Assembly: GCA_010405405.1 (NCBI GenBank)
Contig: MU004232.1
Coordinates: 2,772,507 to 2,836,506 of the forward strand
Direction of reading: 5' to 3'
Origin: Microthyrium microscopicum
Taxonomy: Eukaryota
Length of the DNA stretch: 64,000 nucleotides
The notes below the pieces were generated by a model. It saw only the letters and a program-made list of their open reading frames with translations, was not told the origin of the DNA and searched no databases. Shown in pieces: positions 1 to 64,000 of this stretch. Each line of letters opens with the position of its first letter. The first letter of the stretch is position 1. Position numbers and translations under genes: made by a program.

Positions 1-3000
1 TATTAAGAGCTTATAATCTATAAATTATTATAAATATCTCGTAGATCTTTAATTAAATAAATAAGAATAAAAAGAGGAATATAAAGTATATAATCTCTAT
101 AGACTAAACGAAGTTAGCTTTAAACTAATAATAATAAGATTTATACTATTTATTTTAGTATTTTAAGACTTGTAGAACTATTATAGCTATACTAAGTAAT
201 ATTTATATAATAATATACTAAGGCATAAGTAATACTAGCTTAGCTAATCTAGTAATATATTTTAGAAATATACTAAGATAATATCTAAAGTTATTTAAAG
301 AGCAGGTTAATATAGCCTCTAAAATATAAGAATATTATATTAATTATAAATAGTTATATAACTCTAGTGCTAACGTCTATAAGGTTATTAGTTCTAATAA
401 AGGCATAGAGATAATTAGCTCTAATAAAGCATAGGATAATAATATAATTAGTAACTATAATATTGCTTAACTTACGAAGGAGTTTAGGAATTTATTAGTA
501 GAAAAAGTATTTCTAAAGAAGGAATTTCTAAACTTAATACTTCTCTTTTAGACTATAGAGATAAATATCTATCTTAAATATTTATAGAAGTAATATTAAA
601 TAGAGAAGGCTAGTAACTATCATGCTATACTATTAAGAGATATCTATAACTATAAGATAAGAACCACCTCTATATTTTATAGTTTATATTACGTTTAATA
701 CCTATCTTTTTATAGGTAGATATAAGGATACCTAAATTAGTTTTAGTAGTTATTTATAACAACTTTATTTAATCTTTATATATTATTTTATTCTTATGCT
801 TACTATGTTCTTAACTTATAAGGAGACTATATTTATATTTTAAATAGACTTTTAGGATACTCCTAAGGAAGAAAGTAATAACTTTAACTATAAAGATAAA
901 CTAGAAAATTCGTTAGAGTAAAGCAAAGCCTTAGAGTTAAAGCTTAAGAGGTTAATACTATAGTTAGATTAATAATTATGCTATAAATAAACTAAGGGTC
1001 TAATAAAAAAAGGTATAGAGCTTAGAAAATATGATTATACTTAAGTACTTATAATTATTAAATAGATAAATAATAACTTTATATATACGTACGATTTAGA
1101 GGAAAAATTAGTTTATAACTTTATTAAGATTAGTAAACGAATAGTAAGATACTTTAAAGTATATTAGATATATAAAATGCTAATTTATTATTATAAAAAG
1201 CCGTTATAGTATGCGTTCAATTTAAGGGCCTTCTTACTTTTCTAAAATATCTTTTAAGATAACTAAACGTAAACATAAGAGTATAGAAGAAGATACGCTT
1301 ATTATTAAGATTAAACTTCCTCCTAAATTAAAACCTAAAACTATTATAGAAGGAGAGCTTATTTATAAGCGCTTAAGGACGTAGATATTTTTATAACTAG
1401 TTCTAACTTTTAATTTATAAAGCTTATAGTTCTTAGGGAAATACTATTTATAACTTTTAATTAATACTATCTCTTAAAAGCTTTCTTATTTTCTTATAAT
1501 GTCCTTTTTTACTTAAGTAAAATTAATAAGAGTTATATATAATCTTTTTAGTATATAGTAAACTTTTTCTTCTAGCTTTTTATCTTTTATTGCTAGCTTA
1601 TAATAGTATTTAAGTTCCTTTCTTAAGTTATTATTTTCTTAAGTTCGCTAGAAGATAATTTTTACCTAAGATAGAAGTAGAACTATTTTGGCGGCTTAAA
1701 TTCTTTCATTTATAGCTTTAAATATAATAATAGTTTCATTATAATAAGTAATTTTAATATTAATATTAATAAAAGTAGAAGGCTTTATTCTTCTATAGAA
1801 TTAGATATAGCTTAGTTTTTAGTCTACGTTTTATTTTATAGCTAATAGACTTATAGCTAGCATTTACTTTAAGAGTTTAAATAAACCTATATAAATAGTA
1901 ACTATATATTAAAGATATTTTAAGTATTAAGTAATATATTTATATAAATAAAAAAAAAATTATATTAATAAGTACTTAATCTTTAGATACTTAGTAAATA
2001 ATTAATAAGATGTTATTAAATAGTTAGTAATAGTGCCGTAATAAATAAGGTCTTTAAGGAAGTACTTTAAAAGTTTTATATACTAACTAGTATATAGTAG
2101 CTAAGTCCTATATATCTTTAAGAATACTTACTTAAGCAATCTAAGAAGCCTATTTTTAAGCTAAATTGCTAGATAAGGATTTTCGTTTCTATTTCTAGTA
2201 GTTTTAATAATTATCTATTTAGATTTTATAGATATAAGCTAAAAATCATTTAACCTTATTATAAGCTCGTTAATAATATTATCTTAAGTAGACTAAGATA
2301 CTAGTAGAGTTTTTTAGCGCCTAGTTCTAGGGTTATTAATTAGATAGCTAAATTCTAGCGTATTTGCTTTATTACTTTTAGAATTAATTAAACTTATATT
2401 AGTCTATATAATATATCTTTAGAGTGCTCTACGTCATTTTACGTAACTAGAGATATTATTTTCTTCTATATAGTTCTTAATTATAATATCTATAGTCTTT
2501 ATTATAAGGCTACATCAATAAGCTATTTTATTAATTATACTAACTTTACTATTTATTATAGTATAGACTAAATACTAGCTATTATTCTCTAGTTTCGTAT
2601 ATCTAAAAATTTAACTAGTAACTTCGTATTAGTTATCTTTAAATTATTTATTAATATACTAAAGATCCTTTCTTATACGTTTTAGTAGTTTTTAATATCT
2701 TTCTCGCTCTTTATAAGGAACTAATATTAGAAAATAAATAATTATTTTACTTAGGCTGCTAGAGAATACTATAAAGTAGTCTATACTTATTATAGTTATA
2801 TTTATCTTTATATCTATACTAAAAAACTTATTAGCTTTTCTTAATCTATAAGCTATTATTTAATCCTTTTTAAATTTAGTAAAATATTTCTTTACCACTA
2901 GTATTTATTTTTTAGAATTATAAGGCTAAAGTAAAAATAAATATAACTTCTTTATTTTTAATATACCTTCTTTTAATAGGCGTTAATTTAAAGATTTGCT

Positions 3001-6000
3001 ATATAATCTTTAAGTATTATAGTTATAAGTTTTATAGGAATTAGGTATTTTATGTCGCTCTAGTTTATTCTATATATTAAAGACTAGAGGAAATATTCTT
3101 ACTAATTTATTAAACTACAATTTTACTTTCTTTAACTTATAGCCTACCCTACTATTATAAATATAGCTTAGTAGATTTCTTACTATTATTACTATACTAT
3201 TAGTTATTATATTAAGAGTTTTATAACCTTAGCTATATATTCTAATATTATACTCTTATAAATCTTAATTTAGGTAAGTAAAGCTATTAAGGTAAGCTTT
3301 ATAGTTACTAGAATTTATATTAGATTACTAATAGTTATCCTATATTCTTTACGCTAATTATTTTATTATATTATAAAATTTATAAGTTTTACTATTAATA
3401 TTTTCTATACCTTCTATAGCGTTATTATTTTTATTCTTCTTTTCTCTCTATTTATTAGGTAAGTAGGCGCTCTATTTAAAGCTTTTACTTATATCTATTT
3501 AGTTTAGTAATTTCTTATAGTTAAAAATAGTATTTAATAAGTTATTTACTTTATAATTTTTTAGTACTATAGCGAATAGTTTAGGTCTTTTAACTTTATT
3601 ATACTTTTTATACTTAACTTTATTTACTAATACGTCCCTTACCTTATAAAGTTCTTTCTTATTATATTAGTACAAAATAATAAAAATATATACTTAGATA
3701 ATATACTCTTAAATACTATATTTATAGTAGAGTTTAGATTATAATCTATATAAATAAGTAAAGCCTTTTATTAAAACACTTACTTTATTACAATTTTAGT
3801 CACATCTTTAGGAACTTATAAGATCTTATAGTAGCCTTTATTATAATAATAGTAAATTCGTAAACTCTCATCCTTATAGAAATTAGTATAGGCCTTAAGA
3901 TTAGTATACTCTTTTAATTCGCTATTATTATTTATCTAATCTAAAACTAGCTTTAAGATTATAGATAGTTAGTTATTTAAGAGATCCTTCTTAACTATCG
4001 CTTTATATAAGACTTTATTAGATATATTTATTTAAGCTAGAGGCTAAAGAGTTATTAAGGAAAAGAGTAAGAGTAGAATTTCTTAGTAAAGAATTCTATT
4101 ATATACTTATAAATAGAATTATAAGAGATTATTCTTAACGTCTATTTTAGGCTTTTTAACCTAAAAATAGATACGAGCTTATTATAATATTTCTATATTA
4201 TTAAGGTCTATAAAGGCTTAGAGTAAAAGAAGTAGACTAATTAGTCTATTTCTTAATAGATTATACTATTCTCTTCTTAGTTCTTTTATTTTAAGTTATT
4301 ATTAGCTAAGATACTAGTTTATATAACTCTATAGTAGGAGTTTAATCTATATAGCTTATATAATCTCTATTTATACTAACTAAATCTAGTTTAGCTTTAA
4401 TATTATTAAACGATTAAACTAGAAGCTACCTAATAATATAGCTATTTAATACTAGTTTTTCCTAAATAAATATTATAAATTTAATAACTTTAAGTCTTAA
4501 AACGGCATAGGTTTCTACTCTTATTATTAAGATTAAACTTAAACTTAATATTAAGAACTTAGAGCATTAAAATATTATTAGAAACCTTAAAAATATGCTA
4601 TTATTTCTAATAACTTTAGGTATATTTATTTCTAATTTAATATTGCTCCTTACTAATACTCTAAACCTAAATTCTTTAAGCTCGTTCCTTTAAGGAAATA
4701 TAATAAGTTATCTTCTATATTTAATAAATTTAGCTAGTTCTTAAAATTTAACGTCTTTACTTATTAGTCTTTTTATAAGAAGGGCTTCTACTCTTAAAGA
4801 TCTTTATAAATATTAGTAGATTATTAATATATTATAGTTATTATTATATATCTTTTTATTCTTATAAAAATATAGATTTACTTATAGTATTATTTTCTTA
4901 AGTAGTTAAATAATTTAGTATAGTAATTAACCTATTAAATAATTTAGCTTATAAGTTATTAGTATAATTAGTAGTAGGTAGCTAAAAAGTAGCCTAGTTA
5001 AGGCTAAGCTTATTAAGCGCTAAGAGAAATAGAATACATAAGATAGAAGGTAATTATATAGGTTAGGTTTCGTACAAAACTCCTTATTTACTTATTACTT
5101 CTTTTATAAAATATTTTAATATTTTTTTAATTACTACTATATATTAAAATAGTTAATAAGTAACTATTATTCCTTAATATCTTTAGTTTATAAAAATAAA
5201 TATATAGAAGATAAAATTTCTATAGAAGAAATACTTTAGAGAATTTAATAGTTTAAGTAAGAATTAGTATAATAAAAACTTTAAGTACTAAATAAGGAAA
5301 ATAATTACCTTTGCTAATAAATTAAATAGTATAAACACTAAAGATTAAATATAATATAGCTATTATAAGAAACTCTTTAACTTATAATAATAGTAGTATA
5401 GGCTACTACTACTTTCTTTAAGAAAGTATAACTAATAAAGAGAGATTAGATTAAGTCTTAGACTAAGAGAAGCTTATTAAATCATAAATTAATAATTATA
5501 TAAGCTCTAAATAGACCTAAAATGAACTTAATACTTAATTAAATCTCTTTTGCTTCCTTTATATCTTTTAGAAAGACTTTAAGTAAGGTAACCTTTTTAT
5601 TTAGCTCTTAAACTAATTTGCTTATAATTCTTATAGTAGCTTAATCTTCCTCTATAGTATTTATAATATAGGCCTTAAAATAATCTCCTTATTATACTTA
5701 TATAATAAACTTCTTATTAATAGCGTTTTATAGTAGTATAAAATCCCTAGAAAATAAGTTAGACTATATAATTATAATTAACTTATTTTATATACTTAGA
5801 AAGATCTAATATCCTAGTATTTATATTAGCTAACTTTAGCTATAGTAAAATAGTATAGCTAAATTACTTATAAGACCTTATATTTTTAGAATACTAATAA
5901 AGCCTCTCTTAGCTTCTACGTAAGTAAGTCTTCTTTTAAAATCTTATTAAGTATATTTTTATTTATAGATAAAGCCTTAATACTAGTAGCGTAGTTAATA

Positions 6001-8559
6001 ATTATTTCTTTATTATACATAAGTAATAACTATTCTTAGGACTTATTATAGTAGGTAGCACTAGGCTTTTTAGATAAGTAACTTATATAGACATAGTATA
6101 AAGTAAGCGCTAAGGCTAATAACATAGCCTTAGTAATAAGAATACTTAGCTAGCCTTTATAGTTTAAGCTATATTCTAGTACTATATTAGGATCTATATA
6201 TTATTAGGAAATATATAGATATAAGGCTATAGATTCTTTATAGTTTATAAGCTAAAGGTAATAAAAGCTTTTAAGTTATAATATATTTATAGTAAGTTAC
6301 TTAGTAGTGTAGTATAGAGAATTAGGTATAGCTATAGACTCTTAAAGCCTAAGTTTTATTAGATAGGCTTAAGGATTATTTATAGTAGAAGAAGTTTCTT
6401 AATAAAGCTTAATATATTTACTATTATAATTAAGCTACTTTTTAATCCTTTTAATATACTTACTTAGGTACTTAAATACTAATTGCTTTAGTCTTAATAA
6501 GCGTATTCTTTATTTTACTATATTATCTTTATTATTTATTAAACTATTAAAATAGAGTTACTACTATTCTAGTTTTATAAAGCCTAAGATAGGCTTTACT
6601 TAGATATTAATACTAATTTATACTTACTTAAATCTTTTATATAAATATAGAGTATTAAACTTTATAAATCTTTTAATAATTCTTTAAGGCAAAGTATTTA
6701 ATATAATTATAAGTAGCTAGCCTTATAGTAGGGATTTTATTAATACTTAGAAATTGTCTTCTTGCTTCATCTTTTAGTTACGTAAAGAGAATTAAATATA
6801 TAAGTAGTTAACTTATCTAATTTTTTATAGTATTTATTATCTTATAATTAATTAAGTTATTAAGTTATAAAATATAAGATAAGTTTATTTCTATATTTTT
6901 AATAGAGATTTAATTTATTATAGCTCTAAAATACTTAAATAACTAGGTCTATACTATAGTAAGCTAAGAAGGAAGTAATATTTAAGTAGTAGTAAATTAG
7001 GAAAGAAAGCTAATATAAGATATAAATAACTAGAGGGTTATTATCTTCTATAAATATTGTTTTAGGCTTTTAGATAATATTTTAGATAATAGTTAAAATC
7101 TAGCTAGCGCGTAGTTATAACTTTTAATAAATAATCTTAGACGTTAAAATAGGCTTATAATAAGGCTATTATTTAGCGCTACTAGGTAGCTTATGGCTAT
7201 TAGACGCTATATAATTAGCCTTTAGTTTTAGTACTAAATTGCGTAATTTCTTAGACTTATAAGAGTATATACTAAATAGGTTAAGGCTCTAGACTACTTA
7301 TCTATTATATAGCCTTAGGAATTTATCCCTATTAAATCGTAGTAGCGTATTATATATAAATTAAGGCTATAATCTTATAATAAATATCTATATTAGCGTA
7401 ATTTTTCTAGAAATAAAATAGTTTTATATATAAAAACGTAAAAGTTTTACTTTTTAAATTTCTTTCTTAATTATATTTATATTAAATATAACTTCTAATT
7501 ATAGTCTACTAGGCTATATTTTATTAATATATCCTTCTACCTAGTATTATATAATAATATTTAATCTCTATAGCCTATTCTTTAAAGTAATCTAATAAGT
7601 TCTAGGGAAATGATTAATAAGAAGCTTTATTATCTATTCTTTAAATTATATTAAGCTTTAACCTTAGGTAATTAGGTTTAGTCTAAGGTTAACAAACTAT
7701 ATAACTTCTTTACTTTAATTAAAGCAAAATATAAGGAGAGTATAAATAATTTTAGTTAATACTTTAATACTTATAACTCTCTTTCTAAGCTATATAAAAA
7801 GGTAACTATCTCTTTAGAGGTTATTTAGAAAGAAAAAAGAGACCTAACTAAGAAAATATAGATTAAAAGGAATTAAATAATAGCTTATTTTAACGAAAAT
7901 TTAAGTAAATAGCTAGAGTTAGTTAGCTTAGTAGAGTAATATTATAATATACTATTAGGGGCTAGAAATTATATTACGTAGTAAGAGTAACTTATTTAAT
8001 CTTATATAAATAGATTAGACTATAGCTTAGCTTTTACTTAAACGTTAGTAGTTATTATAGACTTAATTAGCTTTAAAGTGGCGCTAGTATCTAAAGCTAG
8101 TTAGTAAAGAATAGATATTAAAATAATAATTAACAAAGTAGAAGAGCTTTTAAAAAAGACTAAAAAGTATAAGTACTAATAGGTAGTTTCTTAAACTTAG
8201 ATAGCTTAGTTAACTCTATAGATATACTTAATAAATTATCTTTTTGCTATTCCTAAAATAAAGTAATACTAAGTCTAAGTATTTTATAATATTTCTAGCT
8301 ACTAAATCTAACTCTTCCCTAACTTACTATTTTCTAGGTATCTAGCTATTTAAATATATAAAAACTTAATAAGTATTAGTATAAATAGCATCTTTTTTTA
8401 CTAAGAAAGAAGTATTAAAAAGCTACTAGGTAGCTTTTATAAACGTGTATAATTCTAGCATTCTTTCTTAAGTATATTTTAGTACTAGTCTTAATTTAGG
8501 TTTATTTTTAGTTATTATAGCCCTTTTTAACTTTTATAGCTAATTTTAATATAAATCTA

Positions 8560-9000
8560 TTCTTAGCTCTTACTACGCTTTCTAAGTTTTATAGCCTCTT
8601 CTAATTTAAACCTTAGAAGTAATTCTTAGCTTTTATAGCCCTTTCTTGTAGCTATTCTTATTTAAACCTTAGAAGCTATTCTTAGCTCTTTTGGCCCTTT
8701 TCTATCTCATAGCTATTCTAATTTAAACCTTAGAAGCTATTCTTAGCTTTTGTATCTCTTTCTTGTAGCTATTCTTATTTAAATCTTAGAAACTATTCTT
8801 AGCTCTTCTAGCCTTTTCTACTTTTACTAGCTACTTTTAATAGACCTTAAAAGCCTTTCCTAACTCTTATAATTATTTTTAGTTCTTATAATAATTCATA
8901 AAGTTATTCTTAGCTCTTATAGCCCTTTTTGTCTTGCGGCTATTAATTTAAAGCTATTCTTAGTTCTTATAGTAGTATTTTTATTTTTGTAGCTATTCTT
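8560..9000. repeat. Degenerate minisatellite (56/61-bp subunits) inside the RIP block
   Basis: TTTAAA(C/T)CTTAGAA...TATTCTTAGCT recurs at 8605, 8661, 8722 and 8778, with further GCTATTCTTAG copies to about 9000. Confidence 0.7.
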
Positions 9001-12000
9001 AGACTAAGGCTCTCTTAGCTTAACTATAAATATCTTCTTTAATAGTATACCTTAGCTACCTAAATACCTATATAAGCTATTAGTAATTATAGTACGATAT
9101 TAGATAGCAAAAAGAGCTTTTAATAATCTATATTACTATAGCGGCTCTACTTTTGTTCCTAGTAGTTACTATTATTATACCTTTTATAATTTTATATTCT
9201 TAGTTAAAGGAATTTATAGTAATTAGTAATAATATATCTATTAACTTTAATAATAGCTATAGTAGATTTATTAGGTATTCTTAAAGTTATATTCCTTGTA
9301 GTAATTTTAGGTTCTTTAATAAAGTATAAGTATAGCTATTACTATAGCTAGAAGATAAAAATCTTATAATTAATAAAACTAATCTACTATATAGTACATA
9401 GGCTTAGAAGCCTAATTAAATATATCTTATACTTTAAGCTATACTTAGCAACTATATTATAATAAAGTATATAGAGAATAGATATGCTATAGCCTAAGTT
9501 CTAAGCAAAAATAGATATAAAGAAAATAAATCTAGTTTAGGAATAGTTCTTATATTTAGAACTTCTAAGCTCTATAAAAATAAAAAGATTAGTAATATTT
9601 TTAAGTAAGAATTAGATTTTAACTATATTAAAACCTAAAGAGGTATACTTATTACGAACAAAACCTTTAACAATAATTACTACTATAAGTATTAGCCTAG
9701 AAGTAAACTTATATAGTTAAGGATAGAATAAGATTTAGACCTATTAAATAGCTAAACTATAAGCTAGTATTATAAAATAAATATTATAATATTAATTAGG
9801 CTTTAGAATAAGACTTTAAATTATACTCTATACTAGATTTAGTAGTAGCTAAGTCTAGTTATAGCTAATACTTTTAGGTTTAATAAGATTTATATAATAT
9901 ATTTTAATATAGAGATTATCTATAAGATGCCTAATAGATCTCTAAGCTATTAACTAGATCCTTAAATAGAACTAGTATAGAACTATAATCTTTAGGTACT
10001 AAATAGTAGTTTTTTAATTAGTATACTATCTAGTTTACTAAGTTCTTTATTAGTTACTAGTCTAGGCTCTCTAGGTTCACTAGTAAGTATATTAATAATA
10101 GTACTAACTATATTTATAGTAAGTTCTATATTAATAGTAAGTTAAGGTCTTCTAGACTTATAAAATATTATACTAATAAATATAAGTATAGTACTAACTA
10201 TGTTTATAATAAGTATAATAAATAATATTAGAATAGAGATAATAAACTACTCTTACTCTTAAACTTTCTAAGGCTTAATAAGCTACTTTAGCTCTAAACC
10301 TCCTAAAAGCTTTATAAATAATCTAACGTGTAGCTAAACGATTATGCTAGTAGTAACTACTCTGCCATAATTCTTATTAACTTAATCCTTATATATTAGA
10401 GGTATATTAGGAATATAATAGATATAAGTTAGTAAAGTTTAAAAAGTCTAGATCTCGTAGTAATAAGCTTTATTAAGTAGATTTAAATATAGTTTTTTTA
10501 TTTTAATAGCTATATATATTCTAAAGTTTACTTTAGTAAGGCTAAGGTTTATAATTATTAGGAGTAATAGTATTAACTAAAGCGCTTATGTATATAACTG
10601 CTAGAAAGTAAATTACTTAGACTAAAGCTTTGTTATATTTAAACCTAGCAAATAGTAAGTAATAAGGTTCTAGTTATATAGGTAGTATTTATTAATTATT
10701 TATATTATACTATCTTTCTAAGCTTCTTAGCTTTAGAATAATATTAATATAGCCTCTTTAGTAGAATATTATATACTATAGAATATTCCTAAGTCTATAA
10801 TAATCTATAAAAGGACTATAAATATTTTTTTAACTCTTTATTAGCGTCTTAGCTTATATAAACTCCTTATTATCTAATACTTAAAGTATATACTCTTTAG
10901 CGTAGTTATAATATTAGAGAATACTAAGCTTAGTTTACTAATAAGCTACGTAGTAGATAGCGTTACTAAAAGGCGTATAAAGAAGTAATTATCAAAAATT
11001 ATTTACTAGTAATGTCTTAATATCTGCTCTTTCTTAGTCTTAACTATACTTATAATCGTTATTATCTTCTAACCTATTTATTTAAAATATTAGAGCTCTT
11101 CCTACCTAAATTATAGCTTCGCTAGTAAATATACTATAAGTTTTTCTTATTAAGTATTACAAAAAGTAAAGAGTAATACTTCTAAAGCATTAGTAAGTTT
11201 ATATAAGAGTAGATAGCAACTTTTTATTTATAAACCTATATATTTATAGTAATAATTTATTTAATAAATTCTATAGTCTAATAGTCCTTATTTCTATAGT
11301 TATGTCCTTAAGGTAATAATTATTAGTATTAAGGCGTTATAAATAAAAGCATTGCGTAGATATACGTACTTATTTTTAACAAAAAGGCTTTAAGAAGTTA
11401 GATTTAGAACGTTTAGTTATAGTAGAGCAAATAGTATTAACTTATAGCAATTTTTTAATCGTTAGCATAGAATTAATTAAGTTAAATTTCACTAAAGGAC
11501 GTTTATCTTAGATTTTAGCGGTTATAGTAAGAATAAGGAATTTAAATACTAAGTAAGAGAAATAATTATAGTAGAGTAATAGAGCTCTTAATTTTTTGCT
11601 TAGATATATAAGATATAGAGAATCTACTATTATTAAATTACTTATAAAGTATAGCAATTAAAATAGCTTCTAGATTAGTACGTAATATTATTATAAGTAT
11701 AGAATTATAATTTATATAAAATAACTAAGTACTATTTACTAGGTACTTACTTATATATTTACAAATAAACTATAGCTTCTACTATACTTATAGTATTCTT
11801 TATTAAGGAACTTTACTATTATTTAGGCTTTACTAAGTTCTATATATACTTATAGTATATAATTAGCTAATAAATAAAGAATATTAATATATAGTAAAAG
11901 GAATTTAGTATATTAGAGGCTACTATAAACCTATAGTATTATTCTACTCTAAGTTTATATTCTTATTATTTTATAATACTACTTCTTATAATCTATCTTT

Positions 12001-12327
12001 TATTTAAAAGCTTTAGTAAAATTTATACCTTTAGCTACTCTTTAATATTAAGGTTAATAAAAACTTTTAACTTCCTAAATAAGAAGTTAAGCTAATTAAG
12101 TAAAAGTAGTAAACTAGTTATTTTTCTTGCCTCTACTTTTTTTTACGTTTCTTTTTATACTTATTAAGACTGCTTAAGCATTACGTTATTCTTAATAGCG
12201 TTAGGATATTGCTTATATACTCGTATATTATAATAAAAAGGCGCAAGATAAGAAGTATATAATTTCTTAATTTAATAATTACTTAATAACTAATACTACC
12301 TTATTATTATAGTTTTTATTATTAATG

Positions 12328-12331
<4 letters not shown>

Positions 12332-12369
<38 letters not shown>
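12332..12369. repeat. (ATT)n microsatellite
   Basis: About 12 consecutive TTA/ATT units. Confidence 0.85.
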
Positions 12370-12370
<1 letters not shown>

Positions 12371-14816
12371 GCTTTTAGGCTACTAAGGGGACTTAGACGT
12401 TACACGTTAATCTTCAAAATAATTTATAATAAAGAGACAATTAGCCTTAATACTATAAAGCATATATAGATAGCTCTTATTAGTCTTTTATTATAAAAAA
12501 TCATAGTCTTCTAAACCTCTATAGCTAGAAACTAAATTTCTATACTTATTTATACTCTTATCTTTAATAATTAAGTCATTTAATTACGTAATAAGCTTAA
12601 ATAATCTTTTAGGCATAGCTTACTAACTAGTTAGTATATTAAACTAGTTTAGGAAGAAGAAAGTATATTAATTACGCTAGTTTTTAAAGAGGTAGCATAT
12701 ATAATCTAGTTTATTACTTTATAGAAAGGATATAGGCTAAAGTACCTTCTATAATAAAGAGTTTTAGTTACTTCTAAGTAGAGTCTAAGAAGCGTTCTCT
12801 TAAGTAGAAATAATAAATAAGTATAAAAATATAAAGGTAGTAATAGAGTAGTAAATAAGTTACTAGGGAAATTTATTAAGTCTAAATATTATATAATGCT
12901 TTATTATAATATAACTTAATAACTCTATAAGGTAAACTTACTATTTATATAACTAAATAAACTATATATTAGGAATTATATAGTTTAATCTTAAGGCTAG
13001 CTAAAAGCTATATAGTAATATATTCTATAAGCTAATCTATTTATTAAAGCATATTAAGATTATTAATATCTTTAAGCCTCTTTACTAAGCGTTACTAAAG
13101 CGTCCCTTATAAACTAGGAGAGCTTTATATATAAGAGTATATTACCTCTATTATTTTTTATTACTTTATAGCTATTAAAAAGAAGATATTTCTTAACTCT
13201 AGATAAAGCGTTAAGTAAGTAGCTATACTAATATAAAGAATATAAGTAAATAATAAGGTAGTAATTATAGCTATAGTACTTAAATATTAATACATAGAAA
13301 GTATAAGGTAAATAAGTAGTTAGTCTTATTTTAAGTAATTATATATATAAGGATATATATAGGATAAGAAACTAAGACTTCATAAGTAGTTATAAAAGAA
13401 AAAGAGAAATAAATAGGTAGTATAGGACGCAATATAATAATAATTAAAAGATTATATAGACTAACTTATACGTAATAAATAGTAATATAAAAATAATTAA
13501 AAGGTATATAGGTAAAACCTTAAAGAGAAGATAGATGAAGCTAGTTAGTTTAATATATATAAAATACTAGATAAGGAGGATAGCAAAGCTAAGGTAGATC
13601 AGATAAAAGATAATCTAGCTAACGCTAAGCAATTATAAGGTAGAAAGTCATACTAGGCTAAAAGAGGCAGCGCACTAGGACAGAGTTTACCGTGCGAAAT
13701 GATCATATGCCTATTCCCTATTATGCGAAGCATAACGTTATCAGGTGCCTACAGAAATATAACATTACCTCTGGTATTCCTAGGAAAGGAAAAGCCCATT
13801 TTGATATTGTTTTTATGTCCTAGCTCTTGAGGGGAATCGCGCCAATATAGAGAACTTATGACCAGTCCAATGGATTGTTTCAAGGTTTTTGGGCTGTCAG
13901 ACGTTACGTGAGCGGATATGAACGGAGCTGACCTTGGTACCTGGCAAGGTATGCTGCACGTTTGCCTCGATGGAAGATGAGAGGCTCATGATGGGGCTTT
14001 GTTTCTGTATTTGAAATACTCAACGCGGTAGAAGGGTTGATAGTTTCAAAGGACCAGTCAAGCTGAGTCAATCAAGTTTCTTTCTGATTGAATTGTTTTG
14101 AAGAAGACCGTGTTGACGTGTTTGACACTTTTGTTTGAGAACTGTGAATCGATGAAAAAGAAGTCTCTGGGAACCATCGAGTGATTTAGTGAGCTCACAG
14201 AGCTGACATTTAAGGATCGCGTCAAGGATTCAGGGGTACAGGTGGATGGAAATAGGAAAATGCACAGCCCATGAGACACTTTCCTTTCCGGTGCAACGGC
14301 TATACGGATCAAGACTGTAATGCTGACTACGATACCAAGATATACTCCGCATTGGAGTAAGATTGGCTGGATGCATCAGTGTCTACTGTATTGCCTGTCG
14401 GCAGGCAAAACCTGCATGATTGGTGAGATTTGTGGTGTTTCGAAAGTTCAACAACGACCGGACGATCATGAGGCTAAGAGGGCTTCTCACCACTTCAATT
14501 GGTTCTATTTTCAGTTGCAAATGCTGAAGATCATGGCACATACCTAGCACTCTTGTTGTTACCGCCTCTGCCTGCAGTGGTATCTAATTGTCTGTGTTTT
14601 GTCCAGTCGTGGCGCTGTAAACCATGACGATGGCTCCCTGCACCATTCAACCTTCAACCTTGACTCAAAAGTCCCTCTGAGTAAACTTCTCCACCCGACC
14701 TTTGAAAGCGGAGACTCTTTCTCACCATTGCCGGTATCACTCCGTCCTTCCGGTTGTCATATCATCAATTGTTTACACAACCGATGAGATAAACTCACCA
14801 GCTTTTGCTCCGCAAG

Positions 14817-16053
14817 ATGGCCTCTCCTGCAAGTTCAACAACTACGACTGCCAAAGTAACCTCCAAGAAAGCAACAACCATAGCGAAAGCGACCACTACC
14901 GCCAAAGCAACAACCGTAACAGGAGCTCTCCCACACACCTTTACTGTTTCCCCGCCTTCTATCACCTCCATATTCGATCCTCCATCTTCATGTTTCAACC
15001 AAGCTTATCTGGTAACAACCACCAGCTCGTCCAAGGTCCTTCGCATATTCCCGGGCTTTCAGGCCGCGTGTTATCCTCCAGGCATATCGGCAGGAACGAC
15101 TTTCAGTCCCGGCATCTGCCCTTCTGGATTTGAGCAGGTTGCCGTAACAGTATTCAGGCCCTCGCAAACCGATGCTGTCAGTGGCGCGTCAGGCTCTGTT
15201 TCTGCCGCTACTGTTACAACGACGGGCACAAGGACTGGCGAAGCGCAGACGGAGGCGACTTGTTGTCCTAGGTCAGTACCAATTCCCGTTGTCCCATCTT
15301 TTACCTTGCTGACTATGGTCTAGTGGCTTCTCCGTGATCTCGAACGGTGATGCCTGCGAATCTTCAACCACCGCGTCCGTGATATACGTGTCTTCCGCAG
15401 GAGTGTTTGAAAACTCTGGTGTAACGACTTATACCAGTACAACTTACATAGCCACCAAACTCAAAGCAAAAACCACTGCCAAAATAACAGCGCCCGCTTT
15501 CGTTGTGCAATGGGCAGCCTCGAATCCTATAATCACAAGTCTTCTTGCCCAAGAAGCCAACAATACAGCTCCTGGAGGTAATAATGGAACCACATTGGGT
15601 GGAGGTGACGACGACGACTCGACACAAGGACCTCTCACTGGCGGAGCAATAGCTGGCATCGTCATCGGAATATGTGCGTTCGTGTTTATCGCTGGCGCAC
15701 TGGTCTGGTGGAGGATGCACAAGAGATCAAAAAGGGATCGGGATGGATCGTTGGGCGAGACGGAAGATGCCAAAACTGCGAAAACCAGCAATCCTGACCA
15801 TCCATGGTTGAAACCTGAACTCGCTGGTACTGAGGTAAGGCCAAACTCGGCGCCATCGATACCGCCGACGGAATTACCTGGCGATACACCAGCAAAGCCA
15901 ACTAATGGCCCACCGGCAGAGCTTGAGGGCACCACTCCACTGCCTCCTCATCAGCAAGTAACAAGTCCGGTAGAAATGTCGACGGTTCAATCACCGGTAG
16001 GCAGAGAGCACGCTCATGTAAGACCTGGGAATGTAACGAATGATCATGTTTGA
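14817..16053 (+). CDS. Single-pass membrane protein, Thr/Ser-rich with Cys motif (Mid2/WSC-like surface protein); 2 exons
   Basis: ATG at 14817. Intron 15272-15323 (GTCAGT...GCTGAC...TAG) joins the two ORFs and gives CCPSGF. Also FSPGICPSG motif, TM helix GAIAGIVIGICAFVFIAGALVWW followed by basic RMHKR, and cytoplasmic ELxG repeats. Confidence 0.8.
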
Positions 16054-16688
16054 TGAATATGGATGAGATGAATCGGCGCGTGTGGTTTTGCTGTTTCCTT
16101 CACTAGATACCCGGACGATCAAGTCGTTAAAAGAGAGTAGTGGGATCATAGCTCATAAAGGCGTTAATGGCCAGGAGAGGGCCCTGCAAGACGGAGAATT
16201 GTCCAATCAATGTATAACTCATCTGAAGAGAACAAGTACTGTGCGTGGTGACACAAGGATGTCAATGTGAGGATTAGTTCGTGATAGTCTACCAGAGCAG
16301 ATCATTAGATCGATTGATGGAAGAGAATTCGCCCAGTCACCAGCACAATTGAACTTTCAATATTTGATCGCAGTTTTTTAGCTTATGATGCAGCTTAAAA
16401 ATAAAAGCATGTCTTTCCAGCTTTAATAATGTAAGTGTGTCTGTCTGTTACATTCAAGATAGATTGACGCCAAGCCCTACTAGGCGTAGCGCAGCCTTTT
16501 CGATAACCTGAAGCAACATCTTTCTGGTAGAACTCCATTACTTGTCTCCGATTCTCACCATCATATCGCCAATAGTCACTCATTGCTTCTTTCATTGCTA
16601 TAGCTAGCATACCTAATCCTCATGTCCATTCTTTCATGATCCTCACAAGCCAAAGGCTGTGGAGAGACAGCCCACAGAAGCCGATGCC

Positions 16689-19217
16689 ATGGTTTCGATA
16701 TTCTCCAGTCTGAACCCGCTCGACGAGGAGCTGGGTAAGAAAGATGACGATCACAAAGCTGGCGATGGAGGAAAGACATGGCACGCCCTGCGCAGCTCCA
16801 TGCGTATGCGAAGGAGGCGGCTGATTGTACTCGCCATTACGATCTTTCTCATTTGGTTCCTCTTCACGCACCGATTGCGAGACATGCTACAACATCGAGT
16901 CAAGGAAGAAGAAATCATTGTCGCCAATGCCAATGGGAAGAACTACCACTCTGAGACGACTGTCAAAGACTCTTACGGCTTGCGCGGTATCACTCCTTCA
17001 CAACCATCGAATGCGAACGAACCCTTCTCCAATCCCAAACCGAAGCCACAGCACGTTGCACCGAATAAGGGAAAGCCTGATAAGACCAAGTTTTATACCA
17101 AACACTACTATGAAGGAGAGATGAAGTTTTATGCTCTACCGGTTTCGATACGGAGAATACAAAGCAGCTCCAGCTTTGCGAATCAAAACTATAATGTGCT
17201 CTTCTGCGCGGCGAATTTACAATCTGCGGCGAATCTTATACCGGTTGCTTGCGATATGGCAAAACGTGGAACTACCCGAGTACACATGGCATTCATGGGT
17301 CGTAATGATATGAGTATCGACGAGATTCTTCAAATCAATGGCATAGACAAGAGCTGTCGTGTGCTTTTCCATGATGCCAGGCCAGACTTTGCCCCTTATA
17401 GTTCCGATCTAAGAGCAGCTTCCAGCGTATCAAGTGCCCTGAAGTACATCCAGGACTATATGCATCCTCAAGCTCTAATCACTCATTCTCCCGATGCTGA
17501 AGACGACTATTTCACAACCGCCATCGCAGCCAAGGCCAAGGAATACAATATACCAGTCATCCAGGTACCAGAGCAGGGCTGGAAAGTTGGCGCAGCTCAC
17601 CCTGATGACAGTCTAGGCTGGATTGCTAGATTAGATACCAAGGCGCTGAATTCTTGGACTGTGGCCGATATCGAAATAGTCGTTCAGGCCCCGACCGGCT
17701 CATCTGGCCCATTGATCAAGCTACTCGACTCGTTAAGCAAAGCCGACTATACTGGCACGAAGCCACCTCGTCTTACTATCGAATTGCCATCTGAACCAGA
17801 TCTTATGGTTCAATCGTATCTCAAAGATTTTAAATGGCCACCAGGCCTCTTGTCAAGTCAACAATCACAGCTAAATATAAGACGAAGGTTACCCATTCGA
17901 AGCATGTCCCAAGAGGAGGCATCGGTACGATTTATGGAATCATTTTATCCTTACGATCCTGAACGATCCCACGTACTCCTTCTCTCACCAAATACCTACA
18001 TCTCGCCCTTATATTATCAACAACTTCGATACTACTTGCTCAAGCTAAAACATACACAATTTCCGGTCTTGGATCCACCATTGATGGGCATCGCTTTGGA
18101 TATACCGAGTGTGTATCTCAATGGCTCCCAAGAGTTCCAAGTTCCAGATATCACGGCATTAGATTTAACAACGCAAGAAGAAAGCAAGCCGACCTCAAAG
18201 ACCATCCGACCACACTTCCTATGGGAAGCTCCCAATCCCAATGCTGCTCTGTACTTTGGCTCAGCCTGGGTAGAACTCCACTCCTTCCTATCTCTCCGAC
18301 TAGCCAAATTTCACTCCGATCCACATCCTCAACCACGCAAAAAGCTCGTCAGCGACCATCTCCCCGCTTGGACCGAATACGCCCTCGAATTCATGCGCGC
18401 TCGCGGCTACACTTTCTTCTACCCCGGCGCTCTCACCCCACACGACGCCTTCGCCGTTATACACCACGACATTGAGCAGCGACCAGACGAATACTCCATG
18501 CCCAAGAAAACCCGCGTCTTCCACAAACGCAGCGCCAGACCAGATCCCAAGCCCGTCGCTGCGGACATACCCAGCGTCTTCACAGATCCCTTCCTCCCGC
18601 CTGACGATGCAGACTTCTCAATCAAGAAAACTACACCTCTCAAACAATCCAACCCCATAACCTCCGAACGCGCTTTCCAACCTCTCCTCCACACACTGCC
18701 CTTCCGTGGCCCAGAACCAAGCATGTTCAGCATCCCGCACTACGCCTGGGACGGCAGCCTCATCGAAGTTAGCGAAGCGGCGCGCCGGACAGCAGCAGAA
18801 GCCGAGAACTTCCGCCAAGAACTCGGCGGCTGTCGTGGTTCGCCCTCCCGTGAAGGCATGATGCGCAAAATCGTACCTGGTAGTGCCGCAGATCTCTTCT
18901 GCTGGAAGGGCGTGGAAGAGAACTGGATTCCTCTGCCCAAAGAGGGCAACGGTAAAAGTGGAGATTCAGAAGTTGCTGGTGCACAGCCAGCGGAGTATCG
19001 ATCGCCTCAGAGGGCGAGTGAGTGGAAGGAGTTGGATAAGGACGTGGAGGATTATTTGAAGGAGCCGTTGTTGACGCCGCGGGTTAAGGTTGTTGGGGCT
19101 GATGAGTTGGTGACGGATACGGAGTTGAAGGAGAAAGTGGCGGAGAAGCTTAAGGAGAGGGAGAAGATTAAGGAGAAGGTGGGTGGTGATGATGGGAGGG
19201 AAGATATTGAGATTTGA
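16689..19217 (+). CDS. Conserved fungal type II membrane protein, putative glycosyltransferase (GT2-like annotation)
   Basis: Long intronless ORF; first in-frame ATG at 16689. N-terminal RRRR plus TM helix (LIVLAITIFLIWFLF). Motifs MAFMGR, FHDARPD and PPRLTIELP are recalled from a fungal family often labelled GT2; the function is uncertain. Confidence 0.7.
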   Translation: MVSIFSSLNPLDEELGKKDDDHKAGDGGKTWHALRSSMRMRRRRLIVLAITIFLIWFLFTHRLRDMLQHRVKEEEIIVANANGKNYHSETTVKDSYGLRGITPSQPSNANEPFSNPKPKPQHVAPNKGKPDKTKFYTKHYYEGEMKFYALPVSIRRIQSSSSFANQNYNVLFCAANLQSAANLIPVACDMAKRGTTRVHMAFMGRNDMSIDEILQINGIDKSCRVLFHDARPDFAPYSSDLRAASSVSSALKYIQDYMHPQALITHSPDAEDDYFTTAIAAKAKEYNIPVIQVPEQGWKVGAAHPDDSLGWIARLDTKALNSWTVADIEIVVQAPTGSSGPLIKLLDSLSKADYTGTKPPRLTIELPSEPDLMVQSYLKDFKWPPGLLSSQQSQLNIRRRLPIRSMSQEEASVRFMESFYPYDPERSHVLLLSPNTYISPLYYQQLRYYLLKLKHTQFPVLDPPLMGIALDIPSVYLNGSQEFQVPDITALDLTTQEESKPTSKTIRPHFLWEAPNPNAALYFGSAWVELHSFLSLRLAKFHSDPHPQPRKKLVSDHLPAWTEYALEFMRARGYTFFYPGALTPHDAFAVIHHDIEQRPDEYSMPKKTRVFHKRSARPDPKPVAADIPSVFTDPFLPPDDADFSIKKTTPLKQSNPITSERAFQPLLHTLPFRGPEPSMFSIPHYAWDGSLIEVSEAARRTAAEAENFRQELGGCRGSPSREGMMRKIVPGSAADLFCWKGVEENWIPLPKEGNGKSGDSEVAGAQPAEYRSPQRASEWKELDKDVEDYLKEPLLTPRVKVVGADELVTDTELKEKVAEKLKEREKIKEKVGGDDGREDIEI

Positions 19218-19641
19218 TGGAGATTCTCATTTGATCGACTGTTGGTGACGATTTATTGTATGGTGTTTAGGCGTTGGGATACTGGGGATAAATGTGCTAT
19301 AGGGACTTGTCATGAGTATGGAACTGAACGAAGCTAGTTTAACAGCATGTATTTAACTATGGATATTTCATGAAACTTGTCTGAAGTCTATTGTTAGGAT
19401 ATTTGTATCTCGTTGCGCTTTCATGCTCCTGTTTGATGCTTTTGCCGCACATGCAGCCAGCCGTCTGCTGTCACCACAGCTCCTGGATAAATTCTGCTCT
19501 GCTTCCTCCTCCCTCTTCAACGCTTAAGCCCTTCGCACAATCTTCACCATATCGTCAACTACAAGTAGACTAAGACACACATTCGACTCGGAAACAGATA
19601 TAACAAGCTCTAGATCGAAATAGTGAAGACAGGATCTGGAC

Positions 19642-20684
19642 ATGGTGGAAACGTCAGACGCTGACCGCGTTGCGGCCTTCATCCCGAAATTCGAGCTTCA
19701 AAAGGTGCTTTTTCACGGTAGCTTTTCAACAGATTATTTTTTGACATCAACAAATTCTGACTTCAATTCCAGATCCTGGCGCCAGACGCGTCGTGCTTCT
19801 AGGCACCATCGATGGTCAACCTGGTTTGGTCCTCGTGGAGCGCACTGCATTCCCATCTGACGCAGAAACGCTCAAAAATCTGACCTCAACGCTTGCCAAG
19901 CTCACCACGTTGAGCACCAATGACATTTATGCCTGGTTTCTAGGCAAAAGCGGTGCTGATATGCCACCTGATCTAAAGATCAACTTGATCTATCCTTGCA
20001 CCGACAAACACATTGCCAAGTACACGCCTCAACGCGTCCGCATGGTGACGGAGACCGCTGCTATCTATGCGGATAAGGTCCGTCCGTATATGGCTGCTCA
20101 GCGCGATGCAGGTCGTCTGAACTGGGTGTTCAATATTCTTGAAGGTCGAAAAGAGCAGGACGATATCATCTATAAAGATGCTGATGAAGTGGATGGCTTC
20201 CTGCTGATGCCTGACCTCAATTGGGACCGTCGAACCTTGACTGGACTGCATCTGTTGGGTATTGTCGTGAGACGAGATATCTGGAGTCTGCGCGACTTGA
20301 AACATGAGCATATTCCTTGGTTGAAGCATATGCGTGAGCAGTTGGTTTTGCATACTACGAAGTTGTATCCGGACATTGAGGCGGATGAACTAAAGTTGTA
20401 TGTTCATTGTAAGTTGCAGCCCCCTCCATGATCAAACTTGATATTAATCGGGGTCAGACCAACCAACATATTACCACTTCCATATCCACGTCGTCCATTG
20501 CCAGCTTGAAGCTGGAGCGACCCAAGCAGTCGGCAAAGCTTTTGGATTAGAGAATCTTGTCAGCCAGCTCGAAATGCTTCCAAAAAATAAAACACTGGCC
20601 GAACTCGACCTCACCTATGCCATCGGCGAGAACCATGATCTCTGGAAACAGGTCTTTGCTCCATTCAAGGAACGCCGCTCCTGA
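19642..20684 (+). CDS. DCS1: m7GpppX diphosphatase (scavenger mRNA-decapping enzyme DcpS); 3 exons
   Basis: Introns 19718-19772 and 20409-20457. The spliced product has the HIT motif YVHYQPTYYHFHIHVV plus NDIY, INLIYP, WVFNILEG, PDLNWD and SLRDL. Stop TGA at 20682-20684. Confidence 0.95.
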
Positions 20685-22129
20685 TCATGCTACGATGTCT
20701 TTCTGGCAGCATAACTGCTGTCAGTAAGGTAGACCGACTGATCAGTCACAAATTACAAACGGTCTGATACCCAGGCTTCTGCTCAATCTGAGTGTCTTCT
20801 CCTCTAGAAGAAAAGGAACATATATCCTTCAGCCCACATTGGGTTTGTCTAGCAAAGAGGCATTTGTGCAATCGCACAAGAGCAACATCCGCCTAACATG
20901 GCGTTGAACATTGTTCCAAAACCGATATGTTCCAGCAGAGTCAATAACAGTCACGTCAAATGTTGCCAGATGCCAGATGCCAGATGGATCAAACCGTCAA
21001 TACCAGTCACATCTTCCAAGATGCCAGGCCAAGCACACTACTAACACCACTTCTATTCAAAAGAGCACATTCAGACAGACCTCGACATCATTCTTTGGCT
21101 ATGCTTTCAAGCGAAGTCTTTTCAACAGGAACAAATTGGCAGATCTGCAAACATATGCCTTTTCATCAAGAACTAATGGCCGGGCTTTAACACCTACTTT
21201 TCCAACAAGAACAAACAAGCAGGCTTTCAACACTTGCTTTTCCATTCCGAGTCTATTGTAGTGAAGCGTCGATGTTTGAAGACTAGATGAAATAAAATAA
21301 AAAGGGGTCGAGGAATCGACTTTTCGACACGGTTGTTTCGTACTGACTGCAATGCGTGCCAACAGCTTACAATAGGAACAACGGATCCGCTGGTCATTTC
21401 GTCCAGTACTACGAAGCCATGATCTTCACAATGTCTAATAGGCAGTGACTTATCTGATCCTGTGGGATTCCCACCGATTACTATAAGGACGTAGACCCTG
21501 GTCAATGCTATTATGATCAATATCAAATGGTGACATCTTCAGGGACAAAATCAGAGAGCCATTTCAACGACTCCATCGATAAAGATGGCTGCCATAACAC
21601 TTCTTAAAGAGTAATCGCCTTGTTTTCCATCGGCATCGTAGAATATACATCAGATTATCGAATACGATGGGAAGTGAAGCACCTTTTGTTTAGCAGCGCT
21701 GGTGGTAGCCATTAGAATTGATGGGAATATGCCATTTAATTTACCATGCCGTTGTGCCTTGGCAATACAGCCAAATGGTCAAATAAATGGCGCGCTCCCA
21801 GCGAGTGCGATAGCTCCCATACAAGACGATCTGCTATCGAGTGTTTTATCATCAAGCGCGTTCAGGTATGGACATTTCATGAAATGCGATAGGAAATATA
21901 ACACCTTCTAATTAATATCGGTCGTGTGAGCCATCGACGCTGATGGGAGAACGCCAGTCATTTGGTCCATCAGTTGGTAGCAAAAAGCTAGAAAATGCCA
22001 GGTAAGGTTGTTATCGTCGATCAATGATTTTTACTTCTATGCACGTGGCGAAACTCGTTCCTGCCAAAATAATACACGTGGGAAGCCATGCACTGCACTT
22101 TCCTGGCGCCCCTCAACGCCAGATCATCC

Positions 22130-22139
22130 AAAAAAAAAA
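22130..22139 (-). terminator. Pol III oligo-T terminator downstream of the tRNA
   Basis: Run of 10 T on the minus strand, about 22 nt after the discriminator base and downstream of the small 3' tRNA exon. Confidence 0.75.
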
Positions 22140-22161
22140 GGATTGATTCAAGTTTTCAAGA

Positions 22162-22297
22162 TACCCGACGCCTGCTTATTGTTAGCGCAATATATTGGCA
22201 TTCAGGGTTAGGGTCGTACGGGACTCGAACCCGCAGCCTCAGGATGAACAAAAACAGCTCATAGAAGTCCTGCGCGCTACCATTGCGCTAGCCGGGC
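22162..22297 (-). tRNA. tRNA-Arg(UCU) with a canonical 16-nt intron (22246-22261) and a second 48-nt spliceosomal-type intron (22172-22219) in the T-stem
   Basis: Minus strand reads GCCCGGC TA GCGC AATGGTA GCGC G CAGGA CT TCT A [16-nt intron] A TCCTG AGGCT GCGGG TTCGAGT CCC [48-nt insert] GC GTCGGGT A. All four stems pair once both inserts are removed. A and B boxes are intact. Confidence 0.9.
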
Positions 22298-22907
22298 GCA
22301 TTTTTGGTTTTTGCTTTACACCAAATTTTATGAAAGTTGTGAGCCAGAAATGCTTGCTTGGCAAATATATATCAGCTCACCTCACGACTCGAGCCATTTC
22401 CATGTAGACTTAGCCATTTCTTCCAAACCACTTTTCCAACATGATAGGGAATGACCGCGAACAATTGCGAATGTTTCTGACCCTGTTAAGTCGGACGAGG
22501 GCCATATGGTGCGAGCATACAGCAAAAGTGTTGCAGATCTCAAAGTATAAAATGATGCACAAAGCCACTGGCGTGCCCATTTCGTCTCTGACGGCTCCCA
22601 TGTGCTACGTTTCGGTAGATAGTGCTGTACTTTCCATCGAATGGGCAAATAATAGGACAGATTATCGACTAAGATGCGAAGTAGCATACTATCCGATGAA
22701 GCGTAGGATATAGGAGACATCGAAGATGATGGGGACACGCCATTGTTTTTCGTGAGTTGATTGTTTGAGTGTCAAGTGCGTCTTGATCACATATAAAATT
22801 TGTTATTAATTGGAGAAGGCTAGAATAAACATTAGACAGATTTGTCTTTGGTATAGTCCAACTCCCATTGCGCTTCTATCATGGATATCAATTGTTCAAC
22901 CCTCTTT

Positions 22908-25900
22908 TCAAATCTTGACGCAAGAAATATCATCAAACTGAATCGTGGCATTACCAACAATATTGTTGTACGTAGCAGCCACTTGAACCAACGGATTTGC
23001 CGTTCCAATGGCCACTGTGCCTTGATAGTACTGCCAGCCGGTGCTGGCAGTACTGACAAGTGGGACTGGGTAGTTGTTGATCTCAACTGTTGGCGTGATA
23101 GTTCCGGTTGCCGAACCCATGGTGATCTTGACGAACGCTGTACAGTTCACATTGGATCCAACGGGCATGTTGGCGGCGAGAAGTTGTCTCGCGAATGACG
23201 TGGTTGTGGTGGTGATGCTACTAGCGACCCACGTGAGGCACTTGCTTCCACAGTGGCAGCTCGTGGCATTTCCAAGGTTTGTGGTTACCGAGTTGATGGT
23301 ACAATTGCTGTTTGCACCTTCCACGTCCCAGTATGTGAGGCTAGATTCGAAGCTGCCGTTGTCCACCAAATTTGAAGTTGAGTTTGAGGCAGCACAAGAT
23401 GGAGTCGCAGATGCTGAAGCCGATGAGGACGTAGCAGACGCCGAGATAGAGGATGAGCTATTAAAGCTGGAGACGGTGCTGCTGAGGGAGGAGACAGTAG
23501 ATGAGCTATTGAACGCAGAGACAGTGCTCGTAACTGAGAAACTGGATGAAGAAGTAATTGATACCGTAGATGAGGCTGTAGAAGACGACACAGTAGAAGA
23601 AATGGTAGAGTTGGCGACTGCTGAGAAAGAAGACGAAGAAGTTAAAGCAGACGAGGAAACTGTAGAGGAAATGACAGAGCTGCTGGGCGATGATGATACT
23701 GCAGAGCTGCTCGCGGAGCTTGAAATGATGGAACTACTAGCCGACGAGGATACCTCAGAACTGCTGGCGGAGCTGCTAGTCGATGATGAGACATCAGAGC
23801 TACTGGTGGAGCTTGAAACCGTAGAGCTAACAACTAAGGATGAGACATCAGAACTCGTCGCGGAACTTGATATAGTGGAACTGCCAATCGAAGATGAGAT
23901 ATCAGAGCTGCTAGCGGTGCTTGAAAGGGCAGTGCTGCTGGCCGACGAGGATTCCGAAATGCTGGCAGAACTTGTGGCGGCCGAGCTTGTGGCAGAGCTC
24001 GTGACTGAGCTAGACACATCTGAGGACGTGACAGAGCTGCTTATGGTTGCTGTGCTGCTCACTGAGCTGGAGATATCAGAAGAAGATGCTGAGCTAGAGA
24101 CATCTGATGAGGATGCGGAAGAGGAGACACTCGAAGAACTGCTGATATCCGAGCTGCTGGATACGGTACTGCTACTGCTTGGAACCGTAGAACTTGTTAC
24201 TGAAGAGCTAATATCGGAGCTTGAAGAGACTGCTGAGCTCGTAGCGGAAGAGCTGACATCGGAACTGCTCGATGCGATGGCCGAGCTAGAGACCGTAGAG
24301 CTGACATCGGAGCTGGAGGGAACTGCCGAGCTCGTGGCGGAAGAACTAACATCGGAGCTGCTGGAAGTGACAGAACTGCTGACATCGGAGCTTGATGAAA
24401 TTATGGAACTAGTGGCCGAGGAGCTGATATCAGAGCTTGATGGAACTACCGAGCTAGAAGCAGAAGAGCTTATGTCAGAACTGCTTGGAATGGCAGAACT
24501 GCTAATGTCGGAACTGGTTGCCGAAGAGGTAATCTGGGAGCTTGATGAAACTGTGGATGAAACTGTCGAGCTCGTTACAGAAGAGCTGACATCGGAACTG
24601 GAAGAAGCTGTTGAGCTCAAGGTGGAAGAGCTGACATCTGAGCTTGAAGGTGTCGCTGAGCTTGTCACAGAGCTTGATGGGATATCGGATGAGCTAATTG
24701 CGGAGCTCGATGAGATGATCGACGAAGCAGTACTGCTGGAGGGAGCGATTGAGGAACTGCTCGTAACGGCACTGGAAGAAGTCAGAACGCTGGAAGACGA
24801 TGATGCCTTGGTCGAAGAGCTGGAAATCAAAGATGACGCGGCAGAACTGGAGGCCTTGGTAGACGAGGAGCTGGAGGCCTTGGTAGACGAAGAGCTGGAG
24901 GCCTTGGTAGACGAAGAGCTGGACGGCTTGACCGACGAAGAAGTTGATGGCTTAACTGACGAGGAAGAACTTGATGCCTTCACCGACGAGGTGCTCGATG
25001 GCTTGACGGAAGAAGAGCTCGATGGCTTGACGGAAGAAGAGCTCGATGGCTTGACGGAAGAAGAGCTCGATGGCTTGACGGAAGAAGAACTCGATGGCTT
25101 GACAGAAGAAGAGCTCGATGGCTTGACGGACGAAGAACTCGACTGCTTGACTGAAGATGAACTTGAGGGCTTCACAGACGAGGTGCTCGACGGTTTGACG
25201 GAAGAAGAACTTGAGGGTTTGACGGAAGAAGAGCTCGACGGCTTAGCTGAAGAAGAGCTTGATGGTTTTACTGAAGATGAACTTGACAATTTGACGGAAG
25301 ATGAACTCGACGGTTTGACTGAAGAAGAGCTTGACACCTTCACTGACGAGGAACTCGACAGCTTGATCGATGACGAACTGGCTTTGACGCTAGACGATGA
25401 TGAAAGTTTAGCAGAGCTCGATGACGCTTGTTGAGCAGCACATTGTCCCTGAGTGAAGCCAGTCTGACATCCCGTACCGCAGTAAGAATCTGATGCTACG
25501 GGTGATCCAGTACCACAGTATCCGAAAGATGAGCAACAGCTGCCGTACGGGCAAGTAGTTCCACCATTGGCCGTGCCACACTTTGCGTTCGTAGATATGA
25601 TAGTTCCAGGCGTCGGCGTCGGTATTGGGCTTGTATTCGTACACGTTCCGAATCCTGATTGGCATCCCACTCCGCAGAAATCGCTAGTTGCACCGCACCA
25701 TCCCCATCTAAAAGTTGTTAGTTGAGTCCTTGTGTTTTGATAGTACAGTAGTCAAGTCACTGCCAGGCAGGATGCAAATAGACGAATCATGCAATCTGCC
25801 AGCAGTCGCATGACCACTGTGAATAGAGAACCCAGATGAGGAACTTACTGAGAACAACAAGGGGCCGCGTCGGGGCATGTATATCCGTTGACACCACCGC

Positions 25901-25985
25901 AAGAATAGTCTGGAGAAACTATAGCCAAAACATTACCAACTGACAATCCCAAAAGAAAAAGCGAACGAAAATATGACGATATCAT
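22908..25985 (-). CDS. Secreted chitin-binding protein: signal peptide, 2x hevein/CBM18, long Ser-rich stalk, C-terminal CBM4_9-like beta-sandwich; 2 exons
   Basis: ATG at 25985 (MISSYFRSLFLLGLSVGNVLA). Intron 25708-25848 (GTAAGT...ACTAAC...TAG). Hevein motifs CCSQWGWCG...FCGVGCQSGFGTC and CCSSFGYCG...YCGTGCQ. NLVDNGSFES near the C-terminus. Confidence 0.88.
24850..25380 (-). repeat. 24-bp coding tandem repeat (VKPSSSSS / TKASSSSS)
   Basis: Many near-identical GAAGAGCTCGATGGCTTGACGGAA units on the + strand. Confidence 0.9.
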
Positions 25986-27615
25986 AATGAGCGAGTGACT
26001 GTATAAAGGCCCCAAAGGGGTAGCGAAAGAAAGATATTAGCTATATCGAGGTTGAACGAGTGACCTAGGGAAAGAAAGGAAGCGCAAAGTCAGGCATCGC
26101 GAGATGTTTATGGAATATTGAAGTTAGCCCCTTGTCAAGAAACAGCTCTACTGATTCTGACACGCGTGGCCAATCAAGCTAACCTACTTTTTTATGTTCA
26201 AGCTAGTCAAGACATTGATCAGCCACGGCGCTGGACCAGGCGTGGCAGAAGCTTGTTGGCGTTAGTGCTCTCCAGGAAAGGGATTCGAGAACCATTTCCT
26301 GGTAAAAGCCCAAGAACATGTCTGTCTCCCTGCCGAGAATTAGGCCAAATTATAAATATCAATAGACCCACCTGCCGAGACAGGTTTCTTTACAATGGCT
26401 GCGAATGATTCAAGCAGTGGAGATGTTGTTGTTGTACGACTATGGTACTGATTTCGAAATCTGATAAGGATCTGCGCTTTTCCAGATCTAGATCTACAGA
26501 GCCGCAAAGCACCACAACTAGGGGTACAACTGACGTTCTGTCATCCAATTTTCCATTCTGAACTTGGAACAGATCTTGCATCCCAGCTTCTTACAACTAT
26601 GAAAGCCATTTGATTAGCAGTGGATACATGCAGCTGTGCATTTCTGCGGCGCGAGTTATTCCTTCATCACAGCAACGAGGAACGACTCGATAAAACGCAG
26701 CAGGGGAAAAATAGAAAGTGAGCCATGCAGACGCCGAGAGTGTGCTGCCGATTGATCGTTCTCGGCGGCTACGACGCAAATTACTTCGCTTGAATATGAC
26801 CAAAAGAAAAGTAATGGCAATAACAAATAATAAATCGATATCTTGATCGAACGAGGGTGGGTATTTCGCTAGAGCCCAGGAGCGGCGCGAGGAGAGCTTA
26901 GTGACAGCTGTAATTGTACGGTCAGACTCAGACGAAGAGCTTCAGCAGTACTCCAGCAGTCCAATGATGCTCACTGCTTCTGCATCTGGATGGTGAAGCA
27001 CTGAAGTTGGAATGGCGTTCGCAGGGCTGTGTGGACTGGACAAAGCTCAGCGAGAAAAAGCAAAAATGCATGCAGAGTTGCCCCTGCGTCTGGAAGCACT
27101 AGCGCAGGTGGCGGCGTTGGCGTTCAACTTTATTGCGACAAATCTTAACATCATTGGTGATTCTGTCGCTGCCCACGCTCCTGGCTCCACGTCAATCATC
27201 ACATCGAGCTTTGCCATGCGAAGCCACGAAAAGGGCCTGTTATGTCGAGAGTCTAGACCGCATGACTCTTGGCGGTGGGTCGCGAAGCCAGACGCGTCGT
27301 ACAGTTGGAGACTCGGAGGTGCGCGATACAAGAGCCACATCTTTTCCCGACTTGTGACAAACATTCTCGTGGCTACCTAATTGAACGCCCAGAGCGAGCA
27401 CTTCCGATTGAGTCCGGAAGCACATCTCAAGAAAGCAATCTCAGCTGAGCAACTTATTCATAACCTTCTTTCCACTCCTCGGGGAGAGTTGGTGTTTCAT
27501 TTTCCAACCATTGATTCTTATGTTGAAGCTATTCGCACCATAGGCTCTAGTAGTTTCACATGTTTTGCATGTTATGTTGTCTCATTCATTACTCTTACAC
27601 ATACCTCACGCTAAC

Positions 27616-28807
27616 CTACAGACCCAAAGAAGGATTACTTCCTCCGATATCCTCCTTGCATGGTTTCGCACTTGTACATGCTTCTGTTAGATTTCGATTT
27701 GGACCATCTTCCCAGCCCTTCGTCGCATCCAGGTTTCTCTTGAATGTTTGTCCATCCCATTTCCAGGCTTGAACATACATATTATTGAAGTATTTGATAT
27801 CTTCTACAAGATTTCCAACAGGCATGACAACCTCATATGGCACTTCTGGTAGCACCGGTGCTGGCCCTGAAGCTTTGTACAAAGGTGGACCTGGTATGGG
27901 GTATGGTGTAATGTTGCGGTAGATATCGAAGTAGATACCTGGATCGCCGGGCTTATATCCTCCAGGAAACTTCACTCCACTCGGTTGAGCATTACCGTTT
28001 CCTTTCACTTCAATGTTGAAGCAAGAGATGAAATGCTACAAGATTCTGTTAGCCATATCCCTTGTTGGGCCCAGTTGACGGAGTTTCTTCGACTTACTTG
28101 GGCACCCTTTGTCTTAGCGGCGGCATCGTAATATCGACTATCCTGAGTGGCAAAGTGAAGAGTAATCAACTCGTGGCGTACAATATATTTGCCTGGCTTG
28201 ATATCGTGGGGAATAGTGGTCGCTGTCACATTGTCGTTCGATGTGAGTACGTCTGTCGCCCATGTCACATTGTCGGGCAACAATCCGAGTTCCCAGATTT
28301 TGACAAATTCGACGTTGTTGATGTCGACTTTATCCAAGTCACCCTCATATTTGCCCAAGTATGTCATCATTGGCCCCTTGTGCGTTATAGGCCAAGTGCT
28401 CCATCCGAATGTTATGTTGCTACCAGCTCTAGCCGGTGCTGAAAGCCCAGCGCGAATCGGATTTGATCCGCATGCAATGTCTTCTTTCAGAACATTGTCT
28501 GGTGCATATCGTGGATGGTTCTTGTATGATTGTCCAAAGGCAATACGCTTCACACCCGACTGGCCATCGACATGACTGAACAGATGTTGTTAGTGTCATG
28601 ATATAGATCCGATATAATAGCAGATATATCTACATACGGGTTAAATCCTGGGTACCTGGAATTAGAGTCAACTGAAGTTCTTGGCAACTCCTAGCCCGGC
28701 CGATTCGGCGAAACTCACAGTTTGTTGTCAACTCCAATCCACTTAACGTAACCATGCCCCAGCACGGATGTCACAAGTGACAGGACGATGAAAGCATTCA
28801 ACACCAT
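27616..28807 (-). CDS. AA9 (GH61) lytic polysaccharide monooxygenase with C-terminal extension; 4 exons
   Basis: Signal peptide MVLNAFIVLSLVTSVLG then His1 (HGYV). Motifs YPGF, WPITHKGP, PGKYIVRHELITLH, GAQ|HFISC (intron 28036-28097), FPGGY and YPIPGP. Confidence 0.9.
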
Positions 28808-29362
28808 TGTTGCAATGATTTTCCTCCGAAACTACGATTGCTGGTAAGGAATTGAGGTGGGGAACTCTTTTTGACCTCGTGTATTTGGGGCATGACTGGT
28901 TTTGTTCTTGCATTCGTCCGATGGTTTGCTCGGAAAGTCCCCGAAAATTAATATAACACATATTGCAGCGAAGAGGCACTACCACTGGACTTCCTCAGCC
29001 ACGAGGTTCCAAGCTAAGATCTCATATCTAAATAGGGGCTAGATTTAGCCGCGTCGATATGGTTCGGTGAGTTCTGCATGCGAGCCGCGTTGCAATAAGA
29101 TTATAGTTCGCACCTGCCAGATATCTAAAGAACTAAATTATCCCGGCAGATCTCAGGGTCATTCCTGGGTTCGCTCAAACTTATCTCATGGATCGCCATG
29201 AGACTTCGGCGGGATCCAGATCTATATCAATTGCTTGGAGGGCAGGTACCAAAGATAAGTACCGAATATATATCCTGATACCCCCTTTGACGCGGGTTTT
29301 TGGCATTGTGCTTATCGATTTCGCATAACATAGGAATCAATGAAGCAGCAACACCCAATATC

Positions 29363-30969
29363 ATGCATTTAACGCAATTTTTTGCTGGCATTACTCTACT
29401 TCATTGTTCATTAGCCGTTAAGATATTAGACGTGGTACGAGATGACCCGAGGCTCAGCGCGCTAGCTACGATCATAGCAGGAACTGGAGGTGGAGGAATA
29501 AATCCAGGTAATTGTTGAATTTACTGAGTATAGATGTGGCTCGTCCTAATGTAGTTCAAAGATCTTGAGCAACGATTTGGTCTGAATGGGAAAAATTTCA
29601 CCATTTTCGCCCCAGTCAACGATGTAAGTACATGGTCGCTTTGATGAATCAACATATAACTCTCCATACTTACGAAATCGGACAAGGCATTTACAAAAGG
29701 AAATCCAAGTTTTCACAAACAGCTCAAACTATCCGAGAATTACCCCCTGCTACTTTCTCTCATCCGGAGCCATATAGCAGATGGAAACATTTATCTACCA
29801 GCCCCTGGAAATCGAATTTCTGGAAACTCCGTGGAAGGCTATCCCATCGTTCTTGGAGTGGACCAACAAGGAAGCCGCACAATTGACAACAAATACTATA
29901 CTGTCAACATAACTTCCATGAGGAAGGTCGAAAATGGCCACATATACACGATAGATCGAGTTCTGGATCCATTTGTGCAATCGTTCGGCATGACAATTCC
30001 TCAAAACAAAAAGACAGACGCATTGCTTACCACTCCCCCGGGAACGCCAATCCCGTACGCTACTATGGCGGATATCGTGAGCTCTGATCCTAATCTCTCT
30101 ACGTGGCGAGGGATTATGAATGAGGTCTCTCCCAGTTTCATGAAAAGGTTGGCGGAAAAGCCAGCTAGCAGTCCAAAGTTATGCCCACCCGGGACAGCGA
30201 AGCCAAACGCCATCTTGCCTGATAATGCGGCCTTCGAGTATTTATCAAAGGAGTACCGAAAATCGCTAAAGGTATAGTCGCTCCAATTGAGCTTCTTCTT
30301 CTTCTCAAGGTTTCCATGATACTCAAGTTGAGCTCAAGCATCGTGTCAACTTGAGATATGTTGGGAAGCTGGTTCAATGATAATCTGAAAGAGAAGACTA
30401 GCTGAAACTTATGTACAGGCACCTTTCAATTTCGCAACCTCCCTCCAATTGCTAAGCTTTGGTATAACAAAGCCAACTTGCTTGGTAAGTTCGTACTTTC
30501 ATTGCAAAAGACCGAAACAACAAATTTTGGTTCTTCAGATCAGCATGACCTATGTTACTCCAGCGCAAACACTAACAATCACAGTCGTGGGAGGATATTG
30601 TCGGTATCGTAAGAGCATATAAAGGGGTATGTTACCAAGTTTTTCTTTCCCACTTTGACAATGGCCGGCAGCGATGTCACAAAGAGGATCATTTCGGGTC
30701 TTGACTCTCATTGACTAGCTGAGTTACTTTATGGAAAGAACTTGACTGAAGAAACACAATCAACAGATCTCCACCCATTGCTAATACCATCATAGTACAA
30801 AATATATTCACATGATTCTGAAATGAACATGACAATTACTGAGCCAGCGAAGGGCAGCGGCGAGTTCTTCCTCAACAACGCCAAACTTACCTTCGCAAAC
30901 ATGTGCGCCGGCAATGGATGCATTTGGGTAGTGGATCGATTGATTGATCCGGTCTATCGTCAAGTTTGA
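29363..30969 (+). CDS. Secreted fasciclin (FAS1) domain protein, multi-exon
   Basis: Signal peptide MHLTQFFAGITLLHCSLA. H1-like motifs FTIFAPVND and ILPDNAAF; H2-like motifs NGHIYTIDRVLDP and NGCIWVVDRLIDP, so two FAS1 domains. Stop TGA at 30967-30969. Internal exon boundaries not all resolved. Confidence 0.8.
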
Positions 30970-31227
30970 GCGTGATGTCACACATATGCTCAATGATATA
31001 ATATCACTTAATGTCGCATCATAATATCTCACTACTCGAATGTGAGCATCTAATATGCCCTCTTATCCACCCGTCTCCTTTTATTCACGTCTCACATTTC
31101 AGCCCAAAACATGTCGAATGTAGCCGACGGTATACCGCCTGGACGTTTTCTATCCTTTAGCAACTCGTCGAAACCGTGATTAAGGCCTCAATCACATTGG
31201 ATGTCAAGAACCTGGATTCAGCCTAGA

Positions 31228-32330
31228 CCAGGGATAGGTCTCTCAGAAATGATCTTCGAACGCTGTCATAAAATGTAGCAGAAGATCTTCTCGGCCAGCT
31301 CTCGCGACCAATCATAACCCGAAGGGCCGTTTGTTGTATCTCAAAGCGCCAAGAGGAGTCACTCCAATGGGATATCCTAAGAACCGAGTTAGTTGGCATT
31401 TACTCATGGTTATCCTTGGAAAAGAACTCATCCGCAGATGCAGCGGGATGAGCCAATGCAGAGCCCGCAGGGGCAGCCAGGATATCGATGTTGTTTTCAT
31501 CAAACCACACTTTCCAAAGCTTTGATGCTTGTCTGCCTTAAATCTTTTCGAGCACAGTCAATCTCTTACCCAGGTTCGTTGTGGGCCTGAGCTTTTATCA
31601 ATTCGTCTTGGTTGTTGTGGGCTATATAGCGAGTCAGTTATAGGTTCCAAATTGCTGTATGTGATCTTACAGGCGATTAGCGCGAAATCTTTGTGCTTTT
31701 CGTTAAACTCGATGATGTATTGTAGAGATTGTATCTTGGAGTCGGTCCGATATATCAGATCTCCAGGAATGCTTAAGTGTTTAATTTCCCAAAGTAGTTC
31801 ATGGTCAGTATCTATGAGAAACATTGTATCTCTTCGAACAGATACAGCACTATTGATCGAATCAATACTTACATGCTATCGGTCCCAATGCGTTTTTGCT
31901 GTCAACTTGAGAAAGTGGGGCATTTCAAGTATGTTGACAGGATATTGGACCGCTGAAGCGAGCGCCCTGATGTGTCGAACGATTATTTTGTATTCTTCCT
32001 TCTAAGATATATCAGCAAAGAGAACTATCACAACTCTAATACCAAGCCGCTGGCGTACCATCTATCCCGTAGTGCCATCATATTGTCGACATATGCTGTT
32101 GTCGAGCTTCCATATATCTGGATCTGCAAACCCAATCTTCAGACCAGAGAAGCTATCTTGAACAACGTAACGACCTGGTTTTTCTAGCGCCAGTTCAACA
32201 AGTGGCAACAAGTCTTTTACTGACTTGGCCATTGGACCTGCAGAGTCAAAGAACATACAGATTCCCAGAATGCCGTCCATGTCACATGGCATACTGTAGG
32301 CTTTAGCGGAATATTACATACCTACTTGAC
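31228..32330 (-). pseudogene. Truncated amidase-signature family pseudogene
   Basis: Fragments FDSAGPMAKSVKDL, LKIGFADP and GYPIGVTPLG...RPFGL*LVARAGREDLLLHFMTAFE. In-frame stops at 32062-32064 (TAG) and 31312-31314 (TGA). N-terminal half absent. Confidence 0.7.
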
Positions 32331-32754
32331 TTTGTTTTCAACGTACAATCTTACTAAATAACGGGGGTGGAACTAAAAAGCATCTAAAAGCATGGAGTAT
32401 AGATACACAAGCTCGAACCCTTTTCTCTATCGTTTTTAAGCCAGAGAACTTGACATATTAGTAAATGTATCTCCTACTCTGTGGTCTCTCATTTATTTGA
32501 GCAACCGCGCGCTTGATGTGAACTTTTCTTTGTCTATTATAGATGCCATTAACATAGTTCAATTTATTGAAATTATCTTATTGGCGCTTGCGCCAGTAAA
32601 GAAGATCTTCCCCCGGGGCTGAAAGTACTGGCAATCAAGAAGCTACCAGCGCCTAAGGGCGTAACTCGTGATCTCCTCCCAACAGACAACATCACTCTGA
32701 TCTAAAGTTTTCGTCGATTGGTTCTGGAAGGGAGTTTCTAGACGTTCGTTAATC

Positions 32755-34675
32755 ATGATTTCACAAATAGCCGGTCTGGGGGTTTGTTTTTGTTTCTTTC
32801 TCGTTCTTCCGTCCTCAACAGGTACATCTTTGAATGCCAAAGGGAAAACATTCACCCTTCACCAAACAGCAGTCCCTAGAGCACGACCTTGGTTCGCAGC
32901 AAAATCAGTCAAGGACACGCACTTAAAGTATCAGCTCCGCGTTCCCATTGAGATAGAAAATGCGCTCAGTCAGGAGATACCACCGAATCAAACAAGCGTT
33001 TCTGCAAGACCTGGAACAAGGACAGATCAAATGTACGTCGTGAATGTTCAAGTAGGTGGGCAAAACATGACTCTGGATCTTGATACTGGCTCTTCAGATC
33101 TGTAAGTAACCCCTGATTTACTCACGAAATGACAACTGCGTTTGTCTTTCATGAGAATGCTTTCAATTTCACAATTTCGTTGAATGCTAAGACTCTGGGC
33201 TCTGGGAGTTCGATTTCTGGCTGCAGTCACCTCGTCTTTCAATAACTTTCAGGAGAATACGTAAACACGCTAAACGTAATCATTTAGATGGGTAGTTTCT
33301 TCGTTGCTCCCCAGCACGTGAGTTATGGTCTTATCATTATCATGAGTTCCGGTTGTCTGCCAAATGTCTGCTTCACAGATATGTCAGCGATGACCAGTCT
33401 CCTTAGAAGGTTTATGTTAACGTCTTTCCAGTCAAAAAGCAACTCGTCCTGCCAGTAGATTATACGATCCTAACGGGAAGACAGCAAGACGGCTGGATGG
33501 ACACTCTTTTATGATATCTTATGGAGACCAGAGCTATGCCAAGGGTCAAGTCTACCTCGATCGAGTGGCTGTTGGTGACCTGGTCGTACCAAATCAGGCT
33601 GTCGAGGTTGCTACTTCCATGGCTACGAAATTTGTAGTAGAAACTGGGCACGATGGACTATTTGGGTAAGAAAGCTTCTTTCGTTGGATTGCTATCGCTG
33701 TAGCCTGTATTCTCACTCCTCCAATACTTGGTGTCTGCTGGTTTCGGGGTCTGGAGACCAGCCAGCCGATGAACGAAACAGCTGGCATGCTTCAATCAGA
33801 TGTGCTAGCTTCCATAGACCGGGCCCGGTTAGAAGATATCTTGATTGTCGCATTTATCAATTTCAATGGGAGATATCGCAGTCGATGGGAGCCACTTATT
33901 GTGCCCACCACTTGCCAGCTCACATCGCAGCTTAACCCACGCATTGGAGATATAGCTAACGAATCCAGGTTTGCCGCCAGCGCAAAGAACTCGGTATCAC
34001 CTAAAAGTCAGTTGACATGGTTTGACAACATTCGCCCGACATTGGCACAACCAGTGTTCACATGTTCTCTCAAGCGTCATGCAGTTGGTAGTTTTGATTT
34101 TGGTTATATCGACAAGGCGAAATACAGAGGGGACATTGTTTGGTCTAATGTGAGAGGACATCGAGGTTATTGGGACTTCAATCCAACTGGTTTTGCGATT
34201 GGGGATGGTGAAGTTCATCAGGCTACCTTTGAGGCCATTGCCGATACTGGGTCATCCTTATGGTAAGAGCCCCAACCTTCTAGGTCTACCCATGCAGCTA
34301 TCAACACCATTTTGTGCCTTATAGCTTTGTACTAATCAGTGTAGGTACCTGCCAAGGACTATCGCAGACGCTTACTGGAAACAAGTGCCCGGATCGAGCT
34401 ATTCAACTGCTCAGGGTGCTTTTGTGTTCCCATGTCAAAGCAAATTGCCCGAAATGACAGTTATTGTGTCCGGGCAGCCAGTCAGAGTCCCAGGAATCAA
34501 CATGAACTACCAAACCGTCTCTGCAGGCACCTGCATGGGCGGCATTAATCGTGATTTTGGTATGCCATTTAGTATTTTTGGAGATGCTTTCCTCAAAGGT
34601 CTCTTCGTGGTTCATGAAGTGCCTCTGAAAGGACAAAGTAGGATAGGATTTGCGGCACAAGCACGGAGCGATTAA
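32755..34675 (+). CDS. Secreted pepsin-like aspartic protease (MEROPS A1); 5 exons
   Basis: Signal peptide, two catalytic motifs LDLDTGSSDLWV and IADTGSSLW, flap ISYGDQS, IFGDAFLK. Introns 33102-33287, 33318-33431, 33666-33968 and 34263-34344 keep the frame. Confidence 0.92.
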
Positions 34676-35454
34676 GCATCTGAATATGTCCGCTCATCCA
34701 ACTCTAATAGGGCACATTCACCACCTACAGTATGGTGACAACGATGGAGTTGTGGTATCATCGAGGTCGTCTGTGATAAAGAGTTATAGAGGCACGGAAA
34801 CTAGACGATCAAGATATTTAGATAATGCCATTGATTTAAACAATGTGGGATTTCATAACGTTCAATGACATACTTAACTGTTTTCAGCTGGAAGGATGAA
34901 TTGACAAATATCACGCTTAAATAAGGTAATTATACTAGATCTATGTGTTTGGGACGTATGCAAACATTGAAAGTTATTGATATAGCACAACAAAAATTAC
35001 TTGTTCAAAAGGCAGTTGTTACTTAACGACCATTTGAGGTATCTAATTTGAGATGTCATGTCCTGGGCGGATTAAATCCTAAATACCTACCTACTCGGAG
35101 TGCACCACAAGCTTTCATCTTTAAATTGTGCCTAGGGGCCTTTTGACTAAGTCACTTGCTGCTTCTTGCTGCTTCCCTGCACAAAATGAATGGGTAGAGT
35201 ATGTATCTGAAAGGCTCTGAATGCGTATGATTTAGTCATCCAACAGGCTGGCAGTATGCAAGGCGCGCTCCAATCAGCCTCATTTGATTCCAGACGCTAC
35301 GCTCGTTGGTCGTGTGCTTTGTTTGCCTTGAAGGATGTTCTGAGTCGAAAGTTTCATCGAGTACAATGAGAAACATAGCACCTTTTGCTTAAGAGCGTTG
35401 GTGGCATCCATCAGAGTTGATGGGAGATCGCCATTTAGTTTGGCACGCGATTGG

Positions 35455-36952
35455 TCATCCTAGCAGAGTCCAGGTAACCACAGATTCTTTGTACACTCGA
35501 CCACTCCACTGTGAACCGCTCTTGAAATTGACGGTAACATACACATCATTTTGGAACTTGTTGGTTATGACCACGGTTTTGCAGCCGTCTGGATTTACGG
35601 AAGCTACACTTTGTAAGCCCGTTCCGTCGTCGTAGGTCCAGCTGCCAGTTCCCGCGAGGATGGTTGCGCCTTTCGGGATAAATTTGGAAAACTGGCCCAT
35701 CATGTAGTAGTCGATAGCAAAGTCATAGGTTCCTGCCGAGGTATCCACAACAAAAAGTCCACGACAGCTCCCACAAGCGTCGCTATCGGCAAGATGTGGG
35801 CCATAATTTGTGTCAGATCCAAGTGTCCAAGCCATAGACCCACTAGCCCAGTTCTGCAATGGGCCCATAGTGAAGTCCGCAGCTTGTGACCAGCCAGTGT
35901 ATGGAGATGTCCAACACTCAGTCATGTACTGCTGTATTCCAGGGTGCTTGTTGTGGAAGTCGGTAAGTACGCTCCATTTATTGTTCGCGGCATAGCAGTG
36001 CCATGCGGTTGCTTGCACATAGCGTGGTGCTGCATTAACAATAGTGTCTGGGTAGTCAGGTTCATCTAGATAGCGTCAGTATATCAATTTTGACGAGATA
36101 GACCGTAAACATACCAGTGTTGTGATCATATGCCCAAATTTGTGTGGCTAGGCTAGCATTCTTCAGGGCAGGGCCAATATTCTGTTGTATCAAATTTGCT
36201 GCCTGGCTGGCAGAAATATACATTGTTGGGAATCCAGCTTTGCTGTTGAGAGGCTCATTTTGAATGGTAATAGCGTCAATGTGAGCGCCCGATTGTTCGT
36301 ATGCCTGGAGATATTTGACGAAATACTGAGCGTACTGTTTGACGTATGAAAGGTTCAAATTATTGTTCACTGTAGTGCCAGTAACCAATTTATTTAGCTT
36401 CATCCATCCAGGGGGGCTCCAGGTAGAACCGAGAATTGTTAGACCTGGATTTAAGGCTCTCATAGATTTCAGTGTAGCTGCCATGGTCCTACCACTGCCA
36501 CCAAGATTGAAGCTTGAAATCGATGCATCCACATTGCCGCCGTTGTCGTCGTAGGTGTAGACCGGATCAGAAGACAAGTCGGAGGAGGCAACCGTATGTC
36601 GCATAAGGCTGAAATTGACCCCGTCTGAAGTCATCAGCTGCTTCAATAGATTCTGTTTCTTGTCGGACGCAAGTCTGTTGAGAACAGCGACCGTGGCGTC
36701 AGTAACTGCGGCACCAAAACCTGTGACTTTCTGCTTGTAACCAGAGGTAGTATCATCGACCTGGAGTTGCCACAATGACATCCCATTTGGAGTCCCGGAG
36801 CCTTTGACTGGAGGGTCAAATTGACTGAGCTTGTATTTTGCATCTGAGGATGAGCAAAACGCCGCGGCCTGGATGTAAGTATCTGCGACTGGGCCTGCTA
36901 CTGCTACGGATATGTCAATGACTAGAGCCGTAATGAGGACAAAGCCAATCAT
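35455..36952 (-). CDS. GH30 endo-beta-1,6-glucanase (Neg1-like); 2 exons
   Basis: Signal peptide; GFGAAVTD, MRHTVASSDLS, WSPPGWMK, acid/base ITIQNEP, nucleophile YMTECW, WAYDHNT, AWHCY. Intron 36066-36114. Confidence 0.92.
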
Positions 36953-38471
36953 GGCGATTTGTTGTTTTGTCTTTGATTATACCGATAAGAAACATGATTC
37001 TCTGTCTGGCATTGTGGGATAAGCTGACTTTAATACTCCACATTGAGCTCGGAAGAAGTTTTTACGAAAATAAGTAAGGGGGCTTTATGTAACCAACATT
37101 TTCAGGCCACCAAGTCTGTCAATTCTGAGACAAGCAATAAGAACGAGTTAGCAAGCCGAGCTGAAGAGCCAAGTTGGTGAGCTACCGTAAAAAACGCACA
37201 AGATGTCCGCAAGGTAGCCAATCAATTCAGCCAAAACAGCCTATTATTTGAAAAAGGCGTCGATTTGAGCGTTGAGTGAGAAGGTGAAGTTAAACTAAGT
37301 TTGGTAAGAGCCTCATCAAAACAAGCTAAAACCGCCCTCTTTATTGGTGCTGTATACAAAGGAAAACGGCACCTAAACTCCAAAGAGCTTGTGAACATCT
37401 TGTGCGTTTTGTACGGTATTCGGTGAAGCAAAACAAGCGGCGCATTAATACATAACCTTGCTCGCTAATAATTCTATGTCGAAATAATCAAAGAATTGCC
37501 CGGCATCGCTTATTTACTGCGTTCAGGATTCATATTACCCGAAAGAGGTGGAACCTGTGAGTTTCCGACCCCAAATGGCGTAATGCAAGGAGAAAGGAAA
37601 TTAAGAGGCTTCAAAGGTTAGGCAGTGTTACCAATTTGCTATCTGTTAGCATGGTTAGTTGTCTGACGCAATGATTGGATGGTATAACTTTCATTCAGCT
37701 TCTCGATTATTGGTGCTTATACCTTATGTATTCTTCTACATCATGTCAGCCGCAACTATTCTGGCCCATCGAACATTCAGACTCTACTATGTCATACCAA
37801 ACATCACTGAAGGTTTTTGATGGAGGATTCAACAAGTTGATCATCAGAAATCTGGATCTTATAGATATTTAGGTAACAGCTCTGTTTCTCGTGTGAACAA
37901 TTCAGAGAGACCAGTGAGGCGGCCCGAACACTTCCAAGTATAGAAAAGAGACGCTCGTAGTCAAGCCAACACGCCCACGAATCTACAGTAATATGAAGAT
38001 AAATAATTGTGCAACAGAATACGACTCCTCAAAATTAGGTCAGTGAGACTGTGACTAGCAATCGGATGTACTCCAGTATGTATAGAGTGCTTGCGACGTT
38101 GAGAGCCAAGTATGGAACGTAGGGACCCAGGTATTCTATCACGATTATCATCACTGCCAAATCGAATAGAGTATGGCTGTGCGGCTGTGCCTACTTCGGC
38201 AATAGTTAATGACTCGAGCACCATGAAGAACATCAAGGGACAGGCCCAATCATGAGTGGATCGAGCCTACCAATCGAAAATAATGTAACCTTGAATCCCT
38301 GACGTTGATTATTGCCTAGAATTGAGTTGTGGGGCTGTGTTTACTGAGATATGAGGACCTTATATTCTGAACGAAAGTCTGCAAAATTTTGCACACGAAT
38401 CCACAAGGCTCACTGCCTCAGTACACCCCCAAAACTAGATGCCATGACAGAAAGCGCGTCTGAGCTCCGAG

Positions 38472-39890
38472 ATGATTGAGGAGGCAAAGAATCTCAAGCC
38501 AGATATTGACAATCATCCCGAGGTCGCATACTCTGATCTCCCAGAAGTGTGCCATGACTTACCCGAAGTCGTTCCAAGCGATGATTCCGGCCTAGAAGTA
38601 GCTCATCCACGAGGTGATAACAATCGTCATATTATAACTTGGCATAAAAAGCACTGGAAATGGATATGACTAGTCGCGATCATCACTATCGCAGGAGTCA
38701 TGGGAGGAGCGATAGGAGGTACACGAAAAGGGCACTTAAGGCACGGCACGAAGTATATGACAAATTTTGGCAAAGCAAGCTAACTGCTGGCTAGTCACTC
38801 TTCTCCTGGTTTATCGGATGGAGTAGAAAACAACTCTGCAATCCAAAAGGGATACGTCTATCCCACTGCGGTTTCTTGGGGTCCAGGGCGGCTGGATGTT
38901 GTTGGCGTATATGACCAAGGATTGCTCTGGCATAAAGCTCTCGTCAACGAGACATGGCTAGGCTGGGACATCATTTCTAGAAACATACATCCGCAGTCCA
39001 ATGTTGCTGTAATATCCAGAAACCCCAACACACTCGACATGCTTGCAGTAGGAGCTGATAATGCGGCCTATTGGGACTGGGTGCGTGGAAATACTACAAC
39101 ATTCAGCGTGGAGAAGCAATTCGGCATACATAATAGTTCTATAGAATCCGTATCATTGACGGCAGATCGGATGGATTCATTCTCCTTGAACCAGGCTGGA
39201 AAACTGCAACAGAGACGTTGGTCAGAGACTAGCAACTGGGATGCTGACTGGCATGTTGTAGGCAACGACGATGGATCGGCTGAGTTTCTTTTCACACCAA
39301 CGGCGATTCAAGTTAGCGTTGAAAGTGGAGGCATTTTCTTGGTAGAGGCGATGAAGTTAGAGGTATATCAAAGCACCTGGTCCACGAATGGGTCCTTCTC
39401 AGTCATGTTTCGCAATATTGGTGGCTCATGCACATCCAGGCCTTCGATACTCTCGTGGGCTGGAGAGACCATAATATTCTGTCGAGGCAAAGATACAAAA
39501 CTGTGGTCAGTAATGAGCTCGGGAGCAGACTGGAAGCCATGGGAACAGGTAGCCAGTAGTCCAACCATGCGGGCAGAGCCACACGCCGTTGTCTTCACTG
39601 ATGATCAAGGGGCGGAACATTTGTTCGTGTTTGTCCAGACGGAGAACTCTTATGCATTGGGAAGATATGTATTGCACCAGTCGACGTCTAGTATAGGGAG
39701 CCCCGAATGGCGAGATATGGCTGGAACCTTCACGGGCCCACCAAGAGCCGTGGTAATGAATCTTCCTAGCCCAAGAGTATACGTGCTAGGTTATAATGGA
39801 TTTAGGAATTTGGTGGTCAGACACATTGATATAATAAATGGCACTTTCTATCCCTCGGTCTGGCAGGACCTTGGAAATGCTGTTACATAG
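38472..39890 (+). CDS. Membrane-anchored fucose-lectin/PLL-like beta-propeller protein interrupted by an in-frame TGA at 38667-38669 (pseudogene or readthrough)
   Basis: N-terminal LPEV repeats, TGA, then TM helix LVAIITIAGVMGGAIGG in the same frame. Intron 38753-38794 links in frame to PTAVSWGPGRLDVVGV and further Trp-rich propeller blades. Confidence 0.65.
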
Positions 39891-40065
39891 AGTTTCCGAA
39901 TATATAGGTACCTAGGCCTTCCAGTCATTCAAGTTCATCGAATACTAATTTCAGGTCTTGTTCCGGGCTGTTATGAACTCTCCTAATGATTATAGCTTGG
40001 TCAAATTAGATGATGGAGCAGCTTCCAACTCCAGAATATGCTGAGTTCTGAAAAATGTCACTTCT

Positions 40066-40548
40066 TTATTCTCTCAACTGATCAGAATATCCTGGAGGCG
40101 CGTCTGTAGAGCTTTGAGCGCTCTCTTCATGCGCCGCAATTATTCCTCCGAACTCAAACTCATATTCCAATCGCTGAAGGTATATCGACTTGAACTCGGG
40201 GAAGGCTCTTGTTATTTTCCGACAATGTTCCTGCCAGACCTCAGCTGGGCCTCGAAAGTCGACGTAAGCGACGATATAATTCGTGTGTTTGTTGTAACCG
40301 AAGACTCCCCTAGCTGGTTTGAAGCCATATCCGCCCTACCAACATAGTAAAAATCCAGAACCACAAAAGATCTTGTCAGGGCTACAAACCTTACATATAG
40401 GTCCCTCTGAGTCAATTTCCACTCGTACAGCATTGGCATCAGTGTTGAATGTTTGAGCGTGTAATTTCGAAAGGGTGGTATAGTAGAGATTTGCCCGGTC
40501 GTCTTCAAGTCTTGCTGAATTGAACACACACAGGCGATAGATCGGCAT
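40066..40548 (-). CDS. Small putative tautomerase-superfamily (cis-CaaD-like) protein; 2 exons
   Basis: Starts Met-Pro (MPIYRL...LSKLHAQTFNT..AVRVEI). A phase-0 intron 40336-40389 (GTTTGT...TAG, weak branch site) gives ...HTNYIVAYVDFRG...DQLRE*. Confidence 0.45.
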
Positions 40549-42493
40549 ATTTGTGATTTGAGGGCCGGAATCCCAAAGTTCTATGGGAATTTTAGGAATA
40601 ATGGCCTCTAAATTAGTAGAGTTCGCGCCTCTAAATAGTGCTCTGCTGATAAGAAGAGTTGCATTGAAGCCTGGCTTGGATTGAGGCTAAGCAGAACAAG
40701 TTACCGAGCGGGGGCTGTGCCAATGGACTTGAAGATCGGATGGCCGTACGTGCCGTCAAGTACATGAACCATTGGCTGTACTCTAGGATTGTCAATGGAT
40801 TACTCCCTGACGGGACGATCATGTTTGTTGAAGTGTTGTAGGTCATACCTTTTAGAAGAATCTTGAGACCGCAAGGCAGGTTTCACTGTAAAGCTATTTT
40901 ATAGCAGTAGCTCGCTTATTCCATAGAAAACATACACTAGTACTGAATGACTCAGAGAAGAATTCAACTTTTGCAGGCATGCTGGAGGGTAACTTACTAT
41001 AGGATAGAGTAGCAAAGACATGGTTGGGCCGATGCTGTGTCTTCCAAGGTTGTGAATGGAAGGCATTAGTCAAAAAAAAATTGGCCCAAGCAGTATCATC
41101 AAATGTTCCAACTTGTAATCCTTTTCGGACTGCTCTTACAACACCAGCCAACTTAGTGGAGCACCGTTAGTTACTTTCGTTTTCGCCCTGAAATTAAATG
41201 TTAACCATCGATCACTGACACGGAGAATTTATTGAACTTCTCTTGAAGATCACCCAAGATACGAGAGATAAGAAAGTTCTGTGTTCAAATACGTTATTGT
41301 GGATAACGTAAGAAAGTAGAGTACTGTTGACGCCCACGACCTTTGTACCGCCAATACCACGGTAGTGGGAGCAATGAGCATGAGGAGGGAGTAAAATCCA
41401 TGGATGGATCATAGACATTGGAATCGCGTCTAAAGACCATTTTGTCGCCCAATGAATATGCTAAGTAAAGCAGAAGTGGAAACAACTCGGATGGTTCCTG
41501 GCGCTTAGCTATGCCCAGATGTTTCATGCCGGTCCACTATCGGACCTGTGGAACGAACATTACACCTAGCCGTTCTGCTGTACGATAAACGCATTTAAAG
41601 TTTCCGAACGTTGTGAATGCTGAGGAACTTGTGCCAATTCATTCCTTCTCGGCTGGCCAATCCTTCTGCGCCATCCCTTACGGCTCATCGGCCACAAAGG
41701 GCAAGAGGTAATTTGTGATCCTGTCAAAAACCAGGTTCATCTCAAAATGAAAAGACGTTGTCCATGATGATCAGATTAAGCGATTGGCAGATCCAGAGTG
41801 CTAATGAGCACAGGACGGTCATATTATGGGAGATTCCTTGATAGCTAGTACTGCCCAGCCTTGCCAGCCTTACCCAGAGTGTTCTGAATGTCCAGTCAGA
41901 TTCGCGGCCAAAGATAAATTGATTCATTATGTAGTGCGGCGGGCGAGCTAAAATTACCCTTCAGCGCCCTTGTTTTTAGAAGTTTCATCCTGAGGCCTAT
42001 TGTTCTGTCTACTTCCATATTTCACTGGGTAGGCAAATGGCCAGCCTCGGTTTCTCTGGACTTGACGAGGATCGCCTCAATATCAGTGGAAATGCTTGCC
42101 TGGCAAGGGAGCAGCTTAGAGTCTTAAGATTGCCCAGCGGTATGTCTGGTTCAAATGTTAGTGTAATGAACGCAAGACGAAAGCAGGTAGCCGTTTGTTG
42201 CTTCGTGGGGCCCGTTTGTGAAGTCGTGCTCCCATCCCTTGAAGTCAATCTCCACAGTGTGGATTTTCTACTCTTAAGTCTTCAATATTTTCGTCTCTTC
42301 TTTTCGTCTCTTCTCTTCGTCCTTCTTTTCTTTCTGGTGTCCAGTTACCCCTCGTTCTAACACTCACTCTTTCTAGTCTCGATCCAGCTGAGCTGTCGAC
42401 CTATTTCTTTCCTTATAAAAACTCAACTTTCTATGAACCAGACGTGATACATTGACTTTCTTTACCATACTTCTTTGCCGAACAATTCTGATC

Positions 42494-44320
42494 ATGAGAT
42501 TCTTCCAACCTCGGGCCGCGATTTGGGCATTTTCTGTTGCACATACAGTTCTCGGCCATGCAGGAATTCACGGCATCTATATCAACGGTCAAGACCAAGG
42601 CAAGGACGTTTGCGTTCGTATGAACCAAGATGGAAACCATTGGAATGAGCCAGTCGAAAACCTGAGCAGCTCGGACATGGCCTGCGGTGTCACTGGAACT
42701 AAAGGAGTCAACCGAGTCTGTCCAGTTCCTGATGGCGCTACCATAACTTTCGAATGGGGAGAAAGTCCTGACAAGTTCAATGCTCGTGTTATCGACATTT
42801 CACACGTGGGACCATGCACTGTTTACATGAAGAAGGTTGATTCAGCCATCTCGGACACCGCCGCTGGCGATGGTTGGTTCAAAATATTCGACGAAGGCTA
42901 TGACGAAGCCACTCAAAAATGGTGCGTCAACAAACTCATCGACAATGGCGGCTATCTGAGTGCGCCAATCCCCAAAGGTCTTGTTGGTGGCAGCTATCTC
43001 GTCCGCGCCGAGTTGCTCGCTCTTCAAAACGCAATCCATGGCGATCCACAGTACTATATCGGCTGCGCTCAAATCTTCCTCAACTCATCTGGCAACAAAA
43101 TACCAGCAAAGACTGTTGCTATTCCAGGAATTGTTTCCAAGACCGATGTTTCGGATAGCTTCAATGTATACGACAGACCACTCAAGCTTCCTTATCCTGT
43201 TCCTGGTCCTGCTGTTGCGGAGCTGGTGAATAATGGTAAAGCCTCACAGGCCAAACAGACTGAGGGAGTAAAACCTGCTGGCTGCATTTGCGAAAGCGGA
43301 AGCGCCTTCTGTGGAGTTGAAGTTCCAGAGTATAGTAGTGGTGACGAAGCCGGATGTTGGGCCGTAAGTAGTTCCAAAAGTACCAATCGCGAAGAGTGCT
43401 AACTGTCCTCATAGTCTAGCCAGAATTGCTGGGATCAAAACCAAAAGTGTTATGACAACAATCCACCAACTGGCGTCCAGTCCTGCCAGGCGTGGATGGG
43501 CAAGTGTAATGCCATCAATGCGGACTGCAAAGCAAAACGCGCTGGGCCAGCAAACAGAGGCCAAGACATCACGCCTCCAAAGCGCGACATCACCATATCT
43601 GGTCCCCTTGGGCCTGTCAAGGTTCTGGATGGGTCGGCTGCCTCCATTGCAAATCCAAGCGAAGAGGTCTCAAGAGCCGAGTCCTCTACTCAATCTGCCG
43701 GAATTTCATCTCCCACAACATTGATTACATCAGTTCTTGCCACCTCTGTTCCAGCAATCGTACCACCAACTCAAATCGCCAGCGCTTCTATATCAAGTGC
43801 CACTTCCATCCCTGAAGCAGAGACCCCAGAAGCTCCCGTAGTCCCTGAGACCCCTGAGGTTCCTGAGACGCCCGCAACTCCCGCAACTCCTGCGATTCCG
43901 GATGTCACTGAAGTGCCAAACGATGCGTCAGCAGAGTCCGAGGATGGCCATGAAGGAAACAATGAGACTGAAGCCAGCGAAGATGATGGCGCAGGAGAAG
44001 CCGATGAGAACGACGATAATGATGATGGCAGCGATGACGATGAGAACGACGACGCTGAGGAGGAAGGCGATGAGGATGATGGCAGCCAAGAGACACCACC
44101 AACGCCCCAGAAGGGTCAGGAGGGCAATAGCGTGTGCGGAATTCATACCCACACTGTGGTTGTCTCTAGTACAATCTACGTGACGCCCACTGCAGTCCCG
44201 TCAGCAAACCAGAAGTCGCCACAGAGCAACACCAAGGATGCCAATAGCTGCACCAAAGAAACTGTTGTGGTAACTCGTACTAGTTATCGTACGAAGGCTG
44301 TTGCTACGTCTGCGGCATAG
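42494..44320 (+). CDS. AA9 LPMO with Cys-rich module and low-complexity acidic tail; 2 exons
   Basis: Signal peptide then His1 (HAGI). Motifs SHVGP, DGWFKI, YLVRAELLALQ, PQYYIGCAQI and YPVPGP. Intron 43364-43414. Confidence 0.92.
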
Positions 44321-44601
44321 GATAAGATATGGGCTATAAATGCTTCGAAATGCTTTTGGAAGCGGCCAAAGGGTTCAAATACTTCATTGGCATTTTGTTT
44401 CTTGGGAGTTACCAGCATAACGACTTGAACCTTTTCTCCTCGAATGCTCAAGTTGTTCAAGAGACTTTGCAGTCTGCTTGAGAAGAGGGTTTCGTATGGT
44501 TATACATAGACCATTATTTGAAGGAGGAAACTGTACTGTAATCTACCACATGGCTCTACCGATGAAGGAATTCTCTACACTGTATAATAGGTGCGATCCA
44601 A

Positions 44602-45777
44602 TCAAAGATTCTTTGCCGATTGCAAAGCAGATATCGTCTTGTTGTATGTCTCACATGCGTCTTGAACCGACTTGTCGAGTGATACCTCTGGATTATAGCC
44701 CAATAACTCTTTTGCGGCGCTGTTGTCGAAATATCGTTGGGCGGTACCATTGCCAACGCCGTCAACGGGCAGAACATCATCCTTGCCTAGGATCTTGAAC
44801 GGGAAATTGATAATTCTTAGGATCAGGACTACCAGCCAAATCGGAATCACTCTATATGGATACGCTATTCCATCAGGGATTTTCTTGCCAGCTTTACGAT
44901 CCAGTTCGGAGCAGACCATTTCAAACAGCTGGCGGAACGGTTTTGGGTCTGAATCGGTGGTGAAGAATGCCTTGCCATTCGCGGTGGCAGTCCCTAGAAG
45001 ATTTTCGACAGCGAGAACGTGTGCGAGAGCAAAATTATCAACTCCAGTAAAGTCGAAAAGGTTTTTTCCTGGTCCGATGATGATTCCGCGCGGAACGTTT
45101 GCTAGCAGTGGTACAAGATTGTTGTCTCCTCTACCGATGACTGCGTGAGCGCGGAGAGCGCATGTTTTCATTGACGAGGTGGTGGCAGCGTCTAAGACTA
45201 GACGTTCTGCGTGGGCCTATTTGATGCAATATTAGGTCGGAGCTTTGGCAGCATGAAGCTAAAATACCTTGGTTTCGGAATATTTATCGTCGAATTTCGC
45301 ATCAGCCGGTGGATCATCCTTCTCGGAGACGTTGATCAGGTCTGCCCAACTATCAGTCTTGGCCACATCGCAAGAGCTGGTGTACACTAAAGCCTCCGCT
45401 TCAACTTGCAGTGCTGCCTTGAGTACATTCTTGGTACCGCCTACGTTGACATTGAAAAGTCCAGCATCGCCGAGTCCAATCTTGGTAGCTACGCTCGGGA
45501 GTAAGCCTGCAGTATGGATAACAATCGGAGGTCTGATACACTGAAAAGCTTCTAGGACGGAGTCCAAGTCTGTCACGTCGACTTTGTGGTACTTTGCTAC
45601 TGTGTCCGAGAACCGATCGTCTACTCTATCTGGTATTGACAGGTCCAAGATATGGATGGTAGCATGCGGTAGTCTTTCTGCAAGACATGTTGTGATTGCT
45701 ATACCGACACATCCTAGTCCGCCGGTGATAACGACTGAAAATGGCTCTGAAGATGAGATTTTAGACTGCGACTGCAT
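44602..45777 (-). CDS. 3-beta-hydroxysteroid dehydrogenase / ERG26-like extended SDR; 2 exons
   Basis: ITGGLGCVG Rossmann motif, HTAG, VNVGGT, VYTSS, catalytic YSETK, NFALAHVLA. Intron 45217-45267. Confidence 0.85.
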
Positions 45778-46823
45778 GTTTCAATAGACCAGAACCGTTG
45801 AAATGATCATACAATGTTTCTTAGGACTTAAGGAGAAGTCCAAGGTCGGAGCTGATGGCAGGTGGCAGGTTATGTGCATGGATCTTTGTCGCGCAAGGAT
45901 GATCTCAACGCGCCTTCAATTCCAGCTTCCCAGCGCCCACGAGGACTGAGTCTAGTATCTGCGATCCAAGGTTACTACCACAGGTGTAAGTTCAATGTTT
46001 AGATCAGACTCTACAGTCGACGATTGAGATTGGAACCCTTCAAGAAACATCACAGAGCGAGGTAGTTGTAATTCTTTGCGGCGCAGCTTCAACACTAAAG
46101 TCCTATTTTTAGATCGACCATGTATGATCAAGATTGTGACATCCATCAATGGTTAATGGTTCCCTCAATTCAGCCACCCAGCTGCCAGCCAATCCAGCTT
46201 CCACGCGGACTTTGGGATCGTGCCTGTCTCTACCTGTTACTCCAAGTCTCCAAGGCAGATTTAATCGATTCATTCAATGATATCATCTTGACCTGGAAGA
46301 AAAGTACCGACTGTTGACTGGGCTATTCAAGATCCAACTTTCTCTCCAACGTCTATCAAAGCTCAGGATCCAACGCGACCAAATCAACATTTGAATCTTG
46401 ATACACTTAAATTGGAGTTTGACACTTCAAGAGGCGTTGTTTTGCGTTTCGGATCAGCACGAGGCGTCTGATTTCAAGTTTTCAACGGCGTTGCTTGTTT
46501 CTTTTGCTTGGACCAATGAAATCAGCCAGCACAGCCGCCTTTTGACTCAATAATAACTCGAAGTGAGCCTTCTGTATTCCTGCCAGTTAATAGATTTTCT
46601 TGACTTAAACAATCGCTTTGCCCCTCACAGTCACCCTGCAACCTCGCCGCAACAGTTCCCTGTCATCAACTTTTGCTTCAAACCGCCCTAAAGCATCAGA
46701 ATTCCTATCTTGTTCATGGAGATACGGCAACACGCAACGCGCCAGAGAGAAAGCCTTCAGCTACAACACAAACAGCTGAATGGATAGACCAACGGAAAAA
46801 ACAGACTTAGCGACCTGCTAACA

Positions 46824-49624
46824 ATGGCCTTGCGAGATGACGTTGAGGAACTCGGGACCATATCTCTCAAGTTATTCCGAAAATGTACTACTGAAACTGC
46901 ATTCTTGAAGCCTTTTGTTAACGCTGCGCAGGTCGGTCTTCCGCAGATTTCGAGGTTCAGAACTTGGGACCATCTGTAAGAACGATAGCCAATTCTCTGG
47001 ACGATTTTGAAGAACACCTTACATCAAATCCTCTTTCCGAAAACAGTACGGCAAGGTTGCAAAGTTTACTGAGCTTGACACGCGCCTATCTTAATCAGCT
47101 CAAGGCCTTGATACAAGAAAATACCTCGGTCGCCGCCGCAAGCCATATTCATCTTCCCGACTCGTCGCAAGGTGAAGCCGACATTCAAAGCAAGATAGAA
47201 CGATTAGCGAACGATCTACCACATTTTCATGATGAATTGATGAAAACGGAAGGCCGGGTGTCTAGGGCCCTCGATTTTATGGTGAAGAGCGGAGACAAGC
47301 TTGATGTTGAACGGCTACAGGAGTCAACCCAAGGTGGTTTCCCAGGAGCTTGGGATCATGTTGCGAACAGACTTGAGGAAAAAGGCATCACAAAAGAAAC
47401 CGTTCAAGCTTCAAGAACGTTTGTAATTGAGTGGGTGAGATGGGCAGAAAACGAAGGTCGATTACTAGTACCTTATGAGCATCCCGGATCTGTCCATCAG
47501 TTGCAGGCTGAAGAAGCGCCGCCGAGCTATGATACCATTCCAGTCCGAGGTGACGAAACGCAAATACAAAGTCCTGGCCCTGGAGATTTCGAAGGTCCTG
47601 GAAACATACCATTGCCTCTTCCTCCGGCGCAAGTGATACTGCCTCCGAGTCCAAGCAGTGTTCTGCCAACAGTTCCAAGACGACCTATAAGGCATCAATC
47701 CGGAGATTTATCCATACCGTCTCTTGCTTTCCATGATGACCAACGTACGGACACCACAATAGAAAGAAGATTGAGTAGCCATAACCAAGACTATCACGAA
47801 GATGATTTATATAGTGTAACTCCAAGTCCAAGAAGATCCCCTAGTATATTGGCCGCCTCTTTGAGTAATCAAACCTCACCAACCCTATCAAACACGTTGG
47901 TTGGACCATCATCCAACAGCTCGCCTTATATTGCAAAGTCTCAACCACTTTCTCCAGGAGGAATTGAACGTTCAATTTTCAAAGATGAAGAGATTGGCAA
48001 AGAAGTTGTTTCTGACTCACAATTTCATTCTGAAGATTTTGGAAAAGAAATTGCTCACACGCCTCCACCAATACCACCCAAGACTCCCGAACCCAGAAAT
48101 ATACCTATCCCAGCTTCTCCAGCATGGCCTGGAAATCATCTCCACTTGTCACCCGTCCAAAGCACTCCATCACTTGAACCAATCAGTACGGCTGCAACAT
48201 TCGATTTGACAGATAGCGGCCCACCATCACCAATTCTTGAAGACGAGGAACCATACATAGATCTCGATGCAAATGCCGAAACAATCCTTCGTCACTTTTC
48301 GGAGAACAACTGGCAAGAAGCCAAAGCTGCTATCGAGGTACAAATATCATCAGCAGAAGCAGGCGCCTTTGTCATACAAGACAACGTTCCTGTCCAGCCT
48401 AACATTAGATATCTCCGGTTTCTGATCGGTGTTTGTGCTTCCTTTGGTGGTGATTTTTTTGGAGCCAAAGAAGCATTTAATGCAGTTCTTGCAAATGTTC
48501 ACCAAACAAATCATTTAGTGGACAGTGTTGAAATGGCTGCAGCTCGCTGGCTAGGTGATACCTGCGTTGTCCTCAACCAAGGTTTTGATGCTGTATTTGC
48601 TTGGGCCGTGGCTGTTCAAGGCTACGCGACTATGTATGGTTATTACGATAGCCGTGCTGTTCTGATTGCTACAGAACTGCGCAGTCTGAATTTCCTTACC
48701 AACGCCCTGGCAACCATCAAATTACATGCCATGGGTAACCCCGTACCACGAGATGTTACCAAAGTAATGATGGCTGCCCCTCTGAATTGGAAGTACAATA
48801 AGGTGGTCAGTACTTTGGAATATGTTTCTAGGACATCCACTGGAGACTTGAGAACGATCCAAGGAAAATACATCAACGAACTATACTCTCTTAGCCATGG
48901 AGATCTAACTCGTCCGTTAACCGGCATGACAGTTCTACCATTTGAGCACGACGCATTATTTCGTGTTCATCCTAGTATAGAGCTCATGATGGCTATCAGC
49001 AAGCCTAGAGTTACCATGAAGCCAAAGCTGATTCCCACTGCCACTTTCAGTTCCGCAAAGACTCTTTCATTCCGGACACAACGCGATGGCCAGTGGCTCA
49101 TTGACGCCGTCAGAGAATGTCTCAACGCCTATGCAATAGAGTTCAAAATCTCCGAATCCTCTTTTCTGATCCGGCTAAGTCAAACACAAAGTCGGATTGC
49201 CTATTACAGCTGTTACGCACTCAAAGTACGAAAAGTACCTCTTCGTTCTGCGTATGGCATCAAATTGACAGATGTGACATATTCAACGCGCAATTTTCCA
49301 GCGTATCCGGGTGCGCTTGCGGCACTGTTGGGCGCCAACGAAGTTCCCGTGGATCCAGCCACTGTGCGAGACAATTTGATCAAAGAGATGTGCTCATATC
49401 TGGAAGAGTTGGACAAATCTGGCCGGAAACCAATGCAGGTCGAACCTGGTAATAACATCATGGAGTTGCAGTCTACCCAGCGCTTTGAACTGGGTGATAC
49501 AGGCACGATGCTTCCTGAGCTAATGGGGTCCGATCAAATCCCAACGGAGCTGGATTCGAGGAGTGTTTGGAAACGAAAAAGAAAGCCCGTCGCAGAGACA
49601 CCCATCTTTGAGCTTCCGGGATGA
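46824..49624 (+). CDS. Hypothetical protein (N-terminal helical domain, Pro/Ser-rich linker, TPR-like helical region)
   Basis: 886-aa ORF extended to ATG 46824 through a putative intron 46885-46931 (GTACTA...GTTAAC...CAG) that keeps the frame. Confidence 0.7.
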
Positions 49625-49847
49625 ATCAAGCTGTACTATATTTTCAAGGCATTATCACGGCCTATGAGGCTATGAGATACGATTGGAAGCATGTCTTCTC
49701 TACTATAATGAACCCATGACATTCGAGAGTCCGACTATTTATTTCTAGTTCAGACACATGAGCTGCTGGTATGTGAGCTCAACAATCGTGCCACTTGTTT
49801 CGTGCCCAACACGACCAGACGATTCAAGAATCAACTTGGTGCATCTG

Positions 49848-50067
49848 ATCCCTTCGTATACCGCGCTACGGGAAGACCATATTCACCCGCAGCTTCCCGC
49901 AGCTACTCTAACTGATTTAAGTAAGTAAAGAAAGCCACTGCCCCAATTTCTATACAAAACTGCCCCTTTGGTCCACAAAAGCTATGGTTTTTTGGCTTAC
50001 AACTGAGTTACCAATTGGTCAGTTTTATACGCTAAATTAGATATGGTCAGTTGGTATACGAAGGGAT
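49848..50067. mobile_element. MITE-like element
   Basis: Perfect 15-bp inverted repeat ATCCCTTCGTATACC (49848-49862) / GGTATACGAAGGGAT (50053-50067) around about 190 bp of non-coding DNA, with subterminal GACCATAT in both arms. Confidence 0.55.
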
Positions 50068-50424
50068 GACGATACATGGAGTTGGGAGCACGCTAATTCG
50101 GGAGGCACGGCTCTGCCCGACGCACTGATCCATACTAGCGGCGAGCGCTCTACGGTAGCCCCTGAATAGTACATACTACAGTATCTCTTCTCAGGCTCCT
50201 TTACGACAATATAAACCGATATTGTGTGAATCCTACCAGAAATTGGACTTCATCAAATGCCACGAAAAGTAAGCATTCTACTACTATATAAAGATGGTAG
50301 CAGCTTCAAATGAGACTTTTGGAGCCTGCCGCTCCTGCTGGTTATCAGCTCAAGATGCGTCGCTCGAGTCATTACAAAAGGATCGAAGATAACCGGAAGC
50401 CTGAGCAAACACTTGACGATTGAT

Positions 50425-51852
50425 ATGAAGCCAAAGCTCACCGATATTCAACGGTATCGTGTGACAAGCATCAACACAGCTTCGACGAACGGCACATTTG
50501 ATTTTGAACGCTGCGCAGCACTTCACAATCATGTTATCGAACGTGGCTGGCTTGGAACAGGACGTGACCTGGAAACCCTTGAACGTCGATCATGGTGGGA
50601 CTTCTATGGCCAAGAAGCTGAACGTATCCGATACGTGCTGGCGCAGCCTGTCGTCGAGTTTTTACAACGAGTCATTTTATGTCCTGAAGAGGACGACTGG
50701 TCGTGGCATTACTTTCTCGCCTGTGTAACTGATCCAGAAACAATACTCGACGCAATAAACGACGAGTTACAAGAAGTGGAGGGGAGGCGGTTCCTTTGGC
50801 TATACTTGTATGGTATGCCGCTTGGACATACTAACGGTTTGATGTAAGCATTTCTTCTCAATTATGTGCTGGTAAATCTTTTACTTACCGCAACTGTTGC
50901 TAGTTTCGACCAGGTCAAAAATCTTGCAATCATCCAGCCTACAATTGAAGATGAAGGTACAACTTCGAATGGTCGACAAAAATGGTTGCCTTTGGAAGTC
51001 ATACTTGATGCTTATATCGACATGATAGATAAAGGCAAGATCGTAATTGCTAGCGGCCTTGTCGAGGGTGAATATCGAGTAGAGTCACCTTGGACTCTTC
51101 TACCGTATAGCAATCATGATTTACAAAGTTCTTTAGGGGCATTCCAGGACCTAGTGGATGCTATCTCAGCAAGGCTTCCTCATCCAACCGTCGACAGCAC
51201 TGAACCATTGGCAAATGCGTCTACAATGGCTGCAGTGAAGCTTCAAGTTTTCGCGAAGGAGTTTTTCTTGAAGGCAAAGCGACCATCTTTCAAGTTCATA
51301 GCGCCGGGAATCGCCATTCAGTCGGAAGATGAGCTACGAAACCAGCCCTATATGAATGTACCACTCGAGGATGAAGAAGAATGGCACCCCGTTCTTCTCT
51401 TTCGTGCTCACGAAACAGTAAGAAATTTCGGGCCAATTTTCGGACGTGGCTACGAAGATGTGGAGGAATATCCATCCGGCCTATATCTCAGCCCTTACGA
51501 CGAAAGACACCACATGATTTTTGCAGATGGCGTGAAACTTGTACTTCCTTTCAAGCTGGGCCAAAAAGGATTCGCTAGGTCCAGCGACGGTGAGCTTATC
51601 GGAGGGCCGCGTGAATGTCAAAACGAGCCCGAGCCAGAGAGTCACCATGACATGTTGTACACGCAAGGATACAATCCTTTCATTGAATACCATGACATTC
51701 AACTATATCGCGTACTCAAGAATTGGACGCAAATGGTAGTCGACGGGCATTGGCAGGTGAATGCAGAGGGTGTTGGAGGAGGAATCGAAAAGTTTCGAGA
51801 TGCTGATTCCGAAGAACACGGCGACAGATTCGTTATCACTCAGTCATGGTAA
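50425..51852 (+). CDS. Conserved fungal hypothetical protein; 2 exons
   Basis: Intron 50844-50903 joins the two ORFs in frame. Motifs FERCAALHN..W, WLPLEVILDAY, FKFIAPG and W.V...GV.GG..KF..AD. Confidence 0.75.
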
Positions 51853-51926
51853 CAAAAAAGATGGACTGCTGGAGAGGAACACAAGCATTCCACTTTATTT
51901 GTTAGGCTCAGCAGTCAGAATGTTAC

Positions 51927-51976
51927 TGGTATCAAGGTGAAGTCGATGCTTTGGTATCAAGGTGAAGTCGATGCTT
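51927..51976. repeat. Perfect 25-bp tandem duplication
   Basis: TGGTATCAAGGTGAAGTCGATGCTT x2. Confidence 0.9.
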
Positions 51977-52618
51977 CAGTCCATGTTGGCGAAAACGGAG
52001 CCTGTGGGTTCACGCTGCAGCTTGAGACTTGCAAACTCTATTGACTGATGACCAAGTCGTGATACCGTGATACCGTGATACGTTCCAGACTTGCCATCAT
52101 CTTGCAGCATTGCAGCGCTTCCAAATGAGCTGGGGATTGTTAATTTGTGGGGAAATGGTCTTTAAGATACCCGGCGTGCCGGTACCTACAAGTGCCACGT
52201 TCAAGTGATCAGCATATCCTACGGGGATGCTTTGGATCAACGCATGGGTACTATGTAGTATCTAAAAAAAGATTGGGATAGGTTTTATTTCTGCAAATTA
52301 TAATATGTACTAGACGGTTCAGATGGTCCACTTCACGTTCTTGCAGTCAAGAAACTTGGGTATGTACATAGTAAATAAGGTTCCTTTACGCTATTGTTCT
52401 CCGATGACGTAATGGCTACATCTCCACGCAAAATAGACGTCAGTTGTTTACTGCCCAGTACTTCACCATCAATCCTTCCTTAGCAAGCTCCAGTCTCAAT
52501 AATTTTTGGACCCAAATGCGAATTATGGATCGATAACTTGGACAACCGATACCCATCATCTTTGAAGTTCTTACATTTGTCAACATTAAGGCTGTGGGAG
52601 CGGAACTGGACTGAAATC

Positions 52619-54736
52619 ATGGACAACATCCACATCAAATTACCTGATCCAACCCGCCAGACTACGATCGACCCCATTGCAGCACGTACGCGATGGCTAT
52701 CTACACCACATGTATTTGCTGTTGTAGTGCTGGTATTCATCTCTCAATTCGAGTGGCCTCGGCGCTGGTTAATATCAGGTGCACCCATTCTGACCTACTC
52801 ACTTCTTCTCGGTGCTGCCAATGGTCAACGCTTTCTTCCCTTCATTGGCCTCTGGCCTTTCCTGTCCACCTTGAATCTGATCTACGCAGTCGCTGCGACA
52901 TCATGGCTTCTCTATTGGGTTTTCGTCGCCGGCTGCTACCCGCTCATCGCGCTGTCCGCGCTCTTCCAATTTGATCGAGTTTCGAATTTCGTGCGAAAAC
53001 AACTACGCGCAGTCTTGAAAGACTCGCACTTCATCAATGATAAAATTGCCTTATTCAACTTACCCGCACTAGAGATCGATACAGAGGTACAAGGGCTCTT
53101 TGTCATTCGTGGCGTCACAGTCTCGTTGTCCTCACTCACGATTGTTGCCCATGGAGTTGAAGTCGCCATCAAACTCATGGATGATATGGAGCTATCACTC
53201 ACAACAGACAAAGTCACTGTTTCTCTCTTTCGAAAGATTGAAATTGACGATGTATACGCGAATCTGAAGGGTGGCGAATTTGAAATGACCTTTGGAGACC
53301 TAGGGGACGGAACGGTAGTCGCTGATGAGCCTCGTCTGTTTTCTGATACCCCATCAGCACTGCTTAGAGCCGCTACTATGTCTGCCGAGAGTCTTGCGAC
53401 TCCAATGGTAGAAAAGGCAGAGCCAATATCATACAACATTCCCCGGAAGACAGTACCACCAAAGTCTACGCCCGTTAAGGAAGGGCTGGAGTCTATTGAG
53501 GCAATATCGTCTGCCTCTGCCGACGCAACGGAGGAGTACGAGGCAGCTTTGAAGCAAATAGCTTCCACCAGCTGTATCGCACAAAGCCGCGAGAAAATCA
53601 TTCAGAACCTCGAGAAATCTGAAATAGACAAGAACTTTGATCGAGAGAATGAGAAACATGTTCGTGCCGCAGTATGTGCGCGCCTCCACGATCGTGCCTC
53701 AATTCCACATCCGCCTCAAAACTCGATCTCGGTCACAGCATTTCAGAATCTCTCAAATCCTTCCGTCAAAAGATTCCTACATCGACTTCCTATGCTTCTT
53801 CGCCTCCTGCTCAGTCCGCTCAGTTACTTTCACCCTATTCAAATTACGTCCATTACTGTTGGCAGCTCTGGCAAATGGATTCAGCACTTACTTCAGGGCC
53901 ATGTATTCAAGCACTACAGTGCCACCAGTGCGGACATTCGCCGTCTAGAAACTCGCGTCAACACATATCTCAGCAAGGCAAAGTTCATATTGCAGCTTAA
54001 CCAGCTCGCCAGTATAGCTCATGTCCCTTTCTTCACTAGCTTCGACATCGAGGCGCGGTTATCTGTCGCAGATGTAAACATATCCCGCACACTACCATTG
54101 GAGACATCCATTTCTCAACCAATCCAATTGCGCGGCGCTGATGCGTCTGTCGTAATTCCGATATTCCTGCTTCCCCACCATGAGCATCTGTTTCCTGCAA
54201 TTCCAAAGAAAGAAGAAATTGGGGAGAAGAAGCAAGAGGTAGATGAAGCTGATGGCACCTTGGAGACTATCACTGCAATCGATGAGCTTGACGACTTGCG
54301 CAAAGACGTGACGAAGATTCAAATATCCGCGCGAGCGCGTCTACCTGCAGTATTGGACCAGCAATTACTTGACTTCATTGCTGCACTTGTCAAAGCCACA
54401 AAGTTTATTGAAATTGAAAAGAGTCTGGAAAATGATCCGGCCGATGTGGATGTAGACTCTGACGATTCGGAAATGTCAACCTCGTCCAGACGTGTGGCAG
54501 GCCTCAAGGATACGATGAAAGCCTTTGGCAAGACGGTCAATACGGGCATGGAGAAGACCTGGCGAAAAGGAATCGTTGGTGGCATGGCTAATGATCGCTG
54601 GATAGCCAAGTTGGTTGGGAAAGTCACGAAACTATTAGAGACGGTAAAGGGCGATGTTGGGTATTCTGGAGAGATACCAGTATCTCTGGAAGCGTATCGA
54701 CTTGCAGCGGAGGAGGAGTCAAAGCTACTCGGCTAA
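52619..54736 (+). CDS. Conserved fungal hypothetical membrane protein
   Basis: Long intronless ORF, first ATG at 52619, several N-terminal hydrophobic helices followed by a soluble domain. Confidence 0.8.
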   Translation: MDNIHIKLPDPTRQTTIDPIAARTRWLSTPHVFAVVVLVFISQFEWPRRWLISGAPILTYSLLLGAANGQRFLPFIGLWPFLSTLNLIYAVAATSWLLYWVFVAGCYPLIALSALFQFDRVSNFVRKQLRAVLKDSHFINDKIALFNLPALEIDTEVQGLFVIRGVTVSLSSLTIVAHGVEVAIKLMDDMELSLTTDKVTVSLFRKIEIDDVYANLKGGEFEMTFGDLGDGTVVADEPRLFSDTPSALLRAATMSAESLATPMVEKAEPISYNIPRKTVPPKSTPVKEGLESIEAISSASADATEEYEAALKQIASTSCIAQSREKIIQNLEKSEIDKNFDRENEKHVRAAVCARLHDRASIPHPPQNSISVTAFQNLSNPSVKRFLHRLPMLLRLLLSPLSYFHPIQITSITVGSSGKWIQHLLQGHVFKHYSATSADIRRLETRVNTYLSKAKFILQLNQLASIAHVPFFTSFDIEARLSVADVNISRTLPLETSISQPIQLRGADASVVIPIFLLPHHEHLFPAIPKKEEIGEKKQEVDEADGTLETITAIDELDDLRKDVTKIQISARARLPAVLDQQLLDFIAALVKATKFIEIEKSLENDPADVDVDSDDSEMSTSSRRVAGLKDTMKAFGKTVNTGMEKTWRKGIVGGMANDRWIAKLVGKVTKLLETVKGDVGYSGEIPVSLEAYRLAAEEESKLLG

Positions 54737-54968
54737 AGTATAAGTAGTAGGAGGCTTCTTAGTATTGTCTGATACCCACTAGATTGTATTCCTAATCGCT
54801 AATGTATATAACAAATCAGCTAAATCTCAATTTTCTGGCAGAAGGCTCTTGGTTACTGCATTGGAAAGCTCTCAGAATTCCAGATTTTTGAACTCTGATA
54901 TTGGCCTGGACTCCATTGCCTTTCATCTAATTTGACTCGTCTGTTTTGTCTTACACGTCAATGATTCA

Positions 54969-55501
54969 TTCTACATCTTGATTCCATCTGCCATCGTAAA
55001 TGGATAATTTGCATCGGCAACTACACCGCCAGATTTACTAGTCTTAACTACATCCGAACTCCAATATTTTGTATTGCTTTTAGGAATATATGGTTGCCGC
55101 CCCGACTACTTCCCATATGGCGATACCGCTGGAGTGAATGGAGACATTACTACCGAAGCCGGGTTGAGCAACCTCTCAGCTGGTCCAAAGACTGGCATTT
55201 ATAAAGTCGGTAGCAAAGAGTTGTCGTTGGCATCAGTAGCATCGCAGCCAACCCCAACATCCGCGAGTTTTGTTAGTAATCATTCAGCGAAATCTCTCAT
55301 GACAACCACGAACAAGCAGTCCTACTCACCAGTCCTACGCCATCATCTACATCCGGCAGTGAAATTTCAGCAGTACCAAGCTCAGCAAACTTAAACGCCT
55401 CCAGAAGGCCGCCACAAAGATCTGCCCTGTCATATCTTGTGTTATTACGATTATCGGGTTGGTCAATCCTATTTGAGCAGTCATGTAGCATAATGGAATA
55501 A
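54969..55501 (+). pseudogene. Possible decayed secreted Ser/Thr-rich cell-wall protein gene
   Basis: Hydrophobic leader FYILIPSAIVNG, in-frame TAA, then FASATTPPDLL...GCRPDYFPYGDTAGVNGDITTEAGLSNLSAGPKTG and a Ser/Thr tract, followed by a further stop or frameshift. Confidence 0.35.
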
Positions 55502-56078
55502 GGTATCTTGCTGCACTGGGAACGTTGAACTGTCAAACAGCAATTGGAATATTTCAATTACGGGCTTTTATGATCGGGGAAGACTGTCTGTCTAATTGTG
55601 TTGTATGAATTGCATGCCGTGTTGTCTACCTAATCTGCTGGTCCGTAGATAAATGAAGGTTTCTGCCGACAGCCGATTCTAGAACAACATCGAAACTACT
55701 ATGAAGTATCATCATTAGAACGTAAACCCACACAGTATTGCTCCCAGTTATTCATCACGGTTCAAGAGAAATAGAACCAAAGGATCCTATATTTGATTCG
55801 TAAAAGGTAAGCTATCACAACGCAGGTCTACAGTATGACTCCGCAAGCGCCTGGCACTAGATATCTCTCAAAAAGCTAGCAAAGACAGCCCTTGTGTCGA
55901 TATCGCATACTTTTACCCAAGGTGGCCTCCTCATATTTGATGATAGAAGAAACTGTTCTGTTCATGACCCAGCAACCTGAACAATTCGTGCTAAATCTAT
56001 TTCTGTTAGCGACTTGGCTTGCCACGTTGTTTAGTAGGGAACTTTACCAATCAGCGAACGAGTTACAGAATCATTGAG

Positions 56079-56456
56079 CTACATGAAGACAGAGCTCACT
56101 AGAAGACTTGAGACAACTACCAATCCTAGTATATTTCCTCTGAGTACAAGCGACGGAGTTGATCTGGACTGTGCAGGGCCGCACTCGGTCGCAATACCCC
56201 CGAGTCCCAGTATTCCTGGAGTTGATGTAATACATTGCTGGACTGCGTTGAAGTCGGCACCTTGGGTAAGGTTGCAGTAAAGAAAGCAAGGGATACCAGA
56301 TACGACACCGTACGGGACGATTTTGTGTTGACAACAAGAGCTGAGAATACTGGATATATTTACGCCAATGGTTGTAGCGCAGAACGCGTTAGAGGTTGGA
56401 GGCGTTATTATTGGCGTGTTGAGGCATATTTGCGGACTTAAGCCAGAGATATTCAT
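56079..56456 (-). CDS. Small 8-Cys protein with hydrophobic C-terminus
   Basis: ATG at 56456; 125 aa with C..C..CC..CxxxC..C..C and C-terminal ILGLVVVSSLLVSSVFM. Confidence 0.6.
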   Translation of the reverse strand: MNISGLSPQICLNTPIITPPTSNAFCATTIGVNISSILSSCCQHKIVPYGVVSGIPCFLYCNLTQGADFNAVQQCITSTPGILGLGGIATECGPAQSRSTPSLVLRGNILGLVVVSSLLVSSVFM

Positions 56457-57132
56457 CTTGAGAGTATTGTAAAGGTATTTACTTGAGTTCTTGGATAGTG
56501 TGTCGGGGGTAGTGAGTCTGGGAATGTGATATGTTGTATGTTTTGGGAAGCTCCACACTTATATTGAAAGTGCTTGAAACAAGTCAGATTTGAGGATTTT
56601 TGCAGCTCGGAGGCCGTAAGTTGCGGTGTAGTTGTTGATTTTTAGAGTATGATCTGAGGCCTGCTTTGATGCTATCGCTTGACTTGATGATTTGCGGCAC
56701 AGTTGTTGGTGGCGCTTAGCTTCGCCGCAATACCAGAAAGGCATCTCACTAGAAGGATCATGGCTTTAAACATAGTCTGAAGTGAAATGTCGATCAAGGA
56801 TAAGTCCAGTTGAATCCTGTTTGGTGCTTTCTGCCTCATATTGTAAACCAATACAAGTCACAGGCCAAGACCTCAATTGAGAACTTCCCCATACGGCAGA
56901 ATCACCTCACAGATTGCTTTAACCACGTTCCGGCTTACCAAGGTATTGGAAGCTTCACAGGCCAGTAGCTATACCAATTCACTGATTTCTGTGGTGACTG
57001 CCTGAGGATGCAGTGACATTTACTGTCTAGTCAGCAATGGGATGAAGTTGCATTCAGAAAAAGTTATGGAGCGATAATGTGATTGCCAACTTGTCAAGTC
57101 TACTTACCTACCTAAGTGCCTGAGATACATTG

Positions 57133-57142
57133 TATATATAAG
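57133..57142 (+). promoter_or_regulatory. TATA box upstream of the UbiA-family gene
   Basis: TATATATAAG about 90 bp upstream of ATG 57225. Confidence 0.45.
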
Positions 57143-57224
57143 ACCGCAGTATTGACCTCATTTCATTCCTACAAAATCCACCACAGCTTTATTGATTCTG
57201 CAAGAGATCAGGCAATACAACGAC

Positions 57225-58259
57225 ATGACCGACTCGAAGGAGAGCATTATCGCCACTCATGAGCCAGAGCAGAATGCCATCCCCAGCTTCTTTGCCGTCT
57301 ATCTCGCATTAGCTCGACGTGGTCTATACAATATCTGGCTATTCAACTTCTCCGATATGAAAACCATTGTCGTTCCTCAAACCCTGCTGGCCATCACAAA
57401 CGCCAAGTCAGGTCAATTCTTGCTACATCTTTCGACAGAAATGCATCATCCATTGCCATCGTCTCCATCATGGCTAACGGTATTGTATCGCGTGCCACCA
57501 ACTCTGGCGTGGATATATCTCAATCTTCTGGTCGAATGCGTGGCAAACCAGCGTCTACCTGGGAGTATCCAAGAAGACTCACTGAACAAACCGTGGAGAG
57601 TAATGCCTTCGAAACTTATGAGTCCTGCTAGTGCCGAAAAGCTTCTGTTCTACTTGATTCCTACGACATTGATTGTATCTTACTATATGGGGGAGATGCA
57701 ATTCAAAGCCTCTGCATCTCTCATGTCGTTTATTTGGCTCTACAACGACCTCGATGGTGCCAATTCTAGCCCAATAATGCGAAATGCCTTGAATGCTTTC
57801 GGATTGCTATCGTTCAGCATTGGCAGTACTGCTGTTGCCGTCACGACCAAGAGTGGCCATGGAGGAGGATCATTCGCGCCGACTGCTGTGACGTGGTTCA
57901 GCATACTATGGCTGGCAATATGCACTACCATTCATGCCCAGGACTTTGCAGATATCGCAGGCGACAAAGCACGTGGTCGTTGTTCAGCTCCTTTGCTGTA
58001 TGGCGACAGCATATCTCGCTGGTCTGTGGCGGTGCCTGTCATGTTCTGGACATTTGCGGCGCCAGCATACTGGGGCTTACCATGGCACCACATAGGGACC
58101 CCAGGTATTATTGCTCAGGCTTTGGTGGTCATTGTTGGAACTTGTCTTGCGGTGCTGGTTGTTGGATGGAACTCTTTGCAGATGGACACTTGGATGTGGC
58201 GAATGTGGTGCTTGTGGAGTGCAAGTCTTTTTGTGTTGCCGCTCTTTGGGTCGGATTAA
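57225..58259 (+). CDS. UbiA-superfamily membrane enzyme, probable UbiA-type terpene cyclase/prenyltransferase
   Basis: Multiple TM helices; NQRLPGSIQEDSLNKPWRVMPS, YNDL and QDFADIAGDKARGR motifs. Confidence 0.85.
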   Translation: MTDSKESIIATHEPEQNAIPSFFAVYLALARRGLYNIWLFNFSDMKTIVVPQTLLAITNAKSGQFLLHLSTEMHHPLPSSPSWLTVLYRVPPTLAWIYLNLLVECVANQRLPGSIQEDSLNKPWRVMPSKLMSPASAEKLLFYLIPTTLIVSYYMGEMQFKASASLMSFIWLYNDLDGANSSPIMRNALNAFGLLSFSIGSTAVAVTTKSGHGGGSFAPTAVTWFSILWLAICTTIHAQDFADIAGDKARGRCSAPLLYGDSISRWSVAVPVMFWTFAAPAYWGLPWHHIGTPGIIAQALVVIVGTCLAVLVVGWNSLQMDTWMWRMWCLWSASLFVLPLFGSD

Positions 58260-58900
58260 AACTCTCTATGATGCCGGAATGTAGTATTTCCAGGTTTTGT
58301 TGGGGCACTTTTCTGTGTTTTGTTCTCAGGATAGCAGGACTTGGCTGGGAAATGATGATTCCTTGGTGAACCACTGTTATGTAACTCTACAAGGTAGAAT
58401 AGAAGGTAGAAAGTTCTTTGATCCGCAATTGTGATCCTTCGCAAAGGCAGCACTTTAGCAGGCATGTCATTACTGTATTCATTGTGTTATTTTTCCGAAG
58501 TACGTATCAAGCCTTTTACATAGCACTCACATTATGGTCGGTTCGTAGAATTTAGTCAAGATCCACCAGAGCTTCTTCGAGCGATGCAAACAATATTGGG
58601 AGCAAAAGTGGGCGACACCGCGAACGAAGTCATTAAAAACGCTAAAGCCATAGAATAAGAAGCCAAATATCAAGTTTGAACACAACGATTAGTACAATTG
58701 CCATGTAAGGAATGTGAAAACAAGCAGTCAATTTTGGCACATGGGTACGCACTAGGGAAATGCCTCGCAGCACTCAGCAAGACAGGACAACCGAGCGAGT
58801 ACCATCAGCGTCAATGCAATCTAATGTCCCAGATGATTAGCGAGGAGAAATGATGAGATGAGCGTGCTTGTTTTGTTCAAAGCTCCCGCGTGAAAAGGAG

Positions 58901-60251
58901 CTCTCGGTGGACAAAATAAGTGAGCCGTTTCAGGACCGTGCACCTTCAGATCAAGATCTCAACAACAAGAATTAAATATTAATATTTTGTTATTCTACCT
59001 TTATATAATTAGACGTTATGAAGCCGTTTTTAATAATATAGAATATTCTTCTCTATTGTCTCTTACTTTAAAGTAAAGAAATACTCTTTAAACTATTTTA
59101 AACTAGACTAAATTATTATTTTTTAATAAGAATAAAAGGCTCTTCTTAAAGGACTTGTCTATATCTCTATAATACTTAAATTAGGTAAGCTTAGTAATAG
59201 TCTAACGAAATTAATTAATTTCTTTTTAATAAACTTTATTATCTTTTTAGAATAGTAAGAAGTATTATTATCTTACTAAAAGTAAAGCTTTTTTTCTTTT
59301 AATTTATCTATAAGTTATTAAAGTATATCTTTATATACTTTAGATAACATTTTACTAATATTATTAGTAGGAACTTTATAAGGAATTATATAGTAAAAGT
59401 TAAAGCTAATTACTATAAAGATATAAAGCTAAATTATTAAATTATTCTTATTCTTTCTTACTTTTAGTTAATATTAAATATTTAATAACTTAAAATATTC
59501 TCTCTTTCTTCTTTTAATTATTTTAATATATTATTTACTAATACTAAAGTAAATTTTATTAAAAAAAATAATATTTATTTAGAATTCTTTTAATTAATTT
59601 AAAGCTTTATTAACCTATTCTAAATAAGCTATTATAATATAAGAAGGAAGCTATTCTTTAAGAGTAGCTTTATAAGTTAAGAATCTCTTATTTTTATATA
59701 AATAATAACGAATTATTTTATTAGAAATCTTTTTATTAACTTTAGCTTCTTTTACTTAATTAAGCTATAGTAAAGCTTTATTTTTAAAGCTTACTTAGTT
59801 GTTTTATAAGCTAATTACTACTAATTCTTATTAATTTATAAGTTTCTTCTTCCTTCTTAGATCTAGCTTAGAATTAAACTTATTATAAGTTATTTTAGCT
59901 TCCTTTAAAGTAATAATACGCTTTATAGAAGTAAAAGAAATACTAAAAGTCTTTAAAAGGCTAGAAAGAGTAAAAAAAATACTATTATCTTTATTATAAT
60001 AAATAGTACTAAGAATTATAAAATAAATAAAAGTTTTAATATATTTAAAGTTATTATAACTAAGAATCTCTAGTAAAGAAGTTAAAAATTAAATCTTTAG
60101 CTTCTTTAAATTACGTCTACCTATTTAAATAACTTAAGTACTTAAGAATATAAGGAATTACTATAATAAAGAAGGTCCCTTAATTAAGGGGTTAAGGGCA
60201 GGCTATGGGGCACAGGCCCTGAAACGGCTCACTTATTTTGTCCACTAAGAG
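58901..60251. mobile_element. 1.35-kb TIR DNA transposon with RIP-mutated interior and 5-bp TSD (AGGAG)
   Basis: Left end CTCTCGGTGGACAAAATAAGTGAGCCGTTTCAGG. Right end reverse-complements to CTCTTAGTGGACAAAATAAGTGAGCCGTTTCAGG. AGGAG flanks both sides (58896-58900, 60252-60256). Interior is TpA-rich with no ORFs. Confidence 0.88.
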
Positions 60252-60929
60252 AGGAGATACCAAGAAACGAAGAAACGAAAGGGGCTAGGCACGGAGTCAC
60301 TTCCCGTGAGGTAGTCCAACGCCCCATAACTAGCGTATGTAAATCGATACGATAGCCGCTCAACAAGCGCGAGCGCGACCTTGCTGCGCCACCCCCGAAT
60401 ATCTTGTCGCAATTCTTCAGGCGTGGTCACTCATGACGGCATCACGCAGCTCCGTAGCAGCGGCCCGGTCGGCGGTGTGGGCAATAGAAGTATCAATACT
60501 GGTTCTCTCCCAAATAACCGCGCCCGTTTACTGAGCAGTGATGGACCTGGGGTATGAGGCCGCGCATTCGGGCTACCTTAGGGGTGCAGAGTCGACGTAA
60601 GACCACATGATGTGCGGGAGAGAATCTGGAGAGCTAGGTGGGAAGAGGCGCAAGATGACATATTCGGCGGACTTATGTGGATGAGGGATCTTGGTGGCTG
60701 GGAGGACGGGTTAGACCGTTAGGGAGTGTGGGAGTGGCCGTGGCTGGTGGATGAACGTTTTGCGAAAGTTATATTTCAGACTGGAAAACCAAGCGACAAA
60801 GGCGAAGCATTGTACCTAGATTCTGTGCGCTGGCAGGAAAAAATGGACTATGGTTCAAAAAGGCGCATTCAGCAATTTTCAGATGATGGATGGCTTGTAT
60901 GGATGGCACTTGTTCATCACCACCGCCCA

Positions 60930-62748
60930 CTAGATCTCGCCATCTTCTGCATTAGCCTCCTCCAATATCTTCTCCAGTGCGGCAATGAATTGATCAAGAA
61001 GTTCTCCAGCTTGTCTCTCGCCTTCTTCCCTCCCTTGTCGCTCTTGGTCTGCGAGGATAGCCTCATATTGAGCAATTTGCTTGTCCAGAAACTCGTGTTC
61101 GGCGAGAAGTTTGGCACGACTTGTCGCTTCCTATAGACGATCAGTAAAGTGTGACGAATGAATACATTCTCGTGGTATGGCCATGTATGCAACCACGGCA
61201 GCCATCGAAGTTGATGGGGACCGCAGCATCTTGTCAGAAATCGAAGTTGATGGAGGCCACAGCATCTTGTAAGGAACACATGCTGTGGGAGCCAGCAAAT
61301 GCGATGGCTGCGATCACGCATGCGGTGTGGTTCTCAGAAAACTTACTTCTAGCTTGGTTTCCGCAGCTTGCTTCACGTCTTCTTCTCTTGTCTTTGCTAG
61401 GACCATTTCCCTGTTCAGATTGGCTCGGTATGGCTCAGAATTGTTGATGAGTAGTTCGATGTGCCGATAAGCCCAGCCTGGCAAAGCAAAGGCGCTGGCT
61501 ACCTGCTTCCCGCCAGGATAGCCGTTCAAACCACCAAACTTTGTGTAGGAGAAAGAAATAAGCGATAACATATGCTCGGCAATGCCTGCATGCGACCCCG
61601 ATGGCAAATGGGCAAGGACTTTGAATCTCATGGCGTAGGGGCGGTAAGGTCTTGCTGCACGAGGTTAGAAATCTTCGAAGACGGTGTTTCACACACAAAA
61701 TCGGTGGGGCCCATCAGCCGCGCTCTCTTTCCGACGTCCATCGTTCCCATCGCATGCAATGATAGCCAGTAGGCTACTGGGTGAGGGGTTAGGACTTACT
61801 TTCAACAAAGACTGCTGCCTCTACTCCATTCATGATCTTGTTGCTGTTGACTTGTGTAGCATGGTCTATGGATCTCTGCGAAGCATTGTAAGTGTATCCA
61901 ATATTCGACACCACCCATGCCAAGGCTTGAGTATTCAAGGTGTTGGGCATCTTTGACGATCTAGTGTCGAAACCATCAGTCCATGACACCCAAGCCTTCT
62001 GGTCAGCGTTGGTGGTGAAGTATTTTGGTCGAGCTCGAGGGTCGTAGCTTCCTGTAGTTACAATCTTGTCTATCTCTTCCTGAATCTTCTTGACCTGCAG
62101 TTGGGAAGAAGTGTTGATTCCCGAGGGAGCTCTGGAGTATTCGGTCATGTGGTACAAAGCTCTCTCATACATGTCTCTTGTGGGAGCTTTACCTTGCTGA
62201 TTGGTGTGAGTGACGATGTAGATGCACGGGTATTTCGTCCAAGGCTCATCTGAATTGCCTGCCGTGGATTTATTGCCTGCAGAAGGCTTTCGGCCTGTAA
62301 CTTTGACGGGTGGCATTGGCGGCATTAAGAGGGGAGGTAGTTGGGCTAAATCTGCCGGGGATGCAAATGGATCACAGAGGATGAGATTTTGTATCAATCC
62401 GTGCGGCATAGAGAGAAGGATCTCGTTTATCTGGTGAACTATGTGTCGCCGTGAGGATGGCGATTGAGCTGCTGCCAAGAAGGGAGTTTGCATTGCGGTG
62501 GCCACATCGTTTGATCTAGCTGGAGGAGAAGCTCGATCAATGCTGCATTGCCTATAGTGAAGAGACCGGTCGTCAGCCTCGAGTCGACAACACACACGGT
62601 GGGTCTTGAAGCATCTGATCATTATCATAGCTTGCGATGGATGCTTACCGCCTGTCTGGAATGCGTCATACATGGCCTCCTGCTCCGGGCAAAAAAAGCG
62701 AGGAGCTGTCGTAGCGTGGGCCAAGGGCGCTGCTGCTGCGGGAGCCAT
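60930..62748 (-). CDS. Hypothetical protein with GIY-YIG-like nuclease motifs and C-terminal coiled coil; at least 3 exons
   Basis: Introns 61655-61799 (GTAAGT...TCTAAC...CAG) and 61131-61346 (GTAAGT...ACTGAT...TAG) join the pieces in frame, ending ...EDGEI* at 60930. Motifs PCIYIV, NIGYTYNASQRSIDH, IAEHML and GGLN. Confidence 0.65.
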
Positions 62749-62981
62749 AGTTGCTGCTGGTGATGCTGGCTGCGCTGGATTCAAATGATTGATGGTGTTC
62801 GTAGGTGTGTGTGATAAGGATGAAGAAGATGCGGTGGCCTCGGGATTGAAAAATTTCAATTCATAGTTCTGCTCGTCGTGATTACTGCCTAGCGCGCCTT
62901 CCCAGATACGTCCAGAGTCCTGCCTGTACTCGCACGTCGTGATGGCTGGTTGGTGTGCCTTCCCAGATAGGCAGCGACAGC

Positions 62982-64000
62982 CAACCGGTGGACAAAATAC
63001 TCATACGAGGGTCCTAGGGACTTGGACACCGCGATCTTGCAGTAGTAGAATGGTGTGTTAGAGTGTGTGTGTGCAAATAAAAGAGCTAACGCTACACTAT
63101 GCTTATTAAGATATATAAAATATATTATAGCCGCGTAAGATCTAGAAACTTTATAGTAAATAGATAATCTACGTAATAAGAATATATTAATATATAGAGT
63201 AGCTTCTATATACGTATTATATATACTACTATACGTATCTACCCTATTTATTTATAAATAACGTACCTATATATAAAAATATTACTACGTAATACTTCTA
63301 TATTTTAATAGTAGAAATTTAGTAAAAATTTTAAATTCTATATATAGTTCTCTATATAAATAGAGTTATAATTATAAATTAGAGTTTAGTACGTATAAAT
63401 ATATAAATACTAAGCTTAGCTATACTTAGTTAGAATTAATAAATAAGCTTATATAGATACTATTATTAGATTAAAATTAAATTACTCTAACTATAATAAG
63501 ATTTAAGTTATACTCTTTTAGTTTATATTAATCTACTATTTATACTACTTTATACTCTTACTTATTACTCTTATTTGTTAGCTACTTACCTAAAATACTA
63601 CTTAATAAAACTTAAGCTTTTAATCTACTTATAATAACTATACTTTTAATTAACTTACTATAGTCTTTTCTTTTTCTAGGAGAAAGAATTTTATATCTAT
63701 AATACTAAGTCTTTTAGAATAATAAGTTATATCTTTTTAGACTAGAATAATATACTATAAATATACTCTAACTACTAGTAAGCTAAGGATAATACTAAAT
63801 TACTTAGAGTTAAATATATATAAAGGAAGCTATATTAACTTATTAAGGCTAAGTATACCTTTAGAGCTAATCTTAGTAATAATAAAAGTCTAAGTCTTAT
63901 CTAAAATAGTATATATAAAGATATACTCTATATAAGTAAGAGAAAGCTTAACTTTTTTAGAAAGCTTAATTTAAATTTAGTTTTTATAGTCTATAGTTAT
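62982..64000. mobile_element. Left end of a second RIP-degraded TIR element, truncated by the window edge
   Basis: CAACCGGTGGACAAAATA shares 14 bp (CGGTGGACAAAATA) with the 58901 TIR, and TpA-rich RIP sequence follows within about 100 bp. Confidence 0.65.

Follow-up and report, generated by a model that had tools for sequence, protein, structure and literature searches.

What becomes of a tRNA gene whose acceptor stem, as encoded, cannot close? On the minus strand, positions 22297..22162 of the window (the whole 64,000-nt stretch of DNA analysed here) hold a tRNA-Arg(TCT) gene with two inserts, one of 16 nt and one of 48 nt. Read straight through, the 3' strand ACGACCC cannot pair with the 5' strand GCCCGGC; an earlier note on this DNA had made this point, and our own reading of the sequence bears it out. 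The same note had proposed that the longer insert is a spliceosomal intron lying in the T-stem, in addition to a normal tRNA intron. The locus thus raises the question of whether the 48 nt are indeed an intron of the kind usually found in protein genes, whether they are removed in the cell, and whether a working tRNA results.

The gene and its immediate surroundings are laid out as follows, in 5' to 3' order on the tRNA strand.

22262..22297, minus strand: tRNA-Arg(TCT) 5' exon, from the acceptor 5' strand to anticodon-loop position 37 (ARAGORN cloverleaf, Rfam alignment)
22297..22291, minus strand: acceptor 5' strand, GCCCGGC
22290..22280, minus strand: A box TAGCGCAATGG, in the D-arm
22261..22246, minus strand: canonical tRNA intron, 16 nt, at 37/38 (ARAGORN)
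22254..22250, minus strand: T5 run inside the 16-nt tRNA intron
22220..22245, minus strand: middle exon, running from position 38 through the anticodon stem (3' strand), variable loop, T-stem (5' strand) and T-loop to the CCC that begins the T-stem 3' strand (ARAGORN, Rfam)
22234..22230, minus strand: T-stem 5' strand, GCGGG
22231..22221, minus strand: B box GGTTCGAGTCC, perfect
22229..22223, minus strand: T-loop
22222..22220, minus strand: CCC, the part of the T-stem 3' strand ahead of the 48-nt insert
22172..22219, minus strand: 48-nt spliceosomal-type intron in the T-stem, at 63/64, recognised by its signals and skipped in a contig of one sequencing run (X5, below)
22162..22171, minus strand: 3' exon GCGTCGGGTA, made up of the last two T-stem bases, the acceptor strand GTCGGGT and the discriminator A
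22130..22139, minus strand: T10 run, resembling a Pol III terminator, 22 nt past the discriminator

The 16-nt insert occupies the position of an endonuclease-type tRNA intron (37-38, by ARAGORN), although its borders can also be placed one base further on. When both inserts are removed, ARAGORN draws a 72-nt tRNA-Arg(tct) in which every stem pairs. Excision at 63/64 had been predicted to restore both the T-stem and an acceptor stem with two G-U pairs, and the ARAGORN drawing has the same structure: removal of the 48 nt yields a GCGGG/CCCGC T-stem and a GCCCGGC/GTCGGGT acceptor stem, in which one of the two G-U pairs lies at 1-72, an unusual feature that could reflect decay. The B box left untouched by the insert and the T10 run just downstream, both described previously, are also present. 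T runs are sites of Pol III termination, and the terminator role given to T10 is assigned on this basis. A run of five T can also terminate Pol III in some yeasts; the T5 run within the 16-nt intron is thus a possible premature stop, which would favour either a Pol II-derived product or decay.

As encoded in the genome, the gene escapes ARAGORN, which finds no tRNA in the whole window and none in the unspliced locus. With the 48 nt excised in silico by coordinates before the program was rerun, it reports tRNA-Arg(tct), whether the 16-nt intron is kept or removed; with the 16-nt intron alone removed, it again reports none. The earlier note had anticipated that tRNA finders would miss such a gene, and that a finder rerun on the spliced sequence would recover an Arg(TCT) tRNA, and ARAGORN behaves in just this way. 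The Rfam model RF00005 matches the locus with 40.8 bits over model positions 8-63 of 71. This match ends at 22218, two bases inside the insert, because the first G and T of the insert are taken as the end of the T-stem, in agreement with the previous suggestion that the initial GT allows the T-arm to fold. No second tRNA-like match was found by Rfam in the whole window at E <= 1.

The insert itself contains the elements expected of an intron removed by the spliceosome, and each of these (a GTACG donor, GCTAAC and CAG within 22219->22172) reads as originally described.

22219..22214, minus strand: donor GTACGA
22186..22181, minus strand: branch box GCTAAC, 6 nt before the CAG, with 10 nt from its branch A (22182) to the 3' end
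22174..22172, minus strand: acceptor CAG

Both a CTRAY branch box near the 3' end and a final YAG are therefore present. At the donor, the GT is followed by a consensus-like RNG, with the exon side (CCC) and position 6 off consensus; on our reading of the sequence, GTACGA after an exon ending in CCC would pair weakly with U1. Since the tRNA structure dictates where the insert begins and ends, to within 1 nt and whatever the insert contains, the signals can be compared with those of arbitrary stretches of the same length. The full set (an initial GTRNG, a CTRAY placed 6-30 nt from the end, and YAG as the last three bases) is carried by three of the 101,904 48-mers on both strands of 13001..64000, the part of the window with normal GC, and the insert is one of those three.

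Its length is also in keeping with its surroundings, where introns of 49, 49, 51 and 62 nt were recognised.

20409..20457, plus strand: intron in the DcpS gene, 49 nt (Pfam DcpS_C profile 88 before, 89 after)
36066..36114: intron, 49 nt (ORF continuity)
43364..43414: intron, 51 nt, with GCTAAC 12 nt from its end (ORF continuity)
28036..28097: intron, 62 nt, with GCTAAC 13 nt from its end (ORF continuity)

The strict ORF-continuity screen returned eight rows at five distinct sites; a loose version gave 57 candidates, mostly false, and was discarded. The insert had been likened in length to neighbouring introns of 47-55 nt, and the DcpS intron falls within this range. The insert is essentially unstructured, with a minimum free energy of -1.8 kcal/mol that is no better than that of shuffled sequences (z 0.67). 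We also noticed that intron nucleotides 29-37, ATTGCGCTA (22183-22191), which overlap with the branch box, are the exact complement of nucleotides 8-16 of the tRNA, in the D-arm (22282-22290), and that the minimum-energy fold of the precursor makes use of this 9-base pairing. It could be due to chance, or could keep the precursor unfolded for splicing.

To see how the locus appears in sequencing data, contigs of four runs (X1, X2, X5 and X6) were aligned to 21600-22900. Runs X1-X4 are DNA, likely from the source sample; X5 is classed as 'RNA?' by guess and carries another organism label; and X6 is a distant DNA run, from organism C. In the DNA runs X1 and X2, 2,964-nt contigs cross the tRNA locus with 0 differences and retain the 48 nt. 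The X5 contig, 2,921 nt long and at a depth of 2388, matches 21929-22170 and 22219-22900 with 0 mismatches and 0 gaps, and misses exactly 48 nt, the ends of which read CT..AC on the plus strand and hence GT..AG on the strand of the tRNA. The two sides of this junction share 1 nt, and the shorter side comprises 242 letters. The 16-nt tRNA intron is still present in this contig. If X5 is RNA, this contig is precisely the intermediate predicted by the model of the earlier note, with the 48 nt gone and the 16 nt kept.

These contigs carry neither strand nor molecule information, and can merge overlapping transcripts. No X5 contig covers the 48 nt, but since contigs drop rare variants, this absence shows only that the spliced form dominates. 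X6 has no cover at the tRNA; eight of its 30 bins are covered, all of them in a repeat at ~21650-21990. Similarly, X1 and X2 contain no second contig matching the tRNA at 80% likeness, which is uninformative on copy number: paralogues would match in 36- and 26-nt pieces only, and some records were filtered out, so that nothing about the number of Arg(UCU) genes follows from these two runs.

The X5 contig extends well beyond the tRNA, which makes the neighbouring features relevant to the origin of the spliced molecule.

22908..25751, minus strand: gene whose mucin-like, Ser-rich product has a chitin-binding (CBM18) domain at its N-terminus (947-codon ORF; Pfam PF00187, 5.5e-09)
~21655-21976: member of a family of dispersed repeats, lying downstream of the tRNA at a distance of 190 nt, with 150-175x the single-copy depth in the DNA runs
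19640-20684, plus strand: gene for DcpS, the scavenger decapping enzyme, 1.7 kb from the tRNA
19705-19772, plus strand: probable second DcpS intron, 68 nt, near the start of the gene

The Ser-rich gene lies upstream of the tRNA on the same strand, and its stop codon is ~610 nt before it. The X5 contig runs unbroken from the last 2 kb of the Ser-rich coding region through the 610-nt spacer and the tRNA to 200 nt past T10. Pol III would not be expected to transcribe beyond a T10 run. Because the contig does continue past it, at least part of the spliced RNA is probably Pol II read-through, rather than Pol III pre-tRNA. The Ser-rich protein contains long tandem SSSSSVKP repeats; a weak match in it to the C-terminal repeats of phage T4 gp5 was below the Pfam cut-off and is probably a low-complexity artefact. 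In the DcpS gene, the 49-nt intron at 20409-20457 sits just before the histidine-triad motif.

The dispersed repeat has many diverged copies, and is also found in X6; the exact local copy is absent from X5, and a partial copy, 77% identical, lies at 35356-35441. Elsewhere in the window, positions 1-12500 form an AT-rich block with a GC content of 21%, in which TpA/ApT is 1.63 and (CpA+TpG)/(ApC+GpT) is 0.14, against 0.69-0.83 and 1.25-1.34, respectively, in the rest of the window. Judged by its dinucleotides, the block bears strong signs of repeat-induced point mutation (RIP), and so points to a filamentous ascomycete with RIP. We note that a C-to-T change on the 3' strand would account for each of the two acceptor G-U pairs of the tRNA, and that one of these changes sits in the CpA context preferred by RIP. 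RIP leakage from the nearby repeat is a possible, though speculative, cause of these pairs.

How much the skip can tell us depends on what X5 is and on how the skip arose. Were X5 DNA, the 48 nt would represent a presence/absence polymorphism between isolates, and there are reasons to consider this: the kind of run is only guessed ('RNA? may be DNA'), its organism label is unlike those of the source runs, and the X5 and DNA contigs share one end, at 24897. However, the shared end is no argument for DNA, because it lies in the tandem SSSSSVKP repeats, which would break any assembly at that point. Moreover, X5 shows 0 mismatches in 924 + 165 nt, and given its two gaps, 21765-21928 and the missing 48 nt, the share of 31-letter words should be 0.9216, compared with 0.92 observed. 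The word share is thus fully explained by the gaps, and the rest of 20500-24000 must be identical in X5; a separate isolate would need to match the window over ~3.3 kb without a substitution while carrying two structural changes. The coverage also looks unlike that of DNA, in that the depths of adjacent single-copy contigs differ tenfold in X5 (241 vs 2388) but not in the DNA runs (91 vs 120 and 1218 vs 1113), and the repeat bins at ~21650-21990 reach 3-31x the single-copy depth in X5 vs 150-175x in X1 and X2. Even then, a precise indel at GT..AG borders would itself suggest an intron. On depth, repeat bins and sequence identity we are highly confident that X5 is RNA, from the same or a near-identical strain, and regard a polymorphism in DNA as improbable. 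That the skip arose in assembly or by template switching, over a random insertion in a decayed pseudogene, has even less to commend it: the skip is seen in one contig of one run, but its sides share 1 nt, at a depth of 2388 and with 242 letters on the shorter side, it lands on borders predicted beforehand from the tRNA structure, and splice signals of this kind are rare (3/101,904). We give this account hardly any credence. A plain pseudogene would leave both the splice signals and the exact X5 skip unexplained. A different enzyme might instead be responsible, since T-arm introns and tRNA genes with several introns occur in Cyanidioschyzon merolae, nucleomorphs and archaea, as passages of PMC4090602 and PMC3978253 describe, and the insert could by analogy be a non-canonical tRNA intron cut by the tRNA splicing endonuclease. 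Yet no bulge-helix-bulge (BHB) motif, in its 3-4-3 or relaxed hBH/HBh' form, was found when bulge size could vary from 2 to 4 nt and helix length from 3 to 5 bp in both cut registers, the best central helix having two of four pairs in either register. The insert is unstructured, lies at 63/64, and carries the full set of spliceosomal signals (~3 in 100,000), and the fungal endonuclease is known to measure to 37/38. Cleavage of the 48 nt by this enzyme is accordingly very unlikely.

A weightier alternative accepts the intron but not the tRNA. Here the 48 nt would be excised only from Pol II read-through, or from the 3'-UTR of the Ser-rich gene, while Pol III transcripts would remain unspliced or stop at T5, and intact paralogues would supply tRNA-Arg(UCU). 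The arrangement of the locus is in line with this, in that the Ser-rich gene is upstream on the same strand, ~610 nt away, and the X5 contig spans its coding region, the tRNA and sequence beyond T10. The T5 run in the 16-nt intron, the two acceptor G-U pairs (one at 1-72) and the weak exon side of the donor point in the same direction, and insertions in the T-arm are usually taken as pseudogenes, according to passages of PMC4090602. Against this, the A box, B box and T10 are intact, every stem is paired after splicing, and both acceptor changes away from G-C preserve pairing; transcripts of Pol III can, furthermore, be spliced, as is that of fission-yeast U6 in the account excerpted from PMC5855946. 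The intact exons carry little weight in either direction, since a recent insertion would also leave them intact. On balance, we consider a dead tRNA with a live intron somewhat unlikely.

We conclude, with good though not complete confidence, that the 48 nt are a real spliceosomal intron excised in vivo. The signals, the size, the lack of a BHB motif and the exact skip in the probable RNA run X5 all support the identification first proposed from the letters of the insert. Whether a working tRNA then results from the spliced gene appears evenly balanced to us, and we would say the same of the complete chain, in which a U2-type GT-AG intron in a nuclear tRNA-Arg(UCU) gene is followed by two-step maturation to a 72-nt tRNA. 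That this is a working tRNA-Arg(UCU) gene needing the spliceosome and then the tRNA endonuclease, and the first tRNA known to need both, is a tentative proposition to which we attach slightly less confidence.

If the gene does work, we infer that maturation proceeds via two splicing machineries. Fungal tRNA splicing endonuclease measures from the mature domain of the tRNA to the 37/38 position. In the proposed pathway, the spliceosome would act first, in the nucleus, removing the 48 nt. Only after this removal would the acceptor and T arms be able to stack into the mature domain, which would be needed by RNase P, by RNase Z and by the ruler-type Sen endonuclease. Since the Sen endonuclease needs the mature domain, the 16-nt intron would be removed second, by endonuclease and ligase, giving the 72-nt tRNA-Arg(UCU). 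The form seen in X5, with the 48 nt out and the 16 nt in, is the intermediate expected from a spliceosome-first order. The precursor may be cut from Pol II read-through of the cell-wall gene upstream, with splicing gating its release by RNase P and RNase Z. As for the origin of the intron, its source was probably an existing intron that was transposed or reverse-spliced into a tRNA-containing RNA, with reverse transcription and recombination to follow. An origin by reverse splicing has also been proposed for introns of snRNA genes, in the relevant passages of PMC5855946.

Relatives of this gene were sought by two routes. A metagenome scan used a pattern consisting of the T-loop, GT, a gap of 25-55, AG and the acceptor strand, with 70 nt upstream of each read; none of the 44 loci obtained was a tRNA-Arg(TCT) gene with an insert, and the 44 consisted of coding sequence and of bacterial tRNAs with a chance match behind them. 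A protein-word search with the plus-strand ORF overlying the tRNA gave one candidate, with none scored. In the full-text literature searched, whose scope largely leaves out subscription journals, no tRNA gene is described as carrying a spliceosomal intron.

In the textbook division of labour, the spliceosome processes mRNA and the transcripts of a few snRNA and rRNA genes, and an endonuclease and ligase process tRNA. As far as the literature searched goes, tRNA genes would be a new kind of host for a spliceosomal intron, here beside an intron of the endonuclease type. If true, this would be the first substrate common to the spliceosome and the tRNA endonuclease. It would also add to the few kinds of non-coding RNA gene that spliceosomal introns have entered, which bears on their spread by reverse splicing. 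Some fungal tRNA 'pseudogenes' with an arm insertion would then be hidden genes, concealed by tRNA finders and by their label. The locus further offers a simple experimental system, with a single junction to probe, ...GAGTCCC/GCGTCGGGTA.

Such an intron has its closest counterparts in other non-coding RNA genes. Introns of the mRNA type occur in fungal U6, U1, U2 and U5 snRNA genes and in ascomycete rRNA genes (Tani and Ohshima 1989, 1991; Takahashi 1993, 1996; Bhattacharya 2000, as cited in passages of PMC5855946), and the hosts given in those passages of this 2018 review are U6, U2, U5, U1 and rRNA, with tRNA not among them. The likeness lies in a GT-AG intron with a branch box in a small, structured non-coding RNA gene and, for U6, extends to Pol III transcription from internal A and B boxes and to an intron thought to come from reverse splicing (PMC5855946, in part). 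In contrast to the snRNAs, however, the host here is a tRNA, which is no part of the spliceosome's active site, and the gene carries an endonuclease-type intron as well, so that a single RNA would be acted on by two unrelated splicing systems.

The tRNA introns of archaea, Cyanidioschyzon merolae and nucleomorphs resemble the present insert in forming a second intron outside 37/38, and in causing standard finders to miss the gene (passages of PMC4090602 and PMC3978253). Unlike these BHB introns, the insert has no BHB motif; instead, it has spliceosomal signals and the size of a local mRNA intron, and it resides in a fungal host, whose endonuclease is expected to work in ruler mode. Insertions in the T-arm of eukaryotic tRNA genes are, as noted above, usually read as pseudogenes, and those pseudogenes with a D- or T-arm insertion share with our locus a disrupted T-arm and acceptor (PMC4090602, in part). 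They differ from it in that here there are exact splice signals, excision restores a tRNA, and a probable RNA run is without the insert. Finally, introner-like elements provide a route by which new spliceosomal introns arise in fungal genes; the abstract of PMC3609843 describes them as occurring in many copies, exceeding regular introns in length and folding stably. The insert gives no support to such an origin, at 48 nt, with a minimum free energy of -1.8 kcal/mol and as a single copy in the 64-kb window.
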